Source: a virus
Taxonomy: Duplodnaviria > Caudoviricetes
DNA length: 64,000 nucleotides
Virus record (IMG/VR): IMGVR_UViG_3300009183_000091
Span: 1,681 to 65,680 of that record
Reading direction: 5' to 3' (one strand)
The translations under genes were made by a program, and so were the position numbers. Of the stretch, positions 1 through 64,000 are shown piece by piece (positions within the stretch are counted from its first letter, which is position 1; the number at the start of each line of letters is the position of its first letter). The notes beneath the pieces were generated by a model. It worked only from the letters and a program-made list of their open reading frames with translations. It was not told the DNA's origin and made no database searches.

Positions 1-29
1 TATAAAGTAATAAAGTAAAACAAAGTAAC

Positions 30-248
30 ATGAGAAGAAACGGAACATTCTATTTGAATAACAGAGGCACAAAATGGGTAGCTTTTGAAGACGGTAAAAA
101 AACTACTGTAACACTAGAAACAAAGTCAGGTAAGTTAGTCACAAGGACTGCTATATACTACGAAGCATTCGGTAATTGGGCGACTGCATTAATAAGTTAT
201 AAAGGAAAGAAGATAAGCGTATTTAGTGACACAATTTTAGAAGATTAA
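30..248 (+). CDS. small early hypothetical protein
   Basis: 72-aa ORF preceded by the shared AAACAAAGTAA motif. Confidence 0.7.
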   Translation: MRRNGTFYLNNRGTKWVAFEDGKKTTVTLETKSGKLVTRTAIYYEAFGNWATALISYKGKKISVFSDTILED

Positions 249-273
249 TTAATAATAAATAAAACAAAGTAAG

Positions 274-363
274 ATGAAAAAAGTAAGATTAGGAATGGGA
301 TTAGTAGCAGCATCGTATGTTGCGGTAGTTATCTATGCGGTAACAATGTTATGTAAATTTTAA
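274..363 (+). CDS. 29-aa hydrophobic membrane peptide (not in ORF track)
   Basis: MKKVRLGMGLVAASYVAVVIYAVTMLCKF, preceded by AAACAAAGTAA at 262-272. Confidence 0.6.
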   Translation: MKKVRLGMGLVAASYVAVVIYAVTMLCKF

Positions 364-391
364 TAGTAATAATAAATAAAACAAAGTAAAC

Positions 392-1216
392 ATGAAAACA
401 GTATTCAGCAACACGCAAGATTGCGTACATGCATTCGCACAAAGAGAAACTCCTCAAGGTAAGGCGAGTAGTATATTCTTCTATGGAGATAAGATCTATT
501 CATTCGGCTATCATTATTTGTTAGGCGAGTTTATTGATGATAAGACAATCGTTATCAATAATTCAGGGTACAGTAGTACTACTAGTAAACATATATCTTA
601 TGTTGGGTCAGGCACACGACAGTACAAACAGTTCTTCACAAGGGATTGCGAGATAGGTCTAGTGTACAATCAAGTACTAACATTGCAAGGTAATCTAGCT
701 AATGCAAGGAAGCCCGAAAACTATATCAATGGTATTCTATCCTTATGGGATTCGCTTAATGAGTATGTTAAGTATATCAAGTCTAAGAACATACCAAAAG
801 ATCCAAGATACAAAGCGATCAAGGCTATCGTTAAACACTTAAATATTGATTCGGTTCAATATCAGCAGAAATTAGCAGCAGCAAAGAAGAAAGATGAACT
901 AGCAAAGAAACGCAAAGAAGCTAAACAAATCAAGGAAGCGTTAACTAAATGGTACAACTACGAAGTTAATTCATTCAGAATAGGAGATACAGACTTTCTA
1001 AGACTAAGCCAGGACGGTCAAATGGTAGAGACATCACAATATGTCAAAGTATCAGTAGGCGAAGCCAAAACACTATACAAAGCAATCTGTAACGGTGTCG
1101 ACATCAAAGGTCATAGAATAAGTAATTACACAGTAAACTCTATCAATGGTAGACTAAAGATAGGTTGTCATAACATTGACATGGATTCAGTACATAAAGT
1201 AGGTAAACAATTATAA
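392..1216 (+). CDS. phage early protein (YSxTTSKH motif family)
   Basis: IYSFGYHY..GYSSTTSKH N-terminal motif and C-terminal LKIGCHNI, resembling recurrent phage early proteins. Confidence 0.7.
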   Translation: MKTVFSNTQDCVHAFAQRETPQGKASSIFFYGDKIYSFGYHYLLGEFIDDKTIVINNSGYSSTTSKHISYVGSGTRQYKQFFTRDCEIGLVYNQVLTLQGNLANARKPENYINGILSLWDSLNEYVKYIKSKNIPKDPRYKAIKAIVKHLNIDSVQYQQKLAAAKKKDELAKKRKEAKQIKEALTKWYNYEVNSFRIGDTDFLRLSQDGQMVETSQYVKVSVGEAKTLYKAICNGVDIKGHRISNYTVNSINGRLKIGCHNIDMDSVHKVGKQL

Positions 1217-1235
1217 AACAGTAAACAAAGTAAAT

Positions 1236-1364
1236 ATGAAAAAGTTAGTAGTAGTCATGGTGTCAATCGTAGTGTTGGCATCATGCAAATCAAGTAAGAC
1301 ATCATGCGAAGCGTATGGTCACAAAGTAAAGATGACATCAACCACTAAACAAGTAAGAAGATGA
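1236..1364 (+). CDS. 42-aa putative lipoprotein (not in ORF track)
   Basis: MKKLVVVMVSIVVLASC: basic N-region, hydrophobic core, LASC lipobox; stop overlaps the next ATG. Confidence 0.6.
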   Translation: MKKLVVVMVSIVVLASCKSSKTSCEAYGHKVKMTSTTKQVRR

Positions 1365-1981
1365 GAACAGTAGAAGTAAAGCTATACAAGTTCGATGAAC
1401 TAAGCGACAAGGCACAAGCAAAAGTAATAGAGAAGAATAGAGACATCAATGTGTATGATGACTGGCACGAGTTTATAATTGAGGACTGGATTAATGAAGA
1501 GATACCTAGTCGAGGATTCGAGGCAACGAAGATATACTACTCAGGCTTCTATAGTCAAGGAGACGGAGCAATGTTTGAGTACGATGGTATTAAAGATGAT
1601 CTATTAAATAAGTTCTTAGATACAATGTTAATAGGTATAGAACCTCTATCTCCTATGCGTAAACAATGGATATTAAATAATATATACGTTAGTGCTAAAG
1701 GTAGACATAGCGGTCATTACAATCATGAAGGATGTTGCAGTCATCAAATATATTGGGAGGTAGATAATGGTGACTTACATTGGTCCACAACTTTTCATCA
1801 ATGGCTCATGTCATTTGCGGATGACTTCGAAGCATTCATAGTAGAAGAATACGAATATATATGTAGAGAATTATACAGAGCATTAGAAAAAGAATATGAC
1901 TATTTCACAGAAGACGAACAGATAGTAGAGACATTGAGAATCAATGACTACGACTTTACAGAGGAGGGAGATAATTATTAA
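1361..1981 (+). CDS. acidic protein resembling the ICE/phage family annotated 'antitoxin of toxin-antitoxin stability system'
   Basis: Motifs YKFDELSDKAQ, YSGFYSQGDGAMF, LYRALEKEYDY, NDYDFTEEG. Confidence 0.6.
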   Translation: MRTVEVKLYKFDELSDKAQAKVIEKNRDINVYDDWHEFIIEDWINEEIPSRGFEATKIYYSGFYSQGDGAMFEYDGIKDDLLNKFLDTMLIGIEPLSPMRKQWILNNIYVSAKGRHSGHYNHEGCCSHQIYWEVDNGDLHWSTTFHQWLMSFADDFEAFIVEEYEYICRELYRALEKEYDYFTEDEQIVETLRINDYDFTEEGDNY

Positions 1982-1999
1982 TTAATAAAACAAAGTAAA

Positions 2000-2356
2000 A
2001 TGAAACGATCAGAAAAAATTGAGAAATTCTTTAGAGAAGAAATTAAAATGAATGAAATTGATATTATGTATTTTATTGATGCAGATGAAGTTAAGTCATT
2101 CGATGATGTCTATGAGGCAATAGATAATGACGGTGGATTCAATGTAGAGGTAATATACTACACTGCTGCAATGGAATATCTAATGGAACGTGACCCATCA
2201 CTACGAGAATCTGTAGGGATAGCAGAGGAGTACGGCTACACCCCAAGTAATATTACAAGTGAGGTGTTAGCTTCTTTACTAGCATCTAGGGAATGTAGAG
2301 AAGAGTTTATGAGGTATGAGGATGAGATAACAGAGTTTTTTAATGAATTAAATTAA
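2000..2356 (+). CDS. acidic Ocr-like candidate DNA-mimic protein
   Basis: 118 aa, about 30 D/E versus 12 K/R, central VIYYTAAMEYL motif. Confidence 0.45.
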   Translation: MKRSEKIEKFFREEIKMNEIDIMYFIDADEVKSFDDVYEAIDNDGGFNVEVIYYTAAMEYLMERDPSLRESVGIAEEYGYTPSNITSEVLASLLASRECREEFMRYEDEITEFFNELN

Positions 2357-2402
2357 GTAAGGTTTTTAAAGTGTTCAATATCAACAAAGTAAAATAATAA
2401 TT

Positions 2403-2963
2403 ATGAATCAATTTTTTGAAGGTTTAGCGAACCAAAACAACGCAGAAGTGACTAGTGTAGTTACAAAAAAGAATGCTTTTACTATGAATGTAGGGGGAAG
2501 TTTAATCGTAACCAAAGGAATACTCTCTTTAAAGGTGAATTATTGGGCTGGAGTATATGAATCAAATAGGTATAGTAAATATCTTCACACAGATGATTTA
2601 GATTGGGATTATGATAACTATTACATAAACGGAGTAAAGATAGATTCTATTTCTAAGTTCAATGAGGGATTAAATAATATGGGATTGTCTTCTATATCTA
2701 AACTAATGGAAATTGAACAAAACGAAATTAGAACAGAAGTATTAAAAGTATTATTTAGTGATGAAAACATATCTAAAATGTTTGATGGAATGGTATTCTT
2801 TGATTCACTAAGCAATGAAGAGCAAAAACAATTATTCATTGACCTTGCTATCCAAGATTACGATAAGGCTTATCCTTACGACATGAAAAGACATGGTATA
2901 ATTGAACAGTCAGAAGAGAAGCCATCTTATGAAGAGTTCTTAGAAAGAATAAATCAACTATGA
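2403..2963 (+). CDS. hypothetical early protein
   Basis: 186-aa ORF, upstream AACAAAGTAA motif. Confidence 0.7.
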   Translation: MNQFFEGLANQNNAEVTSVVTKKNAFTMNVGGSLIVTKGILSLKVNYWAGVYESNRYSKYLHTDDLDWDYDNYYINGVKIDSISKFNEGLNNMGLSSISKLMEIEQNEIRTEVLKVLFSDENISKMFDGMVFFDSLSNEEQKQLFIDLAIQDYDKAYPYDMKRHGIIEQSEEKPSYEEFLERINQL

Positions 2964-3151
2964 ATGTACAAGAAATAAAAGAAGCCGTTACGAATGGCGA
3001 AAAAGTATGTTGGTGTAACGATGCTTATGAGGTTATCCAAGACGGTCTAGGACGCTTTTTAATTAAGTGTATAAATGGTCATTGCATAGGATTGACACAT
3101 ACAGACAATGTTACTCTCAATGGTAATGAAGATGAATTTTATAAAAAATAA
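2960..3151 (+). CDS. small hypothetical protein
   Basis: 63-aa ORF, ATGA overlap with the upstream gene. Confidence 0.7.
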   Translation: MNVQEIKEAVTNGEKVCWCNDAYEVIQDGLGRFLIKCINGHCIGLTHTDNVTLNGNEDEFYKK

Positions 3152-3154
3152 ATT

Positions 3155-3439
3155 ATGGAAAAGTTTGCAAGACGATGCGATGCTACTGGTTGTGGCATGA
3201 ACGAAGGATATGTAGTAGGAGCAGGAGACTTATACTACTCTAAAAAAGAACACCTATTAGAACATCTAATGGGTTTAGATTGGGAAAATTGTAATGGAGT
3301 TAATTCATCCACTATAACAGATGATGATGATTTAATAGAGTTCTTCTATAATGAAGACTACTGCTATTACACTGAGTGGGAACAGATTAGTATTGAGGAT
3401 ATATACTACGATGAAGATGGTAACGAATATAATGATTAA
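3155..3439 (+). CDS. small acidic hypothetical protein
   Basis: 94 aa, N-terminal CDxxGxGMNEGY, D/E/Y-rich C-terminus. Confidence 0.7.
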   Translation: MEKFARRCDATGCGMNEGYVVGAGDLYYSKKEHLLEHLMGLDWENCNGVNSSTITDDDDLIEFFYNEDYCYYTEWEQISIEDIYYDEDGNEYND

Positions 3440-3442
3440 GCT

Positions 3443-3652
3443 ATGGAAATAAAAATTAACGGTATTGAGCTAGCTGCTGAGTTGGCTCATACTAGAACAT
3501 TGTATGAATCAGGAGATATATGCAATAACGAAGATGAAATGTATGATGATCCAGTAGATGGAGTACAGATATACACAGACGAGATACAAGATAGGTTTAA
3601 TGAATGGTATGATTACTACCTATCAGAAATAGAAAAATATATAATCAATTAA
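3443..3652 (+). CDS. small acidic hypothetical protein
   Basis: 69 aa, YTDEIQDRFNEWYDYY motif. Confidence 0.7.
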   Translation: MEIKINGIELAAELAHTRTLYESGDICNNEDEMYDDPVDGVQIYTDEIQDRFNEWYDYYLSEIEKYIIN

Positions 3653-3662
3653 ATTAAAAGTT

Positions 3663-3815
3663 ATGAATGAGAAATTATTTGATGCCGTTATTAGCTTCAT
3701 AGAGCAAGGCAAACAACACAAGTTAGACAATCTATTAAAGAACTTATCAAAGACTCGTAGAAGAGAGATGACAGAGTTATTAGATGCTATTAAATTACTA
3801 GAGTTAGAATTTTAA
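3663..3815 (+). CDS. 50-aa hypothetical protein (not in ORF track)
   Basis: MNEKLFDAV...LELEF fills the gap; preceded by AAATTAAAAGTT. Confidence 0.6.
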   Translation: MNEKLFDAVISFIEQGKQHKLDNLLKNLSKTRRREMTELLDAIKLLELEF

Positions 3816-3825
3816 ATTAAATGTT

Positions 3826-4044
3826 ATGAATAAAATAGATAAATCTACGCAAAATGCGTTACTCACATTGCGTAATGCAGGTTATTATGTTGGTAATCTT
3901 TGGCATATTGATGATGTAAATAACGATGACTTAACTAAAGAAGAAAAGTTAGATGTATTACATCATGCTATCCATAGAGATTATATATATAGTCTTATCA
4001 ACGAAGCTATCCAAGAAGAAGTATCAGCGTTAACAGAATTTTAA
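3826..4044 (+). CDS. small hypothetical protein
   Basis: 72-aa ORF in tightly packed early cluster. Confidence 0.7.
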   Translation: MNKIDKSTQNALLTLRNAGYYVGNLWHIDDVNNDDLTKEEKLDVLHHAIHRDYIYSLINEAIQEEVSALTEF

Positions 4045-4054
4045 ATTAAAAGTT

Positions 4055-4279
4055 ATGAGAGATTTATTTGAGACACCAGAATTAATACCTCAAGATGTAC
4101 AAGCTATACTTGAGACATTCAATGAAGATAGTCCTAACACTTACCTAGAGTTATCTAGGTTAATTAATGAGCTAGAGGTAACAGGATATATATTCGATTA
4201 CTACCTAGATGCTGAGCCTTATGGGTTAAGGCCTATCAATGTAGAGTTACAAGAGTTAGAAGGATGGGAACACGTTTAA
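4055..4279 (+). CDS. small acidic hypothetical protein
   Basis: 74 aa, MRDLFETPELIP...GYIFDYYLDAEPY. Confidence 0.7.
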   Translation: MRDLFETPELIPQDVQAILETFNEDSPNTYLELSRLINELEVTGYIFDYYLDAEPYGLRPINVELQELEGWEHV

Positions 4280-4291
4280 AAAATAAAAGTT

Positions 4292-4447
4292 ATGAGAGAA
4301 AAACTAATTAACCTAATCATGTCCTATGCAGGAGATGAAATAGAGATGGCCGATGTAATTAAGATGGCTAAGGAATCAGAAGAAGAGTTATTAGATAGGG
4401 TAGAGGCTATCTTATCTTATTATTGTCACGAATCACAAATGATGTAG
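4292..4447 (+). CDS. 51-aa hypothetical protein (not in ORF track)
   Basis: MREKLINLIMSYAGDE...; preceded by AAATAAAAGTT. Confidence 0.6.
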   Translation: MREKLINLIMSYAGDEIEMADVIKMAKESEEELLDRVEAILSYYCHESQMM

Positions 4448-4448
4448 C

Positions 4449-4769
4449 ATGAATGATACAATAGACTGGTCCGCTGGCAAGATTGCCGTATGGGCTAACA
4501 GAACAGGATTAATTGAGGTAGAAATAAAATCTAATCTTTATATACTAGAGTTTGATTGGTACGTTAAACATTGTATTGATGATAACTTTATAATAGAGTT
4601 AGAGCTTGATGATGTCTCATGCTACAATAAAGACACTGGTGAGAACTCAGAGTCACTATCAGATATATATCAAGAAACAATTACAGAAATGGTTGAGCAA
4701 TATATAAATGACAATGCTTATGAATTAGGATTAGAAAGTTACAGTGAAGATAGATACGATTTTGATTAA
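4449..4769 (+). CDS. acidic hypothetical protein
   Basis: 106 aa, D/E-rich. Confidence 0.65.
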   Translation: MNDTIDWSAGKIAVWANRTGLIEVEIKSNLYILEFDWYVKHCIDDNFIIELELDDVSCYNKDTGENSESLSDIYQETITEMVEQYINDNAYELGLESYSEDRYDFD

Positions 4770-4784
4770 TAAAAAAATAATAAT

Positions 4785-4949
4785 ATGAATACATACCACT
4801 TTTGCTATACGATAGGCGATGACCTATGCACTGGCGTTAACATTAAATCAAGCTCTTATCTTGGAGCTTTACAGAAATTCAATAACAATTACGGTAGCAA
4901 TAAAGATGTGCTATATGTAATGAAAATAAAAACTATATATGGGGGATAA
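4785..4949 (+). CDS. 54-aa hypothetical protein (not in ORF track)
   Basis: MNTYHFCY...IYGG, A-rich upstream region. Confidence 0.5.
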   Translation: MNTYHFCYTIGDDLCTGVNIKSSSYLGALQKFNNNYGSNKDVLYVMKIKTIYGG

Positions 4950-5206
4950 AATAATATGGATGACACTTATAGTATCATGGATGTTAAACATATTCTATGT
5001 AATAGGTATGGGATTCATGATGATCTCAGCAATGGTAAACACTATATACTTAATCTTTAAATAGTATGAAAGAATCAATAATTAACATAAGCATAGTAAT
5101 CTATTGCTTAACAAGTTCAATCTTTTTTATATCGTTTATTTTTATATTGTTTAACATATCATTTGATACATTGATAAGATTTTTTAATTAATTTAGTATA
5201 TAATAT

Positions 5207-5599
5207 ATGGACATGAAAATAATAGATCTTCTAAAGAACAAACTACCCAAAGAATATGTTGATGCAATAATCAACAACTTAAAATCACCATCAATCCTGT
5301 ACGAAGAAGCAGGAGACATAGAAGGAGAACTACTATCTCTATTTGATTGGACAGACTCTAATGAAGGACATGATTTCTGGAGTAATGTATTCGAGTCAGT
5401 AACAGAGAATAAGAAGTTACCCAAGATGAATAGAGCAATCATCGACTACTTACCAGGAACAATCATCTTCACTAAAAGCTCTATAATGACTATGAATGTA
5501 GCAGGCATGGACATCAAGTTAAACTTTGACTACACACCTAGTATCATAGAGTTTATGTCTGAATCAATCGAAGAAAAATTTTATACCTGGATGAATTAA
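5207..5599 (+). CDS. hypothetical protein
   Basis: 130 aa, FDWTDSNEGHDFW motif. Confidence 0.7.
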   Translation: MDMKIIDLLKNKLPKEYVDAIINNLKSPSILYEEAGDIEGELLSLFDWTDSNEGHDFWSNVFESVTENKKLPKMNRAIIDYLPGTIIFTKSSIMTMNVAGMDIKLNFDYTPSIIEFMSESIEEKFYTWMN

Positions 5600-5613
5600 T
5601 TAAAATTATTTTG

Positions 5614-5621
5614 TATCTTTG
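5614..5621 (+). promoter_or_regulatory. Bacteroidota sigma70 -7 element
   Basis: TATCTTTG matches TAnnTTTG, upstream of a structured leader. Confidence 0.7.
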
Positions 5622-5730
5622 CTGAGTTCCATCTCACACTATACGAACATAAGGTATTAATGAAGCCTTGCAATGAAACTGAAGTGAGATGCAGTGGATT
5701 TGCGAGGTTTTTTAATTTTATACATCTCAC
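5622..5730 (+). ncRNA. structured 5' leader: two hairpins with complementary loops, the second terminator-like
   Basis: CATCTCAC (5630-5637) complementary to loop GTGAGATG (5684-5691); 11-bp stem 5663-5673/5700-5710 ending in a T run. Confidence 0.65.
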
Positions 5731-6261
5731 ATGAAAAAAGAAAGAAAAGATTTCTTCAAGATTACCTTTGAAGACATGCAACTAGCCAAAGATTTTTTTG
5801 AAAAAGAAAAGCATTACATTGAATGGTTTTATGCTGTTTCTGAATATTATCAGGGCAATTTAATTCAAATTAAAAACAAAATCGTTCAAAAATATTTCAA
5901 TAATTATAAAAAAACGATGGACTTCATAATAAAGTCTAAACACATTGGTGAAAAAGGCGGTTTGCAAAAGGCTATGAATCAAGAAGTTAAGTCTCAGACC
6001 CTAGAAGGGGTGGTAGAGCAACCCTTGTACCATCCCCCCTACCTAATTAGTAATAATAAAATAGAAAATATAAATAATAAAACATTAATTAAAAAAGAAG
6101 AATTAATAAACAAGTTAGAAAAATTAATAAGTGAAGAAAATTTCGATAGGGAAATGACTTATGATTACATGAATGATTATATTCAGTTTGCTGAGTATTA
6201 TTATTCAGATGAAGAAAGAAAAAAGATAGGCGATGATTTGTTACAATTTAAAATAAAATAA
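5731..6261 (+). CDS. putative replication initiator / replisome organiser (DUF6291-like N-terminus)
   Basis: Helical N-domain ending GEKGG, followed by a K/N/E low-complexity linker typical of phage initiators. Confidence 0.5.
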   Translation: MKKERKDFFKITFEDMQLAKDFFEKEKHYIEWFYAVSEYYQGNLIQIKNKIVQKYFNNYKKTMDFIIKSKHIGEKGGLQKAMNQEVKSQTLEGVVEQPLYHPPYLISNNKIENINNKTLIKKEELINKLEKLISEENFDREMTYDYMNDYIQFAEYYYSDEERKKIGDDLLQFKIK

Positions 6262-6263
6262 AT

Positions 6264-6653
6264 ATGAAAAAAGAAAAAGAAAAAAAAATGTATGTTAAAT
6301 GTATTGACAACAAATGGCTTGAGAAGTATTTAACAGTTGGTAGTAAGTACATCGTTACATCTCGTTATGTTGATCCTAATGGAAACGTAATGTCTTATTT
6401 AGTCCTTGATGATTCAGGAGCATGGAATCATTACTCTCCTTCTCTTGTTGAACCTTGTTCACTATCTACAACAGATCCTATCGTAGAGCAAGTCAAAGAA
6501 CTATTCGATCAACGTAGCTTTTTAGGTGTTAAAAAATATGGAACTACTCTTCATGCAAATAATACTGATGACTTCTTGCTACATGCACTTGAAGAAGCTA
6601 TGGACTTATGTCTTTACTTAACTAAAATAAGAGAACAATTAAAAAATAAATAA
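6264..6653 (+). CDS. small beta domain fused to a MazG-like helical domain
   Basis: C-terminal RSFLGVKKYGTTL...HALEEAMDLCLY with EExxD motif. Confidence 0.5.
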   Translation: MKKEKEKKMYVKCIDNKWLEKYLTVGSKYIVTSRYVDPNGNVMSYLVLDDSGAWNHYSPSLVEPCSLSTTDPIVEQVKELFDQRSFLGVKKYGTTLHANNTDDFLLHALEEAMDLCLYLTKIREQLKNK

Positions 6654-6657
6654 TTAA

Positions 6658-7368
6658 ATGCGTACAGCTTATATATATAAAATAACAAATCCAAAAGGAA
6701 GAATATATGTAGGTTCTACCGTTAAATTAGATCAAAGAATTTCTAGTTATAAAGGCTTACATTGCAAATTACAAGTAAAAATATATAGGTCAATAAAAAA
6801 ATATGGATGGGAAAATCATTTATTTGAAATATTAAAAGAATGCAAAGAATTAGATAGATATTATTATGAATCTTATTATGGTAATTTTTATAATGTATTA
6901 TCTAAAGAAAATTTAAATTTAGCATTGCCAAAATCAGACATGTTAGGTTTTTGCTTATCAGAAGAAACCAGAAAAAAAATAGGTAAAGCACATAAAGGTA
7001 AAATAATAAGCGAAGAACAAAAAAAACAAATGAGAGAAAATCTTAGATTGTCATTAATAAAAGATGGTCATCCAATGAAAGGAAAAAGCCCATGGAACAA
7101 AGGTAAATCATTTCTTTCTGGCGAAAAAAATCCTATGTTTGGAATTAAAAGATCTGAAGATTGGAAAAGACAACATTCTGAAAGAGCTAAATTAAATAAT
7201 GCTTCAGGAGAAAATCACTCCGCTTCAAAAATAGTTTTAGATTTTAATACTGGGATATATTATTTAACAGTAAAAGAAGCTAGCGAATCTCTTGGGATAA
7301 ATTATTCAACCTTAAGATGCAAATTAAATAAATCTAGAAAAAATAAAACGAGTTTAAAATATGTGTAA
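6658..7368 (+). CDS. GIY-YIG homing endonuclease with NUMOD3/NUMOD1-like repeats
   Basis: YIYKITN..IYVGS..R; SEETRKKIG, GEKNPMFG; C-terminal EASESLGINYSTL. Confidence 0.9.
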   Translation: MRTAYIYKITNPKGRIYVGSTVKLDQRISSYKGLHCKLQVKIYRSIKKYGWENHLFEILKECKELDRYYYESYYGNFYNVLSKENLNLALPKSDMLGFCLSEETRKKIGKAHKGKIISEEQKKQMRENLRLSLIKDGHPMKGKSPWNKGKSFLSGEKNPMFGIKRSEDWKRQHSERAKLNNASGENHSASKIVLDFNTGIYYLTVKEASESLGINYSTLRCKLNKSRKNKTSLKYV

Positions 7369-7386
7369 CAATTAAAAATAAATAAT

Positions 7387-7761
7387 ATGAGACAATTAGT
7401 TTATAACGCAGTAAAATGCTTAGAGTGTGGAGAAACAATAATCTCCAGGACTAGACATGACTATGTACTATGTGGATGCCCTAACCTAGCTATGGCAGAT
7501 GGTGGACTAGACTATATGAGGTATGGTGCTAAGGATATGAATAAGATTGAACCAATAGCTGTATATGCTGATGATGACTTTGAAGTAGTTAGGAAAGTAG
7601 CAGCTCGTGGTAGTAGAGGTCCTAATGGGGGTCAACCTTTATCGTGGATTGCGATATGCGATATGGATGATGATTACCTACAAGCAGTAGTTGAGTATGG
7701 TGGTGCAGATTGGCACATAGAGTTAATTGAAAAAGAAATAGAATATAGAAAAACAAAGTAA
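7387..7761 (+). CDS. zinc-ribbon phage protein
   Basis: CLECG...HDYVLCGC..ADGG. Confidence 0.7.
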   Translation: MRQLVYNAVKCLECGETIISRTRHDYVLCGCPNLAMADGGLDYMRYGAKDMNKIEPIAVYADDDFEVVRKVAARGSRGPNGGQPLSWIAICDMDDDYLQAVVEYGGADWHIELIEKEIEYRKTK

Positions 7762-7762
7762 G

Positions 7763-8005
7763 ATGAAAAAAATAAGTTTAATAACTCTAATGAGTTTAAG
7801 TTTTATCAGTTGTAAAAAAGAAGTACAACCTCCAGAGCCAACTCCAGCAGGACCATGTCATTGTGGAGAGATACTACAAAGCAATGTAACTACTGGCACA
7901 CTAACTGTAAAGAATTATTGTAGTGGTAATATATTAGATTTTCATGTAGGATCATCATGGTACATGAATCCACAGGTAGATTATTGTCAAGCAGTAGCAT
8001 GGTAA
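7763..8005 (+). CDS. putative lipoprotein
   Basis: MKKISLITLMSLSFISC lipobox; Cys-containing mature part. Confidence 0.65.
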   Translation: MKKISLITLMSLSFISCKKEVQPPEPTPAGPCHCGEILQSNVTTGTLTVKNYCSGNILDFHVGSSWYMNPQVDYCQAVAW

Positions 8006-8027
8006 TTAATAATTAAATAATAATAAA

Positions 8028-8330
8028 ATGAAAACAGCAATCGTATTTAGAGCAGATGGTAAACTTCAAGCTATGTTTAAAATAGACAATGAAGAAAAGT
8101 TTAAAGTATTACTAAAGTCAGTGTATGACTTTCCATACTACATTGAGTTAATAGATGACATACCTACCCTATCTTCCATGATGAGTGTAAGTCAGAATGA
8201 TGGCGATATAACCATAGAGATGAAAGATAGATACAATAGTAAAACTACAATCTATTCAATGGAAGAAGTAATAGTAAAGGATGGCATCATAATATGTACA
8301 GAAAAAAAATTTAATTCAATCTTTAATTAA
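8028..8330 (+). CDS. hypothetical protein
   Basis: 100-aa ORF. Confidence 0.65.
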   Translation: MKTAIVFRADGKLQAMFKIDNEEKFKVLLKSVYDFPYYIELIDDIPTLSSMMSVSQNDGDITIEMKDRYNSKTTIYSMEEVIVKDGIIICTEKKFNSIFN

Positions 8331-8384
8331 TAAATGTTAATAAGTTTGGATTTATGATTAATAACTTTTAATTTAGCAGAATCA

Positions 8385-8693
8385 ATGGCAACAATAAGAA
8401 AATTTACAGGTATAAAAGATATACTAGATGATCAACGATATAGGATCGGACATCTTCAGAGTGAATTAGTAAAGAATGACATACCAGGATCTAACTGGTC
8501 ATCATACATGAATGTTTATAATCTAGTACATGGGTGCTACCCTAATGATGCTTACACGTTTGTGTTCTTATCTGAGTTACTAAACATAGATATTAATGTA
8601 ATCATATCAAGATACTCAATGAGAAACGTATCAAGTATAGGCGCATCTAGAAGCGTAGAGAAAAAAGAAGTCTCAACAGAGGATATATTTTAA
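8385..8693 (+). CDS. putative Cro/XRE-like HTH regulator
   Basis: Helix pattern ..VYNLVHG.YP..FVFLSELLNID; promoter-like TTTG..TAATTTAG upstream. Confidence 0.45.
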   Translation: MATIRKFTGIKDILDDQRYRIGHLQSELVKNDIPGSNWSSYMNVYNLVHGCYPNDAYTFVFLSELLNIDINVIISRYSMRNVSSIGASRSVEKKEVSTEDIF

Positions 8694-8711
8694 TCTTTAA
8701 ATCAGAATAAA

Positions 8712-8855
8712 ATGAAAGCAGTAGTAAAATGGTTATTTAGTTTAGATGAAGGACAAGCCTTTTCAGCTGGGATGCTATTTGGTGTAGGATTTGGAGTACT
8801 ATTATCAGTTCTTTTTTATTTTCATAAAAAATGGAAAGATTACTATAAGCATTAA
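8712..8855 (+). CDS. 47-aa membrane peptide, member of the MKTAVE array (not in ORF track)
   Basis: MKAVVKWLF...hydrophobic stretch. Confidence 0.55.
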   Translation: MKAVVKWLFSLDEGQAFSAGMLFGVGFGVLLSVLFYFHKKWKDYYKH

Positions 8856-8873
8856 CCTTTAAATCAGAATAGA

Positions 8874-9101
8874 ATGAAAACAGCAGTAGAATTAGTGAAA
8901 AAATGTCAGGACAGAATGAAGTCCATAAGAGATAAAATTGAAACTAAAAGAAAATCTAAAAAAGTATACAGTGAGGAAGAAGTAGTTGCATTACTGGAGT
9001 ATGTAAGAGGAAACTTTTATGACACTGGATTAAAATGGCACTCACAACCAGATACAGATTATACTTCAAGAGAATTACTTGAACAATTTAAAAATAAATA
9101 G
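8874..9101 (+). CDS. MKTAVE-family modular small protein
   Basis: MKTAVE..YSEEEV..EQFK. Confidence 0.7.
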   Translation: MKTAVELVKKCQDRMKSIRDKIETKRKSKKVYSEEEVVALLEYVRGNFYDTGLKWHSQPDTDYTSRELLEQFKNK

Positions 9102-9104
9102 AAT

Positions 9105-9371
9105 ATGAAAACAGCAGTAGAATGGTTACAACAAGAAGTTATATTACAAACTAATTTACCATTAAATTTAGAAAATGTATTGGTATTTAATAAATTAATT
9201 GAACAAGCCAAAGAAATGGAGAAATCTCAGCATGAAAGAATGTATAGTGAGGAAGAAGTTTATAGTCTTTTAGAACAATCAATGAAAGATTGTTATTTAT
9301 GGGAATTAGAAGGACATTATTCAGGAGATTATAAAAATTTAAAAGAATGGTTTGAACAATTTAAAAAATAA
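9105..9371 (+). CDS. MKTAVE-family modular small protein
   Basis: MKTAVEWL..IEQAKEMEK..YSEEEV..EQFKK. Confidence 0.7.
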   Translation: MKTAVEWLQQEVILQTNLPLNLENVLVFNKLIEQAKEMEKSQHERMYSEEEVYSLLEQSMKDCYLWELEGHYSGDYKNLKEWFEQFKK

Positions 9372-9377
9372 AGAAAT

Positions 9378-9626
9378 ATGAAAACAGCAGTAGAATGGTT
9401 ATTTGAGCAATATGTAAACAAAGGTATTATTACTTTAGAAGACATTGAACAAGCCAAACAAATGGAGAAAGAGCAGATAATAAATTGTTGTATTCAAACA
9501 ACTCAAGACTGTTATATTGCAATAATGGGGCATTTAAACGCACCGTTACAATTTACGGATGAAGATTTGAGTAATCAAAAACTTGAAGCTGAACAATACT
9601 ACAACGAAACATTTAAATCAGAATAG
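9378..9626 (+). CDS. MKTAVE-family modular small protein
   Basis: MKTAVEWL..IEQAKQMEK..YYNETFKSE. Confidence 0.7.
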   Translation: MKTAVEWLFEQYVNKGIITLEDIEQAKQMEKEQIINCCIQTTQDCYIAIMGHLNAPLQFTDEDLSNQKLEAEQYYNETFKSE

Positions 9627-9627
9627 A

Positions 9628-9879
9628 ATGAAAATTAGATTTCACTTAATAGATAATGATGTGGAACATTTGATGTATATGTATGGAAGTAATTACATTC
9701 CAAATATAGGTGAGGATGTTTTATTTAGTGATTTAAAAAATGATGTTTGCATACATGAATTAGCCAAAGTCTTAGGAAAATATTATACGATTCATGAAGA
9801 CGAATTAACTATTGAATGTCAAATTTATGATCAACCAAATGATTATGGCTATTCACAATTTAAAAAATATAACGGATAA
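9628..9879 (+). CDS. hypothetical protein (start moved to 9628)
   Basis: MKIRFH.. follows the TTTAAATCAGAATAGA junction motif. Confidence 0.6.
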   Translation: MKIRFHLIDNDVEHLMYMYGSNYIPNIGEDVLFSDLKNDVCIHELAKVLGKYYTIHEDELTIECQIYDQPNDYGYSQFKKYNG

Positions 9880-9892
9880 ATCAGAATAAATA

Positions 9893-10060
9893 ATGAATAA
9901 AAAAGAGAATGGGAGCGCAACATCCCACAACAAGGCAACCTTACAAGCTGAGGCTAACAAGAACAAATTAGTTATAGACAAGTCAGTGTTTGTTAAGACA
10001 TCAGAAGAAAAAGAAAGATTAAAAATCGCTAAGGCAGAGTATAAATTAAAAAATAAGTAA
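9893..10060 (+). CDS. 55-aa basic hypothetical protein (not in ORF track)
   Basis: MNKKENG...KLKNK, stop 1 nt before the next ATG. Confidence 0.5.
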   Translation: MNKKENGSATSHNKATLQAEANKNKLVIDKSVFVKTSEEKERLKIAKAEYKLKNK

Positions 10061-10061
10061 A

Positions 10062-10886
10062 ATGAATTTAAAAGAATTATCAAGACCATTAGACATTTCT
10101 GACATAGACTTCAGAGTACAATCTATTAACGCTAAAGGGTACGCTACGATACTAGCATACAAAGATTCAAGAGTTGATATGAATAGATTAGATGAAGTAG
10201 TTGGACATACAGGATGGCAAAAGAGATACGAACTTATTAACGGCAATCTATTCTGTTCAGTAGGCGTGTATGACAAAGACAACAATCAATGGATATGGAA
10301 ACAAGATGTAGGTACAGAGTCAATGACTGAGAAAGAAAAAGGTCAGGCATCTGATGCATTCAAACGTGCATGCTTTAATTGGGGTATAGGTCGTGAGCTT
10401 TATGAGTACCCAATCATATCTATTCCTCTTGTACTAGATTCTGAGTATGAAATGTCATCAGGTAAACCAAGACAAAAATGGGGATTAAAGCTAAGAGATT
10501 GGAAATGGCATACTCAATTTACAGATGGTAAGATTAATTACCTGGCATGTAAAGATACTAATGGTAAGCTAAGATTTCAATGGGGTACGTTTGTTAAGGA
10601 AGTTACCGTACAACCTACCGTACAACCTACTGTAAAAGCAACTAAGAAAGTTGTTGATCCAGATGCTAACATCGAAGGCTTCTTGAAGAAGAAAGATGAA
10701 GAAGTTTCTATTGTGCTAACACCATTAGAGTCTGCTTTACAAGAGTTAAGCGAGATAACAAGCATTGAGCAACTTAAAGCATGGGCTAAGCCTAAGGCTC
10801 TAGAGCTAGAGAAAGAAGGCTCAGATGTGGCAGAGATGTTTAAGTTAGCGTGTAATAATTATGTAGTAAAATTAAGTAAGAAATAA
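10062..10886 (+). CDS. Sak/Rad52-like single-strand annealing recombinase
   Basis: LAYKDSRVDMNRLDEVVG..W; EKGQASDAFKRACFNWGIGRELY. Confidence 0.85.
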   Translation: MNLKELSRPLDISDIDFRVQSINAKGYATILAYKDSRVDMNRLDEVVGHTGWQKRYELINGNLFCSVGVYDKDNNQWIWKQDVGTESMTEKEKGQASDAFKRACFNWGIGRELYEYPIISIPLVLDSEYEMSSGKPRQKWGLKLRDWKWHTQFTDGKINYLACKDTNGKLRFQWGTFVKEVTVQPTVQPTVKATKKVVDPDANIEGFLKKKDEEVSIVLTPLESALQELSEITSIEQLKAWAKPKALELEKEGSDVAEMFKLACNNYVVKLSKK

Positions 10887-10887
10887 G

Positions 10888-11175
10888 ATGGACAAGGAAA
10901 CATATTTAGCTAATCGTGAGCATCTTAAAAACTCTATAAAAGAATTAGAGGAATTAAAAAATGAAATAAGAGATCAATATATTGAAGAATGTCGCCCATG
11001 TAATCCTGGAGATATGATTGAGATAATAAGACAATCAGGAAGTAAAATAACAGGAGTGGCCAAAACATTTAGAATACTACAAGATCAAAACGTTTATGTT
11101 GATTCTATAGATGTAGGTAAATCAAAAAAAGTTTATTTTTCCCAGCCATATAAATCATTAAGAATTTTAAATTAA
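10888..11175 (+). CDS. hypothetical protein
   Basis: 95-aa ORF, translationally coupled. Confidence 0.65.
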   Translation: MDKETYLANREHLKNSIKELEELKNEIRDQYIEECRPCNPGDMIEIIRQSGSKITGVAKTFRILQDQNVYVDSIDVGKSKKVYFSQPYKSLRILN

Positions 11176-11180
11176 AAGAT

Positions 11181-11621
11181 ATGACAAAGATATTTGAAGA
11201 GGTATTCATTACCAAAGATACAATCAGACAAACAGCAATAGCATTTATTGCAGAGAACACTGATCCAATAGATGCCTACGTTAAAGGTAAAGAACTAGAA
11301 GAGATAGCAAAAGAAATCCTCGCTGAGTGTAAGCAATCTGCTATAGATTCACTATCAGAAGATAAAAAAGTTCAACACAATGGCTGCTGGATCTCCAAAA
11401 AAGCATTAGCTCCTACTTATGACTTCTCAACCAATCCTGAGTGGGTAGAGTTAAACTTTAAAATTAAGCAATTAGAAGCCGATAGAAAGAAGATGGAGGT
11501 GTTAATGATAGAAGCATCTAAGTACGGTGAGTTAAAGGACGCAGAGGGCAGGAAAATAACTCCTGCGAAGGTTTCTAAAGAAGCTGGAGTAACTATTCAA
11601 GTAACAATACCAAAAGAGTAA
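11181..11621 (+). CDS. hypothetical protein near the recombinase
   Basis: 146 aa, TYDFS..EWVEL coiled-coil pattern. Confidence 0.65.
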   Translation: MTKIFEEVFITKDTIRQTAIAFIAENTDPIDAYVKGKELEEIAKEILAECKQSAIDSLSEDKKVQHNGCWISKKALAPTYDFSTNPEWVELNFKIKQLEADRKKMEVLMIEASKYGELKDAEGRKITPAKVSKEAGVTIQVTIPKE

Positions 11622-12166
11622 TGGAGACACCATCAATGTTAGATACCGTAAAAATGATACGGTGCGTACTAAAAATATCATCAGCATTCAATGATCTTGA
11701 TAGCATCATCTACGAGAAAAAGTATTTCAAGTATAACTTTAAGAAAGAAGCCAGGAAGTGGTTAGAGGTAATGGAATCTCATACTAAGTCAATGATGGAT
11801 GGTATGTCAGATGAAAATCCTGAGATACTTGACGATCTATACAAATCATTTGAAGAATCATTACTTAAAGTTCAGTTAGACAAGGAAGAGAAAGAGCCAT
11901 TGATTAGGTTTTATATTAAGCTAAAGAGCTGCCTTAACGATATAGAGTCAATGGAAGAAGGTAAACAAAGGTTAGCCCCTATAATTATTAAGTTAATGAC
12001 TGAGCCTGTTGTGTATTGGATTGAGAAACAGTATATAAAAATAATAAATACAGTTGATAAAAATGGTATGTATGTCTACGAACTTATAGATTTTTTAGAT
12101 AACTTTGGCCAATCCGTAGCTTACCTAGAAAATGATGAACACAATGATGATGGGAAAAATACTTAG
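11621..12166 (+). CDS. hypothetical helical protein
   Basis: 181-aa ORF, TAATG overlap. Confidence 0.65.
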   Translation: METPSMLDTVKMIRCVLKISSAFNDLDSIIYEKKYFKYNFKKEARKWLEVMESHTKSMMDGMSDENPEILDDLYKSFEESLLKVQLDKEEKEPLIRFYIKLKSCLNDIESMEEGKQRLAPIIIKLMTEPVVYWIEKQYIKIINTVDKNGMYVYELIDFLDNFGQSVAYLENDEHNDDGKNT

Positions 12167-12323
12167 CCTAGCAATAGGATTCTTAATGATTGCTATAATG
12201 TATTCAGTGTATGTTGAATCAGAACATGAAGATACACCTGGATCTCAGTTAAGAAGATTCACTCTTTTATACTGTATCATAACATCATTTATACTAGGTA
12301 TTATTGTTAATTTAAACGTTTAA
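12132..12323 (+). CDS. small two-TM membrane protein
   Basis: Two hydrophobic segments. Confidence 0.6.
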   Translation: MMNTMMMGKILSLAIGFLMIAIMYSVYVESEHEDTPGSQLRRFTLLYCIITSFILGIIVNLNV

Positions 12324-12325
12324 TA

Positions 12326-12622
12326 ATGAAAAAATTAAATAAGGTAGAGCAATCAATATGGGATTGCTTAGTAGAACTATACGCTAACTCAACTCCTCCA
12401 GCAGATTTTAATAAGTTAGTTGAAGAAGCTGAAACAAATGACGAAGGACAAAAGGTAATTCACTTTATGGATTACGAGATAGAAAGGGGACAGATGGAAG
12501 AGATAGTTGATAAACATAGAAGTAAACTTCTTAAAGGTTCAAGAAATAAACGCTTGCATGAGCAGACATTTAACTTCAGTATCTATCTTGGCTGCTCCCC
12601 GAAAACAAAAACAATAGACTAA
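12326..12622 (+). CDS. hypothetical protein
   Basis: 98 aa ending YLGCSPK. Confidence 0.65.
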   Translation: MKKLNKVEQSIWDCLVELYANSTPPADFNKLVEEAETNDEGQKVIHFMDYEIERGQMEEIVDKHRSKLLKGSRNKRLHEQTFNFSIYLGCSPKTKTID

Positions 12623-12687
12623 TTACTAACGCTGGGCGTGACTAGCTACGAAAGTGGCTGGTCATTCTGCCCTCTAAACTTTACAAC

Positions 12688-13002
12688 ATGAGCTGGCATC
12701 ATTGGATAGAAGAACATCATCCAGAAGCGGACATAAACTACGATTACTTACTTGAATTAGCAATAAGTAGTTATAGCTTAATGAAGAAGTCAAGGAAGAT
12801 GGGCCACATAGATAGAGTCCATTACATAATAATGTGGTGGTACAAACATAAACATAAGTTTAAAACATATAACACTACAGTAAAGCTAGGTATAGCATTA
12901 GAGATTCATCACGCTACAGTAATTCATTACTATAAACGTAGAAAAATATCAAGAATATACGAAGAAGAAACAAAATGTATTAAAGACTTTATAGAAAGCT
13001 AA
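12688..13002 (+). CDS. DnaA C-terminal-like HTH DNA-binding protein
   Basis: LGIALEIHHATVIHY resembles the DnaA domain IV signature; coupled to dnaB. Confidence 0.6.
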   Translation: MSWHHWIEEHHPEADINYDYLLELAISSYSLMKKSRKMGHIDRVHYIIMWWYKHKHKFKTYNTTVKLGIALEIHHATVIHYYKRRKISRIYEEETKCIKDFIES

Positions 13003-14381
13003 TGAGCATACAGATAAGAGCAGAGAAAATAATCATACATGATATACTTGTCAACCCAGGTGACATGCATAAAATCATGGAGAAAATTGATACTACCATG
13101 ATCACTGACCCTGTGAACAAGGCCGTATTTGAAGCTATCACATCTCTGTATTTATCTCAAGAAGCAGTTAACACTACATCTTTATTCCATGAGGTATGTA
13201 AACTTAAATCAATAGCAGCAAAGAAAGCAGCATCAGAGATAAGCTCCTTAATAGCGGTAAGTCCAGGGAAAGAAGAGCTTAAAGATGCTATGAACTTAGT
13301 GGTATCAGAAACGATTAGAAACGAACATGTTACATTGTCTCAGACAATATCCAATATGGCTAGTCAACCAGACTATGATCCAGGTAATATACTTAATCTA
13401 TTACAGGACCACATCACAAATAACAAGTACAAGTCTATACTCAACAAGAAAAGCTATGACAATCAAACCCTACTAAATGAGTTAGAGGAGAAGATGAAGA
13501 TAGCAGCGGACAGTAGTGGAGTATCAGGGATTCGCACTGGCTATCATAAGTTTGATGAGATTACTTCTGGTATGCAACCAACTAACCTTATCATCGTAGC
13601 CGCAAGGCCTGGTGCTGGTAAAACTCAGATGGGACTTGGTATAATGAAGACAGCATCCATAAGAGGTAACAAAAAAGGTTTGTTTATATCATGCGAGATG
13701 GATGAGGTTCAAGTAATGAAGAGACTAATAGCCGTTGACTCAGGTGTTGAAGGTTATTCAATTAAGAAAGGAAAGCTATCCCCAACAGAAAGAGGTAGGT
13801 TCGAGCGATCTAAAAGAAGAATAGCAAATTCAGGCGTTAAGATTGTAGGTGGAGCATTCACAATAACAGATGTTATCACGATGGTTTACAAAATGAAATA
13901 CTCAGAAGGATTGGATTATGTAGTAGTTGATTACATACAGAAGATTACAAGCCCTGGGGCGCAGAATAGAACCAATGAGGTAGGTGATGTATCAAGAAAG
14001 CTAAAAGATATGGCAAATGAGCTTAAAATACCTGTAGTGGCCCTTGCTCAGCTGTCTAGAGCAGTGGAGATGAGAACGGATAAGAGGCCTATCCTAAGTG
14101 ACCTTAGAGAATCAGGAGATATAGAGCAAGATGCTGACATCGTAGCATTCCTTTACAGGCCTGCTTATTACTTGCCAGGAAACGAGAGAGACACTAGTCC
14201 ACTAGCGAAACAAGCATTTGTTTACTTGGCTAAGCATAGAGATGGTGAGTTAGCAGATATAGAGCTAGAGTTTGAATCAGATATTCCAGCATGGAGAAAT
14301 CCTAATGAGATTGGAGATTATGATGAAGAGGTAGTTCAATCTACTATACAAAGATTTGACAATGAAAACTATATATTTTAA
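13002..14381 (+). CDS. dnaB: replicative DnaB-family helicase
   Basis: Walker A AARPGAGKT, SCEM, VVVDYIQ, LAQLSR, SDLRESGDIEQDAD, KHRDG. Confidence 0.95.
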   Translation: MSIQIRAEKIIIHDILVNPGDMHKIMEKIDTTMITDPVNKAVFEAITSLYLSQEAVNTTSLFHEVCKLKSIAAKKAASEISSLIAVSPGKEELKDAMNLVVSETIRNEHVTLSQTISNMASQPDYDPGNILNLLQDHITNNKYKSILNKKSYDNQTLLNELEEKMKIAADSSGVSGIRTGYHKFDEITSGMQPTNLIIVAARPGAGKTQMGLGIMKTASIRGNKKGLFISCEMDEVQVMKRLIAVDSGVEGYSIKKGKLSPTERGRFERSKRRIANSGVKIVGGAFTITDVITMVYKMKYSEGLDYVVVDYIQKITSPGAQNRTNEVGDVSRKLKDMANELKIPVVALAQLSRAVEMRTDKRPILSDLRESGDIEQDADIVAFLYRPAYYLPGNERDTSPLAKQAFVYLAKHRDGELADIELEFESDIPAWRNPNEIGDYDEEVVQSTIQRFDNENYIF

Positions 14382-14383
14382 TT

Positions 14384-14848
14384 ATGTACGAAAAGAATGT
14401 AGAACTATTCAAAGGAGTAGAAAGAAAGTTTGCTAAGGCAATAGATACAATGGGTAAGGTTGGCTTCTCAACAAAGGAACAAGATATGCATGAGCATTGG
14501 GATGTATCACTTACCATGCAGATTGATGTCAAGGCTATGAAGAAAAAACATAGGGGAGACGAGACTACCAATGAAAATATCCACTATGTAGAGTTGAAAA
14601 ATGTTTTAGGTAATCCTGGTTGGTTGTATGGTGAAGCTCACTACTTTGCCTTTGAGCTAGAGGATTATTGGTTAATGGTTGATAAGATTAGGTTACAGGA
14701 GTTTATTAAAGATAAATGTGCGTCCAAAGAATGGTCAGAGATACCTGATTTTTACAAACTCACTCAAAGAAAAACAAGACAAGACATAATTACTCTTGTA
14801 AAAACAATAGATTTAATGTTTATTTGTGATAAAATTATAAAGAAATGA
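14384..14848 (+). CDS. putative PD-(D/E)XK-fold nuclease
   Basis: HWD..IDVKA and ELKN..GWLYG motifs. Confidence 0.55.
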   Translation: MYEKNVELFKGVERKFAKAIDTMGKVGFSTKEQDMHEHWDVSLTMQIDVKAMKKKHRGDETTNENIHYVELKNVLGNPGWLYGEAHYFAFELEDYWLMVDKIRLQEFIKDKCASKEWSEIPDFYKLTQRKTRQDIITLVKTIDLMFICDKIIKK

Positions 14849-15090
14849 AAACACCAGAAGAAAAAGCTACAGAAATATTCATCGAGTATTACAGATGGGT
14901 ACGAATAATGGGATTCAATATTGAAGCCGAAAAACTATTAGATGCAATAGCTATAGATATGGCCTTAACATCTGTTAACTTCACCCTAGATAGTCACAAC
15001 ACTAAGGATGAGATAATATATTGGAGTCAAGTAAAGAAGTCACTAATCAGTAAGTTACCAAACGGTAAGTTACCAGACAGTAAGCTATGA
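14845..15090 (+). CDS. small MxPxEKA-family protein
   Basis: MKTPEEKATE...YWSQVKKSL, similar to 62335-62550. Confidence 0.6.
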   Translation: MKTPEEKATEIFIEYYRWVRIMGFNIEAEKLLDAIAIDMALTSVNFTLDSHNTKDEIIYWSQVKKSLISKLPNGKLPDSKL

Positions 15091-15213
15091 GAAGAAGAAG
15101 AATAAATTTGAATAAAAAAGTTTTTAATAAGCTTGGTATATATTTTAGACGTAAATTTTTAAAACTAATAAAGTCAATAAGAGTAAAAAAAGATTATAGT
15201 CATCGCATCAATA

Positions 15214-15498
15214 ATGAGTTCGATTAATCCTGACATCTATTGTGTCAATGTTACACTAAGGGTAGTATTCCCTTCTAAGTCTAAATATATAGCCCCACAG
15301 GTTCGTAAAATACTATTAGATAGAATACCTATGCTGCTACTAAATGAACAGCCGATACATAAAGAAAAAGAGAAGCTATATAGAAAAGTATTCGATGAAT
15401 ACATCCATAAAGGAGACTTCAGTAAATACAAATTCATTATAGATAATGTAGAAATAGTTAAATTTTTATCTAAAATTTGCTATGAATATACTTTTTGA
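15214..15498 (+). CDS. hypothetical protein
   Basis: 94-aa ORF. Confidence 0.6.
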   Translation: MSSINPDIYCVNVTLRVVFPSKSKYIAPQVRKILLDRIPMLLLNEQPIHKEKEKLYRKVFDEYIHKGDFSKYKFIIDNVEIVKFLSKICYEYTF

Positions 15499-15528
15499 TT
15501 ACATTTGCTAACCTTTAAATAAAATAGA

Positions 15529-16140
15529 ATGGAAAAACAATTATTACAAGTGCTTGATTTTCAGAATGCTTTTGGAATATCTAGCCCAGACAAACCTAAG
15601 ATGTTGTCTAAGAAAAGAGCTACACTAAGACAACGACTACTAGAAGAAGAAGTTGGAGAACTTAGAGAAGCCAAAAATACTATCGAAGTAGCTGATGCGC
15701 TTATTGATATTCTATACATTACGTGTGGAACAATCCATGAGTACGGACTAGGAGATAGAGCTGTAATACTATTTGATGAGGTTCACCGTTCTAACATGTC
15801 AAAGGTTGGTCCTGATGGTAAAGCTATCTTCAGGGCAGACGGTAAAGTAATGAAGCCTGAAACATATTCAGAGCCTAAGCTACAGCCAATAATTGAAAGA
15901 GACTTCTCTCTATACAAAGAAAGTGAAGTGCTTAAAGAATTAGCAGCTATATCAAAACAAGAAACAGAAGATGTTATTGTGGCTAAGATTAAAAACAAAT
16001 TGAAACTATTTGATAGATTTTTATTCTGGTTAAACATTAAAATAGAAGATAGATTGAAGAAGAAAATAGAAGTTAAGTTTCCTACTACTGTAGATGGACG
16101 AGTGATCGTTAAAGTTTATGACGAGGAATACGCAGTATGA
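15529..16140 (+). CDS. MazG-like / PRA-PH-like NTP pyrophosphohydrolase
   Basis: LLEEEVGEL..ADALIDILY..FDEVHRSNMSK..RADGKVMKP; TACATTTG promoter at 15500-15507. Confidence 0.85.
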   Translation: MEKQLLQVLDFQNAFGISSPDKPKMLSKKRATLRQRLLEEEVGELREAKNTIEVADALIDILYITCGTIHEYGLGDRAVILFDEVHRSNMSKVGPDGKAIFRADGKVMKPETYSEPKLQPIIERDFSLYKESEVLKELAAISKQETEDVIVAKIKNKLKLFDRFLFWLNIKIEDRLKKKIEVKFPTTVDGRVIVKVYDEEYAV

Positions 16141-16511
16141 TTAAGTACTCAAAATATGGCAATACAAAAATAGTTGTTGATGGAGTTAAGTTTGACTCTA
16201 AGATGGAGATGTATTGCTATGATTTACTTACTCAAATGAAATTTGAATTTGAATTTCAAAAAAAAATAATCCTTATAGATAGTTTTAAGTACAACAAGAA
16301 AGCAATAAGGCCAATTACATTAATTGTAGATTTCGTAATCACCCATGAAGGTATAGAGCATTACGTTGACATTAAGGGCTTCGCTACAGATGTATCTAAG
16401 ATTAAATATAAGATGCTACGTTATCAGCTTAAAGATAACCCAAAGACAGATGTTATATGGCTATATACAAAAAAATCCATATATCAATTTTTAATTAACT
16501 TAAAAGAATAA
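16137..16511 (+). CDS. DUF1064-family endonuclease
   Basis: SKYGN...DGVKFDSKME..Y; VDF..VDIKG. Confidence 0.8.
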   Translation: MIKYSKYGNTKIVVDGVKFDSKMEMYCYDLLTQMKFEFEFQKKIILIDSFKYNKKAIRPITLIVDFVITHEGIEHYVDIKGFATDVSKIKYKMLRYQLKDNPKTDVIWLYTKKSIYQFLINLKE

Positions 16512-16513
16512 AG

Positions 16514-16951
16514 ATGAGTGTAAACAAAGTGGTTTTATTAGGTAATGTCGGTTCAATAAACATTGTATCGTTTGACAATGGAGGTAAGATGGTTAATATC
16601 TCCGTAGCTACAACAGAAAGCTACAAGAAAGGTGAAGAGTGGATCAACAAAACAGAGTGGCATAGATGCTCTTGTGGAATCCCAGCAGTAGTAGAACGTG
16701 CTGACAGAATCAATAAAGGGGATATGGTTTACCTTGAAGGATCTATTGTTACTAGAACATGGGAGAAAGAAGGTGAGAAGAAAGAATCAAAAGAGATTTC
16801 CTTTAATAAAATTCAAGTAATTAGTAGAGGTAATAAATTAGAAGAAGAATCAGGAGAAGAATCATTCGTTCCTAAGACTAAGGCTGAGCCTAAATCAGCT
16901 AAGCAAGTATTAGCTAAGATGGATGACAATGATGATTTGCCTTTTAATTAG
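16514..16951 (+). CDS. ssb: single-stranded DNA-binding protein
   Basis: VNKVVLLGNVG, TEWHR, KGDMVYLEG, acidic DDLPF tail. Confidence 0.95.
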   Translation: MSVNKVVLLGNVGSINIVSFDNGGKMVNISVATTESYKKGEEWINKTEWHRCSCGIPAVVERADRINKGDMVYLEGSIVTRTWEKEGEKKESKEISFNKIQVISRGNKLEEESGEESFVPKTKAEPKSAKQVLAKMDDNDDLPFN

Positions 16952-16996
16952 GAGTTATAGTACCTCGTAATAAAAAACTAAAAAAAAATATAGATT

Positions 16997-17230
16997 ATGT
17001 CAAAATACATTGTAGATATTACACCAGAAGATATTGGTGAGATAATTCAGATGATACGTATTCAGCATTTCAAGATGCATGTAGATCCATTCGCAGAGAA
17101 GATAGGGGTAAAATCTAAGGTTGTTATCCAGGCAGAAGAAGGAAGAGGCCCACATGGAATACTATTATTGAAAAAGATAAATGATGTATTTCCTACTATA
17201 GGAGTTTCTCTAGAAATAGAGTTCAAGTAA
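16997..17230 (+). CDS. XRE-family HTH protein
   Basis: IGEIIQMIR..FAEKIGVKSKVVIQAEEG. Confidence 0.7.
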   Translation: MSKYIVDITPEDIGEIIQMIRIQHFKMHVDPFAEKIGVKSKVVIQAEEGRGPHGILLLKKINDVFPTIGVSLEIEFK

Positions 17231-17232
17231 TT

Positions 17233-17261
17233 AAGGGGGAGTGTAACAGCTCCCCTTTTTT
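17233..17261. terminator. intrinsic terminator between the converging early and late units
   Basis: AAGGGGGAG-TGTAACAG-CTCCCCTTTTTT. Confidence 0.8.
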
Positions 17262-17541
17262 ATTTAAAGAATTTTCTTTTCTTATCTGCTCTATTCTTAG
17301 ATTGATCTTGAGAAATAGTTTTAGTCTTTGATGTATGGGCGACATCGAGTCCATCGTGATTCCCATCAGTTCCATTCTTTCTATTGATTGCCTGTAATAT
17401 GGTACGATACTTACGTCTAGCAGGAGTACTATGATATTCTTTATTGTACTCATCTCGCTTCTTACGAGCATCAGGGTTCTCCTGATAGAACCTAGCTGTC
17501 CTACTCTTACCCTTCTTAGTTCCTGCTAACTTATTTCTCAT
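17260..17541 (-). CDS. small basic HNH-like protein (start moved to MRNKLAG)
   Basis: GNHDGLDVAH...SKNRA motif; TATCTTTG promoter at 17546-17553. Confidence 0.55.
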   Translation of the reverse strand: MRNKLAGTKKGKSRTARFYQENPDARKKRDEYNKEYHSTPARRKYRTILQAINRKNGTDGNHDGLDVAHTSKTKTISQDQSKNRADKKRKFFK

Positions 17542-17542
17542 A

Positions 17543-18421
17543 CTACAAAGATAATAACATATCAATTAAGTCTGGATGAGGGTACATATCTACCTTACCT
17601 CTTAATACATTAGTATGCGAGTACATACCTGGGGTTGATTCTGCTTTAGCAGGCTCACATATATCAAATCCATCAGCCCCCTTAGCTTTAATATATTGAA
17701 CTAATCCAATTCTAGGATCAATATTGTACTTCTTAGCTATAAATAAAATCCATCTTTTCAATGTAAGTATCTGAGCATCTGAGTAATCATGCCAGTACTG
17801 TAATCCCCTAAATGGTTTAGCTAACTTAATTACTTGATCTGACTTAGCAACAGTACCAACATAAGTTTTACCATTAACAATTTGTCCCATGTTACATACC
17901 TCTACCGCTACAGAGTTTCTATGCATAACAGAGTTACCTGTACCTGTGTGCCATCCATATCCTCCCTCAGGGAAACATTGTATTAGCTCACCATCAAACT
18001 TAGTGTTACCATCTCTAACAGATTGTCCACCTAGGATAAATTCAGTAGCTACATTGCCACGATTATCTCTAGCCCACATATCAGCAACTTGATAAGGATC
18101 TTCCCATCCTGCTGTATGATGTAAGAATATCCACTTCTTAGGAACAGGACCAGCGAAATAAGTTCCAGCAGGCATGTAGTGTTGATTGATTTTTAAGGCG
18201 TGATCCACCTCACTATTCTCAGCATTGTCAGTGTTCAATATCCCCATAGCAGCCCAGGTGTTCTTTCCTACAATGCCATCATCAATTAATCCATGAGATT
18301 TCTGCCAAGTCTTTACAGCTGTTTCAGTCTGAGGACCAAAAGTACCATCAACTCCAATTTTAAGGAACTGCTGTAATGTTTTTACAGATTCTCCTTTACT
18401 TCCTAGTTTTATCACTATCAT
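17543..18421 (-). CDS. endolysin: PG-binding domain plus N-acetylmuramoyl-L-alanine amidase
   Basis: DGTFGPQTETAVKTWQ..DGIVG; FLHHTAG, WHTG, SH..KVD. Confidence 0.9.
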   Translation of the reverse strand: MIVIKLGSKGESVKTLQQFLKIGVDGTFGPQTETAVKTWQKSHGLIDDGIVGKNTWAAMGILNTDNAENSEVDHALKINQHYMPAGTYFAGPVPKKWIFLHHTAGWEDPYQVADMWARDNRGNVATEFILGGQSVRDGNTKFDGELIQCFPEGGYGWHTGTGNSVMHRNSVAVEVCNMGQIVNGKTYVGTVAKSDQVIKLAKPFRGLQYWHDYSDAQILTLKRWILFIAKKYNIDPRIGLVQYIKAKGADGFDICEPAKAESTPGMYSHTNVLRGKVDMYPHPDLIDMLLSL

Positions 18422-18487
18422 CTTTTTTTATATTAGTTAGACCTATTATTCCAGCCAAAGATAATATAAATAGACAAAATAAGAAAA

Positions 18488-18916
18488 TCATGACTTTAAT
18501 TTATCTGCTTCTTCCTTAGCTCTCGTGATGAACTCACGTAATGATTTAAGAACATTTTGGCCTGTTACAGACTCGTAAGACTCATTTATTGACTTAATCT
18601 CTACAACAACACAAAAGAAAGCTACTATTTTTGTCATTATAAGGTCAATAGAGATGAAATTAGCCACTATATCAGCTGCGATGTACTTCTCTGTTAAAAA
18701 TACAAAAAGAATCGCTCCTGAGTAAAGTAATGACTTGCTTATAACGTGAGATAATCTTCTACTTCTTATTGATTTCCATCCTCCTTTCTTAACACTTCTC
18801 CAAACACCAAATCCTGTATCAATCAAAATAGCTAATAAAGCAATGTAAATCATAGGAAAAACTGGAGATACTACTGCTAGTATTGATGTGATCATTAAAA
18901 CAAGTTTCGTCTTCAT
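18488..18916 (-). CDS. holin
   Basis: Multiple TM segments, IDTGFG, EIKSINE motif; adjacent to the endolysin. Confidence 0.8.
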   Translation of the reverse strand: MKTKLVLMITSILAVVSPVFPMIYIALLAILIDTGFGVWRSVKKGGWKSIRSRRLSHVISKSLLYSGAILFVFLTEKYIAADIVANFISIDLIMTKIVAFFCVVVEIKSINESYESVTGQNVLKSLREFITRAKEEADKLKS

Positions 18917-19371
18917 AGTAAGTATTTTCTTATTAACCTATACGTAAAATATACTAGAAGCAAAGATAAGGAAATTCCTATTATGTTATTTAAGAGCGTC
19001 TTATACCAAGGAGTCTTTTCATAGTAACGAATCGGTATCTTTCTTTCTACTATTTTTTCATAAGGCTTTATGATATATACTGTATCACACTTTCCTTTGA
19101 TGTAAACCTTTAACTCTCTGTCCATCCAGACCTTAACTTTAAGCTGTTCTTTTTCGATAAATATTGTATCGAATAAATCCATATACTCAACGATAGTATC
19201 TACACGAACCTCTGGTACATTAAGTCGAATAGTATCTCTTATTGTATCTTTTACTATAAGTGTATCTTTAGTAAGAAGTTCAGGATGCTTTCTTATAAGT
19301 CTATCAAATCTTCTTTGAGGAGAGCATGATATAATTAATAGTATAATGATAAAGTATTTCATAATTTTCAT
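18913..19371 (-). CDS. putative unimolecular spanin
   Basis: N-terminal LIISC lipobox, beta-rich DTI repeats, C-terminal TM; in the lysis cassette. Confidence 0.6.
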   Translation of the reverse strand: MKIMKYFIIILLIISCSPQRRFDRLIRKHPELLTKDTLIVKDTIRDTIRLNVPEVRVDTIVEYMDLFDTIFIEKEQLKVKVWMDRELKVYIKGKCDTVYIIKPYEKIVERKIPIRYYEKTPWYKTLLNNIIGISLSLLLVYFTYRLIRKYLL

Positions 19372-19374
19372 TTG

Positions 19375-20211
19375 CTAAACTTGACGAGCCAACGTGGTGT
19401 TGAATGCTTGTACCGCAGTTCTTAAATTAGCGGCTTCTGTTGCAGTAAGTGAATCATTAAATATAGCTGAAAAAGCATATCTAATATTTGTAGATAATAA
19501 CAAAGCACCATTTCTATTAAGACCTCCTATATATACATTTCCATTGTATAATGTACCAGTAGTGTTTGTGCTTGTAACTACCAAAGAACCATTTTTATAA
19601 ATATCATTATTAGAAAATCCTGGTGTTGGATTTGTTCTTTTAACTGCGGTATAAAAACCTAACCCCGTTGTATCTGAATAAGTTACGGGAGAAGCAGCAG
19701 CAAAAGCACCTACATTAGTTCCAAAAACGGAAGTTTTTACTGCTAAATACCAGTTGCTATTATTATCAGCCCCAAAGTCAATACCTCCAGTTGTATATTG
19801 ATTGGTGTATAATGCTGCACTAAAACTATTTACAGATGTTATTTGAGTGCTAAAATTAAATCCAGTGTTACCATAGGAATTAACTGCATTACCTTTAACG
19901 CCATTAGCATCCCAAGTCCATCCACCAACCCAACTAATTTGAAATTGAGACGTATTTTTAAGATTAAAACTTGTTGAAGTAGAAGTACCACCAACATAAG
20001 GGTGTATCATTGAAGCCTTAGTCCATACTCCGTAACCTTTCAAGTCAACTACTAAAGTATTGATAGCAGTCTTCTGTGTAGCATCAGTAATACCAGCAGC
20101 AGTGATAAAGGCTTGAGCATCTGGATCAAAAGAAGGAGCAGTAGGTAATATTATATTACATCCCTTAGTTCCTGCGCTTAATACCTTTCCTAAATATATA
20201 CTAGCTCCCAT
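19375..20211 (-). CDS. virion lectin-like / receptor-binding protein, paralog A
   Basis: DPDAQAFITAA N-motif, beta-rich ConA-like core, EAAN..TAVQAF C-motif. Confidence 0.6.
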   Translation of the reverse strand: MGASIYLGKVLSAGTKGCNIILPTAPSFDPDAQAFITAAGITDATQKTAINTLVVDLKGYGVWTKASMIHPYVGGTSTSTSFNLKNTSQFQISWVGGWTWDANGVKGNAVNSYGNTGFNFSTQITSVNSFSAALYTNQYTTGGIDFGADNNSNWYLAVKTSVFGTNVGAFAAASPVTYSDTTGLGFYTAVKRTNPTPGFSNNDIYKNGSLVVTSTNTTGTLYNGNVYIGGLNRNGALLLSTNIRYAFSAIFNDSLTATEAANLRTAVQAFNTTLARQV

Positions 20212-20768
20212 TAATATGTTTTATATAATGTAAATATTTCTGAATATATAGAGTTTCCTGCATTGTTAGTATTCCACTGAGCAGTGATAACTAATGTATT
20301 AGATACAGTAGTATCAAAAGTTGTATTGTTTACTATACTAAAATTTACTCCCTCAAAGTTAAATCCTGAATTTTTAGTATATGCAAACAATCCTCCTGAT
20401 GCTATAGAAGCTACAGTAGCTGCTCCTACTTGTCTTACAGTAAAATTAACATCTAGTTTCCAATGCTTAGTAGTAGCAGCACTCATTGCCATGGCTCCTG
20501 TATCTGCTAGTAATATTCCTGACGCAGTTTTAACTCTAATCTCTAAAGTAGCTGTACCTACACAAGATAAGTGTCCTATTAATACACCAGCAAAGCTATC
20601 CCCTACTTGAAAACCATTTGCAGGAATAGTAAGACTTCCTAAACCTCCATCTAATAAACTACCCTCAACAGCTGTAGCTGTCACAGGAGTACTTGATGCT
20701 GTCTGTGTATATAACCCTCCTGTAATAGTATAAGGGTTCGCAGATAATATGTTTATTTGAGTACTCAT
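20211..20768 (-). CDS. putative tail/spike structural protein
   Basis: T/G/A-rich beta-type protein in the tail cluster. Confidence 0.5.
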   Translation of the reverse strand: MSTQINILSANPYTITGGLYTQTASSTPVTATAVEGSLLDGGLGSLTIPANGFQVGDSFAGVLIGHLSCVGTATLEIRVKTASGILLADTGAMAMSAATTKHWKLDVNFTVRQVGAATVASIASGGLFAYTKNSGFNFEGVNFSIVNNTTFDTTVSNTLVITAQWNTNNAGNSIYSEIFTLYKTY

Positions 20769-21019
20769 ACTTCAAATGGAGGAGGAGTAGGCTTCGGTTC
20801 ATAGATAATTAAGTCTAAGTCTTTTACCCATAAGAAGTCAGGATTAACTGTTTGTTCCATCTCTTCTACTGAGATTATCCACCGATCCAATAAATCCAAA
20901 ATTGGATTGTAAAATGAGTCTGGTGCATACCATTGTCCGACTAATTCGTCTTTTTGTACCTCTGTTAGTAAACCTACATAGGTCAACTTTTGTTCTGCTG
21001 TTAAATCTGTTAGTTTCAT
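20765..21019 (-). CDS. small protein accompanying the lectin-like gene (possible chaperone)
   Basis: FYNPILD..RWIIS.EE, PKPTPPPF tail. Confidence 0.5.
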   Translation of the reverse strand: MKLTDLTAEQKLTYVGLLTEVQKDELVGQWYAPDSFYNPILDLLDRWIISVEEMEQTVNPDFLWVKDLDLIIYEPKPTPPPFEV

Positions 21020-21022
21020 ATA

Positions 21023-21841
21023 TTAAATATTTCTGGAAAGACTTGTTTGGAATGCTTGTACCGCTGTATAAAAGTTAGCCGCTTCGGTGTCACTTAAGCC
21101 GTCACCTATTGATGCGAAGGCTGTTTGTTTTGAACTGTACCATATAGCAGTGCCACCGCCAATGTTATTCGCACTACCTAAAAATATGTTACCATTAATT
21201 AAACCCGTACTGTTTACCGTAACTGTACTTAATAAACTTCCACTTTTATAATATTTTTCAGTTGTTGAATTCGCTCTACTTCCTATTAATAAACCAGTTG
21301 TTGGCGTTGCAATACTTCCAACTATGCTTTCAGTTCTATTAATACTTTTATAACTTATTCCCGCAAAACTATATAATAAATAAGTTTGAATAAGCGGTGA
21401 TGAACTTACAACACCTGTTTCAATTTGATTAGCAGAAATATTTGTTCTTGAATAATAAGCTAAATGAGTTGAATTTTGAGCTAACGAAACGGAAGGGTTT
21501 AACTTAGTATCTGCATAGGCATTAGTTCCATTAGGTAAATATCCATTTGAACTATGAGTACCTCCACCAAAAAACACCAATCTAAACGCAGCATCTAAAT
21601 CCCTTGGGTCTTTCAAGTTGAATTTTTGTTGCGAGGCAGTAGACCCTACAAATGGGTACAAAGCTTTCATTTTACTCCATATAGAATACCCTTTCAAGTC
21701 AACCACCAAAGTATTGATAGCCGCTTGTTGTGTTGGGTCTGTTATTGCAGCCGCTGTAATGAATGCTTGTGCGTCTGGGTCAACACTAGGAGTTAGTGAA
21801 GCTAAATAAATACCTGTATTTCCACCTAAGATAACAGGCAT
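21023..21841 (-). CDS. virion lectin-like / receptor-binding protein, paralog B
   Basis: Same N- and C-motifs as 19375-20211. Confidence 0.6.
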   Translation of the reverse strand: MPVILGGNTGIYLASLTPSVDPDAQAFITAAAITDPTQQAAINTLVVDLKGYSIWSKMKALYPFVGSTASQQKFNLKDPRDLDAAFRLVFFGGGTHSSNGYLPNGTNAYADTKLNPSVSLAQNSTHLAYYSRTNISANQIETGVVSSSPLIQTYLLYSFAGISYKSINRTESIVGSIATPTTGLLIGSRANSTTEKYYKSGSLLSTVTVNSTGLINGNIFLGSANNIGGGTAIWYSSKQTAFASIGDGLSDTEAANFYTAVQAFQTSLSRNI

Positions 21842-21842
21842 A

Positions 21843-22643
21843 TTATGCTACATAAATTATTATAAACTCAGTTCCTGTTGCATCGTAAGCAAATGAACTA
21901 AAGTAATTGTTTATTGCATCTGCTGAGAAGTTTAATACCTCTCCTGGTTTAATAGTAATACTTAATACAGTTCCATTAGCAGCTCCTACATTAGCAACTG
22001 ATACAGAATAGAAAGTAGCAGCAGCAGAACTTACATTTCCTGATCCTGTAGGCCTAATTATTCCTGGAGTTCTAGCTAATCCTGTTCCTCCATCTACAGT
22101 AATGCTGTTGCCACCATCATTAATAGCTACAGCTCCTTTATTATTTACTGCGATTGGTGAATAATCACCATCTGCATTTGTTAAGGTAGCATTAGAATCG
22201 TTCCTAACACCCATTACAAACATACCAGAATTGGTAGATGCATGAGCTGAATCTTCACCATATAAACCTTGAATAGCAACTTGACCACTTGCATTTACAA
22301 AAACAGGTGTAGGGGTAGCTCCGTTATAACCATAAATACCAATGCTATCATTAGCAGCACTTATACTTACTTCGATAACTTCATTCATCCAAGATGCTAT
22401 AGTGTTTACAGCTAGAGTAGCCCCAGCAAAAGTATTAACCCATAATATGGTAGGATCTACATCTTTTAAATAAATTCTTAATGAATTATTCTTATCGTTA
22501 GCTATGAAGTTAATTATTACATAGTAATCTCCATTAGTGTCCCAAGAGAAACTAACAGATTTAATTGAGTCAAATGCATAGACATCTTTTCTAGTGTCGT
22601 ATGTTAGATTTAACTGATTATTGAGATTGGTAATGTATATCAT
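21843..22643 (-). CDS. putative tail fibre/spike protein
   Basis: EDSAHAS...DGDYSPIAVN..G repeat-like motif. Confidence 0.5.
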   Translation of the reverse strand: MIYITNLNNQLNLTYDTRKDVYAFDSIKSVSFSWDTNGDYYVIINFIANDKNNSLRIYLKDVDPTILWVNTFAGATLAVNTIASWMNEVIEVSISAANDSIGIYGYNGATPTPVFVNASGQVAIQGLYGEDSAHASTNSGMFVMGVRNDSNATLTNADGDYSPIAVNNKGAVAINDGGNSITVDGGTGLARTPGIIRPTGSGNVSSAAATFYSVSVANVGAANGTVLSITIKPGEVLNFSADAINNYFSSFAYDATGTEFIIIYVA

Positions 22644-22662
22644 ATTATTTTATTTTTTATTA

Positions 22663-23223
22663 TTAAGCTACAACTGGTAATTTCCAGAAGAATACATCAC
22701 TAGCGATACATCCATTCATATCAGTAACAGTACATTTTATTAGTCCGAATTGATTTAATCCAGAGTCTCCTGTTACTACAACTGTATCATTTGTAGTAGG
22801 TAATGTAAGTGCTATATCACCTATATTATCTTGAGTAGTCCATTGATAAGTATATGGAGCTAATCCTCCTGATGCAGTAACAGCCAATGTGCTAGGCAAT
22901 GTTTGAGTAATAGAAGCAGCTAAAGGACAAGTACATAACTTAGCAATAACAGCATCAAGTAGTTGTTGGAATCCATAACTACCAGCTTCTAGTCCTAAAC
23001 AGTTACCATCAGCTAACACATACGTTACGCTATCCATTAACTCATTAACCATATTAGTAGTATAAGACTCTAACAAGGCTAGAACGTCATTTAAAGAAGC
23101 GTCACATGGAACTTCTAATACGTTAAAGCTACCATCAAATACAGTTATGTCAGATGTCTTATAAGGACAGTTATCTGAACATGAACAATTTGATCCTAAA
23201 TTTCCACAACTATTACAGCTCAT
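22663..23223 (-). CDS. Cys-rich structural protein with a SprB/Ig-like domain
   Basis: MSCNSCG..; VTASGGLAPYTYQW..VTDMNGC. Confidence 0.55.
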   Translation of the reverse strand: MSCNSCGNLGSNCSCSDNCPYKTSDITVFDGSFNVLEVPCDASLNDVLALLESYTTNMVNELMDSVTYVLADGNCLGLEAGSYGFQQLLDAVIAKLCTCPLAASITQTLPSTLAVTASGGLAPYTYQWTTQDNIGDIALTLPTTNDTVVVTGDSGLNQFGLIKCTVTDMNGCIASDVFFWKLPVVA

Positions 23224-23226
23224 ATC

Positions 23227-24471
23227 TTAACAATTACAATTTTCATTCAAGTTATTTATTAAACATTGCTCCTCTTCTTCGCATATTACTCCGTAAGGTA
23301 AGCAAGATAATACATCAAATATTAAATGTTTCCTAAATAAGTCATCCCAACTAGTACCACATTTAAAACCAAATATCTCTTTATTCCTTATAGATGATAT
23401 TTCATCTACAAAGATAGCTTTCTTTTTCTTTAGTAAATTTCTGTTTCTAGGCTGTACGTAATCACAACAATCAAAACACTCAGCACCTATAACTCTAAAT
23501 ACATCAAATGCTTCTGAGTTATAAGAACCAAAAGGACATTCGTTTGTTGACGCTAAGTTAGCAAAAGTCATAGCTGAAATACTCAACGCTATCTTTACAA
23601 CCCATTGACCACCTAAGTAAAATATATAATAGGTAACATCTCCAATATTAAATGTATAGTAGTTTATACCATTGTAAACCAGTATATTACCGTACTCATC
23701 ATACTCTACACTAGCTGTGTAATCATCTCCATCTACCGTTACAATTAATTCAGTGTCACAGCAACCACAATCAATAATATATGATTTAACATCATATCCT
23801 GTAACACCTAAATCAGTAAATGAAAAACGAGTAGTGTCTCCATTCCAGTTAGATACATAAGCTCCATAAGGACAATTATTTAATCCAAATAAAAAACCTG
23901 CATAACTATCTGAATCTAAATCTGTTAAAATCCAACATAAAGTTCCGACAGGAGCTAAAGCATCAACAGGAGCTAATCCCCATGCTATGCTATAATTAAT
24001 ATCTGGACCAGACCAATCACTTGTAAATGTATAAGACTTTTTACCATTGGTATAAGAACCATCCCAAATAAAGAAAGAATCAAAAGTACCTAGTGTATTA
24101 AAGGCTACAGCAATACAATCCATATCCCAGCAATTAGATGCAGGACATGAATCAGCAGAACCATAGAAAACTCCTATTACAACATCTTCTTCTATAGTGT
24201 CATTAAAATAAGACATTTCCCATCTGTCTAACACATCATTATACTGAATGGTTAAGATATATTCTTGACCTAATACAGATTCAAATGCAATACTATCGTT
24301 TATAATGTAAGGATAACCTAATTCAGACACCTCTTGATATGCCGTAACAGTTTCTAATAACTCACCAAGAGAATCGTATATATTAAACTCTACGCCACAT
24401 AAGCAGCTTACAGCGGTATCAGGACATTGGTTTATATCTGGACAGTTACAACTCATGAAGTACAACAACAA
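23227..24471 (-). CDS. Cys-rich repeat-containing tail protein (start probably at MSCNCP)
   Basis: Three repeats each ending near a CP motif; DCGCCD, DCCD, terminal ENCNC. Confidence 0.55.
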   Translation of the reverse strand: MLLYFMSCNCPDINQCPDTAVSCLCGVEFNIYDSLGELLETVTAYQEVSELGYPYIINDSIAFESVLGQEYILTIQYNDVLDRWEMSYFNDTIEEDVVIGVFYGSADSCPASNCWDMDCIAVAFNTLGTFDSFFIWDGSYTNGKKSYTFTSDWSGPDINYSIAWGLAPVDALAPVGTLCWILTDLDSDSYAGFLFGLNNCPYGAYVSNWNGDTTRFSFTDLGVTGYDVKSYIIDCGCCDTELIVTVDGDDYTASVEYDEYGNILVYNGINYYTFNIGDVTYYIFYLGGQWVVKIALSISAMTFANLASTNECPFGSYNSEAFDVFRVIGAECFDCCDYVQPRNRNLLKKKKAIFVDEISSIRNKEIFGFKCGTSWDDLFRKHLIFDVLSCLPYGVICEEEEQCLINNLNENCNC

Positions 24472-25244
24472 AGTGATTTTAAAATATCTATATGATTCTG
24501 AGCGTTAACCCAATCAAATCCACAAGCAGCAAACTCTAATCCATCCATGACAACTCTCATCTTCATAGCCTTCATGAAATCTCTATTATCGCACATATCT
24601 TTGCATGGATTTTTCTCCATACCACAGAACGCACTAGCGACAGCTTCTCTATAACAATCTTCAATAGATATACACAATACGACAATTCGTTGCTTAGCAC
24701 AGTAACGAGTAGTATCACAAGCGTTAACATCAGTATAAAGAGTCCAATAAGCATCGTTCGTAGGATCAGCAGGATCAGCATTAGTAGAAGAAGCAACAGC
24801 TTTATATAATTTCCCATCTCTCAGCACTATTGGTTTTAAAAATGTTTGATAAAAAACATCTGCCCTCCAGTTAGGATATGTACAAATTTCTACAGAGTAT
24901 ATACCATCAACATCAGCGTCAGTAATATTATACGTAAAGCTATTGTTAGAAGCTAAATGAGAAGGTATAATGTTATAAGCAATACCTTGTGTTGCCATTG
25001 GGTATGCCGTAGGATTATTCGTTCTTACATCAGCTGTAATTAGCATGAAGGTAGAGCCATCTCCCTTAGTTATTGTAATCGTCCTGCTTGTGAAGTCAGT
25101 AGATAAATGCCCTGGCATATCACTATCAACATAGTTGGATGTGTCTTTAAAAGTTATCTTCCTGCAATCGCAAGACATTTCTAAAGAGCTACACTTATCA
25201 ACTAATAATGAAGTTTTATATGGATTTGTTATAGGTGTTGCCAT
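24453..25244 (-). CDS. putative tail hub/structural protein
   Basis: DGIYSV motif, Cys-rich helical C-terminus; TAAATTTG promoter at 25261-25268. Confidence 0.5.
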   Translation of the reverse strand: MATPITNPYKTSLLVDKCSSLEMSCDCRKITFKDTSNYVDSDMPGHLSTDFTSRTITITKGDGSTFMLITADVRTNNPTAYPMATQGIAYNIIPSHLASNNSFTYNITDADVDGIYSVEICTYPNWRADVFYQTFLKPIVLRDGKLYKAVASSTNADPADPTNDAYWTLYTDVNACDTTRYCAKQRIVVLCISIEDCYREAVASAFCGMEKNPCKDMCDNRDFMKAMKMRVVMDGLEFAACGFDWVNAQNHIDILKSLCCCTS

Positions 25245-25295
25245 TTCTTATTAATTGTTACAAATTTAACATTTTTTATAATACACTAATTTATC

Positions 25296-28200
25296 TTAAA
25301 ACTTAGGAATCTTTGGTCCAAAACTTTGTTTAGGAAATTGTCCTGGTTTTGAGCTGCCTCTACTTCTTCTTTTCTTAGGTTCTTCTTTTACTTTTCCAAG
25401 ATATGGACTAATGTTGTCATCATAAAACTTATCTGGCTTTTTATCTTTAAAGTAGAAATCTTTATCTCTTGATTTTATTTGAAGCAATACTTCGTTAGCA
25501 TCAGCATCACCTTCTAGAAGCGCACCAAAACTTTCTACCATTTCATTGAAGTTATCTTTTCCTAATATTGTGTTTAAAGATTTTTTACTGCTTCCTCCCA
25601 TTTTTTGAAAAATATTTAGATTCTCATACTCTTTTGCAACTTCTTCGTAGAATTTTTTAACCGCAAATGGATTGTCTTTAAGGTATTGATCCCTTTCAGC
25701 TGGAGTCATTTTCTTCATTTTTCTCATTTCAAACTCAGTAGGCTCCCATCCTTTCCAGAAATCATTAAGTTCTGTTTTATCAAGTTTACTTATATCTCCT
25801 TCAGTATTATATAATCCAACAGCTACATTAGCTATATTTGCCATTCTTTGGAATACTGGTATATTATTGTAAAAATCTCTTCCTCTAAGAGTGTTGAGAG
25901 CCATTTTTGAAATTAACCCACTTATACCTAATGTACCCATATTACCCTGTATGTTATCAGCAAAAGAGTCATAAAGTATTCTGTTCTTTTTGATGTCAGA
26001 TTCTTCTTCATCATCTTCATTATATCTTAACCAAGCTACTATTCCACCTGTTGATATAAGTCCAAATGGAACTCCTGCAAAAAGAGTGTAATATACAACA
26101 TCAGATAAAGCCTGTGCTCGCTCATTATTGTTTAAACTTTTCCAATCTGAAATATCTATTAATCCTTTTGAAATTTTCTTAACCATTGCATTATTAGCAG
26201 ATAAGTAAGGGAAAAGAAGTCTGTATGTTGATTGATATGTCGCATTTGAGATAGTCTCTCTAGCTATTGATGGCTGCTGAGTTCTTTCCGTTTCTTCAAA
26301 CCACCTCTGCATTGCATTTTCTTGCGCTGTTTCAAAATCTTGTCCTTTAGCTACATTATTCCTAAATTGAGCTAATGCAAAACTACCTCCTCCTCCAGGA
26401 GCTGTTATAGCTATAAAGTCACCTAGTTTTATAGGAGACATACTTACATTTGTAGCTAGCTTAGTAAGGTCTTTAATCGCTTGATTTATATTTGAATGGA
26501 CTTTATTATTAGCTCCATTAAATATTCTTGACTCTAAGAATTTATCTATACCAACTTTTAATGCTTGAGTATCTTGAGTAGCCATACCTCCAGTAATCCT
26601 TGTCCATAAATAACTATTATCTAAGAAAAACTCTTTCATAAACTTAGCTTCTCCTTTGTTTATAGGAACAGGAGCAATTAAAACATCATGAGGATAAACT
26701 CCGTCTTTAATACCAGCCGTATAATAGTTTAACGCTGATACAGCTTGTTGACTTATTGATTTGAATCGTAATAACAATGTTGTTAATGCGTTAGCGTTAG
26801 CCATTCTAGATACAAAGTCATTTTGGAATGGGCTTTTATCAGTTAAAACAATTCCTAAATCAGTAATGAATGAGTTATATCTATTTACATCATTCAACTT
26901 ATTTATTAAATGAGGAACATTATTTTTAGCTAATAGAGAATAAACATTTTGAACCACAGGTATAAATTGTTCAGCATGAGCCATTGACTCAATATATCTA
27001 TTAAACATTTCATCAGCACTAATAGCTTCAAAAGGATATGCTGAAGCATTATTCCTATGCATCATCTGAGGAGCTATAGCAGATATATTACTACTATTCC
27101 CCCCCTCTAAATCTAATATACTTCCAGGATCTGTTGAAGCTCCTGATTTAGGTTCAGGCCAATAGTTTCCTTTTTCTATTTCAATACCATATAACGATTC
27201 TATTACTGGTATAAATCTATCAGCAAGATCTCCATTATACATATCATTTAATAGATTATAGTAATCCATAAGTTTTTTATTCTTAGGATTATTCATATAA
27301 TCAATTATTTCTTGAGGATTTATTGCATTTTGTTTTTTAAGTATTTCAATATTTGTTTTTCTTTTTTCAGCATCTTTATTGTTTATTAACCCGTAATAAT
27401 GAACTACTTGAGCGTTAGTTAAACTATCAGATTCTCTTCCTTTTAAAGAAGTCTCACCTGCACTTATACCAGAAGAATTGTTTAATGTATATCTACCTCC
27501 AGCAGTACCAAATATCTCTCTCTTCTTTGCATTATACTCTCCTATTGTCCTAATTATGTAGTCTTGTTTTTTATATTCAGCCTCTCTTATTGGCTTCATT
27601 ATTTGATTTTCTAACCAAGCTCTCATTTTAGGAGAACCTTTACCAAGTAATTTAACAGCTGTTTCTAAATCTCTAATAGCAAAAAGTGTAGATTGTTTAG
27701 CTCTTCTTAATGGTCCTTGAGTTTTTGATTTTAAATTTTCAACATTTGATTGTTCATTAATATAAAATTTAACATTAGACAAGTCTGCCTTAGGATTATT
27801 TTTTATAAATGTTTCAAACCTTGATTTATTCATAGATTGACCATTGATAACAACTACACCGTTTTTATCATCAAATTTATCTAATATTTTTTGCTTTCCA
27901 TTAAGAATAACTGGTTTACCACCTAGTTCCTCTAGAAACATAGCTTGATCTTTCCTTTTTCTATTGTCTTCTGTTATTTCATCAAACTTTGTATCGGCTC
28001 TACCTGTAGTTAAAATGTTATCTATATTATCATTTAGTATTTTTAATTCTTCCTGAGTCATAGAATCTAAACTATCAAATGCGCCTTGTTTATACAGCTC
28101 ACTTATTTTACGTTGAGCAGGTAAACTTATCTTACCTGTCTTTCTTCCAGTCTTTTTATTATAAGATATTATTTTTTTACTGTTAGCCTTTACCTTATCA

Positions 28201-31200
28201 GTTATATCTTTTATTAATTGCTCTTTAGATTTTTCAGCTATCTTAGCTTCTTTACCTTCTAGCAAAGTATTAACAGCCTCAAGATTCTTTTGAATATCAG
28301 CTACGTTTTTAGCTTTATCAAAGTTCTTAGCTACGTAACTTTTAACCTCAGTCTTTTTATAGTTGTCTACAGGAAGATTATCATTAACAAATTTCTTAGC
28401 TCTTGCTTTTAAAGCATTAAACGCTTTAGGGTCTATATCTTTACCTTTAGCAGCTTCTAATTCTTGATTAAATGCATCAAACTCAGAAGCTCTTAAATCA
28501 TCTGTGTTAAAATTAAAATGCTGAGGCACTAAGTCAACTAATGCTTTTCTATACTGTGAACTTATCTTAGCTCTTTCTTTAGGGTCTGTAATAGCTTTAT
28601 ATGCATCAGTGTTACGTAATGCTTTCATACCAGCATCAATAGATTGTCTAAAGTTACCAGCAGTAACACCACCCACTTCAATAGCCTTAGCGACAGTCTC
28701 TATTGTAGCGTTCCATACTTTATCAAGTCCAGGAGCAATATTAACCATGGTTGTTCCTTTTGGTGTATTCCATTTAGCCTTACGTAATGTATCAGCTAGA
28801 CTCTTAGCTACTTGAGCTTCTTTTGTAGGTTGTTTAGTTTTAGCCCCTTCTTCTTTTAGCATTGAGTCATATATAGACTTCATCTCTTTATTCAGCTTAA
28901 TGTCTATTTCACTTCCTTTAATACCGCTATAAATATCAGTTAACCATACTTTAAAGTTTTCAAATATCTTATTCAACGATTCTATTGGAGATTTACCTTC
29001 CGCTAAATATTTCTCAAATCCTCTTGCAAAATACTCACTTGTTTCTGTAGTCCAAGTTTTTGTTCCAGCAGCTTTTAAAATTTTATTTCTCTCAGTGTCA
29101 GTTAAATAGTGTTCATATACGTGAGCTAACTCATGCAATGGAGTTGACACGTTAGGATCTGTTAAAGCGTATATTATAGCTTTTCCATCCATAGCTACCA
29201 TTGCTCCTTTAGCTTTTCCACCTTTATCTTTTTGAAATAAAGCTAATCCTTTTTCTACTTCCGCTTTTAGTTCGGGTGTTATGTCTATGGAGTTTTGAGT
29301 GGAGGTTTCTTGATATTCCCCATCTTTATAGTTAGTCATATCACTCTCACGACCTTTAGTAACGTTTTCTATCTCCACCGTTTTCGGTTCTTGTTTAGTC
29401 AATCCTTTAATTACATTTCCTAATATACCTAAATTACCTTCTGTTGTACTTCCATAAAACCCTTTCATTCCTTTGCCACCTACTTTTAACCCCTCACCAC
29501 TAATTTTTCTTATTGGATTATTTTCTTCTCTTTTTTGGGCAGAATGGAATAATTCTTTTTTAGTACCAAAATCATTTTGGATTTTTTCTGCCATATCCTT
29601 TCCAATAGTATTTTCTATCTCTTTAAGGGTTGCATCTTCTTTCCTATATATGATTTGAGTATCATCTCCTTTATCAAAAACATTTATTTTATAAGTGCCA
29701 TCACCATTAGGAGAATACTCAATTCTGTCAACAGAATTTTGAAGATTATACCTATCATTTTGTTGCTCACCTGTTGTCCATGCTATTTTGGTAGCACCTT
29801 GTTTTACTGCTTCTTGAAGAGCTACTTTTGCACCAAGTTTTGCCCAAGCATTTGTATCGGTAACAAATGGAGCGTTTTCTACTCCTCTATTTTCATTCTC
29901 TTGTTCAAAATTATATAATTCATCTCTTAAATTTGAAAGAGAATTTTCTCCCTCAAATCTTAATTTGTAAATTTTATCTTTTAATTTTCTTTTTGTAGAT
30001 TCGTAATTGTTAGATTTTTTTTCAATCTCGTTTATTTCTTCTTCAAGAGCATTAAAGTCTCTGTTATTTCTAACATTCATTTGAGCTTCTTTTAATCTTG
30101 ATCTTTCTATATATAATTCAGTTTTTTCTTCTTTTGTTAATGGTTTTAAATTCTCAATTTTAAGTTCTAATTTTTTAACTTCATCTTCAGCTTTTTCTAC
30201 CTTTTTCTTAATATTATCTCTTTCTTTTTGAACTTCTTTATTTTTAAATCCTCTTCTTTTTCCTTCTTGACCCCAATCACTTTGTACTTCTTCAAGAAAC
30301 AAAACTTTATTTCCATCTGCATCAGTTCTTGTATTCATCCTTAAATGAACAAGAATGTTAGATTCGTCAAAATGAGAAGATTTATATTTTTCATTCACAT
30401 AAGCAAACCCTTGTTGATAAGATACGTCTTTTGGTAACTTTGATTCTAATTGACTTAACTCAGATTTCATTTCATTAACCTGATCTTTTTCTTGTTGAGT
30501 TGGCATTCTTAATCCTATATCTTTTATAAGATTATTATATTCAGTTAATTTAAAATTATAATTTTTTACAGCATCCATGTTTTCAGGCATTGTAATTAAT
30601 ACCTCCTTGTAGTTTTCTTTTTCTCCTTTTAATTGATAATCAGAATATTTAGTTCTCTCAATAGGTTTTCTTCCTTTATATTTTTCAGGATTTAATATTA
30701 TATCATTTGCTTCATCTTCGTTATTTATCTCCATTAAAATAGCTCTTTGCGGACGAGATTTACTATAAATATTCCAACTTTTTGCTGGATTTTGCTTAAT
30801 AAACAAATCATTTTTATCAAGTCTTGATATAAAATCTAACGTAGAATCACTTTCTTCAGGATCTGTATAGAATGAACTAAGCCTTTTGTCCGATGATTCT
30901 TTTACCACTTCAACAACATTAATTCTATTGTCTTTTAAATATTGTTGTATATCTGATTTAGAAATAGAATTAGCTGCGTTTTCTTTTAAATAATCTTGTA
31001 ACCCTGTCCAAGACATTTCTTCTTTATTACCCCCTCTAGAAAGTAATTGTGTGGCCCATTGATTGCCACTCATTTTTTCCTGTTTTACTTGAGATAATGC
31101 TTTTTCTGTATTGGAATAAAAACCATTCACAACATCTACATCTGCATTTCTAAGATTTACATTTTCTCCATTTACAGTTCCTTGAAATAAAACCCCTTCT

Positions 31201-32018
31201 AATTTAGATACATTTTGTTCTGTATCTTTTACGAAATCTAACCTACTATACATTTCGGATTTATCAACTCCAGCTCTTTTAGCCATTGTTCCAACCATTC
31301 TATCCATAGCTACAGCAGAAGCAAATGATTTAACTCTATCAAGTCCAAATAACTCTCTATTAATTCTATATAAATCTCTAAAGTTTTTAGGTGTTATTCC
31401 AGACTTTTCAGCTACTTTATCTTGCTCTTCAGAAGTTGGCTCTGTCACAACTTCTTCTGTTTTTGTGACAGGAGTAACAGTTTCAGTAACCTCAGCAGTA
31501 GGATTGTATTCAAACTTATTATCACCTACTTTAGTAAATCCATTTTTCTCATAAAAGGATTCTAATCTGCCTAAATCAGTTTCTTCATCTAATTCAGTAG
31601 TAGCATCTAATACTACCTTCTTACCTAATTTATCGGCTTGTTTTTTAACGCTCTCAAGAACTTTAGTGCCTATTCCTTTACCTCTATTTTCTTTGCCTAC
31701 ATACACAGCTGTTAAGGATAAATCTTCCCCTTTTGGAGTTAATAAAACACTAGCATCAGGATTCTCCTTACTTACTTCAGTTGTTACCTCTTGAGCTACT
31801 TTGTAATTGTCTTTAGCTTCCGTCACAGGGACAGTAGGTTTAATAGCAGATGGAAGTTTAAATGAAGAAGCCATAGCCTCATCAGCTTTTATCCCTCTGA
31901 TTTTTAAGTCGTTCTCCATCATTACTTTGTCAAGATAACCTTCACTAAGTAACTTCTTAAATTCACTTTCAGAGTAGACCTTATCGTCTCCCTTTATCTG
32001 GTATTCACAATCTGCCAT
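25296..32018 (-). CDS. large polyvalent (probably ejected) protein with GNAT and zincin-like metallopeptidase domains
   Basis: GNAT VYVGKENRGKGIG..FYEKNGF; EEVQSDW domain; HELAH..EYFARGF; long helical C-terminus. Confidence 0.75.
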   Translation of the reverse strand: MADCEYQIKGDDKVYSESEFKKLLSEGYLDKVMMENDLKIRGIKADEAMASSFKLPSAIKPTVPVTEAKDNYKVAQEVTTEVSKENPDASVLLTPKGEDLSLTAVYVGKENRGKGIGTKVLESVKKQADKLGKKVVLDATTELDEETDLGRLESFYEKNGFTKVGDNKFEYNPTAEVTETVTPVTKTEEVVTEPTSEEQDKVAEKSGITPKNFRDLYRINRELFGLDRVKSFASAVAMDRMVGTMAKRAGVDKSEMYSRLDFVKDTEQNVSKLEGVLFQGTVNGENVNLRNADVDVVNGFYSNTEKALSQVKQEKMSGNQWATQLLSRGGNKEEMSWTGLQDYLKENAANSISKSDIQQYLKDNRINVVEVVKESSDKRLSSFYTDPEESDSTLDFISRLDKNDLFIKQNPAKSWNIYSKSRPQRAILMEINNEDEANDIILNPEKYKGRKPIERTKYSDYQLKGEKENYKEVLITMPENMDAVKNYNFKLTEYNNLIKDIGLRMPTQQEKDQVNEMKSELSQLESKLPKDVSYQQGFAYVNEKYKSSHFDESNILVHLRMNTRTDADGNKVLFLEEVQSDWGQEGKRRGFKNKEVQKERDNIKKKVEKAEDEVKKLELKIENLKPLTKEEKTELYIERSRLKEAQMNVRNNRDFNALEEEINEIEKKSNNYESTKRKLKDKIYKLRFEGENSLSNLRDELYNFEQENENRGVENAPFVTDTNAWAKLGAKVALQEAVKQGATKIAWTTGEQQNDRYNLQNSVDRIEYSPNGDGTYKINVFDKGDDTQIIYRKEDATLKEIENTIGKDMAEKIQNDFGTKKELFHSAQKREENNPIRKISGEGLKVGGKGMKGFYGSTTEGNLGILGNVIKGLTKQEPKTVEIENVTKGRESDMTNYKDGEYQETSTQNSIDITPELKAEVEKGLALFQKDKGGKAKGAMVAMDGKAIIYALTDPNVSTPLHELAHVYEHYLTDTERNKILKAAGTKTWTTETSEYFARGFEKYLAEGKSPIESLNKIFENFKVWLTDIYSGIKGSEIDIKLNKEMKSIYDSMLKEEGAKTKQPTKEAQVAKSLADTLRKAKWNTPKGTTMVNIAPGLDKVWNATIETVAKAIEVGGVTAGNFRQSIDAGMKALRNTDAYKAITDPKERAKISSQYRKALVDLVPQHFNFNTDDLRASEFDAFNQELEAAKGKDIDPKAFNALKARAKKFVNDNLPVDNYKKTEVKSYVAKNFDKAKNVADIQKNLEAVNTLLEGKEAKIAEKSKEQLIKDITDKVKANSKKIISYNKKTGRKTGKISLPAQRKISELYKQGAFDSLDSMTQEELKILNDNIDNILTTGRADTKFDEITEDNRKRKDQAMFLEELGGKPVILNGKQKILDKFDDKNGVVVINGQSMNKSRFETFIKNNPKADLSNVKFYINEQSNVENLKSKTQGPLRRAKQSTLFAIRDLETAVKLLGKGSPKMRAWLENQIMKPIREAEYKKQDYIIRTIGEYNAKKREIFGTAGGRYTLNNSSGISAGETSLKGRESDSLTNAQVVHYYGLINNKDAEKRKTNIEILKKQNAINPQEIIDYMNNPKNKKLMDYYNLLNDMYNGDLADRFIPVIESLYGIEIEKGNYWPEPKSGASTDPGSILDLEGGNSSNISAIAPQMMHRNNASAYPFEAISADEMFNRYIESMAHAEQFIPVVQNVYSLLAKNNVPHLINKLNDVNRYNSFITDLGIVLTDKSPFQNDFVSRMANANALTTLLLRFKSISQQAVSALNYYTAGIKDGVYPHDVLIAPVPINKGEAKFMKEFFLDNSYLWTRITGGMATQDTQALKVGIDKFLESRIFNGANNKVHSNINQAIKDLTKLATNVSMSPIKLGDFIAITAPGGGGSFALAQFRNNVAKGQDFETAQENAMQRWFEETERTQQPSIARETISNATYQSTYRLLFPYLSANNAMVKKISKGLIDISDWKSLNNNERAQALSDVVYYTLFAGVPFGLISTGGIVAWLRYNEDDEEESDIKKNRILYDSFADNIQGNMGTLGISGLISKMALNTLRGRDFYNNIPVFQRMANIANVAVGLYNTEGDISKLDKTELNDFWKGWEPTEFEMRKMKKMTPAERDQYLKDNPFAVKKFYEEVAKEYENLNIFQKMGGSSKKSLNTILGKDNFNEMVESFGALLEGDADANEVLLQIKSRDKDFYFKDKKPDKFYDDNISPYLGKVKEEPKKRRSRGSSKPGQFPKQSFGPKIPKF

Positions 32019-32019
32019 G

Positions 32020-32487
32020 TTATTTTCCTAATTCTTGATCAATTAAAATAGGTTCACTTGTTCTGCTTAATCTAGCAATTAAATCTCCATACTCTCCTAC
32101 GCTATCACTTTGTAGTTGTATAAACTCATTAAATAAAACTTTACATTTAGGACTAGACTTCTCCCAAGCGTCTTCATACTCACCTAATAAATCCATCTCA
32201 GCTTCTAATGCAGCTTGAAGAGAGTCCATAAGGTCATTTATAGGCGATTTAACAGCAGATACTGCTCTTACCTCTAATTGCTCTCCCATGTTGTTCATGA
32301 AGTCCTCTAACTTGCTGTAATGCTCTCTCTCAGTGTTTGATTCTTTTATGAAGAATGCAGCTGCTCCAAAGAAGTTTATACTCTTCATTGAGTTCGCTAA
32401 ATGTAAGTAAAGCTGACTAGCTTCTAATTCCATCTGACCTAAGTCATTAATCATTTCTATTTCCTTCGGGCTTAGTAAATTTTCCAT
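32020..32487 (-). CDS. ferritin-like protein
   Basis: ELEASQLY, GAAAFF..E..EREH, LEAE, FIQLQ, IDQELG align by eye with FtnA-type ferritins. Confidence 0.85.
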   Translation of the reverse strand: MENLLSPKEIEMINDLGQMELEASQLYLHLANSMKSINFFGAAAFFIKESNTEREHYSKLEDFMNNMGEQLEVRAVSAVKSPINDLMDSLQAALEAEMDLLGEYEDAWEKSSPKCKVLFNEFIQLQSDSVGEYGDLIARLSRTSEPILIDQELGK

Positions 32488-32488
32488 A

Positions 32489-35400
32489 TTAACATTTCTT
32501 TTTAATTATATTATTGCTCTCTAGTTTGTTTACAATCGATGTAAATTTACTATCTATTTTTGTAATTCTTTCTACTTTATCCCCATATTTTTCATTAAAT
32601 GCTTTCATTGCCTTAACTTTCTTAGCAGGACTCATTGAGTTTATACTAGATAATTCATCAAATTCATTAGTAGTCTTCGTCTCAGTAACTACTTCTGGAG
32701 CTTCTTTTACTTCCTCTGTAGTAGTAACTTCTTCCGTAGGAGTTATTTCTGTTTGTTCTTCTTGAACCATTCCACCAGGGCTAACCTCTTCTTCGCTTGT
32801 TTCAACGATAGGCTGGGTTTCGATAGATTCTTTCCCTTCTCCGACTTCACTTGATACCCTTGATTGGTTTTCTTTAACATTTTCTTGTTGTTTGTTTATA
32901 GTTTCAATAGTTTTATCTACTATTGATTGTATATCGCTATTTACTTGATCTAATGGAGGATTAGATAAGGCGGATTGAGTAGGATCAAGTTTTTTAGCTT
33001 GCTCTTCTAATGTTTGCTTTTTCATTAGCAAGTCAACCATTTTAACTCTATCTTCTCCCTCTATCTCATTACTAATTTTATCATTTACCTCAACAAATTT
33101 ATCAAAGTTTAATATTTGATTTTCAGCTTGCTCCTTAGATATTTCGTTAGTTAATTGTCTGTTAGCAACATAAGCCATGTATTGCTTTTTTAATACTTCA
33201 TTACTAGCCGTAAGTCTAAATGCATCAAGATCCTTAGCACTCATGTCGCTTATATTACCTCCAGAGAATACCTCAACAGCTTTAAATGTACTACCTAACG
33301 CTCCACCTCCTATTCCCCCCATAGCGGAAGCTTCAGCAGTCATGGATAAATAATCTTGCCAAGTAGCACCTGTATTAAACGCATCTAAATCTAACCAATT
33401 ATCAGATAGTTCTTTCCATCCAATTTCTAATAATGCTGTAGATGCACCCTCTGCAATCGCCTCTCTAGGAGCAGATTTTAAACCAGTAGCAGATATAGCA
33501 CCTATATTAGCGAATACCTCTGATTTAATAATCTTATCTACTACTTCTATTGAAGAGTTTTTAGGTATTTTAGCAAGAGCTTTATTTAAAATTGGCGTTA
33601 ACATGTCTCCTAAAAAAGAAGAAGTGTTACCCTTCATAATAGCACCAAGACCTAAATCTTCTATAACACCCATTCCTATAGCGTAAGGAAGAGCAATAAG
33701 CTTTTTCTGATACTCTGGTAAATCCTTTAATTCAGGATTACTATACAATTCTTTATTAATATCAGCATAAGCAATAGAACCAAATCCTGCTATCTGCCCA
33801 GCTTTTTCTAATACAGTTCCTTTAGTTATCCTTGCAACAGGATTAATATAAACACCAGCTACAGATTCAGCTACACCTAATAATGATTTTGTAACAAATC
33901 CTTCTTCTTTAGCATAAGCTTCAGTCTTACCTAAATCAAAAAACCCTAACATTTCATCAGGCCATTCTTGAAGAAGCTTCATTTTTCTTTCAGCTGTTTC
34001 TTCTTTTGTCTCGCTAATAATACCTACCGCTTTTTCTATATCCATCATTACATCAACAGTAGATGTTAATGATTTTACCCCACCGTTTACAATGCCTGAA
34101 ACAAGAGAACCTACAACAGTATTAGGCCCTTCAAAATTAGCTCTTTCACTTTGTACTACAGCAGCATAAGTTGACTCTATATCTTTCTGAACTCCCTTTA
34201 ATTGAGCCATAGTTTGATTTACCTCAGCTTCTGTAGCTGTAATATTATCGTATAATCCTTTATTACCTTGTATAGCTTTATTAGCATTTGTAATAGAGGT
34301 ATTTAGATTTGTTTGTAGTTCAGTTATCTTATTAGATAATTGAGTTACTTTTTGGGTATATACATCATCACCCATTAAATCTCTTTCTTTTTCAAGTAAG
34401 TCTATTTCAGAAGCTAGTTTCTTTTGTTGATCTCTTGTGCTTTTTTTCATAGCTTCTAACCTCTGTAAATCTGGTGTTACAGCTTCGTTATATTGCTTTG
34501 ATTTTTGAGTAAGTACCTCAAGTTTTTTACCTAATTCATCTTGTTCATTCTGTAAGAAATCAGTAAACTCACTAGTATTTAATTTTTTAGTGTTAGGTGC
34601 GTATATAGATTCTCCCTCAAACCCTTTACCAAAAGATACAGAAATAGGATTGCCCTTTTTATCAAATGAATAAAATAAAGATTGATTGTTTCTAGCTACT
34701 TCTCTTTGAGTTAATTTAGTAAATGCGTTTACAGGATCGTTATAAGCCATCCAGTCATATACATATTTTTGAGCAGGAGTTTCTTGAACTCCACTTAACC
34801 ATGACTTCAATTTAGCTACTCTATCTTTATCTTGCTCGCTATCTTCTCCTAAATCTATCTCTAGGTTACTAACCATTGTTCCTTTAGGGGCAATTAAAAG
34901 AACTCTATCCATGTCAAAAATAGTAGCTCTTTCATACAGGTCTTTATCTCCTCCTGTAAAAAGAGTAGAACCTAAAGGCTTAACTGTTATTCCTAATCCT
35001 ATTCCTTCAATGTAATCTTTAAAGTCTCCTTGACTTTGATTAATCAAGTTGACATCTATTCCAGTGATAGGTTTAATATAAGTAGATAAATTCTTATTAG
35101 CCCATTTCTCAACTTCTTCAACATTTTTAAACGTATTAAACGGAGTGTCCTTAAACTTTGTTTTACCGTAAGTAATATTAGATACTTTACCTGTTTGATT
35201 AAATTCATAAAAAGGATTGTTAGCTCCTACTTTATATTCTTCACCATTAACAAATACACTACCTTGCAATTCTTCAGCTATTCTAGTGTCTTCCTTACTC
35301 TTTTTAGATAGACTAGCTAAATATCTTTTTTGAGCATCTGCGGTAGAATCATCCATTACACCAGTAAGACCAACACCAAAGAAAGGGTCATCACCTTTTA

Positions 35401-37141
35401 AAAATGGTTCTCCATTTTCATCTAATGCTCTTAATAATCTTTTTTGAAGGTTAAATGTGCTTCTTTTAAATTTACCTGGAGATCTTACTACATTGCCTTG
35501 GTCATCAGTAGTAGTCATTCCGTACTTTTCCCAATAACTTAATGTTCTTGGCGGTATAAAATACGGATCGCTATCTGATGCTTTTATATCATAAGTCTTA
35601 TATTGAAAACTATCTTTATTCCAAGAACTTATACCATATCCATTTTTGTTTCTTTTCTTCTGATCATCGTTCTCTTGAATATCTTTAAATAAAGTTACTT
35701 TTTGACCATTATCTAAAGTGACGGTAACAGGAGGTAATATTCCCCAGTTAGGCAATAAAGCCGCTTTAAACTTTCCTTGTTCTTTACCATCGTTAGATCT
35801 TGACCAATTAACAGAACTTCTTAATATCTTATCAATAGCCATAAGTTCATTAGGCTTCATGTTGTATTGAGAGATGATACTGTTAGTGTGTTTAGCTGCT
35901 GCTTGTTCTCTACTTAACCCTTCTTTAGACATATATCTTTCTATAGTGCCTTCTCTTGCAAATAAATCTAATACAGCAACTATAGCGGTAGTATTATCTT
36001 TTATTTTATCTCCATATCTTCCACCTATTTGTTTGTCTCCATCAAATTGTATTCTATCATTAAATACATTTTTAGCAATAGTATTTTTTCTAAAATCAAA
36101 TGGATCTTTAACAACCCACTTGTCAGGATAATAAGTATAATCTTTTTCACCTTCTGGAGCAGGAGGTAAACAAGGACCTGGAGATCCATAACTGGGAGAG
36201 TCTTTATTCATGCACAGCCCTTTAAAAGACTTCTTATGTGCGTACCTTGTTTCTTTTTTAGTAGCTTTTAATTCTTCTTTAACATACTCATTCTTACTTA
36301 ATGAATTAAGTTGCTTATCTAAAGAATTTATTTTCTTTCTTAAATCAGAAAAATCTCCTTTTCTTTTTTCTTGTTTTGCTAAATCAAAAGATTGTTGAGC
36401 TGATTGTAAGTCTTCTAATATACTATAATATTCATTAAGAGAATTTTGTTTCAACTCTTTTTTCTCTACGTCTTCAATGTTTTTTTCTATTTCTTTTCTT
36501 TCATCAGAAGATAAAGTAGCTGTAGTAGGATCATAATCTATTCCTACTTGTTTTAAACTTTCAGGATTAACATCAAGTCCAGATGTTGAAGAAATTTCAT
36601 AATCGGTTTCAGGCGCACTAAAAAAACTATTTTTGTTAAATTCAGTTTTCTCCTTATCTAAAGGTTCTTCTATTAATCCATTTCTTCTTTGAAACTGAAG
36701 TATTCTATCTAACTCTGAATCATAAGGCTCTTCTGGTATATTCTCAAAAGATGCATCAAATGAAAGTGGATCTTCATAATCATTAAATGGAAGATTTTGA
36801 TCCTCTTCATCAATAGGAGATTCATAAGGAGTAAACTCATCATTTTCTTCTGTTATATCAGATGGAGGTATTACTGGCTCTACAACAGGTAAAGAAGGAA
36901 CTTCTCCTTGGAATGCTTCCTGATCAGCTATACCTCCTGTTGATTCAACTCCTATAACTTCTGGCTCTGTCATCTGACGTTGAACAGGAGGCTCTATAGG
37001 TGTTTCAGTAGGCGTTACTTCTGCTGGTGCTTTTATATTAACATCAAATTGCTCTGGAGTAACAGGTTCTTGAGTCTGTATCTGTACAGTCTCTCCCTCT
37101 CCTCCAGTCTGAGTATTCATTAAGTTTTCTTCAACTGCCAT
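32489..37141 (-). CDS. large internal virion / ejection protein
   Basis: 1550 aa, acidic disordered ends, coiled coil, Gly/Ala hydrophobic helices; TAAATTTG promoter at 37161-37168. Confidence 0.6.
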   Translation of the reverse strand: MAVEENLMNTQTGGEGETVQIQTQEPVTPEQFDVNIKAPAEVTPTETPIEPPVQRQMTEPEVIGVESTGGIADQEAFQGEVPSLPVVEPVIPPSDITEENDEFTPYESPIDEEDQNLPFNDYEDPLSFDASFENIPEEPYDSELDRILQFQRRNGLIEEPLDKEKTEFNKNSFFSAPETDYEISSTSGLDVNPESLKQVGIDYDPTTATLSSDERKEIEKNIEDVEKKELKQNSLNEYYSILEDLQSAQQSFDLAKQEKRKGDFSDLRKKINSLDKQLNSLSKNEYVKEELKATKKETRYAHKKSFKGLCMNKDSPSYGSPGPCLPPAPEGEKDYTYYPDKWVVKDPFDFRKNTIAKNVFNDRIQFDGDKQIGGRYGDKIKDNTTAIVAVLDLFAREGTIERYMSKEGLSREQAAAKHTNSIISQYNMKPNELMAIDKILRSSVNWSRSNDGKEQGKFKAALLPNWGILPPVTVTLDNGQKVTLFKDIQENDDQKKRNKNGYGISSWNKDSFQYKTYDIKASDSDPYFIPPRTLSYWEKYGMTTTDDQGNVVRSPGKFKRSTFNLQKRLLRALDENGEPFLKGDDPFFGVGLTGVMDDSTADAQKRYLASLSKKSKEDTRIAEELQGSVFVNGEEYKVGANNPFYEFNQTGKVSNITYGKTKFKDTPFNTFKNVEEVEKWANKNLSTYIKPITGIDVNLINQSQGDFKDYIEGIGLGITVKPLGSTLFTGGDKDLYERATIFDMDRVLLIAPKGTMVSNLEIDLGEDSEQDKDRVAKLKSWLSGVQETPAQKYVYDWMAYNDPVNAFTKLTQREVARNNQSLFYSFDKKGNPISVSFGKGFEGESIYAPNTKKLNTSEFTDFLQNEQDELGKKLEVLTQKSKQYNEAVTPDLQRLEAMKKSTRDQQKKLASEIDLLEKERDLMGDDVYTQKVTQLSNKITELQTNLNTSITNANKAIQGNKGLYDNITATEAEVNQTMAQLKGVQKDIESTYAAVVQSERANFEGPNTVVGSLVSGIVNGGVKSLTSTVDVMMDIEKAVGIISETKEETAERKMKLLQEWPDEMLGFFDLGKTEAYAKEEGFVTKSLLGVAESVAGVYINPVARITKGTVLEKAGQIAGFGSIAYADINKELYSNPELKDLPEYQKKLIALPYAIGMGVIEDLGLGAIMKGNTSSFLGDMLTPILNKALAKIPKNSSIEVVDKIIKSEVFANIGAISATGLKSAPREAIAEGASTALLEIGWKELSDNWLDLDAFNTGATWQDYLSMTAEASAMGGIGGGALGSTFKAVEVFSGGNISDMSAKDLDAFRLTASNEVLKKQYMAYVANRQLTNEISKEQAENQILNFDKFVEVNDKISNEIEGEDRVKMVDLLMKKQTLEEQAKKLDPTQSALSNPPLDQVNSDIQSIVDKTIETINKQQENVKENQSRVSSEVGEGKESIETQPIVETSEEEVSPGGMVQEEQTEITPTEEVTTTEEVKEAPEVVTETKTTNEFDELSSINSMSPAKKVKAMKAFNEKYGDKVERITKIDSKFTSIVNKLESNNIIKKKC

Positions 37142-37172
37142 AAAATTATATCTATAAATGCAAATTTAATAA

Positions 37173-39506
37173 TTAATTGCCAGGTTCGCTTGAATAGGTT
37201 GAACCAGATTGACCATCAGATCCTTTACCACCTCCAGCATTTAAATTCTTAGCTCCAAATTTAGGATCTTGACCAGCAGCATTATTATATCCAATTATAG
37301 CTGATGCATTGTAACCATTAGGTGTTCTAAGTACATCATCACTTGTTCTCCACTCAACGTTATTAGGGGTATATTCTCTTACACCTGTGGTTGGATTAAG
37401 TTCTCCTGGAGTAAACATAACTCCATATTGATTTCCTATATAATTATTCCCTTCCTTTCTTACTACATTTTCAGTGACACCAAAATATCCATCATTAGGC
37501 ACACTAAACGCAGAACCATTTTTATTTGAAAGATACATTGATTGTCCATTTTTAGCAGCCGCTTCATTACCCCTAGTTATTTCAGAAGCAGCAACAAATT
37601 GCTGTCTCCATTCTCCTTTAGGATTCATCATCCAAACCTTATATTCTTTATTCGTTGTTTTACCTGCTGCAATTTTAGGGTCAGTAACACGTAAAGATGT
37701 TTCAGTTAGGTTACCTCCTTCCATTGCTTCAATCTGCGCCCTAGTATCGCTATTGTGATCTTCTCTTGACTTATTAAATCTCCAATTCTCAGCATCAATT
37801 CTATCTTTATTAGCTTTATAAGATAAATCTTGACCTCTTCTTTCAGTATATCCATTAGCCTCATTAGTTATAGTGCTAATGATACTTTCTTTAGGCATTT
37901 GAGCGAACATATATCTACTAACAGAATCAATAACAGCATCTCTCTCTGACTTAGGCAAATCAGGCATGTGTCCTTCTATCCATTCTGTTACTATATTTTC
38001 ATATCCAAAATCATAGTATTTTCTTTTTAATTGAGCATAAGTTTCATAATCAGGACTTGTGCTTTTTAACTGTTGAATAAGACTATTCATTTCTTTTATC
38101 TCATCAGGATTAAAGTTTTTTCCAGTCTTCATATTTATAGCCCTTTCAATAGCTCCCTTATCCATTAACTGTTTTACGATTTCATCAGCTTGTTTATAAG
38201 CATCAGGTATCTCTCTAATGTTTTTCTCTAAATCAGATATATTCTTAGTTCCATCAAAATAACCTTCCACTTCTCCTGGCAACATACCAGCATTAAAGTT
38301 ATTCAACATCTTTAACATTCTCTCATTGGCCCAAACAGCAGGCTTACCATCAGCTGTAACTAATTTGCTTCTAAGATCTTTAAAGTTCTCATTTACCTTT
38401 AGGAAGTTTTCAGCTATAGATTGTTGTTGACGAAGGCCTTTTAAGAAATCAGTATTTCTCATTAATTCTTCTGGCTTGTCTTTAAAAGCATCTAACCATG
38501 GAGCTATCCAATCCATGTGCTTTTCAGCAAAGTAAGGTTTAAATTGTTTAGCAATATCAGGCATTTCCTTTAATTGATCAACTAACGCTTCCTTCTTTTT
38601 AATCTCAGTAGCAATAGCCCTTTTCCTAGCGTCATATAGCCCTAGTGGTAATAATCCTCCTGCTCCTGAATATATCGTCTGAGAACCAATCCTACTGCCT
38701 GTAAATGTACCTACAGCAATGTTTCTTCCAGCTTCAGGATAATAGTCTTGAAGTCCTAGTTTTTCTATTACTAATTGAGGAGCTTTAACTTTTGCTTGTC
38801 TTGCTTGCTCGTATATTTCTTCTCTTGAAGGTGCTTGATAGTTCTCTCCTTTAGTAACAAGTGATGTCCATTCTTCTTGATTTGGTGGGACAGCTCCTGT
38901 TATTCCTGCTACTGTTGCTCCACTTCCCCCTACAGCTGCTGGTGCATTGGGGTCTGTAGTAGGTATATTATTCTGTGTTGTTGTTTCTTTTTTAACTTGG
39001 TTATCTATCTCCTCATCTGTTGTATCAATTTCTTTCTCAACTACATTTGTAGCTGCTAGTAACTGTTCTTTCTCTTGAAGTGTAGGTTTAGGATCAGCAA
39101 CAATTTTCTCAGTCATTGCTTTTTTAATAGCTGAGCCTGTATTAGGGTCATCAGCATTTAAAGCCGTAAATTGTTCAGCTGTTACAGGGGTAGCTTCTAT
39201 TACTTCTCTATATCCTAGTCTTGAAGATAGCCCATCTTTTTTATATCCGTACTCTTTATTAACTAGAGCATTAGGGTCATTATAAGTAGTGCCTTGTTTT
39301 GTGCCTGTTAAAGGGTCAGATGCTTTAGGTTCAAAAGGTTTCTTAACGTCTCTTATTTCTTTTTTAGAATAAAGTTTTTCTCCACCCATTTCCTCACGAC
39401 CAGCATTGATAGACTTCATTTGTCTTCTCTCCTGACGTATCTCTTTCTTAGTCTTTTGAGTATTCGGAGTTCCTTCTTCTGGATCTTCTATATTTTTTTT
39501 AGCCAT
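37173..39506 (-). CDS. putative internal virion / ejection protein
   Basis: 777 aa helical protein between the tail nozzle and the giant proteins. Confidence 0.5.
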   Translation of the reverse strand: MAKKNIEDPEEGTPNTQKTKKEIRQERRQMKSINAGREEMGGEKLYSKKEIRDVKKPFEPKASDPLTGTKQGTTYNDPNALVNKEYGYKKDGLSSRLGYREVIEATPVTAEQFTALNADDPNTGSAIKKAMTEKIVADPKPTLQEKEQLLAATNVVEKEIDTTDEEIDNQVKKETTTQNNIPTTDPNAPAAVGGSGATVAGITGAVPPNQEEWTSLVTKGENYQAPSREEIYEQARQAKVKAPQLVIEKLGLQDYYPEAGRNIAVGTFTGSRIGSQTIYSGAGGLLPLGLYDARKRAIATEIKKKEALVDQLKEMPDIAKQFKPYFAEKHMDWIAPWLDAFKDKPEELMRNTDFLKGLRQQQSIAENFLKVNENFKDLRSKLVTADGKPAVWANERMLKMLNNFNAGMLPGEVEGYFDGTKNISDLEKNIREIPDAYKQADEIVKQLMDKGAIERAINMKTGKNFNPDEIKEMNSLIQQLKSTSPDYETYAQLKRKYYDFGYENIVTEWIEGHMPDLPKSERDAVIDSVSRYMFAQMPKESIISTITNEANGYTERRGQDLSYKANKDRIDAENWRFNKSREDHNSDTRAQIEAMEGGNLTETSLRVTDPKIAAGKTTNKEYKVWMMNPKGEWRQQFVAASEITRGNEAAAKNGQSMYLSNKNGSAFSVPNDGYFGVTENVVRKEGNNYIGNQYGVMFTPGELNPTTGVREYTPNNVEWRTSDDVLRTPNGYNASAIIGYNNAAGQDPKFGAKNLNAGGGKGSDGQSGSTYSSEPGN

Positions 39507-39517
39507 GATGTTATCCT

Positions 39518-40180
39518 TTATTCTGTAGTAACTTTAGATGCTTTCATTTGCTCTTCTAATTCTTTCATCTTCTTTTTTAAAGTTTCATTTTCAGAATACA
39601 AATTTTTAGTAAAATCATAAGCACCTGATTCATCTTTAGGGATTGCTCCTGCTTTATAATTTTGATCACTAGGCATAACAGCAGCCATTAAGTTTTGACC
39701 ACCAGACTTAGTTAACTCAGCAGCAGCAGCATTTTCCTCATTTCTTCTAAGTAATGTTAAATCCGCTTTTCTATTAGCCATGTCCTTAACTAATTGACCT
39801 TGTTGAGCAAAGTTTTGAGCTGTTTGTTGAGCTGACTGTTCAGCTATATTACCCATCGCTTGATTTAGCATTGCACCATAAGCACCTTGATTAACTTGAC
39901 CTCCAGCGTTAAATGAATTTTTCATTAAAGTTTTTAAAGATCCTTTAGCAGCATTTACTTTATCCATAGACCCAGTTCCAGTAGATGTCATCTGTTGCTG
40001 TCTACGTAATGTATTGAATAAAGATCTTTCTCCTACATCTTCAGGTGGAGGCATCATAGCATCAGCTTTTTTCTTCTTTATTGCTCCTAAAATTGATTGA
40101 CCAGCCCCAACAGCAAGTCCTAATGGGTTAGCACCAATAGTGTTTTTTGCTCCACTTAGTATCGTATCGAATAATCCCAT
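39518..40180 (-). CDS. putative DNA pilot / small ejection protein
   Basis: G/A-rich amphipathic N-terminus, Q/A/M-rich helices; promoter at 40195-40202. Confidence 0.55.
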   Translation of the reverse strand: MGLFDTILSGAKNTIGANPLGLAVGAGQSILGAIKKKKADAMMPPPEDVGERSLFNTLRRQQQMTSTGTGSMDKVNAAKGSLKTLMKNSFNAGGQVNQGAYGAMLNQAMGNIAEQSAQQTAQNFAQQGQLVKDMANRKADLTLLRRNEENAAAAELTKSGGQNLMAAVMPSDQNYKAGAIPKDESGAYDFTKNLYSENETLKKKMKELEEQMKASKVTTE

Positions 40181-40206
40181 GATATATTTTTCCTCAAATT
40201 TAACAA

Positions 40207-43200
40207 TTATTTTAACTTCTTGTATTGTATACCTGTAGATGCTACTAAAAATTCTTCATCAGCACTACTTACAATCTTAAATAACAATACCCTTCCTTGT
40301 TGTCTATAATGTGGGGCAACAAGATGTCTAGGTATATAACACTCATATCCATAGTAATCCTTCATAGATAATGGCACAGCTACAGTATCAATAAAGTTAG
40401 TGTAATTATCTATAATATAGTCCTGATATGAATCATAGAAATAAACTCTCTCAGGTTTACTATTTGAATTTACTCGTATTCTAAGGAACTCTTTGTCATA
40501 GTATAAGTCAGCATTAGATACACCTGTTACATAACACTCCATATCCTCTCCATCAATCTGATTACCTACACCTAACTCAAAAGTCTTAGCGTCCTTCATA
40601 CCATACAATAAATTGTTGTTATATAGATACTTGTCATAGTTATAAGTACTTTGACATTGTAAAGCCTGTTGCTCTACACCGTATATTAACGCCTTATTGA
40701 ATGGACTATCTTTTTCCCATACTCCTGCTACAACATTCATTATATACTCATTGTGAAGAACATCATATCCACCTACTAAATCAGACTCATATCCTGGGCC
40801 TAATCTAGCTAAAAATTCTCTTCTTAATAACTCATGGAATCCTGTTCTTGATATATCCGTTAATTGATTGTCCGTAAACATATACGCAGACTTATTATTA
40901 ACAAAGAATAAGGTGTTAGAGTATTCAGCCCAGCTTCTCCAGGTTTGATCACTCATTCCTATTCTCTTATCAATCCATAATTGATTAAGAATACCCCCTA
41001 TGCTTGAGCCAGCTGTAGCTAACTCATTAGCATTAATCTCATAGATAACTCTCTTATCTACCATCATTAAACATACACCGCTATCTGTAAATGCGTAAAG
41101 GTTATTACCCTTATCTCCAGATAAAGCACTCCATGCAAACTTAATCTCTCCTGTATCATCAGATATATCAAATACATTTGATGGAGGAAAAGTACGTACA
41201 GATGGTGTGTTCTGTGCATTGATAGGCCTTTTTAATGACCATATAACTCTTGTACAGAAATCTGTTTGTTCATTAAATCCTACAGTAGGTACTGATGTAT
41301 ATATAGTAGTAGTTTGACTCTTTGAATAATCTTTATTTACTTGAGGTAAAAATCTAAATCCTCCTAGTCCCCACCAGTTCCATTCAAAACCGTAGTCATC
41401 GTAGTATTCAGACAATAGATTATTTGCTGATTCCCAAGCTGCTCTATCTGTTGGGTCTTGATTATCATTCCACTCGTAAGGCCTTGGTATATAGTTTATT
41501 AATGGAAACGCTTGTTCGCTTACAGCTTTGTCAGGTGATTCTAAATTAAAATAAAATGATAAGTTACATCGTGTCTCAGCAGTCCACATTGTAACCGTTT
41601 GTCTCATTCTACATTTATTACTTCCAGCACTATCTGCAAATTGATGCTCATCATAACCATACTTATTAGATGTTAGAGTATTCTCCCACCATCTATATCC
41701 ATTAAATCCAGAAGGAAAATCATTATTAAAGAAATATTGTTTAAAAGGAAAGGGATTACTCCAAATAAATTCATTTGAAGAATCATCAGGATTTCCATAA
41801 TTATTATATTTATTATCTAATACAGCCCAAATAGATTCATTAATAAATGTATCTCCTCCAAATACTCTTACAGGTATTCTATTATCATACTTGACATAAA
41901 CTTTGCTTCCTGATGGAGGTGTTGATAAGGCAGGAAATAAACTATTAAATACTAATGTATAAATTTTACAAACACCATCTGAATCACCATTTATCTCTGT
42001 GCTTGTATATATCCCGTAAATATCTAATCCATTAGTTAATACTGGATCATTAAAAATACCAAAAGTCAATAAAGCATTAGCTATTATAACTAAATCACCA
42101 GCAGATTCAAAAGTTACATTCATCCATCTCTTCTCTATTCCATCTGTATCTACAACATATACAAATCTTTTTATCGTTGAATAGCCGTTATAAATTTGAC
42201 CACTTATTTCTGGAATACAATCTTCCCATCTCTCTGATACTAATACAGAAGATTGATTGACAGCACCATTAGACTCAAGGACTAATGAACTAAATCTAAC
42301 GTAATGTCCTGTATATTTATATTGAGTAGTTACACCTGAGCTTATGTCTTTATCTTTGTATAGATTTATAACATACATTGGTTCTCTCCACTCATATTGT
42401 GCTGAATCATCAGCATCTGTATTAGCTCCTACCGTTGCTGTATTATATATTGCAGCATAATTAATGTCAGTGGTATCTACAGCTATTTGAAAATATGTTT
42501 GACGACCTCCACCAGCAGTAGTAACTTCCGTAGTAGCTATATCTAAAGGGAATATTCTATTACCATTGTCATTAGAAGGAAAGGCAGGAGAGTTCTGAGT
42601 ATCTCTATTCATGTATCTTCCGTAAGCTACATAGCTATTACCATCTGCATCAGGAATACCAGAATAACCAGATTGATCATAATATGGATTTATTGTTCCA
42701 TCATCACCCTCTCTTAGAACCCTAGCATAGGTAATCATATCCGTTCCTTTCCTGGCTGTTTCAAATGTTTTTCTCCTACTGGCATTAACCTCCGTAAAAT
42801 ATCCCAATGGAGAAACTAATTGTATTGAATATGATGTAGGATTGTTTAATAAATCTTCTGCTAAATCTGGAAACCTATGTTCTAAATCTGGAAAATAAGC
42901 CCAAAATTTGTCTATTTGTTTTGAAGTATTTGATCCTGAACCTTCAGCTGTTTCTAATCTATAAAAACCTAGCCCTTGAGCTACTACTTGTAATGCTGGA
43001 TCAGTTTGAACAACTGAAAATCCCTCAGCCCAAGAAGGATAAGTATCTAATCCTTTAATTGCCATTCCTTGAGAATAGTAATCTAAACCAAATCCTCTAG
43101 GAGCGTAGTCAAGTTGATCTCCTAAATCTGCTAATTTAACTCTATCATTAGGAGAAATACCTAATGTGCTTGATGAATCAGCTTGACTAACAGGAGTTAA

Positions 43201-44760
43201 TGTTCTATATGGCGCATCGTGATATGATATTTTTACATCATTGTCAACTAAATTGCTTTTAGGAACAGCATCATAATGATCAAATACTTCGTGGGTTAAT
43301 GTAACAGCTCCAGCTGTATTAGCAGCTTTAACTAATCCTTTGTATGATGTTCCATACGTATCACTACCTACAGCTATCTCATCTCTCCTATTAGGGAACT
43401 CATAGTTAGTTAAGGTTGGTACTTCAGCAGCATAAGATGGATTATTATATGAATCAAATAATACTACACCAAAACCAGTCTTATCACCTCTCATGTTACT
43501 TTTAAACATGGCAGCGTTATAAGGATGCTTATGTCCTGGCTTACCTATCTTTTCTATTGTTGGAAATCCTGGAGTACCAGCCTCATCAACAAATGTAACT
43601 TCTGCATTAATGTCTTTAGCGTTATATCCAATATTCATTAAATATAACCTCTCATTAAAATATCTTACAGACTTAGCCCTACGTATAGAAGAGTAAGTAT
43701 CTGTTTGTTCTTGTAAATCTAAAACCTCAGCATCAATGAAGTTAGCCTCAGCCTTATCAAATATATTTAATATCCCTAGACCTGCACCTATATTAATGCT
43801 TCCTATGATCTCTGAAACAGGTGGGACACCATAAGCACTGTCTGAGTACCAAGAGTCTCTCCTAAGCTCTAAGAATGAAAAATCAGCATTGTTTTCATAC
43901 TTGATTCTAATGTGATTTCCATAATTAGTAGAAGATGCAATATTAGCAAAGTCTCCATGACTATGAGAATATGGATAATAAGGATCAAAGCTACTTGTGT
44001 TTCTTCTTAATACAGGTATCAATTCTGTAATAGGTGAGAATGGAGTTCTATCTCCTTCTCCTGTAACTAATCTATAAGAATAAGAATAACTACCTACAGC
44101 TAATCCTGATGTACCTATAACGGCATCATATCCAGCACCAGAACTAACAGAAGCCTGTTGAATAAAGGCAGGTTTATACATCGTAGATGCTACAGGAATA
44201 GAGTAATTATCTGGATCAAAATCATCAAAGTACTTTTGAGTACATTCTCCAGTAGATGTCATTGCTGAGTTATCCATCATATCAATAACAGAAAGTACCA
44301 TTGGAGGTACGTTATTATCTGTGATATATATCTCTCCACCTACACAGCTTTCGTTCTTATCGTATTGTAAAGGGTAGTTTAAGTTAAATGGAAACTGATC
44401 ACTCATTAAAACAATCTGACCATCTATACGAATAAACGGAGGATATTTAGAAGGCTCTGTAGAGGCCCATAACTCAATGATATGACCATTAACCTCTTGA
44501 GTCATCATACACTCATAAGTATCAGCTCCTGGCAAGTCTATAGGCTCAACAAAACATCTATTGTCTAATGCTTCATATAATAAATCCTCTCCCTTAATTT
44601 TTTTCTTAGCTAGATTATCACCATCCATAGACATACTACGCATATTTAATGCATCAACATGCTCTCCTCCCTCTGATCTTCCTAATATCTCTTTATTAGT
44701 ATCAGATTGGATTCCTTTTTGGTATGTTTTTATATCGTGTGGATAATGTTGTTGACGCAT
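40207..44760 (-). CDS. tail stabilisation / nozzle protein (P22 gp10-like, crAss-like muzzle)
   Basis: 1517 aa, KGIQSD..DALNMR N-terminus, GSYSYSYRL, DTGEI, GGYD motifs; position after the ring genes. Confidence 0.7.
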   Translation of the reverse strand: MRQQHYPHDIKTYQKGIQSDTNKEILGRSEGGEHVDALNMRSMSMDGDNLAKKKIKGEDLLYEALDNRCFVEPIDLPGADTYECMMTQEVNGHIIELWASTEPSKYPPFIRIDGQIVLMSDQFPFNLNYPLQYDKNESCVGGEIYITDNNVPPMVLSVIDMMDNSAMTSTGECTQKYFDDFDPDNYSIPVASTMYKPAFIQQASVSSGAGYDAVIGTSGLAVGSYSYSYRLVTGEGDRTPFSPITELIPVLRRNTSSFDPYYPYSHSHGDFANIASSTNYGNHIRIKYENNADFSFLELRRDSWYSDSAYGVPPVSEIIGSINIGAGLGILNIFDKAEANFIDAEVLDLQEQTDTYSSIRRAKSVRYFNERLYLMNIGYNAKDINAEVTFVDEAGTPGFPTIEKIGKPGHKHPYNAAMFKSNMRGDKTGFGVVLFDSYNNPSYAAEVPTLTNYEFPNRRDEIAVGSDTYGTSYKGLVKAANTAGAVTLTHEVFDHYDAVPKSNLVDNDVKISYHDAPYRTLTPVSQADSSSTLGISPNDRVKLADLGDQLDYAPRGFGLDYYSQGMAIKGLDTYPSWAEGFSVVQTDPALQVVAQGLGFYRLETAEGSGSNTSKQIDKFWAYFPDLEHRFPDLAEDLLNNPTSYSIQLVSPLGYFTEVNASRRKTFETARKGTDMITYARVLREGDDGTINPYYDQSGYSGIPDADGNSYVAYGRYMNRDTQNSPAFPSNDNGNRIFPLDIATTEVTTAGGGRQTYFQIAVDTTDINYAAIYNTATVGANTDADDSAQYEWREPMYVINLYKDKDISSGVTTQYKYTGHYVRFSSLVLESNGAVNQSSVLVSERWEDCIPEISGQIYNGYSTIKRFVYVVDTDGIEKRWMNVTFESAGDLVIIANALLTFGIFNDPVLTNGLDIYGIYTSTEINGDSDGVCKIYTLVFNSLFPALSTPPSGSKVYVKYDNRIPVRVFGGDTFINESIWAVLDNKYNNYGNPDDSSNEFIWSNPFPFKQYFFNNDFPSGFNGYRWWENTLTSNKYGYDEHQFADSAGSNKCRMRQTVTMWTAETRCNLSFYFNLESPDKAVSEQAFPLINYIPRPYEWNDNQDPTDRAAWESANNLLSEYYDDYGFEWNWWGLGGFRFLPQVNKDYSKSQTTTIYTSVPTVGFNEQTDFCTRVIWSLKRPINAQNTPSVRTFPPSNVFDISDDTGEIKFAWSALSGDKGNNLYAFTDSGVCLMMVDKRVIYEINANELATAGSSIGGILNQLWIDKRIGMSDQTWRSWAEYSNTLFFVNNKSAYMFTDNQLTDISRTGFHELLRREFLARLGPGYESDLVGGYDVLHNEYIMNVVAGVWEKDSPFNKALIYGVEQQALQCQSTYNYDKYLYNNNLLYGMKDAKTFELGVGNQIDGEDMECYVTGVSNADLYYDKEFLRIRVNSNSKPERVYFYDSYQDYIIDNYTNFIDTVAVPLSMKDYYGYECYIPRHLVAPHYRQQGRVLLFKIVSSADEEFLVASTGIQYKKLK

Positions 44761-44788
44761 ATTATTTTTTTTTTATAAAAAAACTAAA

Positions 44789-44816
44789 CAAATATACGAA
44801 TTATTTATTATATTTG
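44789..44816. promoter_or_regulatory. back-to-back Bacteroidota -7 elements
   Basis: TATATTTG on - (44789-44796) and on + (44809-44816). Confidence 0.7.
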
Positions 44817-44904
44817 TTGTGTCAGGTAGCAGTGACAATTAAGAAATTTATATAAATCCCTATGATGAAAGAACTGCTACTCTGGATTCATAGGGTTTTT
44901 TATT
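44817..44904 (+). ncRNA. structured 5' leader: two hairpins with complementary loops, the second terminator-like
   Basis: GTAGCAGT (44826-44833) complementary to loop ACTGCTAC (44873-44880); CCCTATGA/TCATAGGG stem plus T run. Confidence 0.7.
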
Positions 44905-45354
44905 ATGGAAGAAATTTGGGAAAAAGTATCGTGGGCAAAAAATTATTTGATTTCTAACTTAGGGAATGTTTTTTCATTGAAGTCAAAAAGATTAATGAAA
45001 AAAAATGTAAGCAATAGAGGTTATGAGCGAGTTACTATAAAAGGAAAACAAGTATCAGTACATAGATTGGTTTGCGTTGCTTTTTTAGGAGAAAATAAAA
45101 ATAAAAAAATAGTAAATCATAAAAATGGAATAAAAACAGATAACAGAATTGAAAATTTAGAATGGGTAACTTGTAGAGAAAATACAATGCATTATTATTC
45201 TTCTATTCCTCTTAGGGAAATAAAGTTAAAAACATGTATTAGATATGAAAAATGGATGTATATAAATGGAAAAAATAGATCTATAGGAAGGTTTAAAACA
45301 CCCGAAGAAGCAATTAAAGCATATTATGATAAATTAAAAACTATAAATTTATAG
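44905..45354 (+). CDS. NUMOD4-HNH homing endonuclease with AP2-like tail, antisense to the late operon
   Basis: EEIW..YLISNLG; VHRLV..VNHKNGIKTDNRIENLEW; IGRFKTPEEA. Confidence 0.9.
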   Translation: MEEIWEKVSWAKNYLISNLGNVFSLKSKRLMKKNVSNRGYERVTIKGKQVSVHRLVCVAFLGENKNKKIVNHKNGIKTDNRIENLEWVTCRENTMHYYSSIPLREIKLKTCIRYEKWMYINGKNRSIGRFKTPEEAIKAYYDKLKTINL

Positions 45355-45356
45355 TT

Positions 45357-45548
45357 TCATCGTTTTTTTCTTTTAAACGGAACTAGCTCATTGAGTTTGT
45401 CTGCCCTAGCATTGCAACCACAATCCTTAGCTCCCATCTTCTTAGCTACAAAGTTAGCAACTTTATCCATTCGTGTAGCTTCAGCAACTCGCTTTACTAC
45501 ATCGCCTAAGCCTCTGTATTCTGCCATCTGAAATATATTGTTTACCAT
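45357..45548 (-). CDS. small phage protein
   Basis: GLGDVV...DCGCNARADKLN. Confidence 0.65.
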   Translation of the reverse strand: MVNNIFQMAEYRGLGDVVKRVAEATRMDKVANFVAKKMGAKDCGCNARADKLNELVPFKRKKR

Positions 45549-45817
45549 TTTACTTTATCAGCCCAATAAGCAGCACTCATTTTACCTTTTGCTATATTCT
45601 TAGCGTGACGAGCTTTAAATCTTTTTCTCCTATTAGCGTAAGCCTCAGATTCATTAGCCTTCTTAGGAGATCCTTTAACTCCTTGTTGGCCAAATCGAAT
45701 AATCTTTTCTACTCCATTAGAGCATGCTTTTACAACATGAGATTTTTTAGCGTTATCAGGTGTACTTCTTGGAGAGTTACACTTCATTAACTTCTTATCT
45801 AACTTACTCATAATCAA
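45542..45817 (-). CDS. small basic phage protein
   Basis: IRFGQQG..RRKRFKARH..SAAYWA..KW. Confidence 0.7.
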   Translation of the reverse strand: MIMSKLDKKLMKCNSPRSTPDNAKKSHVVKACSNGVEKIIRFGQQGVKGSPKKANESEAYANRRKRFKARHAKNIAKGKMSAAYWADKVKW

Positions 45818-46594
45818 TTATTTATGATACATAGAACTTATGTATTCCTCCATAGAGTTCTTCTCAGAAGTGTCCATAGATTTAATTCTTTTCTTAGCCT
45901 TATTCCATGATCCATCTCTAGGGTCTGTTAGTCTAGTGAATGTATCTTGCCATAGAGGACGATATAAGCGTATGTCACGAGACTTCATAGCGTTGTAGAA
46001 CTTCTCCTCCACATAATCAACAACAGCTCTCTCAAAGAATCTAGGAACGATTGGAACGTCTCCAATAGGAACACCCATAGCGTTAAACTTCATTCTAATA
46101 AAAGGAAAGCCTCTACATTCTTTACTTAACATAATTATTCCATCTCCCTCAGCTATATTGTAATAATACTTTGGTCCATAAAACCCCTGCATATTATTAG
46201 TATATACCCTTTGATTAGGTTGGAATATATCAGCTCCATTACTTCCATCATCCTTTACTCGTGCTGTATATCCATCTCCACTATATCTATTATCAAATAA
46301 TCGTTTCCAATAAATTACCTGAGTACTTCTTGGATTACATAACTCTCCTTGATAAGCATATATTTCTCTGAGGTTGAATACGTTAGGCGGCATAGGAATC
46401 TGACAATTTTCTGGCATCTCAAAATCATGAATAACAGTAAGCCAAAAAGTATCAAATGATAACTCTTGTAAAGCATCCTGTATTCTTGAGATATACCATC
46501 CCTTATTAAATCCTTTCTTAAAGTCAGTATCGTTTACTGTAGCTGTAACCTCAGCTAATAAGTGGTCAACTGAAACGAAATCATTAGCATTCAT
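45818..46594 (-). CDS. putative head-tail ring / tail tubular protein
   Basis: About 250 aa, one of three similar-sized genes between capsid and nozzle. Confidence 0.55.
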   Translation of the reverse strand: MNANDFVSVDHLLAEVTATVNDTDFKKGFNKGWYISRIQDALQELSFDTFWLTVIHDFEMPENCQIPMPPNVFNLREIYAYQGELCNPRSTQVIYWKRLFDNRYSGDGYTARVKDDGSNGADIFQPNQRVYTNNMQGFYGPKYYYNIAEGDGIIMLSKECRGFPFIRMKFNAMGVPIGDVPIVPRFFERAVVDYVEEKFYNAMKSRDIRLYRPLWQDTFTRLTDPRDGSWNKAKKRIKSMDTSEKNSMEEYISSMYHK

Positions 46595-46605
46595 ATCCTA
46601 TATTT

Positions 46606-47340
46606 TTATTCTGCCTGTTGTTGTTGTAAAGGTTGTAATTGAGGAGGATTCACCGATCTATTAGCATACATCTGAGTGTTTAACTCAGCCTCATCTTCTC
46701 CTTCATTTGTAACCTCTTTAGGCATTAACATAATAAACTTACCTAACTGAAGTACTTGCATTACCAAATCCTGAACCATCTCGTCTGGTAATGGAATATC
46801 CTCATCTATATTACAAAGTTTCTTAGGGTCTAAACTACATTTAATAGCTATCTCTACAGATTTAACTGGCGCACATTCGATTCCTAGTAAGTAAAGTCTA
46901 TTAACTCCTGATCCATCAACCTTATGCCCTACTCTATAGAAGTATGGACGTATTGAACTAGGTGTTGTATAAGTGTCTAAATATAAGTGTTGTACATTTC
47001 CAAGATTAACTCCTTGAAACCAAACTTGAGCAAATGCAGGTCCACTACAATTACAAGTATCTTCGTTATAAGTAATATAAACAATACCAGCATTATTAGG
47101 TAAATCCATTACCTGCTCTGGTAAGTCTATGTATTTTCTTCCTTTAGCATCTGTAAGAACAGGAACGTCATCAAATGTAGAAGTGAATAAATCAGAGTTA
47201 GTAGCCATTGTTTGCTGAACTCTTAATCTATTAGCTACAACCATCACCCAATACAATATCTGATTGAATGTAAAATCAGCATCATCAAATGTTGCATTAA
47301 AGTTTTTCTGAAGGTCATATACTACATATCTATACGTCAT
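46606..47340 (-). CDS. putative head-tail ring protein
   Basis: YIDLP, RPYFY, DP..EDIPLP pattern; position. Confidence 0.55.
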   Translation of the reverse strand: MTYRYVVYDLQKNFNATFDDADFTFNQILYWVMVVANRLRVQQTMATNSDLFTSTFDDVPVLTDAKGRKYIDLPEQVMDLPNNAGIVYITYNEDTCNCSGPAFAQVWFQGVNLGNVQHLYLDTYTTPSSIRPYFYRVGHKVDGSGVNRLYLLGIECAPVKSVEIAIKCSLDPKKLCNIDEDIPLPDEMVQDLVMQVLQLGKFIMLMPKEVTNEGEDEAELNTQMYANRSVNPPQLQPLQQQQAE

Positions 47341-47341
47341 C

Positions 47342-48100
47342 TTACAATACGTTTAATAGTTGGTTAATATCTTGAGAAGTAACACCGAATAGATTTGTTT
47401 GATCGCCTTGTTTGTAAGCGATATAATTCAATGCCTTATCAAATAATAATTGAAATACACTATGAGGGAAACTAATCTCATCTGCTAATGTCACAATTTG
47501 AGGTGGTTTCTTAGCCCAAAAAATAGTTACTTCTTTATTAGAAAGAGAAGGTCTTATTTCTAACTCTTGCGTCCTAAATGACGAAGATGTTTGTTGATAA
47601 TTTATAGGAGTTAAATATGCGTATAATTTTAAATCCTCACATATTTGATTTCCTTCATATCCTGCTTCAAATGGATTACCATAGTTAGTGGCCCATTCTT
47701 CTAAGTTTAATCTTTTACAAGATGTCTCAGCTGTTACATGAAGTTTATTGTTTAATAAATAACTTCTAGTAGAGTCAGGTGTAACTGGAGCAGGAATACC
47801 AGATATAACGCTTGTTACAGGGTTTGGATAAATAGCCAATATAGACCATACCTCTGATGGAAATATAGCTAGAGAAACCCTTGAGGTGTTACTTGTACGA
47901 AACACCCCAGAGGTTGATAATTCTCTAAAAAATTCCTCGCCTATTTTGTCTTGACCATACGCAGAATTAACGACAGATGTCAACCATTTAATAGATGCAT
48001 TGATAGCAGGTATAATATCTAAATCATCTCTGTAATGATCTGAATCCTCCGCATCTAGTGCAAATCTTAACTGGTTTCTTAATTCTAACGCTGTAAACAT
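47342..48100 (-). CDS. putative head-tail ring protein
   Basis: AIN..I, LEIRP..KKP..ISFP pattern; position. Confidence 0.55.
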   Translation of the reverse strand: MFTALELRNQLRFALDAEDSDHYRDDLDIIPAINASIKWLTSVVNSAYGQDKIGEEFFRELSTSGVFRTSNTSRVSLAIFPSEVWSILAIYPNPVTSVISGIPAPVTPDSTRSYLLNNKLHVTAETSCKRLNLEEWATNYGNPFEAGYEGNQICEDLKLYAYLTPINYQQTSSSFRTQELEIRPSLSNKEVTIFWAKKPPQIVTLADEISFPHSVFQLLFDKALNYIAYKQGDQTNLFGVTSQDINQLLNVL

Positions 48101-48101
48101 A

Positions 48102-48920
48102 TTAGCCTATAGTTTTTTCAATTATACTTCTTCCTGTACCAGCATCTACAATAGATCTCTGAATACTTCCGTACAACATTTTTTCATGTTGCTCAACAGA
48201 ACGCTTAGCCATCTTCTCTACAAGTTGTCTACGCATGTTCTCAGGACTCTGTGTAACAGGTAATCCCTCTTGTTGCGCTCTTGAGATAACCTGAACATCA
48301 GATAATCTTGAGATAGAAGTTTGTGCTTCAACCATCTTTTGCGCCCAAGTAGCATCAACATTCATTGCAGATTCTACATTTTCAAAGAATAATATTCCGT
48401 ACTGAGTATGACTACGTAAATAATCAACTACAGCTTTAGAATGTATAATCACTGAAGATACAGAAATAACTTGTGTCTCTTTTCCTTTCTTTCTTTTCGT
48501 TCTGATTACAGGTTTAAATTTAATAGCTCCATGTGGAGGTATCTCTTCCATTCCTCTTCTTCTATCTCCATGAATAGAAAACTGATAAGAGAAAGCAAAA
48601 AATACAACAGGATTCTCTAACCAATCTTCCTGTAACTCATTAACGTAATCTAAATCATCATCTAATGCTTCTCTGTCTTTGTTTAATTTTAATTTGTTGA
48701 TCTGAGAATTAAACATATTCATCATACGGTCCTCAGCATCCTTCATCATCTTCTGAACAGCAGATAAAGAAAAGGTAGCCTCTTCTTTCTTTGTCTTCTC
48801 TTCTTCAAATAATTCTACTTCAAAATTTACTGGAGCATCGTTTTGCTCTTCTGTGGATAACATCTCAATGTTTGATTCTTCAACTTTAGATGATACCTCT
48901 TCTTTTTTCTTAATTGCCAT
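48102..48920 (-). CDS. hypothetical protein downstream of the major capsid gene
   Basis: 272 aa, acidic N-terminus. Confidence 0.6.
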   Translation of the reverse strand: MAIKKKEEVSSKVEESNIEMLSTEEQNDAPVNFEVELFEEEKTKKEEATFSLSAVQKMMKDAEDRMMNMFNSQINKLKLNKDREALDDDLDYVNELQEDWLENPVVFFAFSYQFSIHGDRRRGMEEIPPHGAIKFKPVIRTKRKKGKETQVISVSSVIIHSKAVVDYLRSHTQYGILFFENVESAMNVDATWAQKMVEAQTSISRLSDVQVISRAQQEGLPVTQSPENMRRQLVEKMAKRSVEQHEKMLYGSIQRSIVDAGTGRSIIEKTIG

Positions 48921-48947
48921 TTTTATTATTTTATTTTAATAAGTAAA

Positions 48948-48969
48948 TAAAAGGGGAGCGAACTCCCCT
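48948..48969 (-). terminator. intrinsic terminator after the major capsid gene
   Basis: AGGGGAG-TTCG-CTCCCCTTTT on the - strand. Confidence 0.8.
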
Positions 48970-48983
48970 CATATATATATCTA

Positions 48984-50222
48984 TTAGATTGTTACATCAA
49001 GATAAGCACATGCTAATGGATTGTTAAATTTAACACCCATGTTGCAATCTACCCATACATCACCGTAACGTTTAGGAACTCCATCCTCTAATTTCAATGT
49101 ATCTCCAGAACGCTCACCCCAAAGTTGTACTCTTTTGATATTTTTCATATCTGCGATAACGATTCTGTTAGCAAATGAACCAGGGAATGATGCAGCATCC
49201 TCAAATCGTTTGTAAGGAACAAGAACGATACGAGATGATCCAAGGTTAATCTCTTTCAAGTTTAACAATGCGATCTCATCATTTGGAGCATAACGTGTCA
49301 ACTCTTCTTTGTAAGCAAGAGACAACATACGATGCATACGTGGAGTCATGTAAGCCATACGAGCTTGTCCATAATCACCAAATTCAGAAGACAATACCAT
49401 ATCCTCAAATGCATCTACCAAAGTAGAAGCAGTAGCTACAGCGTTAGGAGATCCAGCTTCAACCATAGAAGTAAATATACCACCAGTTGTTTTAGCAGGA
49501 GTACCATTAGCAGTTACAACCTCACCTTTTTGACCTGTCCAAAGTGCATTGGAAATATCAATTCTGTGTTGGTTAAACATTGCGTTACGCTCCATCTCTA
49601 AGAAGTTAGCAGTAGTACCCATGTTTTTCAACTTGTGTAGTTCTACTTCAGAGTAACGGATAGCTTTGTTAAACAACTGTACGTAGTTAACTCGCTCGAT
49701 TGTAGAAGCACGAAAATACTGAGCAAATCCCTCAGAACCATCATGATCTACTGTAGATACGTTAGCCAATACATCACCGATAGCAACAGCTGGTAAAGTA
49801 TCACCATTGTAAGGAGAAACAGTTACAGTTAATAAAGAAGTATCAACAGCAATAACACTACCTTTTTGTCCGTTAGGATAAGAGATGATTGTGTTAGTAG
49901 AGATATTATCTACAGACGCAACATTTAAAGTTTGCGTAGTTGGATAAGATACAGAAGCAGATACAGCTGTTATTTGAAGAGGCTCACGTTGGTAGCCCAT
50001 TTCTTGGAAGAAATACTCATCAGAGTTCACAGTCTCAGCTGGAATCATGTTCATAAGTTTCAAATCCATGAACTGTTGTGGAGCAGCATCAAAGATAGCT
50101 CTGTTAGTTAATTTTTGGACCAACAATGAGATGTCGTGACCATACAAGTTAGCATACTCAGACCCAACGGAGTTGTAGTTCTGATTCGAAAATCTTGCGC
50201 TTGTTTCGTTGTACAAAGACAT
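48984..50222 (-). CDS. major capsid protein
   Basis: 412 aa after portal and scaffold; NYVQLF, H..DI.NALWTG, TTGGI motifs; followed by a strong terminator. Confidence 0.85.
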   Translation of the reverse strand: MSLYNETSARFSNQNYNSVGSEYANLYGHDISLLVQKLTNRAIFDAAPQQFMDLKLMNMIPAETVNSDEYFFQEMGYQREPLQITAVSASVSYPTTQTLNVASVDNISTNTIISYPNGQKGSVIAVDTSLLTVTVSPYNGDTLPAVAIGDVLANVSTVDHDGSEGFAQYFRASTIERVNYVQLFNKAIRYSEVELHKLKNMGTTANFLEMERNAMFNQHRIDISNALWTGQKGEVVTANGTPAKTTGGIFTSMVEAGSPNAVATASTLVDAFEDMVLSSEFGDYGQARMAYMTPRMHRMLSLAYKEELTRYAPNDEIALLNLKEINLGSSRIVLVPYKRFEDAASFPGSFANRIVIADMKNIKRVQLWGERSGDTLKLEDGVPKRYGDVWVDCNMGVKFNNPLACAYLDVTI

Positions 50223-50252
50223 AATTTAATTATTAAACGGTTTTACAAAATA

Positions 50253-51398
50253 TTAAGCGTAAGGATCATTTTTGAACATTGATGATAAGTGCTGCACTTC
50301 TTTTGAGCTGAAGTTCTGTTCGTTCCCAGATACTTTTTGCTTTCTAAGTTGTTTAGAACTTGTATCAACTATTCGCTGATTAGCCTTACTTTCCCCCCTA
50401 CGTTCTGCCACTTTCTTAACTGACTCCAGCATCTTCTTACCGTACACAGCGTATGCAACTAATTCTGCTGCATCTTCATTGTACGAGCCATCTGCCTTTG
50501 TAAACAAATTATCAATCTTCCCCTCAACCAAGATATTCCTAATCTTTGCGACTTCGGTCTTACTGAAGTTAGGGTAAGCCTTACTTAGATTTTCTACGGA
50601 AAGCAAAGCACTCTTTTTTGTCATCTGAAATTCATTCTTCTGACGTTGAGTAAATTGCTCACGCTCTTCATCTAACGCTTGTTTGTCTGTATTGAACATT
50701 CGTTTAGTTGAGCCTGCTAACATCTTTAAGCGATCTTCAAATTCGTCATCATCAATCTTGCCATTTTCTAGCCTTTCTAATAACTCATCATACTGCTCAC
50801 TCAAATAGTGCTGAACAAGGTTCTCAGGGTCTTGGCGACTAAAGTCGCTTGAGAAGTCCAGTCTTTCATTCTGATTAAAAGCCTTAGTGTAATCATCACC
50901 ATTAGCCCACAAGTTAACTGCCTGTCTAATTTCAGGTGGCATAGCTTGTAAATCAGATGTCAATAATTCAAGCTCACGTTTAGTATCAGACACTTCCTGT
51001 GCTTGATTTCTCCACGTATCAGCAGAAGAAAAGAATTTAGCTACGTCTTTTACTCCGTACTTAGACTCAATGAATTTTTGCATTTCCTTAGTAGGCTCAA
51101 AAGTTAACTGAACTTCTTTCTCTACTTTAGCTTCTTTAGTAACTCCAAAGACATCATCAACGTCTTCATCATACTCTTCATCTTCGTCCTCATCCTCTTC
51201 ATCCTCATCTGTCTCGCTTGACTGACTGCTCATTTGTTCTTTTGCGGCCATCAAGTCTTTGTACTCTTGCGAGTTTGCGAAGGAAGCATCCATGCTTGCT
51301 AACGCTTCTATTTGTCTAATCTGATCCTCCATTTCGGGGGTATATTCACCCCCTGATGTTGAGTCGTCATTAACAAAATCTTCCGAATTGTCAATCAT
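50253..51398 (-). CDS. capsid scaffolding protein
   Basis: Acidic helical protein between portal and MCP; TAATTTTG promoter at 51416-51423. Confidence 0.7.
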   Translation of the reverse strand: MIDNSEDFVNDDSTSGGEYTPEMEDQIRQIEALASMDASFANSQEYKDLMAAKEQMSSQSSETDEDEEDEDEDEEYDEDVDDVFGVTKEAKVEKEVQLTFEPTKEMQKFIESKYGVKDVAKFFSSADTWRNQAQEVSDTKRELELLTSDLQAMPPEIRQAVNLWANGDDYTKAFNQNERLDFSSDFSRQDPENLVQHYLSEQYDELLERLENGKIDDDEFEDRLKMLAGSTKRMFNTDKQALDEEREQFTQRQKNEFQMTKKSALLSVENLSKAYPNFSKTEVAKIRNILVEGKIDNLFTKADGSYNEDAAELVAYAVYGKKMLESVKKVAERRGESKANQRIVDTSSKQLRKQKVSGNEQNFSSKEVQHLSSMFKNDPYA

Positions 51399-51443
51399 AC
51401 GTATTTATTTTAGTTCAAAATTAACATATTTTTTCATATATCA

Positions 51444-53675
51444 TTATTGAGGAGGTAAACTTTCTTGAGATTGTACAGCTAACTTAGCTGCTTCTCTCTC
51501 ATTCTTAGCTCCTTCCTTCACTGCAATCTTCTCCATTTCTTGCTGATGTGCCATTTGCTCCATGCCCATTTGCTGCTGTTGAGCCGCTTGTTGTTGTTGA
51601 GCCATCTGATCTTGCATCTGTGCTTGTTGCTGTAATCCTTGCTCCACTCCTTGCTGTTGTGCTTGAGTAGCCATAGATTGTGCTTGCATTTTAAGTCTGT
51701 TGTAATTTCTTAATTCTCTAGCGATGACATCTGGGCTAGCTCTATTAAAGAGATTAGCGAAAATTACTTGGTCTATTAAACCAGCTTGCAACAAAGTAAA
51801 TAGTAATTGATTTCCTGCGTTTACTCCTGCCTCAGCAGATTCAGAACGCTTGATAAATATTCTATAGTCCTGTAATAAGTGATCCTCTGTAAGAGTAATG
51901 TTCTGTAATCCTTTATCTCCTACCATCATAGCTAACTTACGAGGATTGTCAAAGTAAACAGCTTTACCTACAGTAGCCATGTGTTCGTATGCTTGTTTTA
52001 ATATAGATGTCAAGGCCCAATAGAAAGGCTCTTGAACTAATGAACCTCTTTGAATTTGAGCTTCTACTACACCTACTAACATATCTCCACCTCCCTGAGT
52101 TCCTGTCATCGCTTCATTAACACCTGTAACGTCTTGAATTGATTGCTGAATAGTTTGTACTGCCTGGAACATTTGTAGTGTCCCCTGACCAATGTTTGTA
52201 CCATAAGTACCAATAGCATTCTGTACTGAACCTACTCTATCTGTATCTACAAAGATTGGCTTAGATGCATTGATGTTTCTCATTACGTCAGCTTCTCCAT
52301 CTCTATCGTCTACAGCAGATTTAGATATTACAGTACCAGTACCCCTCATGTTTGACATTTGAGATTCTACTACAGACAATGTTCTATTTAAGAACCTTTG
52401 TGGATCTATGACATCATCAAGAGGCGTAAGTACTTCTCCACGATCATATACCCACGTATAGCATTTGTACGGAAATTTAACATTCGATGGTTCATATAAA
52501 TTCTTTTCTTGGTATGGTAATATTCCACACTCTAATATAATGTCTCCATCAGCACTACCTAACTCCTCAGCAGGAATCATAATAGCGTATCTCATGACAT
52601 CTACATAGATCGTGTGTTTCTTCTTCTTTCCTAATTCTTCTTTATGTGCTTCTGTTTGTGGCTCTATCAAGTCTTTGTCTTTATACTTAGAGTCACTATC
52701 ATTAATCATGGTGTATTGTGGATAACCAAAATCATCCATCACCCATCCGTATTCTTTTCTTTCAACGTCTTTCCAATATACTTCATAAACAGGAATCTTT
52801 CCACCAGGCTGCATGTAGATACCATTAACGATCTTATGCATGATATTAGACCTATTGTTCTTTCCGTACTCCTCAATTAATAGTCTTTCGTCTTTAGTTA
52901 AGTCTTCATACGTTTCATAGATACTAGGAGCATCCATGTAGTACCATTCTCCCATGTGTTCAGCATCTGATAAATCAGGTTTAGTAGCTGACATATCCCA
53001 CAAAAAGAATAATGGATTAACGGATTTAGCCATGTAGTTGTCATTCAACTCATATCCTTTATAGATACCTAATCCACAAATAGCCAAGTTACGAGTAATC
53101 TGTACTTTTAACTCATCTATATTTATCTCCTGTGCGATGTATTCTATAAGGTTATTGATGTCTTGTTCGTATTCCTCAACGAAAGTGTTGTAGAACAGCT
53201 CCTCTGTCGTCACAGCGTCATCCTGTACTGGTGAGTTCTCCTTGATTATATCTTTAAAGAATGGAAACTCATCTGCTATCTTTTGAAGAACTCTTATTTT
53301 CTTGATTTCTTCTTCTCTTTTATTGATTACAAAATCAGAGATACAAGTAGCCTTAGCATCGAATCCTAATCGTATAGCATTACCAATGTATTGTTGTACC
53401 ATTGGCTTGATTACGTTCTTAGTCCATTTCAAACGGTTACGGATGTCTCCTGATTCATCAAGGAAGAAAGCCTCTACATCTTCATCAAATATCCATTGTC
53501 CATCTTGACCTCTAAAGAATGACCAGTTTACAATACATTTATTTATAAATTGTCTGTAAAGGAAATTACTCATTGAAGACAAAACATACTTAGCATAATC
53601 TCTATGGTAAGTTTTATCTTTTATTCTAGTAAGTTTATTAGGTCTTACTCTATTTTGACTGAACATGTAACTCAT
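51444..53675 (-). CDS. portal protein
   Basis: NVIKPMV..IG, DPQRFLN, QDVTGVNEAMTG, Q-rich C-terminal barrel. Confidence 0.9.
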   Translation of the reverse strand: MSYMFSQNRVRPNKLTRIKDKTYHRDYAKYVLSSMSNFLYRQFINKCIVNWSFFRGQDGQWIFDEDVEAFFLDESGDIRNRLKWTKNVIKPMVQQYIGNAIRLGFDAKATCISDFVINKREEEIKKIRVLQKIADEFPFFKDIIKENSPVQDDAVTTEELFYNTFVEEYEQDINNLIEYIAQEINIDELKVQITRNLAICGLGIYKGYELNDNYMAKSVNPLFFLWDMSATKPDLSDAEHMGEWYYMDAPSIYETYEDLTKDERLLIEEYGKNNRSNIMHKIVNGIYMQPGGKIPVYEVYWKDVERKEYGWVMDDFGYPQYTMINDSDSKYKDKDLIEPQTEAHKEELGKKKKHTIYVDVMRYAIMIPAEELGSADGDIILECGILPYQEKNLYEPSNVKFPYKCYTWVYDRGEVLTPLDDVIDPQRFLNRTLSVVESQMSNMRGTGTVISKSAVDDRDGEADVMRNINASKPIFVDTDRVGSVQNAIGTYGTNIGQGTLQMFQAVQTIQQSIQDVTGVNEAMTGTQGGGDMLVGVVEAQIQRGSLVQEPFYWALTSILKQAYEHMATVGKAVYFDNPRKLAMMVGDKGLQNITLTEDHLLQDYRIFIKRSESAEAGVNAGNQLLFTLLQAGLIDQVIFANLFNRASPDVIARELRNYNRLKMQAQSMATQAQQQGVEQGLQQQAQMQDQMAQQQQAAQQQQMGMEQMAHQQEMEKIAVKEGAKNEREAAKLAVQSQESLPPQ

Positions 53676-54238
53676 CGTAGTACATCATTTATTTTAACAA
53701 GGATCTCTTTCTTCGTCTTTCTATCTTTAACTTTCACACCGTATGAAGTCTCTAGTCGTTTTACCATATCAGGTAGCTCTTCATGAATCTTCACAAGTAA
53801 GTCAGTATATTTTTTCTTCTCATCTACTTCCATTGAAGCTAACTCAGAAGAACCAACCATCACCATCTCATTGAGCATCTCAAACATATATTCACTAAGT
53901 AGCTTTGCTCGTAGTCTATACTCTGGATTAAACTCTTCCATTTTTTTAATGGCTTCTCTAATCTCTACAGGTATATCACCATCTATCAATGCTTTAAGAT
54001 TCCTTTGTTGTTGATACGTTTTACCAAAAACAATCTCTAAAGCTCTACTCAATCTCTCTCTCTTGTCGCTCAACTTGTACAAAGGACTTGTTCTGTTTCC
54101 TAGTAACCAGCAGAGTCTTACTTCTTTTGCTTTAAGGTTCTTAAACTCATCTATCTGAGCTAATTCAGGATATTCTATTCTTAGATCATCTCCTGACTCT
54201 AAACCAAAAAGCACTATTTCAACTTCTTTTTGTGCCAT
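53672..54238 (-). CDS. hypothetical protein upstream of portal (terminase small subunit candidate)
   Basis: 188 aa helical; coupled to portal; TATCTTTG at 54280-54287. Confidence 0.45.
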   Translation of the reverse strand: MAQKEVEIVLFGLESGDDLRIEYPELAQIDEFKNLKAKEVRLCWLLGNRTSPLYKLSDKRERLSRALEIVFGKTYQQQRNLKALIDGDIPVEIREAIKKMEEFNPEYRLRAKLLSEYMFEMLNEMVMVGSSELASMEVDEKKKYTDLLVKIHEELPDMVKRLETSYGVKVKDRKTKKEILVKINDVLR

Positions 54239-54299
54239 AAATTTAATAAAAAAGGGTAGAGAAATTAATCCCTACCCCACAAAGATAATAATTTTTTAA

Positions 54300-55139
54300 T
54301 TATACAGCAGGACAACCTTGGTAATTAGCAGCCTGAGCTAAAGAAGCAACAGCCCATGAACCATTCAAGATTGAAGTTAACTTAGTTACAGTAGCAGCAG
54401 TATTTGCTCCAGCAGTATTTAAATAAACTAAAGAAGTAGCATTTCTGATTACACCTAATCCAGATACAGCATTGTGACGAATCACACTTCGGTGTAAGAT
54501 AATGTAACGATTATAAACAGGACCAGTAACTAAAGCAGCATTAGGAAAGTATCTTAATACTTCAGTAACAGTTCCAACTGGAGCTACCCATGCAGTAGAG
54601 CTAGTAATCATAGCAGGAGTAATTCCTGGTACATTGATTTCAACAAATAAAGGACCAGCTAAAGCAGAAAGAGCAGTGATACGAACAATGTCACCAGCTA
54701 CAGAAGCAGCAGTAAAGTATGCAGATGGATCAGCAGCAATACGAGCAACAAAAGCAGCTTGTAATTCAGCTACAGTTGGAGTAGCATCAACAGAAACTGT
54801 GTAAGTACGAGGGATGTAAACGGCTCTAGTCTCTTGACCACCTCCAAAGAAGTTTTGTACGTAAGGAGCAGAAATTGTCAAAGAGTAAATGTTGTTAGCA
54901 ACAAGTACAGCAGTAGTTAAATCAACATCTACTACGTTAGGAGTTCCAGTAAGGTTAGCTGCATCATAGCGAAACCCTAACAAGTCACATGCTTTAAGAA
55001 CAACTGCATTAGCTCCTGTTGCATCTTTAACTGTTAATACTCCGTTAGCTAACACTACATCTGTTGCAACTGTTGGTGCATTCAAGACAGAGATACTATC
55101 TAACTCTTGAACTCTTGGTAATTTGTAATTAAAATTCAT
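54300..55139 (-). CDS. putative auxiliary capsid / decoration protein
   Basis: A/T/V-rich; own promoter (55214-55221) and terminator-like hairpin (about 54250-54278). Confidence 0.55.
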   Translation of the reverse strand: MNFNYKLPRVQELDSISVLNAPTVATDVVLANGVLTVKDATGANAVVLKACDLLGFRYDAANLTGTPNVVDVDLTTAVLVANNIYSLTISAPYVQNFFGGGQETRAVYIPRTYTVSVDATPTVAELQAAFVARIAADPSAYFTAASVAGDIVRITALSALAGPLFVEINVPGITPAMITSSTAWVAPVGTVTEVLRYFPNAALVTGPVYNRYIILHRSVIRHNAVSGLGVIRNATSLVYLNTAGANTAATVTKLTSILNGSWAVASLAQAANYQGCPAV

Positions 55140-55191
55140 AATAAAAAAATTTAGTCACTGATATTTCTATCTGTGTTGTTAATTAAAAAAC

Positions 55192-55206
55192 TTAACACTG
55201 TGTTAA
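55192..55206. promoter_or_regulatory. perfect palindrome, candidate operator
   Basis: TTAACAC-T-GTGTTAA next to the promoter at 55214-55221. Confidence 0.45.
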
Positions 55207-55254
55207 ATCCTGACAAAGATATAAAAAATTTTAAATATGTTTTTTTTGGGAATA

Positions 55255-55470
55255 AAGATTAAGATTAAATTATAATTTATTATGATTTAATTTTTATTTT
55301 TATTTCTTTTTTCTTTTTCTCTTTTTTTTCTTTTTAGATTATGTATAGAGTATATATATTTATATATATACGAATATATATAATCGTTTTTCTTTTTTGA
55401 TTAATTCTTTTTTGGTTCTTTTTTCTTATTAAACTTTTTTCTTTGTTTTTCTTTTTTTTCTCTTTCAGAA
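55255..55470. repeat. AT-rich low-complexity tract (TTTTTC runs around a TA-repeat core)
   Basis: Visible composition; lies between divergent promoters. Confidence 0.7.
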
Positions 55471-55519
55471 GTTATTTCTAAAAAAGTGTTAAAATATTTT
55501 TCGATTAAAAAAACTTTAA

Positions 55520-55527
55520 TAACTTTG
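55520..55527 (+). promoter_or_regulatory. Bacteroidota -7 element
   Basis: TAACTTTG. Confidence 0.7.
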
Positions 55528-55529
55528 TC

Positions 55530-55605
55530 TCGCTTTGAATGGATGATGATTTCATTTGATTTTACTTTGTTGAGAAGGGAGTGAAGGTTAGTAGCTCCCT
55601 TTTTT
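55530..55605 (+). ncRNA. candidate small antisense RNA targeting early-gene start regions
   Basis: Bounded by promoter 55520-55527 and terminator AAGGGAG/CTCCCTT plus T run; contains TTTCAT..ATTTTACTTTGTTGA. Confidence 0.55.
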
Positions 55606-55619
55606 AAACCCTAAGAATT

Positions 55620-55979
55620 ATGAGTTATAAAGTTGTATGTAAAAACGATAAAGGTATGCCGAAGGATTTTCCTGCTAAGTATTGGATTAAGTCTGGAGAA
55701 GTTTATACAGTTATTGATGCTAAGGAGATGGCATACAACAGAATGGCATTAGGATATAAGTTAGAAGAGATTGATATGCCAGAGGATTGTGTGTATCAGT
55801 ATTTTCTAGCGAATAGATTTGTTCCTCAATCAGATGATTTAGAAGCTGAGATGGCTATGCAAGAATTACTTGATGAGGTAAATGAGATTGTCCCCGAAGT
55901 ACAAGGGGTCGTAGGTCAACTAAGGCGATGTGTAAGGACAGTTTACTTGCTAACGCACACTCTAGTTCCTGAATCGTAA
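55620..55979 (+). CDS. hypothetical protein (SH3-like N-part; 3' end overlaps structured sequence)
   Basis: KVVCKND..GEVYTV..YKLEE..F.ANRF. Confidence 0.65.
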   Translation: MSYKVVCKNDKGMPKDFPAKYWIKSGEVYTVIDAKEMAYNRMALGYKLEEIDMPEDCVYQYFLANRFVPQSDDLEAEMAMQELLDEVNEIVPEVQGVVGQLRRCVRTVYLLTHTLVPES

Positions 55980-56026
55980 GTCAGGCAAAGTTGGCAACTC
56001 TTTCGGTCATATTAAAAGTTGCACAT

Positions 56027-56089
56027 AGTCAGGTGGCGGAAGGGTAAACGCACTACAATCAGCAACAGGTTCGAGTCCTGTCCTGACTA
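56027..56089 (+). ncRNA. tRNA-like element lacking a normal anticodon arm
   Basis: AGTCAGG/CCTGACT acceptor, TGGCGGAA..GGTAAACGC D arm, ACAGG-TTCGAGT-CCTGT T arm; only 13 nt between the D and T arms. Confidence 0.7.
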
Positions 56090-56094
56090 CAATA

Positions 56095-56179
56095 AGCACG
56101 TAAACCTAAGTACCTGTACAGCGGTGAGTAACGGGCTAAGTTAGATACAATTCCTCGTGCTGGGAGTAGAATGCTTAGG
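56095..56179 (+). ncRNA. candidate pseudoknotted RNA between tRNA-like elements
   Basis: CCTAAGTA/TGCTTAGG closing stem, two internal hairpins, AGCACG/CGTGCT loop pairing. Confidence 0.45.
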
Positions 56180-56192
56180 AGCGTGTTTTTAT

Positions 56193-56265
56193 AGCCAAGT
56201 AGCTTAGTGGTAAAGCCCGACCTTTTAAGTCGGAGTACGCAGAGTTCGATTCTTTGTCTTGGCTC
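56193..56265 (+). tRNA. tRNA-Lys(UUU), atypical
   Basis: AGCCAAG/CTTGGCT acceptor, GCTT/AAGC D stem, CCGAC-CTTTTAA-GTCGG anticodon arm, GTTCGATTC T loop; no encoded CCA. Confidence 0.7.
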
Positions 56266-56277
56266 AAAAAATTTTAT

Positions 56278-57033
56278 ATGTATCAATTAGTAACTGAGCT
56301 TAACAAGTTCAACAACGTAGTCTTCAATGAAGAAGATCACTCTTATTACCTTAACTTTAAAAGATGTGTATCAACAACAGAACTTATTGGAAGATATAAG
56401 AAGAAGTTTGAGACAGACATCATGGCCTATAAAGTGGCTGTTCGTGATGGAAGAACTTTCAATGATGTAATAGCTGAGTGGGATGATAAGAGAATAACAT
56501 CTCAAGTAAAAGGAACAGAGCTTCATAAATGCGCTGAGCTTATGTTTCAAAGTAAAGGATATAAACCTGATCCTATCGTAACAGATAAGCTATATAAAAT
56601 GTTACATCAGTTTCATGCTGACTATAAGGATAACCTGGCTTTGGTGAGAGCAGAGCTTGTAGTAGGAGATGATACCTATGGCGTATGTGGAATGCTTGAT
56701 AAGTTGTTCTATAATATAGAAGAAGATGAGCTTCAAATATGGGATTATAAGACGAACAAAGAAATCAATATGAAGAGTAAGTATAAGGCTAAGATGATTA
56801 ATGGCTTAAATCACTTAGAAGAGTGCGAATACAACACTTATTCACTACAATTAAGTATATATAAAAAAATAATTGAGAAAAACACTAGTTTAAAAATTGG
56901 AAAATCATATCTTTGCTGGATTAACGAGGAAAATGATTCATATCAAGTAATAGAAACTAAATATTTTGATACGGAATCTACTCTAATGCTAAACAATAGA
57001 ATAGATGAGTACAACTTCAGCTTATTCGAGTAA
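56278..57033 (+). CDS. PD-(D/E)XK (Cas4/RecB-like) exonuclease (start moved to ATG 56278)
   Basis: F.EEDHSY, KGTELH, CGMLD, IWDYKTN, YSLQLSIY. Confidence 0.85.
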   Translation: MYQLVTELNKFNNVVFNEEDHSYYLNFKRCVSTTELIGRYKKKFETDIMAYKVAVRDGRTFNDVIAEWDDKRITSQVKGTELHKCAELMFQSKGYKPDPIVTDKLYKMLHQFHADYKDNLALVRAELVVGDDTYGVCGMLDKLFYNIEEDELQIWDYKTNKEINMKSKYKAKMINGLNHLEECEYNTYSLQLSIYKKIIEKNTSLKIGKSYLCWINEENDSYQVIETKYFDTESTLMLNNRIDEYNFSLFE

Positions 57034-57355
57034 TAAACTCAAACAGGTAATAGATAATAAAACAGATCACTTTATTACTAAGTCATTTGTGTCTGCTGCT
57101 TTTGAACATGAAAGAAGAAAAACAGAATACCACCTGTATTGGTATAATGCTAAGAAAGGGATATACAATGACTTCCATAGATACCAATGCTTATCCCATA
57201 AGTTACTAAACAAAAGAGAAATGAAATTGTTTCTTCAACTTGTAAATGAATACAAAAAAGAAATAGAATCTGAAGATGGTATAATATGGGTTAATAAAGA
57301 TATAGGATTCAATAAAGATAAAGTTATTATTCCTCAGTATCAGTTATTAGTCTAA
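57005..57355 (+). CDS. hypothetical protein
   Basis: 116-aa ORF overlapping the nuclease end. Confidence 0.6.
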   Translation: MSTTSAYSSNKLKQVIDNKTDHFITKSFVSAAFEHERRKTEYHLYWYNAKKGIYNDFHRYQCLSHKLLNKREMKLFLQLVNEYKKEIESEDGIIWVNKDIGFNKDKVIIPQYQLLV

Positions 57356-59401
57356 TATCTTTAGAATCTTACCTGTCGCCTTATCAACTCTTGCCTTCTT
57401 CATTCTGTAATTCGTTTCTTTCGATTGGACAAATCGTATCTCAACATTAGTTATCCCACCTTCAGTTTTTATATTCTCAGGCTCATACCTGGCGTGAGCA
57501 ATACTATTTATGTAAGCAAAGGTTATAGCGAATATAGCATCATCATAATCATATCGTGGATCAGCTGCCTGATACCTCGTTTGCCTATGACTTGTCTGGC
57601 TCTTTAAATCTTTCTCCACAAAAGTCTTCAACTGCTCCCACAACCAAGGAATATCAATGTTATTACTATACGCCTCAAGCATCTCTTCCAGCTTAGCCAT
57701 AATCCTAGGTGCTGTATTAGCCTTATTCGATATACCAAACCATTTACCACCATGCGTATGGAAATATTCTGGCAACTGAGCGTTAGCAGTAAACTTAGTC
57801 TTGAATCCATGCATCTCCTGAAAGTCAATATGCATATCCCCAATGTTATTCTCTACTAATTCCTTAACGCCACCTCTTCCTATCTGATCATAGTACAAAC
57901 TCTGCAACAGAACCTGTAGATACGTCTGCTTAAACTTCCTATCTCTGTGGAAGACTACGGATGATACAGCATTCGTCAATGAATCCCATATAGCACTACA
58001 CATCATAGAGTGTCCTGTCTCAGAGTTGATGGGGTCAGTCCCTTGATACCACCTATTCTTCCATTTCTCCCCTGCTGGAGGGTGATGAATGATAACAGCA
58101 GATGTAGATACGTCCTCCCTTGCTCCTGTTGACACCCATTTAGCTCCTATAATCTTAAATTCAGTCAATAAATCAGGTGTTGGCCTACTTAAATCTAGTA
58201 TAGGCTCAAAATAACCGTATTCTAACGGCTTATCCATACCATAAATATCATTTAATCGCTGATTACAGGTATGAATAGGCACTAAAGTACGTGATTTACG
58301 TAGGAACATGTCATCTATCGTGATAGGATAATGCTGATGAAACTGAACCTTCGCTACATCCCCCTTTTTTGTCCCTTCAAGTGCTAAATAAGCCTTTCTC
58401 TCATTATTAATGTGAGCATCATTAACGCCTCGCCTTGCGTAAGCATTAAAGAATAGAGGTATAATACCATAGTCATAGTTTTTTTCTTTCCATTGTTTAA
58501 GACACATCTTAAATTCAGACTCAAATACAGAGCCTCCTTTATCCATCTCTCCTCCTGTACCCCATGCTAAGAACTGTTGCTGCATAGTCATTTTCTTAGT
58601 CTCAGGATTGTACTTAAATAAGGCTGGTCTACCTTCCCTCATCATCTCACCAAATATCTCAAATAAACCAATCTCATCAATGAATACCGCTGATGGAGAT
58701 CCACCATTTATAGCATCTACAGCTGGAGTATCTACCTGGAAGCGTGATGCACCCCCATCCTCTCGACCTTTCTTGTCTCCTTTCTTATCGAATGACATTA
58801 CCTGGTCTGTCCAGTTCTTTACTTCTTGAGCGATAACATCAGGTAGCTTAGTGTATGTCCACTTCACCTTATCTCTAAATATCTCCACGCCCTTATCTTT
58901 GGAGTGTGTAACAAATTTAATGAAATATGATTTATTGAAGTTTACACGCTTCATTCCTGCTAGACACATCGTAGTGGTAAAACCAATCTGTCGTGCTTTA
59001 CCGATCATTAGTGAATAACCACAGTCGAATAAGAATAGTAATACTTTCTGAGCGTCCCAGGCTTGATATAATAGCATACCATTCTCAGACCTATCTTCTT
59101 TGATATATCCGTACTTATTACAGAAGAATAGCGTATTATCCTTACATCGCTGTATCTCTCGTAGCAACCATTCTATCTGGTCGTCTTCTGTATCATAGTC
59201 TAGTATATCGGAATCATCCTGAAGCCATAGGTCAGCTTGCCTACAGTATATCTCAAATGGCTCGTGATAAATTTTATTCTGCCATCCACTATTGATTGAA
59301 TTGATCCAATCTACAAATGGTTTTGGGTACTCAAATTCTGCGTGTGAAGGTTTCCATTCATCTGTGCGAATATCGAGTATCTCTTTATTTCTTTTACTCA
59401 T
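57347..59401 (-). CDS. terL: terminase large subunit
   Basis: KARQIGFTT Walker A, VFIDEIG Walker B, WGTGG, GTDP, ENN, YDDAIFA. Confidence 0.95.
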   Translation of the reverse strand: MSKRNKEILDIRTDEWKPSHAEFEYPKPFVDWINSINSGWQNKIYHEPFEIYCRQADLWLQDDSDILDYDTEDDQIEWLLREIQRCKDNTLFFCNKYGYIKEDRSENGMLLYQAWDAQKVLLFLFDCGYSLMIGKARQIGFTTTMCLAGMKRVNFNKSYFIKFVTHSKDKGVEIFRDKVKWTYTKLPDVIAQEVKNWTDQVMSFDKKGDKKGREDGGASRFQVDTPAVDAINGGSPSAVFIDEIGLFEIFGEMMREGRPALFKYNPETKKMTMQQQFLAWGTGGEMDKGGSVFESEFKMCLKQWKEKNYDYGIIPLFFNAYARRGVNDAHINNERKAYLALEGTKKGDVAKVQFHQHYPITIDDMFLRKSRTLVPIHTCNQRLNDIYGMDKPLEYGYFEPILDLSRPTPDLLTEFKIIGAKWVSTGAREDVSTSAVIIHHPPAGEKWKNRWYQGTDPINSETGHSMMCSAIWDSLTNAVSSVVFHRDRKFKQTYLQVLLQSLYYDQIGRGGVKELVENNIGDMHIDFQEMHGFKTKFTANAQLPEYFHTHGGKWFGISNKANTAPRIMAKLEEMLEAYSNNIDIPWLWEQLKTFVEKDLKSQTSHRQTRYQAADPRYDYDDAIFAITFAYINSIAHARYEPENIKTEGGITNVEIRFVQSKETNYRMKKARVDKATGKILKILD

Positions 59402-59467
59402 GTCACAAATTTAGCAAATATTCGGGACAAAAGAAAAGCCCACCGTATTTAGTGAGCTTAATTGATA

Positions 59468-59632
59468 TTAATATCCTTTATCTCTTGTGTATGCTTCCGA
59501 TTGCTTAGCTGCTATGTCATCAGAAGTATAATAGCCTGTATCAGACTTCTTTTTATTCTTCTTCATCTTGTCGTACTTATCGTAAGCCTTTTTAATTAGC
59601 TTAGGATCTATGCCTGAAGTTTTATTCAACAT
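59468..59632 (-). CDS. 54-aa Lys-rich protein (not in ORF track)
   Basis: MLNKTSGIDPKLIKKAYDK...; TAATG coupling; followed by a terminator-like hairpin at about 59430-59460. Confidence 0.6.
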   Translation of the reverse strand: MLNKTSGIDPKLIKKAYDKYDKMKKNKKKSDTGYYTSDDIAAKQSEAYTRDKGY

Positions 59633-59883
59633 TAGTTTATTTTTGTATCTCTTATCTTTCTTGATACAATATTTCCAGCTTGATTGTATCGTTCTTTTTC
59701 TACACGTTTTCCTCCTCCAGGCATACTGTAAACTTCTTTTACTTTTTTACCTCCTTTAGATTCAATACGTTTTCCTTCAACTTCTTTACCATCAAACTCA
59801 GAAGAAATAGTAGATACATTTCTGCCTGTAGCTTTGTTATAAGCATTAGCTACTAATTCTTTTAATTTTTTAGGTTTATCCAT
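59632..59883 (-). CDS. small Lys-rich protein
   Basis: 83 aa, TAATG-coupled on both sides. Confidence 0.65.
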   Translation of the reverse strand: MDKPKKLKELVANAYNKATGRNVSTISSEFDGKEVEGKRIESKGGKKVKEVYSMPGGGKRVEKERYNQAGNIVSRKIRDTKIN

Positions 59884-60050
59884 TATTTTTTCTTTTTAAA
59901 CCTAGACATAAAGTCTTCTTTCTTCTCTTTTTTCTTAGACTCACCTTTCTCGTGTTTAGCCTCAGCTTTCTTAGAAGAGTACTTTTCTTCAGCCATTGTT
60001 CCAGGATATTCTGTAACCATCATAGCTTTTTTTAACGCATTTCTTTTCAT
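59883..60050 (-). CDS. 55-aa Lys-rich protein (not in ORF track)
   Basis: MKRNALKKAM..HEKGESKKKEKKE; TAATG coupling. Confidence 0.65.
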   Translation of the reverse strand: MKRNALKKAMMVTEYPGTMAEEKYSSKKAEAKHEKGESKKKEKKEDFMSRFKKKK

Positions 60051-60199
60051 TAGTACTTACAGTATTTAGTAGATGAGTTTTCTTTTTGAAGTTTAAATGG
60101 CCCTGGCTTTGAATTAGATTCAGTACCTACTGAGCTATTACCTTTGTCTCCTTTACTCTTAGTGTAGAAAACTTGTTTTGTGTTTTTTCCTGTTTCCAT
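60050..60199 (-). CDS. 49-aa Lys/Ser-rich protein (not in ORF track)
   Basis: METGKNTK...KYCKY; TAATG coupling. Confidence 0.6.
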   Translation of the reverse strand: METGKNTKQVFYTKSKGDKGNSSVGTESNSKPGPFKLQKENSSTKYCKY

Positions 60200-60369
60200 T
60201 AGTTTGAAAATTTAGATTTTGAATTTACATGTGTTAATTTAATCTTAGGCTTATCAATATTCATATCTTGCTTAAAATCAGGTTGAGCAGCAGGCCTTCC
60301 CTCTACTCTTCCTTTGTCTGTATAGCTTCCGTTCTTATCTGGGTTAGAAGCCCAATATTTATCTTTCAT
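60199..60369 (-). CDS. 56-aa basic protein (not in ORF track)
   Basis: MKDKYWASNPDK...; TAATG coupling. Confidence 0.6.
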   Translation of the reverse strand: MKDKYWASNPDKNGSYTDKGRVEGRPAAQPDFKQDMNIDKPKIKLTHVNSKSKFSN

Positions 60370-60373
60370 AAGA

Positions 60374-60721
60374 TTATTTATTTTTTTTAGCTTTAGCTAC
60401 TTCTTTCTCGTAAGCAGATCTTTGACTAGTCATACTATTATACCCAGAATTGCTACCTCTTCTTCCTGAATCAAAAGCTCCATGAGGATTCGCTACATCA
60501 GAACTCTTATAATCTTGACCATAAGTCAATTCATAAGCCTTATTTAAAAGAGGTTTATTAGCCGTAGCCTTACCAGCTTTATAAGGTGTATTAGCGGATG
60601 TATCAGCAGCAGTAGCTCCTTTAGTTTTCATATAAGATTGAAAAGGAGTATTAGGTGGATCTTTTTTAATTGTTTTAGCTTTGTTAATTGCTGCGCTTAA
60701 TGCTTTTTTTAAGTTTGCCAT
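60374..60721 (-). CDS. basic low-complexity protein (start moved to MANLKKA)
   Basis: TATCTTTG promoter at 60736-60743 lies just upstream of ATG 60721. Confidence 0.65.
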   Translation of the reverse strand: MANLKKALSAAINKAKTIKKDPPNTPFQSYMKTKGATAADTSANTPYKAGKATANKPLLNKAYELTYGQDYKSSDVANPHGAFDSGRRGSNSGYNSMTSQRSAYEKEVAKAKKNK

Positions 60722-60763
60722 AAGATTATTTTTGTCAAAGATATAAAAAATATAATAACACAA

Positions 60764-60940
60764 TTATCTACCAAGAGTGAAAAAATTTACCGCAACATCA
60801 TACGCCTGGTGTAGTAATTTTATATGATGCTCCTCTTTATCCTTATCATCAAATACTATCCTAACAGATGCCTGCTTCTTAACCATTAAGAACATCTCAA
60901 CGACATTACACATCTCTTCTATCTGCGGATTGATTCTCAT
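60764..60940 (-). CDS. 58-aa hypothetical protein (not in ORF track)
   Basis: MRINPQIEEMC...; ATGA overlap with the phosphoesterase stop. Confidence 0.55.
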   Translation of the reverse strand: MRINPQIEEMCNVVEMFLMVKKQASVRIVFDDKDKEEHHIKLLHQAYDVAVNFFTLGR

Positions 60941-61815
60941 AACGGAAATTTAGTACTATCTATTTGTTTCACTAATATATCAGAATCATCTTTACGTATT
61001 CTTTTATGACTTATAGTAAGTATTCTTCCTCCTACAGGTTTAGGTGGCGCACCTCTCTCAACATGCCATCCTTTGCTACCATCCTCATACTCCTCCTTAT
61101 ACGTTCCAGTAATCATAAGATGCATTTCCTTTAATACATTTTTAAATCCTGTCTTAGGCGAACAAACTACAGTATCTCTAACATCATTACGACAACTATT
61201 CTCGTGTATATGTCCCATAGAGAATACATCAAATCCTTCATACATTTCTAATGCCCTAGTAAGGTTTAATGCTCCTTTAGTTACTACACCACCGCCTCCT
61301 GATCCATGGAAGTACTTTAGTTTTGTAGAAGAGTAAGTTGCCCCACGAGCAAGTACATTAAAATTAATCCATCCACCATAGCCTCCTGTATATACATTGG
61401 ACTTACATTTATAGTTAAGCAAGTCTACAAATCGTTGTAGTATATCTGTCTCCTGCCACTTGATAATTGCTGTTTCATGATTACCATATCCTATAACAGT
61501 CATAAGATGTGCGTATGGAGTAAACCATTCTACAGCTGTCTCAACTATGCTATCTAGGTATTTAGCGTTGTTATGCTCTGGGCGAATATCAGACTTATTC
61601 TTTCTTCGATCTCCCTGCCCCTGCATTAAACAAAAAAAGTCCCCATTGAAAACAATAGGGATATTCTCTGATACGCAATAATCTAAATTTCTTTTAAGCA
61701 AGTCCCAATCGCACTTAGGATTATCCCAATGTATATCCGACAGCATAGCTATCTTCACATCCATACCCTCTAACTTTATCTCGTGGATATTCTTAGTGTG
61801 TTTAATTACGTTCAT
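60937..61815 (-). CDS. calcineurin-like metallophosphoesterase
   Basis: SDIH, NGD, GNHE, FHG, GHIH motifs. Confidence 0.9.
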   Translation of the reverse strand: MNVIKHTKNIHEIKLEGMDVKIAMLSDIHWDNPKCDWDLLKRNLDYCVSENIPIVFNGDFFCLMQGQGDRRKNKSDIRPEHNNAKYLDSIVETAVEWFTPYAHLMTVIGYGNHETAIIKWQETDILQRFVDLLNYKCKSNVYTGGYGGWINFNVLARGATYSSTKLKYFHGSGGGGVVTKGALNLTRALEMYEGFDVFSMGHIHENSCRNDVRDTVVCSPKTGFKNVLKEMHLMITGTYKEEYEDGSKGWHVERGAPPKPVGGRILTISHKRIRKDDSDILVKQIDSTKFPL

Positions 61816-62342
61816 ATAATTTCTTTTAAGTCGATTCCTCTTTTCGGGAACTCTGATTCATACTTCTTCACTGCGAGAAATAAACTTTTAATTGACCCTC
61901 TGTAGAAATAAACTGGATTAACCATGTATGTTCTTTTGTTTCTTTTTACTGTGAATCGAATAACATCCTTTTCGCATAAAATCTTTAATGATTTAATAAT
62001 GAATTTCATGTTAGTGCCTAATGATCCATGTAAATCTCTTATAGTCCAATCCTTTATTTTATTATCGTACCCCATGTTCTTTGCGAAGAGCAATGTGAGT
62101 TTGTTTGTGGATTTGCTTAGAGTTTCCATTACGTCAAGCCCTTCGGCAAAAGTAATGAAATATCTCATGCGCTTTCTTTTAAGAAGTTGTTTAAGGACTT
62201 CCTGTACTTCTGGGGAGTACGCTTCTGCCAATGGAACTATCTCGCCAGTGTGATCCTTGTAGTATAGCTCCAGGTCTTTTTGTTTAAGGAAGCTAATCTT
62301 ATCAGCCTCCATTAGTATCATGTCGTATAGTATGCTACTCAT
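61812..62342 (-). CDS. RepL-like winged-HTH protein
   Basis: HTH followed by YMVNPVYFYRG. Confidence 0.7.
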   Translation of the reverse strand: MSSILYDMILMEADKISFLKQKDLELYYKDHTGEIVPLAEAYSPEVQEVLKQLLKRKRMRYFITFAEGLDVMETLSKSTNKLTLLFAKNMGYDNKIKDWTIRDLHGSLGTNMKFIIKSLKILCEKDVIRFTVKRNKRTYMVNPVYFYRGSIKSLFLAVKKYESEFPKRGIDLKEII

Positions 62343-62550
62343 ATTTCTTTAGTTCTTGTTTAACTTCTTCATAGTATTCTATTTCATTTCTATTCTGCCA
62401 GCTATGAAATTTAAGAGCTTCTATTGTATTTTTTACATCTGATAAAGCACACTTAGATGCCTCGTACTCAGATATAGTATTCTCTAATAGCATACTGAAT
62501 AGAACGTAGTAATCATTTACTAACTCCTTTGCTTTATCCTTCGGACTCAT
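62335..62550 (-). CDS. small MxPxEKA-family protein
   Basis: MSPKDKAKELV...YYEEVKQEL. Confidence 0.65.
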   Translation of the reverse strand: MSPKDKAKELVNDYYVLFSMLLENTISEYEASKCALSDVKNTIEALKFHSWQNRNEIEYYEEVKQELKKYE

Positions 62551-62849
62551 TTCTTTCTATTATTAATTATTGATTCTACATTTAGCTTAACCTTCTTGAG
62601 ATAGGATATACTTTCCTTATGCTTGACATGCTCATAGAAGATAAGCCCATTCAATGCTCTCTCGAACTCCTCTATATTCATGCTACCCTTCAACTTGTTA
62701 CAGTCTCCGCAGGCAGGCATCTTGTTATTGTTACTTAACTTCCCTCCTCTACTCTTAGGATAAAGGTGATCTACAGTTCTACTATATTCATCTAATGATT
62801 GTTTACAGTAAACGCAGACGGATAAGTCCACCCCTGCTTTAGTTATCAT
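62547..62849 (-). CDS. HNH endonuclease (McrA-like, Zn-binding)
   Basis: CVYC..TVDHLYPKSRGG..N..ACGDCN..KG. Confidence 0.9.
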   Translation of the reverse strand: MITKAGVDLSVCVYCKQSLDEYSRTVDHLYPKSRGGKLSNNNKMPACGDCNKLKGSMNIEEFERALNGLIFYEHVKHKESISYLKKVKLNVESIINNRKK

Positions 62850-63079
62850 AGCTTAAAGTTTATTTCCTTAGCTAGTTCTGATATAAACTCACTACTACTA
62901 TCTCCTTCCAGCCCTGCCTCTATATTCACTCCATCACTTAACCCATCAATGTATGCTTCTAAAGCTACATCTACTACTAGCTTCTTCATCTCATCACTCA
63001 GAGAAGCTATCATCTTATAATCAATTAGTCTTTCCATATTTATTTTTCTAAAGTTAATCTCCATTCTACAATTTGACAA
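62846..63079 (-). CDS. hypothetical protein
   Basis: ORF coupled to the HNH gene; true start uncertain. Confidence 0.55.
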   Translation of the reverse strand: MSNCRMEINFRKINMERLIDYKMIASLSDEMKKLVVDVALEAYIDGLSDGVNIEAGLEGDSSSEFISELAKEINFKL

Positions 63080-63536
63080 TATTTACATTTTTTTGGGACA
63101 AGCAATTTTTTATCTATAAGCTTATATGAATCATTAAATATATCCCAACTATGAGTATGGTTTTTATATAAAAATTTTATAAACCAATCTGCTATTCTTC
63201 TCTTCATAAACCAAAGCTAATAACTATAAATTTAATTACCAAACTATTTAAGAATAATTAACTGTGGCACAGTAGTTGATAACCGCCCTCTTCCTTTTTA
63301 CCTAAAATAAGCATACTTTGTTATTCTAAATAGCCAACAGTTTGTTGGCCAAAAGGACACCACTTAAAACACTGACACTTAAAGACTTAGCACTTTCTTC
63401 CTTTTATAGTTTATTACCTATAATCTAATTGTAATGATACGATGCCAATCAGCACCCCTAAGAAGCACTCTGCATACTATATTATTCTTTGTAGAAGAAA
63501 GTGCCTTATAATGCATATTATACTATTTTTTTAAAG

Positions 63537-63563
63537 AGTTGTTTAAGTTGTTTAAGTTGTTTA
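63537..63563. repeat. 9-bp tandem repeat
   Basis: (AGTTGTTTA)x3, with a fourth copy at 63591-63599. Confidence 0.8.
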
Positions 63564-64000
63564 AGGATTAGTGTATTATATCGCTCTATTAGTTGTTTAG
63601 ATGAGATCTGTGCGACTATAAGTACCTATCCTAGTACTACTATCCCTCCCCTCTTTTAAATCGCTTAGAAGGGCTTATATGGAATGCTTGTCTGTCTGGC
63701 CGATTTTATTTGTCCAGTATTTTGCGCTAAAAACTTGACATACATACCCCTCTATACGTTATCACATATAACTTGGGCGATTTCCACCTATCTATATTCT
63801 ATTGCATATAATTACATCCCTATTAACCCTATGTGGCAAATATTACCCCCTATCCTTTATCGTAATGTAAAATACTATTTCCAATAAGCTGTTGTTTTGT
63901 AAAAAGTAAATACGTTAGAAAAAAGAATACGTGTCTACAGAAGTCTTATACGCGTGTACCTATCCCCTCCCATTCTCAAAAGGAAAAGCGCAAATCTAAA

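Follow-up and report, generated by a model that had tools for sequence, protein, structure and literature searches.

Organization of the leader

The window, that is, the whole 64,000-nucleotide stretch of phage DNA analyzed here (Caudoviricetes; positions 1,681 to 65,680 of IMG/VR record IMGVR_UViG_3300009183_000091), carries at 5614-5733 a leader that precedes a gene for a 176-aa protein (5731-6261) with a conserved three-helix N-domain and distant DUF6291 relatives; all features described below lie on the + strand. The leader opens with a -7 box of the Bacteroidota sigma-A type, TATCTTTG (5614-5621), which was recognized by pattern match, is numbered according to the available portion of PMC6847099, and, from the G at -5, gives a predicted +1 at 5626. 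The predicted RNA 5' end coincides with hairpin 1 (5626-5649), a GUUC/GAAC stem (GTTC at 5626-5629, GAAC at 5646-5649) with a 15-nt loop that holds site A (5630-5637), the word CATCTCAC as DNA and CAUCUCAC as RNA. An A/U-rich spacer (5650-5661) leads to hairpin 2 (5662-5711), which is built of 12 outer pairs, a UGAA/GGAU internal loop (5674-5677/5696-5699), a 4-bp inner stem (ACUG/CAGU), and a 10-nt apical loop containing site B, GUGAGAUG (5684-5691), which is complementary to both A and C. The U run that follows (T6, AA, T4; 5708-5719), with its T6 at 5708-5713, is the putative site of intrinsic termination, and the predicted terminated leader RNA is ∼88 to 92 nt long. Site C, again CATCTCAC as DNA and CAUCUCAC as RNA, occupies -8 to -1 of the start codon (5723-5730) and touches the ATG at 5731. 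The earlier note on this DNA had claimed the box, the GTTC/GAAC hairpin with its loop word, and the second word abutting the ATG, and each was found at these positions; its description of hairpin 2 holds for the internal loop, the inner stem, the loop word, and the U run, but the outer stem has 12 pairs and not 11.

Hairpin 2 is very stable (-18.9 kcal/mol; z, -4.63), and none of 200 shuffles was equally stable. Hairpin 1 has little stability of its own (-1.4 kcal/mol, matched by 11 of 200 shuffles) and appears in the minimum free energy (MFE) fold only when the RNA begins at the predicted +1. The A.B and B.C duplexes have energies of -12.5 and -12.9 kcal/mol. The count of the 8-letter word is by itself unremarkable (4 copies in the window, with 1.43 expected; 4 of 100 shuffles reached this number), nor is TANNTTTG alone enriched in the window (100 against 84 expected). 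The arrangement is far rarer, since only 14 of 20,000 dinucleotide shuffles of the 200 nt upstream of the window gene produced a positioned triple (at least 8 nt). One RNA run contains 5% of the sampled words, which is no sign of expression. A search for extra trans targets found no copies of the words at other start codons of this genome.

A second copy, which the earlier note had placed near 44817, is indeed present, with its box, both hairpins, complementary loops, and T6. Its -7 box, TATATTTG (44809-44816), gives a predicted +1 at 44821, where hairpin 1, GUCA[GGUAGCAG]UGAC (44821-44836), begins and presents site A at 44826-44832. Hairpin 2 (44858-44895; z, -3.37; 0 of 200 shuffles) has the same UGAA/GGAU internal loop as in copy 1, carries site B, CUGCUAC, at 44874-44880, and is followed by a U6 at 44896-44901. 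The loops (GTAGCAG/CTGCTAC) are 8 nt long and complementary over 7 pairs. Site C is absent from this copy, and the gene downstream encodes an HNH homing endonuclease (44905-45354). In both window copies, a G+C-containing stem followed by T6, with a promoter upstream and a gene downstream, provides the features of an intrinsic terminator. A standard terminator scan made no call at hairpin 2 because its loop limit is 3 to 8 nt. Among the 22 terminator-like hairpins of the genome, only the two window copies combine a -7 box ∼50 nt upstream with an 8-nt loop word matching a site ∼35 nt upstream.

Conservation and covariation in related phages

We defined a positioned triplet as a C site at most 6 nt from the ATG, a B site at -65 to -25, and an A site at -130 to -80. 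Of the 59 distinct regions upstream of homologous genes, 30 contain such a triplet, and 12 different words are used; 200 shuffles gave 0.54 on average and never more than 3. Point variants of the word, for example GGACAG, GGGCAG, and AGGCAG, shift in all three sites together, and compensatory changes occur in the stems of both hairpins. The target-antisense-target design claimed by the earlier note thus stands in its order, which these 30 of 59 relatives keep, but the third site is not general, since it is absent from copy 2 and from all HNH-linked leaders. A loop-shuffle duplex test on MFE loops underestimates the pairing because the MFE fold closes extra pairs inside the loops, and the positioned-triplet test and duplex energies were used instead.

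The class III relatives form an alignment in which 93.0% of cells are paired, compared with 74.8% in shuffles (none of 500 reached the observed value) and at most 55.6% when the alignment is slid. Hairpin 1 covaries at five of five pairs and the A.B helix at three of six, so that the loop-loop covariation in homologs that the earlier note had set as a check on its reading is found. Its structural proposal, namely, that one loop of a terminator-like leader has two alternative pairing partners, a 5' site and a site next to the start codon, is strongly supported by the covariation in relatives. The class III loops are 6 nt long, fully complementary, and each closed by a covarying stem, which are the features by which we recognize a kissing loop; copy 1, judged by the same features, has a weak hairpin 1 with a loop of 15 nt. 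The + strand folds better in 27 of 34 elements (by a mean of -4.05 kcal/mol), the opposite strand in 5, and 2 are ties, and some of the site pairings include G.U pairs (L013 and L032). In the 16 representatives with all three sites, A.B and B.C are nearly isoenergetic, at -10 to -19 kcal/mol, with B.C at -10 to -17 kcal/mol; in the L019 group, the B.C pairing takes in the AUG itself.

Whole-genome scans based on MFE folds or on words were too noisy, and we used terminator-anchored and descriptor scans instead. The descriptor scan of related loci gave 66 matches among 869 boxes, compared with 3 in shuffled controls, and yielded 49 unique elements with 27 words in ∼0.7 Mb. The -7 box lies at the same distance in all leader-bearing relatives, the spacers between the hairpins are A/U-rich and 12 to 35 nt long, and C lies 0 to 3 nt from the ATG in all 21 C-bearing elements found by the descriptor scanner. 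More than half of the unique elements that precede an open reading frame (ORF), 26 of 47, carry A and B only. C is missing from copy 2 and from all HNH-linked or SNF2-linked leaders, so that a translational target is not needed for the core element to work. Three relatives (L030, L032, and L086) have a weak A or none, together with two C sites. The longest T run after hairpin 2 varies from 1 to 7 among relatives, and the U runs are weak in several C-bearing ones (L012, L013, the L019 group, L053, and L069); termination is therefore not universal.

Beyond the architecture and a short purine-rich internal loop, nothing is conserved among the scaffolds, which fall into several unalignable classes; in a MAFFT alignment of the two window copies with L145 and L064, the apical parts could not be aligned. 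A riboswitch was considered and rejected, as this conservation includes no ligand-binding core.

Downstream genes and exchange of leaders

Distant homologs of the 176-aa protein carry DUF6291 and TIGR02220, which makes a replisome-organizer type likely. The N-domain gave no PDB match and only weak BFVD matches (E values of at least 0.03). One leader allele precedes four different small gene families in other phages, each with C at the start, and among them is a DnaD-like helicase loader (phrog_2514; E value, 1.7e-26). The earlier note had called the window gene initiator-like, and, judging from these sequence relationships, a role in replication is plausible.

The element is modular, with the same leader before unrelated initiator genes and different leaders before the same gene. 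The clearest case is that of L001 and L002, whose flanks are 91 to 99% identical and whose proteins are nearly identical, whereas the ∼120-nt leader has been replaced by one of another class with a different word. This whole-leader replacement fits a specificity cassette. The wider family is a promoter-proximal kissing-loop and terminator leader (A.B) found before two kinds of genes: in front of replication-initiator or helicase-loader genes it includes a C that lies over the start site, and in front of HNH homing-endonuclease genes it has no C.

Searches for known relatives

The earlier note had proposed a search of Rfam, which returned no match to the leader: neither the window nor 20 related loci gave a hit at the gathering score, and nothing relevant appeared at E values of up to 10 for 5550-5800. 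Searches of Rfam 15 and of full-text literature produced nothing comparable for Bacteroidota phages. The INPHARED phages contain no DNA or protein relative of the leader region, of the 176-aa gene, or of the portal, and a search of 185,579 species genomes gave no homolog of the controlled gene. Comparison with PHROGs identified no integrase or repressor among 38 window ORFs; many ORFs are unannotated, and a lytic lifestyle is not proven by this result. The earlier note had suggested RNA-based immunity as a possibility; in the lysogenic sense, it finds no backing in these two negative results. Since dozens of related phages share the three-part design, with words that differ among them, we regard the leader as a probable new element of RNA control over replication genes in freshwater Bacteroidota phages.

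Comparison with known RNA regulators

Most of the known RNA regulators of phage replication come from Proteobacteria (P4, P1, and plasmids). Bacteroidota phages have different promoters and do without Shine-Dalgarno (SD)-based initiation, and the element described here is common in freshwater phage contigs. In P4, seqC is located where the first downstream gene begins, the CI RNA is cut out by processing, and termination is triggered at other sites; here, in contrast, the effector loop is part of the terminator-like hairpin, and the target upstream of it is displayed in a hairpin loop, which gives a kissing geometry. As described in the available portion of PMC4825925, the CI RNA effector (seqB) is sense-encoded in the untranslated leader of the operon that it controls, which contains replication genes, and has targets upstream and downstream. 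P4 and the present leader thus share a sense effector inside the leader of the controlled operon, one target on each side, and a connection to replication genes. They differ in that our element has no sequence or Rfam relation to P4 and shows no signs of lysogeny, and the host phylum is Bacteroidota, compared with Proteobacteria for P4.

In P1 and P7 (immI operon), the c4 RNA is reportedly processed from a leader and uses its loops to pair with targets that recur along its own transcript, one of them around the start of the first gene. The two phages are close relatives, yet their specificities differ. The likeness to P4 and P1 asserted in the earlier note is borne out for the target-effector-target order and for a target at the translation start. 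However, c4 controls an antirepressor in a temperate phage through two-part targets, and neither antirepressor control, nor a temperate context, nor two-part targets were seen here; the leader also has no Rfam match, and our Rfam scans presumably included the C4 family, if Rfam holds one.

In IncI-alpha and IncB plasmids, a hairpin loop is said to pair with a sequence beside the rep start. For the I-complex, IncB, and R1 plasmids, the accessible part of PMC10724649 describes a hairpin loop beside the initiator gene that forms a kissing complex, in which single loop bases set specificity and compatibility. Our leader shares with plasmid copy control a hairpin loop that pairs beside the initiator start (0 to 3 nt from the ATG in the 21 C-bearing elements). 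In contrast, the plasmid regulator is a countertranscript from the opposite strand, whereas both partners are encoded here on the + strand, in line with the folding bias of the relatives; the plasmid pseudoknot activates translation, whereas B.C should block it; and no conserved leader peptide was found as a general feature, long leader ORFs following A in 7 of 20 leaders, all from three classes, and in neither window copy.

The rep leaders of pT181 and pIP501 reportedly carry a promoter-proximal terminator whose use is set by a loop-loop RNA contact. These plasmids and, as predicted from its sequence, our leader thus share a promoter-proximal terminator before a rep-type gene and a loop-loop contact. 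Their antisense RNA is transcribed separately from the other strand and acts through a pre-emptor and refolding of the terminator; unlike in these plasmids, no alternative pre-emptor helix was found in the leader. The pRNA of phi29 is likewise a phage RNA with two mutually complementary loops, which covary between relatives while the sequence drifts. It is a component of the packaging motor and not a leader, it has neither a terminator nor a start-site target, and nothing links our element to packaging.

Proposed mechanism

Site B can pair either with A or with C, and we therefore regard the leader as a two-output attenuator, with termination at hairpin 2 and with B occluding the SD-less start while A competes, as its most likely function. 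Transcription from the Bacteroidota-type promoter would start at 5626 and produce an RNA that opens with a small hairpin presenting A. The A.B loop-loop kiss would form first, during transcription, and B.C would form a pseudoknot over -8 to -1 and, in some relatives, over the AUG itself. As a first output, many transcripts would end at the U run and give an RNA of ∼90 nt. As a second output, read-through transcripts would be translated only while B is held off C. The occupant of B would thereby set the state, with A as a competitor. What the sequences show directly is the architecture and its conservation, the covariation of the three sites and of both stems, the strand, and the placement of C on the start; the transcription start, the termination, the repression by B.C, the competition by A, and any trans action are inferred from these. 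According to the available portion of PMC6847099, translation in Bacteroidota starts without an SD and is tuned by local structure, and structure near the start lowers initiation in Flavobacterium.

If A.B were always formed in cis, B would never reach C, and the model therefore needs an input. We find feedback the most coherent reading: leader RNAs that build up as the phage genome replicates would act in trans, vying for the A and C sites of newly made transcripts and turning the gene off, which would amount to a dosage or copy control like that of P4 CI, P1 c4, or the plasmid copy-control RNAs. Trans action by the terminated leader RNA is plausible by analogy with P4 CI or P1 c4. A two-output attenuator leader, with B.C blocking the start and feedback by leader RNAs, is the best explanation of the locus as a whole, and we consider it slightly more probable than the competing readings taken together. 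A new mechanism of dosage control or inter-phage exclusion would follow if the leader does act in trans, as would a programmable, orthogonal set of RNA switches for Bacteroidota, and the element is open to direct testing by compensatory mutations.

More tentatively, and with doubt outweighing confidence, we suggest that Bacteroidota phages may harbor a large family of RNA attenuators that are sense-encoded and self-addressed, with the loop word serving as a barcode. The terminated leader would act in trans, keeping the expression of initiators, helicase loaders, and homing endonucleases constant as genome copies rise and silencing the replication gene of any co-infecting phage with the same word. 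If true, this would represent RNA-based incompatibility or exclusion among lytic phages, with whole-leader cassette swaps as an escape route.

Alternative explanations

A purely cis-acting leader, in which A.B stabilizes or chaperones the fold of the 5' hairpin and terminator and C is a fixed damper of translation, with neither sensing nor trans action, would account for the majority of leaders, which have A.B only and would function without C. It would also suit the position of hairpin 1, which in either window copy starts with the first predicted nucleotide of the RNA, like 5'-protective stem-loops, and the failure to find trans targets in the genome. In such a leader, the A.B kiss might protect the RNA from decay or fix the efficiency of termination. 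Yet a fixed damper needs no identical A and C words with nearly equal pairing energies, and neutral drift offers no explanation for the replacement of a whole leader between the nearly identical flanks of L001 and L002; we judge this reading unlikely, if deserving of serious consideration. We give less weight to control coupled to a leader ORF, as in R1 (tap) or ColIb-P9 (repY), in which a small ORF would start at A and its translation through hairpin 2 would stop termination and unmask C, with B, in cis or in trans, blocking both start regions. Of 20 representative leaders, 7 (from classes II, IV, and V) have an ORF of at least 30 codons that starts immediately downstream of A and no more than 30 nt from the predicted +1 (mean of 1.13 and maximum of 4 in 500 shuffles), and a 24-codon ORF of the window (5660-5734) crosses hairpin 2 and ends in a TGA that overlaps the ATG at 5731. 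However, this test was post hoc, the seven leaders belong to only three related groups, no ATG stands next to A in classes I and III, which include both window copies, and the peptide varies where the stems covary. ORFs reading through B are no commoner than shuffling would give (11 of 20 leaders, with 8.0 expected; 11 was reached in 39 of 300 shuffles), and a conserved leader peptide was rejected as a general feature.

An activating pseudoknot, as in the rep genes of IncI-alpha and IncB plasmids, in which B.C would promote translation and A would be a built-in inhibitor, matches the geometry of a hairpin loop pairing beside the rep start. We find it hard to reconcile with a B.C helix that covers -8 to -1, and the AUG in the L019 group, with the lack of any competing structure that hides the start site and that B.C could open, and with the effect of start-proximal structure on initiation in Flavobacterium (PMC6847099, available portion), and we regard it as quite improbable. 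Operators or iterons recognized in the DNA, with a protein such as the downstream gene product binding the three copies of the 8-bp word, appear more improbable still. Three copies within 101 bp beside a replication gene do recall origins and autoregulated initiator genes, which are often similar, but the inverted copy is invariably placed in an apical loop, within a hairpin whose stems covary, A lies in the loop of a covarying hairpin, and there are G.U-type matches and a + strand bias. Moreover, nearly identical proteins follow different words (L001 and L002), and the same word precedes unrelated proteins. A chance repeat beside an ordinary intergenic terminator could draw on the A/T-richness of the region and on an 8-mer count that is only mildly high in the window, and we give it next to no credence: it is refuted by the rarity of the positioned triple in shuffles, by the triplets of the relatives, and by the covariation of stems and sites. 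The three-part design of the leader is not due to chance.

Results

All the leader features listed in an earlier note on this DNA lie between the stop codon of an unknown gene at 5599 and the ATG at 5731 that opens the gene for a replisome-organizer-like protein of 176 aa (5731-6261, + strand). On the + strand, a -7 box, TATCTTTG (5614-5621), precedes a hairpin 1 whose GTTC/GAAC stem (5626-5629/5646-5649) encloses site A, CATCTCAC (5630-5637). In hairpin 2 (5662-5711), a UGAA/GGAU internal loop separates 12 outer pairs from an inner stem of 4 bp, whose 10-nt loop holds the complementary site B, GUGAGAUG (5684-5691); a U run, T6, occupies 5708-5713, and a second CATCTCAC, site C (5723-5730), adjoins the ATG. 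According to PMC6847099, the G of the Flavobacterium -7 element lies at -5, which sets the predicted +1 at 5626, where hairpin 1 begins. The stability of hairpin 2 far exceeds that of its shuffles (z -4.63, 0 of 200 as good); that of hairpin 1 is weak (-1.4 kcal/mol, equalled by 11 of 200 shuffles). For the window by itself, 14 of 20,000 dinucleotide shuffles produced a positioned triple of 8 nt or more. A 24-codon ORF (5660-5734) begins in the spacer, crosses hairpin 2 and ends with a TGA overlapping the ATG at 5731; it is identical in the related locus L051 and absent from the other scaffold classes. Metagenomes of 15 studies, mostly of freshwater, wetland or soil, carry the stretch, and a single RNA run contains it, with 5% of its words.

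Searches of IMG/VR and JGI metagenomes for homologs of the 176-aa gene supplied 78 loci, which together with the window yielded 60 distinct upstream regions, 59 of them full-length. We searched these for an exact word, 6 nt or longer, that ends no more than 6 nt from the ATG, with its reverse complement at -65 to -25 and a direct copy at -130 to -80. This positioned triplet was found in 30 of the 59 regions, against a mean of 0.54 and a maximum of 3 in 200 dinucleotide shuffles. Twelve different words are in use, and GGACAG, GGGCAG and AGGCAG are single-base variants of one word, altered at all three sites together. Among the eight aligned leaders of scaffold class III, 93.0% of cells are paired. 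Shuffles gave 74.8%, with none of 500 reaching the observed level, and sliding the partners gave no more than 55.6%. Covariation is seen at all five pairs of hairpin 1 and at three of the six pairs of the A-B helix, and both sides have changed at 9 of 18 pairs of hairpin 2 (outer 6/15, inner 3/3). The decisive evidence against chance is that of the relatives, beyond the window-only statistics. In three relatives A is weak or missing and C is present twice, and several C-bearing ones have weak U runs.

The second copy that the earlier note had placed near 44817 was located at 44809-44901 (+ strand), with the layout and the UGAA/GGAU internal loop of the first. Its complementary loop words, GTAGCAG and CTGCTAC, are entirely unlike those of copy 1, it has no third site, and its U run stops 3 nt short of the ATG that opens an HNH homing endonuclease gene. 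The genome contains 22 terminator-like hairpins, and only these two combine a -7 box about 50 nt upstream with an 8-nt loop word whose complement lies about 35 nt upstream. Within region 44761-44904, two divergent -7 boxes, TATATTTG, lie 13 nt apart, the one on the - strand (44789-44796) facing a 1517-aa gene and the one on the + strand (44809-44816) facing the HNH leader. The leader and the HNH gene form a + strand island within the - strand structural block, an arrangement compatible with the insertion of a mobile cassette that carries its own promoter.

The collected loci were scanned with a descriptor that required a -7 box, 7 or more pairs in the outer stem and, central in the hairpin, the complement of a G/C-containing word 7 nt long or longer. 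It matched 66 of 869 boxes in these loci and 3 in shuffled controls. With 35 further contigs that have one hairpin core in common, the scan yielded 49 unique elements and 27 words, a count that includes a few probable false positives (L003:173, L021:1030, L135, L137) and leaves out class III because its words are 6 nt long. Site C is present in 21 of the 49, always 0-3 nt from the next ATG, and missing from 26 others. Leaders without C stand before HNH homing endonuclease genes (copy 2 of the window, L103, L126, L127, L145, L165, L186, L191), before SNF2-helicase/methylase fusions (L173, L192) and before small ORFs preceding the 176-aa homolog (L011, L059, L064, L066, L050, L082, L086). The hairpin 2 scaffolds fall into several mutually unalignable classes, with a recurrent purine-rich internal loop whose 5' side is often UGAA. 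A variant in L038, L047 and L048 carries word A, GUUUGACAC, in the hairpin 1 loop and has no site C; a much larger, branched hairpin with U7 after it contains the complement of A in its 3' half.

The window covers nearly all of a 65.7-kb phage genome. Its early and replication block, on the + strand, encodes an Erf-like annealing protein (10062-10886), DnaB (13002-14381) and, between 15529 and 16951, a MazG-like pyrophosphatase, a Holliday junction resolvase and SSB; the structural block, on the - strand, encodes endolysin, giant proteins, portal and terminase. A GIY-YIG/NUMOD3 homing endonuclease gene (6658-7368), two genes downstream of the 176-aa gene, has no leader of the kissing-loop/terminator type directly upstream. 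A tRNA-Lys (UUU) at 56194-56265 is the sole tRNA and the sole Rfam hit in the window.

The 176-aa protein belongs to no Pfam or PHROG family. Its conserved N-domain is predicted to fold into three helices (pLDDT 81.5); the model has no PDB match and, in BFVD, weak matches to DUF6291, DnaD-domain and replisome-organizer proteins (E at least 0.03). Distant sequence relatives carry PF19808 (DUF6291), one being named TIGR02220, and one homolog has a sub-threshold match to the Phg_2220_C C-terminus (E 2.6e-5). Four different small gene families have one identical leader allele, with the word ACAACCAC, in front of them and C at the start in each; they include a DnaD-like helicase loader (phrog_2514, E 1.7e-26) and a family with a weak replication initiation O-like match. 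Conversely, the related loci L001 and L002 have flanks 91-99% identical and near-identical proteins, whereas their leaders of about 120 nt differ in class and word. The leader swap is not the sole difference between these genomes, which are mosaic overall; other segments of the 6.5 kb of each are also replaced or inserted, e.g., about 450 nt after L001:3556. In L085:1-250, a fragment of a homologous gene, its N-terminal part, continues directly into site A of a class II leader, reflecting either recombination at the leader or an assembly chimera.

Discussion

The family to which the two copies belong, one of promoter-proximal kissing-loop and terminator leaders, is widespread in Bacteroidota-type phages and uncatalogued. 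Neither the window nor any of 20 related loci gave a leader match in Rfam 15, and our full-text literature search found no description of such an element.

The same leader before different genes, and different leaders before the same gene, indicate that leader and gene are independent modules. This independence rules out the word as a binding site for the downstream protein, and whole-leader replacement between near-identical phages would be expected of a specificity determinant acting between molecules. The fold is better on the + strand in 27 of 34 elements (opposite in 5, ties in 2; mean difference -4.05 kcal/mol) and G-U pairs are used in some site pairings, so the functional form is + strand RNA, not DNA. 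Control through a leader peptide is not a general feature, with ORFs that read through site B in 11 of 20 representatives versus 8.0 expected. A long ORF right after site A is present in 7 of the 20 leaders, from three scaffold classes (L019, L039, L052, L031, L053, L037, L068; shuffles, mean 1.13, maximum 4; post hoc comparison). These ORFs start 0-3 nt after site A and run for 34-51 codons through hairpin 2 and beyond the main start. As for the switch between termination and translation put forward in the earlier note, its alternative pairings and its link to a replication gene are well founded, whereas its suggestion of immunity finds no support in the lysogenic sense: neither integrase nor repressor was found among the 38 window ORFs tested, and the 176-aa gene family has no copy in 185,579 bacterial and archaeal species genomes. 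Immunity of that kind is unlikely.

Site B can pair with either A or C, and the predicted energies of the two duplexes are nearly equal, as in copy 1 (-12.5 and -12.9 kcal/mol); they range from -10 to -19 kcal/mol in the 16 representatives with all three sites. Site C spans -8 to -1 of the start codon, and in the L019 group the AUG itself falls within the pairing. In Bacteroidota mRNAs, which have no Shine-Dalgarno sequences, initiation is tuned by the local structure (PMC6847099). Pairing of B with C would block initiation; during transcription A and B would pair first, thereby keeping B off C, and hairpin 2 with its U run would end transcription in many cases, leaving an RNA about 90 nt long. 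Since a purely cis scheme would have no input, the most coherent full model is a feedback, in which leader RNAs would build up with genome copy number and compete in trans for sites A and C on newly made transcripts, favoring termination and the B-C state. We infer termination, switching and action in trans. Initiators, homing endonucleases and the methylase-helicase are plausibly needed at a low level only, while template number rises a hundredfold, and feedback would suit all three downstream gene types. Against this model stand the absence of the words from all other start codons in this genome, the marginal hairpin 1 of copy 1, the weak U runs of several C-bearing relatives and the three relatives with a weak or missing A.

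Such feedback logic would be shared with P4 CI, P1 c4 and plasmid copy-control RNAs. The system appears to be a leader-embedded, antisense-like RNA control of replication genes, a kind itself already known. In P4, expression of the replication genes is prevented by a processed leader RNA that pairs with an upstream site, seqA, and a downstream one, seqC (PMC4825925); PMC10724649 supports the parallel with plasmid copy-control RNAs.

The homologs in L016, L017 and L018 have no RNA leader. A small ORF lies directly before, about 150 nt upstream of the 176-aa homolog; its product resembles a helix-turn-helix protein by eye and may be a protein alternative in the same regulatory position.

Follow-up and report, generated by a model that had tools for sequence, protein, structure and literature searches.

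The kissing-loop terminator leader of a phage homing endonuclease: a member of a large RNA family of Bacteroidota phages that is apparently undescribed

Introduction

Several described systems resemble, in one respect or another, the leader RNA treated here. One example is the c4 antisense RNA of phages P1 and P7, which is laid out as a1b1 - a'b' - a2b2, undergoes processing by RNase P and acts by occluding a ribosome-binding site. Loop-loop tertiary folds are represented by the L2-L3 contact of the purine riboswitches and by RNA I/RNA II of ColE1, and attenuation by a countertranscript, that is, an antisense RNA, is represented by pT181 and pIP501. Another example is the immunity system of phage P4, in which, as summarized in PMC4825925, seqB of the CI RNA pairs with seqA, located upstream, and with seqC, located downstream. 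The same account presents IsrK of the Gifsy-1 prophage, where transcription from a single promoter either ends early, leaving a short RNA, or reads through to give an mRNA.

Here we describe a leader found in front of a homing endonuclease gene (site 2) in a 64,000-nucleotide stretch of a Caudoviricetes genome (the window), along with a second copy in the same window (site 1) and a large set of relatives. An earlier interpretation, made from the letters alone (the sequence-only reading), had proposed that both copies are modular attenuators with complementary hairpin loops, and we evaluate its proposals along the way.

The leader at site 2 and its cassette

All the elements previously placed between 44809 and 44907, the promoter, two hairpins, a U run and the ATG, are found there (Table 1). 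The sigma-A box of Bacteroidota has been mapped at -12 to -5 in Flavobacterium psychrophilum (PMC9723704), and the same placement predicts a transcription start at G44821. With this start, the pair T44820-A44837 would fall outside the RNA, and thus the hairpin 1 stem TGTCA/TGACA, present in the DNA as proposed, would be reduced to 4 bp in the transcript.

The folding energy of hairpin 2 is -13.7 kcal/mol (z -2.9 versus shuffles), and its stable G+C-based stem (CCC.../...GGG), followed by U6, has the make-up of an intrinsic terminator, with 9 nt separating the end of the hairpin from ATG 44905 (the stem ends at -10). Hairpin 1 taken alone is weak (-4.7 kcal/mol, z -1.1; 30 of 200 shuffles fold equally well), and therefore its reality rests on covariation among relatives, compensatory changes being seen, for example, in L222 (TGTCG/CGACA) and L092 (GTCA/TGGC). 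As to the 8-nt complementarity claimed for the two loops, seven Watson-Crick pairs (GUAGCAG/CUGCUAC) lie inside both loops, while the eighth requires U44833, the first base of the 3' arm of hairpin 1. A loop match of at least 7 nt occurs in 0.78% of shuffled leaders.

The modest stability of hairpin 1, no better than shuffles, would be in keeping with a chance resemblance, of an ordinary, possibly bidirectional terminator standing beside an unrelated small hairpin, and so would the reverse complement of hairpin 2, in which pairing is likewise complete and after which comes a U-rich stretch. However, the fixed geometry, the covariation and the specific model matches described below refute this explanation, whose probability we consider negligible.

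Table 1. Features of the two leaders and of the endonuclease cassette (positions in the window)
Feature	Position	Strand	Details
Site 2			
Inserted free-standing homing endonuclease cassette	44761..45356		~596 bp; HEG ORF with its leader RNA and sense promoter, plus a divergent promoter
TATATTTG box	44789..44796	-	points at 1517-aa gene (ATG 44760); putative promoter, from motif
TATATTTG promoter box	44809-44816	+	Bacteroidota sigma-A -7 box; predicted RNA start G44821
Hairpin 1	44820-44837	+	TGTCA 44820-24 / loop GGTAGCAG 44825-32 = box 1 / TGACA 44833-37
Spacer	44838..44857	+	A/U-rich, 20 nt
Hairpin 2	44858..44895	+	outer stem CCCTATGA 44858-65 / TCATAGGG 44888-95, 8 bp
Hairpin 2 internal loop	TGAA 44866-69 / GGAT 44884-87	+	UGAA/GGAU in RNA
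Hairpin 2 inner stem	AGA 44870-72 / TCT 44881-83	+	3 bp
Hairpin 2 apical loop	44873-80	+	ACTGCTAC, 8 nt = anti-box
U6 tract	44896..44901	+	with hairpin 2, intrinsic-terminator signature
Homing endonuclease, 149 aa	44905..45354	+	HNH_3 8.7e-15, NUMOD4 2.8e-08, phrog_59 1.7e-33
Site 1			
Leader, first copy, type A	5614..5733	+	TATCTTTG box at 5614-21
Hairpin 1	GTTC 5626-29 / GAAC 5645-48	+	box 1 CATCTCAC 5630-37
Hairpin 2	5662-5711	+	TGAA 5674-77, loop AAGTGAGATG 5682-91, GGAT 5696-99
Box 2 CATCTCAC	5723-5730	+	directly before ATG 5731 of 176-aa ORF

The gene that follows does encode a homing endonuclease, as had been suggested, with matches to HNH_3 and NUMOD4, and it is oriented antisense to the surrounding late operon. 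Site 2 is part of a cassette of about 596 bp that is absent from close relatives: in all four relatives that cover the junction (L092, L093, L094, L095), the 63-aa and 1517-aa genes adjoin or overlap each other, with zero intergenic DNA, and the N-terminus of the 1517-aa protein is 60-86% identical in these. The block AACAAATATAC is invariant across all four aligned type-B cassettes (types are defined below). With its putative back-to-back promoters and terminator, the cassette appears compact and self-insulated.

Two copies with separate codes in one genome

The same order of parts recurs at 5614-5713, as the sequence-only reading had it, and site 1 additionally possesses box 2 before its ATG, so that its anti-box has boxes on both sides, versus only the upstream box at site 2. 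In the 64-kb window, both strands included, a descriptor of the hairpin (outer stem of at least 5, TGAA, inner stem of at least 3, loop, GGAT) picks out these two places and no others. Likewise, covariance model R1, built from relatives, scores site 1 at 87.8 bits and site 2 at 54.1 bits (E 3.5e-09), the third-best match in the window reaching only 18.0 bits. The proposed mutual indifference of the two copies is borne out by duplex energies, which are -11.8 and -10.8 kcal/mol for the loops within each copy and +0.7 and -0.4 kcal/mol for the crossed combinations, although ordinary compensatory drift could account for such orthogonality as well as selection for it. The word GTAGCAG occurs 12 times in the window versus 5.1 expected, and, the element itself apart, none of these occurrences adjoins a start codon; CATCTCAC is found in the site 1 element and at a single further site, 58643. 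The close relatives G001 and G003 give no match to the UGAA/GGAU model, and the leader that G001 has at the site 1 position, L001, is of a different build, indicating that the exact architecture is replaceable. The site 1 hairpin could also simply terminate the upstream gene.

A family of covarying sense-strand leaders

The modular leader RNA family that had been postulated, with covarying stems and loop pairing, is genuine, as judged from sequence comparison. More than 150 distinct leaders with the same layout are present in IMG/VR, a lower bound, as the counts are of matches listed. Site 2 possesses each of the defining parts, a TAnnTTTG box, a flush 5' hairpin, a GA/GA hairpin 2 with its anti-box, and a U tract.

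Two alignments were built, one (A3) from leaders chosen by promoter, hairpin-1 loop tail and spacer only (n=101, 98 distinct rows), and another (A2) from leaders selected on hairpin 2 (58 sequences, 24 loop codes among the matches listed); the search patterns imposed some of the conservation, and so the conservation of each half of the leader was checked in the set selected on the other half. In A3, 96.9% of cells are paired overall, a value reached by 0 of 500 shuffles (68.0% in shuffles), and pairing falls to 32-48% when the partners are slid. The kissing helix is paired in 99.5% of cells, with both-sided change in six of its eight pairs; hairpin 1 is 97.1% paired, with five of five pairs covarying; in hairpin 2, the outer stem is 93.9% paired (9/11 covary) and the inner stem 99.5% (4/4 covary). 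The same picture emerges from A2. U-G and G-U pairs are common in the outer stem in A3 (for example, four of its pairs have them in 55, 27, 20 and 23 of the 98 rows), and as these would be A-C mismatches on the opposite strand, the structure is that of the sense RNA.

The promoter box TAnnTTTG is found at a fixed distance in 55 of the 58 descriptor matches listed, with box 1 starting at +17 to +21 from its T, and the distance from the promoter box to the hairpin is constant throughout the family. Although the leaders of A3 were not selected for it, their U run 3' of hairpin 2 shows a conservation of at least 90%.

For the internal loop, the earlier proposal, of a fixed element, is not supported. 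UGAA/GGAU is present in 74 of the 111 sequences listed in a set blind to hairpin 2, the remainder including GGAG, GGAC, CGAA/CGAA, UGAU/UGAG and the strand-swapped GGAU/UGAA. Each strand of the loop still has its GA in the variants of UGAA/GGAU; in a second class of leaders, AGUA/GAAA takes this place. A kink-turn or box C/D motif was considered and rejected, the loop being a symmetric 4x4 UGAA/GGAU, whereas a kink-turn has a three-nucleotide bulge ahead of its tandem G.A pairs and a C stem next to the GA of the unbulged strand; matches to snoRNA models, of 21-30 bits versus cut-offs of 36-90, are due to AUGAUGA, which is found at site 2 only. The leaders also differ in dimensions, type B having a spacer of 19-20 nt and a short (8-nt) hairpin-1 loop, and type A a spacer of about 12 nt and a loop of 14-15 nt. 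The two lengths thus compensate each other, supporting intramolecular pairing.

Some bases outside the helices are also conserved, the hairpin-1 loop tail ACAYYAUA, the spacer ..UUAUU and the GA/GA loop, and this hints at a bound factor. Conservation of ACA..AUA, ..UUAUU and GA on both strands goes beyond what folding needs, even where the loop is strand-swapped. Together with the interchange of two purine-rich modules at one place and the location at operon starts, in one or two copies per complete genome, this would agree with a switch in which a protein, of the phage or of its host, or else a ligand binds the kissing fold with its GA/GA or AGUA/GAAA module and turns termination off or on, so that the leader-bearing operons would be timed together, in the manner of a riboswitch or of lambda nut/N. 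However, part of that conservation was imposed by the search patterns, even with the cross-check of the halves, the diversity of the downstream genes links no candidate factor, and an antiterminator helix was not found among the leaders. We regard such a switch as rather unlikely.

Distribution and gene context

The genes downstream of the leaders encode HNH homing endonucleases, DUF6291, O-like and DnaD-like replication proteins, an SNF2/DEAD helicase and small ORFs. Replication-module genes are frequent among the targets examined, homing endonucleases making up only a part, and thus the suggestion that the leaders restrain dosage-sensitive genes is plausible for the endonucleases and for the replication initiators.

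Related forms were recognized, through protein search combined with an RNA model, in the cultured Flavobacterium phage 11b, Muminvirus, Olleya phage Harreka_1 and Polaribacter phage P12002L, the last of these having, before an HNH gene (L358), a 7-nt complementary pair without a U tract, which we left unclassified. BLAST of the leaders against cultured phages matched the endonuclease coding start only. A scan of bacterial genomes returned 119 pattern matches, of which three are true leaders, suggesting that under the strict pattern host genomes rarely carry one. In Rfam 15, a tRNA was the single match at gathering score in the window, with nothing near the gathering score around sites 1 and 2, and there were 0 matches in eight related loci, the models searched including the C4 antisense RNA family. 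As the literature searched contained no published description of a kissing-loop leader family, the leaders apparently constitute a large, undescribed family of Bacteroidota phages. Synteny through the 91-aa protein (phrog_7595) failed, as this protein is too widespread. Sampled words of the window are found in DNA sequencing runs from freshwater, lake, wetland and soil metagenomes at shares of 0.33-0.47, and in RNA sequencing runs at merely 0.06-0.09.

Near-identical leaders, with the same hairpin-2 stems and loop code, precede two endonucleases that are only 36% identical and have different insertion sites, and the two leaders of one genome (G007) share the DNA upstream of their promoters. 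PeSLs, which are gene-shuffling cassettes made of a promoter and a stem-loop (described in PMC2839356), offer a precedent for the view that the elements act at the level of DNA, as homology for shuffling, or else as a site of RNase processing or 5' stabilization, kissing being incidental. Recombination homology, however, leaves unexplained the compensatory changes in four helices and the G-U strand bias, and the stem-loops of PeSLs, as far as that account goes, are mostly located at the promoter or ahead of it, with a minority directly downstream of the -10 box, and not in a transcribed leader. A role of this kind seems to us very improbable.

Proposed mechanism

We favor, at a probability of about 60%, the reading that site 2 is the mRNA 5' leader of a mobile homing endonuclease, acting as a promoter-proximal attenuator and producing a short stable RNA. 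Host RNA polymerase would start at the TAnnTTTG promoter, about 5 nt past its G, leaving the 5' end of the RNA flush with hairpin 1. Hairpin 2 would be made some 40-60 nt later and, with the U tract, would serve as an intrinsic terminator, where most transcripts would stop. The compact product, about 80 nt long for type B (site 2) and about 95 nt for type A (site 1), would have both ends in or beside helices. A minority of the transcripts would read through into the gene, and the leader would thus keep expression of the downstream gene low. Bacteroidota mRNAs do not possess a Shine-Dalgarno sequence and tend towards less structure between -20 and +20 (PMC6847099). With the hairpin 9 nt before the AUG at site 2, a read-through mRNA would have a structured initiation region, potentially a second brake on expression.

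Box 1, in the loop of hairpin 1, pairs with the anti-box, in the apical loop of hairpin 2, in the same molecule, with the purine-rich non-Watson-Crick internal loop (tandem G.A here) below the anti-box loop. As kissing uses loop bases only, it should alone neither make nor break the terminator stem, and its role is a guess. Our best guess is that it would lock the tip of the terminator in one fold, for reproducible termination and RNA stability, and would also stop the anti-box from pairing elsewhere. At site 1 and in a few other leaders, where box 2 is found at the AUG, the anti-box could pair alternately with box 1 or with the start region, adding translational control. A conserved antiterminator pairing, mutually exclusive with the terminator, was not found among the family leaders, and thus nothing points to regulated termination. 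Two further candidates were rejected. One is a helix closing the 5' end onto the post-terminator tail in a three-way junction, for which the longest complementary stretch averages 3.81 nt in cognate versus 3.68 nt in non-cognate combinations. Another is countertranscript attenuation as in pT181/pIP501, for which the antisense promoter box (CAAANNTA) is found in 6 of 58 listed sequences (leader plus 120 nt), with no fixed place.

Box 2 also bears on whether the terminated leader may itself be the main product, a dual-function small RNA whose anti-box (or box 1) would act in trans, on box 2 at a start codon or on box 1 of nascent leaders, in either case those of sibling genome copies. The outcome would be a feedback on gene dosage, as when IsrK acts on its own read-through mRNA or the P4 CI RNA on seqA/seqC. 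The RNA is predicted to start flush with a hairpin and to end in a terminator, as is typical of stable small RNAs, and box 2, identical to box 1, is placed 0-5 nt before the AUG at site 1 and in several other codes, covarying with the anti-box (site 1, L184/L205/L226, L001, L003/4, L177, L579). In addition, replication genes often follow the leader, as they do in P4 (summarized in PMC4825925), and the codes of the two copies in one genome do not cross. However, with at least 24 codes, different codes per genome are expected by chance. Box 2 is uncommon in the UGAA/GGAU class, being found in 7 of the 159 rows listed (six leaders, two codes), and is absent from site 2, and no other GTAGCAG of the window stands next to a start codon; moreover, the anti-box of the short RNA would already be paired in cis. 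We thus hold a small RNA as the main product to be possible, if somewhat unlikely.

A more specific version of feedback, in which abundant terminated leaders, each with a box as well as its anti-box, kiss the nascent leaders or the start-codon box of sibling copies through the same 8-nt code, making the leaders addressable sense-RNA regulators, we consider unlikely. If true, read-through or translation would drop as the copy number of the phage genome rises, a plasmid-style dosage control without an antisense promoter, and independent codes would allow the replication operon and the selfish endonuclease to be governed separately in one phage.

Overall, if the attenuator reading is correct, the leaders would be among the best-supported new structured RNA families of Bacteroidota phages, whose gene regulation is almost unexplored, with more than 150 distinct examples, four covarying helices including the pseudoknot, and two interchangeable purine-rich loop modules. 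As it heads both replication operons and selfish endonuclease cassettes, the leader probably sets the amount of a replication initiator or a nuclease, and the related copies in cultured phages make direct testing possible. A variable 8-nt code on a fixed scaffold is also attractive as a source of orthogonal regulatory parts for Bacteroidota.

Comparison with known systems

The c4 RNA is alike in having small-RNA loops complementary to boxes before and after, with phage-specific codes setting specificity, but c4 has two loops and is processed by RNase P, and the present leader has no match in Rfam. The purine riboswitch L2-L3 contact and ColE1 RNA I/RNA II are alike in forming 7-8 Watson-Crick pairs between hairpin loops, whereas here a 5'-terminal hairpin pairs with a terminator of the same molecule, with neither a three-way junction nor a conserved promoter for an antisense transcript.

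P4 immunity shares with the present leaders boxes upstream and downstream of an anti-box, replication genes downstream and premature termination (predicted here), as summarized in PMC4825925. In contrast, P4 CI is described there as cut from the leader to become a separate antisense RNA, while box 1 and the anti-box would here reside in one terminated RNA; the downstream box is found in a minority only, at the AUG, and there is no sequence or model similarity. An upstream plus a downstream box of the P4 type was rejected as a mark of the class, given the low count of box 2 in the rows listed and the single, upstream box of site 2. IsrK is alike in a short form able to pair with the long form; it activates translation by remodelling the long structure, and neither a kissing hairpin pair nor sequence similarity is evident from the portion of PMC4825925 devoted to it. 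The PeSL cassettes of T4-type phages are alike as small mobile promoter and terminator units insulating accessory genes, and site 2 resembles them as a self-contained cassette. PeSLs, however, are simple G/C hairpins, for which the account in PMC2839356 includes no covarying tertiary pairing.

As in the promoter-proximal intrinsic-terminator leaders (transcription attenuators), the gene here comes after a promoter and a short leader whose G+C-based hairpin runs into a U tract. Unlike these, the present leader lacks a leader peptide, an antiterminator/anti-antiterminator set and a known ligand; the apical loop of its terminator is instead pseudoknotted to a 5' hairpin, and a conserved GA/GA module is built into the stem.

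Two leaders in the window

All of the elements described by the sequence-only reading at site 2, a leader preceding an endonuclease gene, are found there, and the same order of parts is confirmed at site 1, where an extra copy of the box is present (see the table). The source record is 65.7 kb (estimated completeness 97%); the window has a G+C content of 33.6%. Its genes lie on the plus strand as far as about 17.2 kb, beyond which a long structural block occupies the minus strand, and the Bacteroidota sigma-A box TAnnTTTG is present in its intergenic regions. A strict descriptor run on both strands recovers sites 1 and 2 only, and these are also the only matches in the window to the covariance model R1. 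Hairpin 2 folds with −13.7 kcal/mol (z −2.9) at site 2 and −16.3 kcal/mol (z −3.6) at site 1, and hairpin 1 folded alone is unremarkable. As to the proposed 8-nt loop complementarity, site 2 has 7 Watson-Crick pairs within the loops, but the eighth is gained only by counting the first base of the 3′ arm of hairpin 1. Tests of a closing helix, an antisense promoter, a kink-turn and trans targets of site 2 within the window all returned results against these readings.

Features of the window and of other phage leaders
Feature	Record	Position	Strand	Description
Site 1 leader	window	5614-5713		
Third box copy, site 1	window	5723-5730		CATCTCAC; adjoins ATG of 176-aa ORF
GIY-YIG + NUMOD3 homing endonuclease	window	6658-7368		phrog_314 (3.5e-30); two genes downstream of site 1 leader, same operon
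Insert	window	44761-45356		About 596 bp, between 63-aa and 1517-aa genes
Site 2 leader	window	44809-44907	+	Box TATATTTG; hairpin 1 TGTCA-GGTAGCAG-TGACA; 20-nt A/U spacer; hairpin 2 CCCTATGA-TGAA-AGA-ACTGCTAC-TCT-GGAT-TCATAGGG; T6, ATT, ATG of 149-aa ORF
91-aa protein	window	45542-45817	-	phrog_7595 (2.3e-32); relative encoded by 595 of 600 IMG/VR pattern matches; relatives extremely widespread, gene neighbourhoods unrelated
Divergent intergenic region (480 nt)	window	55230-55470		Long T-rich CTTTTTT-like repeats, AT-alternating palindrome; may be origin or packaging signal
Third promoter-leader-terminator arrangement	window	55520-55622		Box TAACTTTG, leader of about 60 nt, hairpin GGGAG-TGAAGGTTAGTAG-CTCCC, T6; ATG of 119-aa ORF 13 nt further on; no loop complement found in its leader
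Stretch directly upstream of tRNA gene	window	56000-56190		Higher G+C than surroundings
tRNA gene	window	56193-56264		Rfam RF00005, 43.5 bits; within 298-nt gap
476-nt gap near right end	window	63540-63600		GTTGTTTAA three times in tandem, once nearby; may be origin or packaging signal
L497, strand-swapped internal loop		about 3839-3948	-	GGAU on 5′ side, UGAA on 3′ side; all other parts present
L586, exchanged loops	Muminvirus tooticki6-1, MN812240.1	12625-12738		AAGUGAGACG on hairpin 1, CGUCUCAC-ACUAC on hairpin 2
L587, exchanged loops	Muminvirus lillamy9-1, MN812212.1	14098-14211		As L586
L358, stretch before HNH gene	Polaribacter phage P12002L	1400-1515		Ordinary terminator, then TCGTAGC in leader; GCTACGA in loop of 7-bp hairpin; no U tract or GA/GA loop after; could be degenerate relative or chance

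The endonuclease cassette

The 149-aa ORF that follows site 2 possesses HNH_3 (8.7e-15) and NUMOD4 (2.8e-08) domains and matches phrog_59, HNH endonuclease (1.7e-33). In all four related phage contigs, whose 1517-aa protein N-termini are 60-86% identical to that of the window, the 63-aa gene continues straight into the 1517-aa gene. The insert present in the window contains a minus-strand TATATTTG box directed toward the 1517-aa gene, a plus-strand promoter, the leader and the endonuclease gene, the latter antisense to the late operon. In a relative (L092), a nearly identical leader with the same loop code accompanies a different endonuclease (36% identical) at a different insertion place, likewise antisense. 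In two further cassettes (L210 and L222), compensatory changes affect both the inner and the outer stems as well as the kissing pair and hairpin 1, and the divergent-promoter block AACAAATATAC is invariant among the cassettes compared. These comparisons make site 2 a component of a self-contained mobile unit.

A covarying RNA family

In IMG/VR, genes homologous to the 176-aa one are preceded by leaders of the same logic with different box sequences. An initial pattern, anchored on the start of the endonuclease, returned 62 stretches, 26 with stems and 36 without, one pair among the latter representing a variant of another build with box 1 (the hairpin 1 loop), anti-box (the hairpin 2 apical loop) and box 2 (a downstream repeat of box 1). 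A general hairpin-2 pattern matched at least 119 loci, and among the matches listed 37 pass the descriptor, representing 33 distinct hairpins. Of the first 25 distinct leaders, 24 contain an 8-nt complement of the apical loop and one a 7-nt complement, always starting at +17 to +21 from the promoter T; a match of at least 7 nt occurs in 0.78% of shuffled-leader trials, and non-cognate pairs average 4.0 nt. The descriptor search suggested earlier did uncover further leaders: alignment A2, drawn from the matches listed, pools 58 distinct leaders with 24 loop codes (L278, L314 and L353, which have no TAnnTTTG box, were left out), with 95.1% of cells paired versus 67.3% in shuffles.

Because these sets had been picked by hairpin 2, we ran a scan blind to it, with a pattern limited to the promoter, ACAYYATA at the tail of the hairpin-1 loop and RTTATT at the end of the spacer; it gave at least 111 distinct matches. 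Complementarity holds in most of these other instances: among the 111 listed, the apical loop, parsed independently, matches the box-1 window over at least 7 nt in 93 and over 8 nt in 90. From the matches listed, alignment A3 was built (101 rows, 98 distinct), with 10 hairpin-less rows dropped (L491, L496, L498, L501, L504, L508, L512, L522, L544, L555). Overall, 96.9% of its cells are paired versus 68.0% in shuffles (reached by 0 of 500), and 32-48% when partners are slid. The kissing helix is 99.5% paired, 6 of 8 pairs changing on both sides (26-55 sequences each), the other two being an invariant A-U and C-G whose AC side belonged to the search pattern. Pairing and covariation extend to hairpin 1 (97.1%; 5/5 pairs), the outer stem (93.9%; 9/11) and the inner stem (99.5%; 4/4). 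The outer stem is rich in U-G pairs, which assigns the structure to the sense RNA, and neither to DNA nor to the opposite strand. Although never a selection criterion, the U run that follows hairpin 2 is ≥90% conserved. The leaders are a real RNA family, modular and covarying as proposed, and the original observation is confirmed and greatly extended.

The internal loop as a module

The claim of a fixed UGAA/GGAU loop does not hold. Among the 111 blind matches listed, a general parser reads it exactly in 74, and the strict descriptor in 76; about 10 have no hairpin and are plainly chance matches, and the remainder possess related internal loops. Variants include UGAA/GGAG, UGAA/GGAC, CGAA/CGAA, CGAA/GGAC, UGAU/UGAG, UGAU/AGAU and UGGA/UGAA, and a strand-swapped version (L497); nearly all keep GA on both strands, the requirement of tandem sheared G.A pairs. 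A second class carries (N)AGUA/GAAA at this position, which resembles the loop-E / bulged-G motif (L003, L004, L579, Flavobacterium phage 11b and Olleya phage Harreka_1), and one genome (G008) possesses a leader of each class. In the Muminvirus leaders, each hairpin carries the loop sequence that the other usually bears. What all leader variants keep is geometry and pairing, the internal loop being a module and not a constant. A factor-dependent switch that would read the conserved unpaired bases is a less likely alternative to attenuation.

Distribution

The genes downstream encode HNH endonucleases, DUF6291 proteins, ‘replication initiation O-like’ and ‘DnaD-like helicase loader’ proteins, an SNF2/DEAD helicase, a DUF6378 protein, and several ORFs of 57-129 aa with no known function. 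The five complete or near-complete genomes checked carry one or two copies. In a 47-kb phage (G007), one leader precedes an endonuclease and one a DnaD-like gene, with different codes; these leaders (L575 and L578) share about 30 nearly identical nt upstream of the promoter box, and all stems and loops differ, suggesting that the regulatory unit was duplicated and its RNA part then diverged. Two close relatives of the window phage have no UGAA/GGAU copy, and one of them (G001) has a box-bearing leader of another build (L001) at the site 1 position. R1 also matches upstream of replication modules in five cultured phages (E 2e-5 to 3e-3), all with a loop pair of 8 or 7 nt; in the four records inspected, the stretches shown have CDS features only, none covering the leader. 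Across genomes of 185,579 species, 3 of the 119 matches to the strict pattern are true leaders. For the leaders, Rfam 15 gave no family match at gathering score, E-value scans at both sites coming nowhere near one, and a literature search found no description, though one could be contained in large motif catalogues confined to supplementary files; the family appears undescribed.

A likely attenuator

The TAnnTTTG box of Flavobacterium psychrophilum occupies −12 to −5 (PMC9723704). With the same spacing, the predicted RNA starts are G44821 at site 2 and G5626 at site 1, each the base at which pairing in hairpin 1 begins; the family-wide box-to-stem distance of 3-6 nt would likewise put the start flush with hairpin 1. 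Such a 5′ end and a terminator 3′ end would stabilize a short RNA. With just 80-100 nt between the start and the hairpin and U tract, the leader is most simply read as a promoter-proximal attenuator, which would yield mainly short RNA and some read-through. The stem at site 2 reaches to −10 relative to the AUG; Bacteroidota mRNAs, per PMC6847099, do not use Shine-Dalgarno pairing and tend to be less structured at −20 to +20, and expression of the endonuclease would thus be restrained at two points, by the attenuator and by a stem within this zone.

The kissing pair is confined to loop bases, and so would neither make nor break the terminator stem. Intramolecular pairing is made probable by the compensation between spacer and loop lengths (20 nt with an 8-nt hairpin 1 loop, about 12 nt with one of 14-15 nt). 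Kissing may lock the fold and keep the anti-box occupied; where a leader has box 2 at its AUG, the anti-box could cover the start region instead. Such a box 2 is found in 7 of 159 rows of the UGAA/GGAU class (6 leaders, 2 codes), and appears more regular in the AGUA/GAAA class. On sequence grounds, attenuation is the likely role of the leader.

The earlier interpretation is, as a whole, partly supported. Mutual orthogonality was part of it, and the codes of sites 1 and 2 indeed do not cross-pair, but this would be expected in the absence of any selection, given at least 24 circulating codes. Less likely than attenuation are two roles modeled on known systems: a trans-acting, dual-function RNA after IsrK or P4 CI (PMC4825925), and a mainly recombinational or processing role, after the PeSL cassettes (PMC2839356).

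Follow-up and report, generated by a model that had tools for sequence, protein, structure and literature searches.

Within the stretch of phage DNA analysed here (the window, 64,000 nt, bases 1681-65680 of a 65,680-nt record from an uncultured virus with 33.5% G+C), a short non-coding unit at 55520-55605 is bounded, on sequence evidence only, by its own promoter and its own Rho-independent terminator, and carries between them an exact antisense copy of a tag found just upstream of seven early ATGs. From its context we take the unit to be the promoter-proximal leader of a rightward operon, and not a free-standing gene. We consider it quite possible, if still short of probable, that RNA derived from this leader represses the tagged early genes in trans.

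The phage (G000) is of an uncultured, Bacteroidota type, and the corresponding -7 box, TAnnTTTG, stands before many genes of the window. The unit occupies a 480-nt divergent region between the first late gene (54300-55139, minus strand) and a 119-aa gene (55620, plus strand); the surrounding gene blocks and all features of the unit and its candidate targets are collected in Table 1. A blastn search of deposited phages with positions 54000-58000 returned no match. Among 14 public sequencing runs, all with small shares, four (two of RNA, one of RNA according to its record and one probably of DNA) yielded contigs covering the 3' part of the 119-aa gene and the tRNA region; this cover excludes 55520-55605 and is uninformative about the unit either way.

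Table 1. Features of the window discussed in the text (positions are those of the window).
Feature	Position	Strand	Remarks
Early and replication genes	1-17230	+	
Virion genes	17223-55139	-	
Short cluster: 119-aa gene, tRNA-Lys, exonuclease	55620-57355	+	
Genes including terminase	57347-63207	-	
Target motif AACAAAGTAA before ATG at 30	19-28	+	
Target motif before ATG at 274	263-272	+	ORF shorter than 30 aa
Target motif before ATG at 392	380-389	+	274-aa gene
Target motif before ATG at 1236	1224-1233	+	
Target motif before ATG at 2000	1989-1998	+	13-nt match over 1989-2001
Target 15-mer, 7 nt before ATG at 2403	2381-2395	+	best match, ddG -15.0 kcal/mol, rank 1 of 104
Target motif before ATG at 7763	7752-7761	+	overlaps last codons and stop of the preceding gene
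Host-type (Bacteroidota) -7 promoter box TAACTTTG	55520-55527	+	read in sequence; conserved place
Predicted 74-nt leader / small RNA	55532-55605	+	5' end assumed about 5 nt past the box
5' hairpin, 55535-55543 paired with 55551-55559, TTTCAT in 3' arm	55535-55559	+	fold prediction
Single-stranded linker with seed TTACTTTGTT at 55562-55571	55559-55573	+	mean P(unpaired) 0.95
Intrinsic terminator: stem, loop TGAAGGTTAGTAG, T6	55572-55605	+	sequence and fold
119-aa gene	55620-55979	+	14 nt past the T-run

An earlier interpretation made from the letters alone (the sequence-only reading) had described a promoter at 55520-55527 and an intrinsic terminator enclosing about 75 nt, and this description was reproduced, with a length of about 74 nt and the six T residues at 55600-55605. 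The terminator is formed by the stem GAGAAGGGAGT/GCTCCCTT around a loop of 11-13 nt, followed directly by TTTTTT. A generic terminator scan found nothing at the unit because its loop limit was 8, shorter than the loop present here, and a relaxed scan recovered the hairpin. The predicted RNA has a folding energy of -18.8 kcal/mol (z = -2.24, with 4 of 200 shuffles equally stable; of the folds computed in this run, those of the window and of the related locus L201 were used), and the predicted order of its parts is a 5' hairpin, a free linker and the terminator. The seed is predicted to be unpaired with a probability of 0.95 and the adjacent TTTCAT with a probability of 0.09, the latter being base-paired within the 5' hairpin. 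An Rfam search of the whole window gave only tRNA at the gathering score, a permissive one over 55100-56300 gave only chance-level hits at E values up to 10, and ten related loci gave no Rfam matches; the unit did not match the Rfam C4 covariance model (P1/P7 c4, P4 CI) and belongs to no Rfam family.

The 119-aa gene starts 14 nt past the T-run and would be reachable only by read-through of the terminator. On the plus strand before the exonuclease gene, the only boxes are the unit's own TAACTTTG and one inside the 119-aa gene (55814). No family in PHROGs or Pfam was found for the 119-aa protein or for the neighbouring 279-aa protein. A second tRNA-like element lies at 56027-56089 and scored 40.4 bits against the Rfam tRNA model in a permissive scan; it was reported neither by ARAGORN nor by the whole-window Rfam scan at gathering threshold.

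The seed TTACTTTGTT is the reverse complement of AACAAAGTAA, which occurs nine times in the window against an expectation of 0.53; none of 100 shuffles reached nine. Seven plus-strand copies end 1-10 nt before the early ATGs listed in Table 1, and the sole minus-strand copy in the window is the one inside the unit, at 55562-55571. All of the complementarity described in the sequence-only reading could be verified, namely that of TTACTTTGTT to AACAAAGTAA before the genes at 30, 274, 392, 1236, 2000, 2403 and 7763, that of the linker 15-mer at 55559-55573, which is the exact reverse complement of 2381-2395, and the 13-nt match to 1989-2001. Extending the search to the whole 65,680-nt record adds a tenth copy, 316 nt upstream of the window and before a 62-aa ORF. 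The plus-strand copy at 51790-51799 lies inside the portal gene, on its non-coding strand, and is probably a chance occurrence.

The sequence-only reading had further proposed that TTTCAT, next to the seed, pairs with the ATGAA opening the target genes. It is correct that six of the seven motif-bearing genes open with ATGAA; the pairing itself is poorly compatible with the RNA, in which TTTCAT is buried in the 5' hairpin and separated from the seed by 6 nt, against 1-2 nt between the corresponding elements in most targets, so that TTTCAT and the seed cannot both pair without a bulge. The description of the targets as anti-defence genes found no backing: Pfam assigned no families to the seven target proteins, and PHROGs and Pfam together returned nothing for them. 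Likewise, the statement that the unit lies about 50 kb away from the early genes does not carry over to relatives, since in the relative G002 it lies 11 kb from the first early motif copy; the records of two relatives have direct terminal repeats, and the large distance is therefore an effect of where the linear record starts.

The early region holds further families of near-identical start-region cassettes besides AACAAAGTAA (3650-4300, 8700-9640, 11170 and 15515). The cassette GAATTTTAAATTAAAAGTT-ATG precedes 3663, 3826, 4055, 4292 and 11181, and the cassette CCTTTAAATCAGAATAGA-ATG precedes 8712, 8874, 9628 and 15529.

Conservation was examined in a set of 30 sequences, consisting of the window and 29 loci found by homology to the 279-aa protein encoded next to the unit. 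In 28 of the 30 a script detected, at the same position, a TAnnTTTG box with a hairpin and T-run 45-108 nt after it, and the remaining two (L025 and L028) have the same arrangement by eye, with an interrupted T-run. The terminator stems at the equivalent place are entirely different among distant relatives, and among close types one stem pair covaries (GGGAG/CTCCC versus AGAGAG/CTCTCT). As far as such comparison of sequences can tell, the promoter-to-terminator unit is real, and constraints at the level of RNA are visible in it.

The seed is present in eight of the 30 sequences, which fall into type A (the window and L031), type B (L010, L011, L023 and L024) and type C (L015 and L016). Eleven close relatives (types D and E) are seedless, and the other 11 are distant relatives. 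Type F (L180 and L201), which also bears the seed, and a variant of type B (L177) came from an independent scan of metagenomes that used the terminator as its anchor. In an alignment of types A, B, C and F (A1), all ten columns of the seed are invariant, as is the terminator, and the 5' half carries substitutions and indels. All four types are predicted to form a 5' hairpin with TTCAT in its 3' arm, a free seed (probability of being unpaired 0.68-0.99) and the terminator, and between types B and C a single compensatory pair separates the 5' hairpin stems (GTCATGA/TCATGAC versus ATCATGA/TCATGAT). Close relatives are nearly identical over much of the flanking intergenic sequence as well, so the invariance of the seed is weaker evidence than it appears. 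A viral scan for the seed together with the terminator returned eight stretches, seven of them from this phage group; the eighth, L234, is unrelated and was discarded as a chance match. The terminator loop was also considered as the true seed, pairing with TAACCTTTA start regions, and was rejected since it varies by type (GGTTA, GATTA, GATA, TAATA).

We read the genomic neighborhoods of five phages, two with the seed and the 119-aa gene (G000 and G002) and three with neither (G001, G003 and G007; loci L014, L021 and L019), the gene being mostly deleted in the latter. The unit persists ahead of the tRNA and exonuclease genes in these three phages in spite of the deletion. In all four seed types the 119-aa gene starts directly past the terminator, and the seed and this gene may simply form one recombination module. 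About 100 nt of the 3' end of the 119-aa gene are left between the leader and the tRNA genes in G001, G003 and G007. In G001, G002 and G003, two or three extra tail-fibre-like genes on the minus strand are inserted after a 116-aa gene.

Strength of pairing was measured as the cofold ddG over start regions, using gene lists of n = 104 for G000 and n = 101 for G002; the ORF at 274, being shorter than 30 aa, is outside the former list. RNAduplex without intramolecular structure was abandoned as a measure, as it produced long looped pseudo-duplexes that left targets indistinguishable. By cofold ddG the motif-bearing early genes rank at the top, as the sequence-only reading had anticipated: seven such start regions occupy ranks 1-7 of 104 in G000 (-15.0 to -10.8 kcal/mol, against a median of -4.1 kcal/mol for the list), and five occupy ranks 1-5 of 101 in G002 (-22.1 to -14.2 kcal/mol). 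No start-region outliers were seen by this measure in G001, G003 and G007.

The expectation that pairing exceeds that of shuffled sequence proved true for G002 and not for the window. When the 5' part of the RNA was replaced by its dinucleotide shuffles, these did as well as the window RNA in 16 of 55 cases for the best target and 19 of 55 for the seventh-best, and as well as the G002 RNA in 1 of 60 (best), 0 of 60 (third-best) and 2 of 60 (fifth-best). The 10-bp seed duplex of the window is AU-rich and weak, and a T-rich RNA pairs with A-rich start regions anyway. Complementarity in G002 runs on over ATGAAAACAGTAT, and the RNA of this phage mirrors AAAACAAAGTAATA of three start regions and, separately, CATGAAAACAGTAT (14 nt) of a 276-aa early gene. 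The mirror image in types B and C reaches into the coding part of an early gene, covering its start codon and three codons.

As a control for specificity, equal-length genome windows overlapping no start region were scored by the number of start regions in which they have a 10-nt exact complement. The window RNA has exact complements of at least 10 nt in eight start regions, and only 61 of 10,412 control windows in G000 (0.6%) matched at least eight; as many start regions as the G002 RNA were matched by 19 of 10,413 control windows (0.2%). The distant relative G004 gave no significant match, 1,046 of 9,860 control windows (10.6%) being equal at 10 nt, and for this reason the pairing of TTTAAAGGTT with AACCTTTAAA in G004 was dropped as support. 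Types D and E have no significant complementarity to their own start regions.

Co-variation of the seed with the early motif, which the sequence-only reading had made a test of the regulon, was not found in strict form. The seedless G001 (type D) retains the motif before four early genes that are orthologues of those in the window, and the seedless G007 (type E, a partial genome) retains it at at least three start regions, so the early motif does not depend on the RNA. G003 has no motif at its start regions, and G004 has none at all. Forward copies of the motif number nine and eight in the seed phages and five, three and zero in the seedless ones, which is a trend from five related genomes and not a test. 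The base after GTAA is A in five of nine G000 copies and T in four of eight G002 copies, and the RNA presents U and A opposite these, respectively; this is a hint of a one-base co-change, and G001 has the G002 variant without any seed. The antisense-regulon reading is thus only partly supported: the unit itself, its free and invariant seed and the ranking of its targets stand on one side, and the absence of strict co-variation, together with window pairing energies equal to those of shuffles, on the other.

The mechanism that we tentatively favor begins with the unit as the promoter-proximal leader of a small rightward operon (119-aa gene, tRNA-like element, tRNA-Lys and exonuclease). The host-type promoter TAACTTTG would start an RNA in which an unpaired linker joins a 5' hairpin to the intrinsic terminator; transcription would probably end at the terminator in most cases, giving an RNA of about 74 nt, and would otherwise continue into the operon genes. 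The TTACTTTGTT carried by the linker of types A, B, C and F would then pair with AACAAAGUAA, which stands in eight or nine early messages at -14 to -2, where the ribosome must land, and the accumulating terminated leader would lower translation of the whole early set together. The analysis establishes the sequence features and how they are conserved, the fold predicted for the RNA, how accessible its seed is and how its targets rank; that the phage makes such an RNA, that the transcript stops at the terminator, and that pairing takes place in the cell and is repressive, we infer.

A possible, less likely alternative is that the unit acts only in cis, as a leader or attenuator setting the amount of transcription from TAACTTTG into the operon, and that the antisense copy is a passenger without trans action, a 20-nt start-region cassette placed there in inverted orientation by recombination. 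In favor of this alternative, a further promoter would not fit ahead of the 119-aa gene, and three terminators of the window (5664-5709, 44858-44895 and 55575-55601) share a pattern of stem, TGAA, second stem arm and T-run, each following a TAnnTTTG box and ending 6-22 nt before a plus-strand ATG. Two of them belong to sister leaders at 5614-5733 and 44809-44907, which consist of a promoter, a first hairpin, a terminator with TGAA after its 5' arm, a T-run and an ATG, and the unit has the same order of parts as the kissing-loop leader-terminators of the group (promoter, hairpin 1, TGAA terminator, T-run, ATG within about 20 nt). At the locus of the unit, all eight distinct distant relatives have a kissing-loop leader in which 6-9 nt of the terminator loop are complementary to the 5' part, with a different sequence in each. 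The seed-bearing segment itself is a clean 20-nt addition (TTTCATTTGATTTTACTTTG) in type A relative to type E, and the opposite strand of this segment shows most of the motif, a spacer and ATGAAA, which together make up an almost complete start region. The abundance of repeated start-region cassettes in the genome makes stray copies plausible, seedless relatives are frequent (11 of 30 loci), and the equality of the window pairing energies with those of shuffles also fits a passenger.

Against a purely cis-acting leader, four types have preserved the seed without change and free of predicted pairing as their 5' halves diverged, and types B and C mirror an early gene across its start codon and three codons. 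Inspection by eye showed no upstream complement of GAGAAGGGAG that could act as an antiterminator against the 5' arm of the terminator, and none appears in the MFE and centroid folds. None of the five close-relative units tested has complementarity between loop and 5' part, their longest runs being 3-5 nt and equalled by 208-500 of 500 shuffles; in the window unit the longest is 4 nt, equalled by 338 of 500, which places it outside the kissing-loop group by this measure.

In the sister leader at 5614-5733, the terminator loop GTGAGATG matches the loop of the first hairpin, CATCTCAC, and a second copy of CATCTCAC abutting the ATG (5684-5691 versus 5723-5730). In the relatives L025 (GGATAT) and L027 (TGTTGG), the sequence of the 5' loop recurs at the start codon of the 119-aa gene. 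By their sequences, the leaders at 5614-5733, L025 and L027 demonstrably carry anti-start elements for their own genes, a point in favor of the trans reading. It is conceivable, although we would not call it likely, that all of these belong to a modular family of terminated leaders with anti-start elements, some of which act in cis (5614-5733, L025 and L027), and that 55520-55605 is a member retargeted in trans to the early tag.

It is improbable that the unit encodes a trans-acting small RNA whose real targets are host messages or other phage messages, the early start-region match then being a side effect of pairing between A-rich start regions and a T-rich RNA. This would agree with the retention of the three-part architecture in types D and E, which have other linkers and no phage target that stands out, and with the finding that shuffled T-rich RNAs pair as well as the window RNA does. 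The 15-nt exact match combined with matches of at least 10 nt to eight start regions is, however, rare among genome windows, as the control given above indicates.

An action of the 10-mer as DNA appears more doubtful still. It could be a protein site used in two orientations, or TTACTTTG could be a weak second promoter box for the 119-aa gene, since it fits five of the six fixed positions of TAnnTTTG and is one base off TAACTTTG, and none of the phages examined has the seed without also having the 119-aa gene. The early motif, however, stands at -14 to -2 of ATGs inside operons, without promoter spacing, and the similarity in relatives continues into ATGAAAACAGTAT, which a 10-bp site would not need. 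Transcription starting 5-8 nt past TTACTTTG would begin at the foot of the terminator stem and give an abortive product of about 30 nt, and distant relatives express the 119-aa gene without such a box. Least credible of all is that the copy functions on the minus strand as the ordinary start region of a tiny ORF, for although type A has the motif, 6 nt, an ATG and a 16-codon ORF, and the peptide that would begin in type F, behind a spacer of 20 nt, opens similarly (MKSSSIQSETKL versus MKKSSFRDKTKL), the ORF has only 10 codons in type B and four in type C, part of the similarity between A and F is the reverse complement of the plus-strand promoter box, and no known transcript covers it because the late promoter TATCTTTG (55221-55214) lies about 350 nt downstream on the minus strand.

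If the leader-derived RNA does repress in trans, its closest mechanistic counterparts are the c4 antisense RNA of phages P1 and P7 and the CI RNA of P4 (Rfam C4), short phage RNAs with exposed segments that pair with repeated sites on the phage's own messages and block the ribosome-binding region. The c4 RNA is cut out of the transcript that also carries its targets and has an immunity role in temperate phages, whereas the present unit is separate and lies about 10 kb from its targets. With respect to its position, the unit can be compared with the lambda 6S RNA (pR' to tR'), a promoter-proximal terminated leader without a known trans target, and with Listeria SreA, a leader- or riboswitch-derived RNA that also acts in trans. 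It shares with this class a constitutive promoter, a terminator within about 100 nt, a place directly ahead of an operon and, as predicted, a discrete small RNA; in contrast to it, neither an antiterminator protein nor a ligand-binding fold was identified at the unit.

Alongside c4, the closest parallel in mechanism would be FopS and GibS of Bacteroides thetaiotaomicron, of which the unit is also reminiscent in architecture; they are described as RNAs of 65-70 nt that have a canonical promoter, an accessible seed and a terminator and repress through pairing at start regions (PMC11697453). They are host RNAs with host targets and a seed at the 5' end (PMC11697453); the seed of the unit is flanked by the 5' hairpin and the terminator, and its RNA is at the same time the leader of an operon. 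No relationship between FopS/GibS and the unit was found by sequence or in Rfam.

The proposed role would be closest to that of T4 RegA, which stops numerous early and middle messages of its phage from being translated; the sites it occupies are rich in A+U and unstructured, lie at the AUG or immediately 5' of it and in some cases include UAA (PMC3014915). RegA is a 122-aa protein of loose specificity (PMC3014915), whereas the repressor proposed here is an RNA with an exact match of 10-15 nt. A full-text literature search and the matched passages of a 2025 review of phage small RNAs contained no small RNA that represses tagged early genes of its own phage, and in those passages the term 'early gene' occurs 0 times.

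Were the trans reading true, a small RNA would control a regulon of its own phage through a built-in tag, and a phage relying on host RNA polymerase would possess a fully RNA-based temporal switch. Were it true in the form of a retargeted leader, a virulent-looking Bacteroidota phage would time the shut-off of its earliest genes in this way, with an RNA counterpart of T4 RegA. Since the seed and tags are short and exact, the idea is open to direct test, and the seedless relatives provide natural controls. Without any trans action, the unit would still belong to a conserved class of leader-terminators of uncultured aquatic phages.

Two further observations concern the surroundings of the unit and its terminator scan. 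Between the divergent promoters, at 55230-55500, long polypyrimidine tracts (TTTTCTTTTTCTC...) flank an AT-rich near-palindrome (GTATATATATTTATATATATAC), and this arrangement is kept with different sequence even where the flanking protein of relatives is only about 50% identical; the region might serve as an origin of replication or have some other role at the DNA level. In many unrelated metagenome contigs (L138, L145, L147, L164, L210 and others), a hairpin of the form GGGAGTGAA-(2-6 nt)-AGTAGCTCCC followed by a T-run recurs after genes. The GAA / AGUA pair of strands in this hairpin may resemble a sarcin-ricin or loop E module. The hairpin was found in 81 distinct contexts from 100 stretches, with a T-rich tail in 25.
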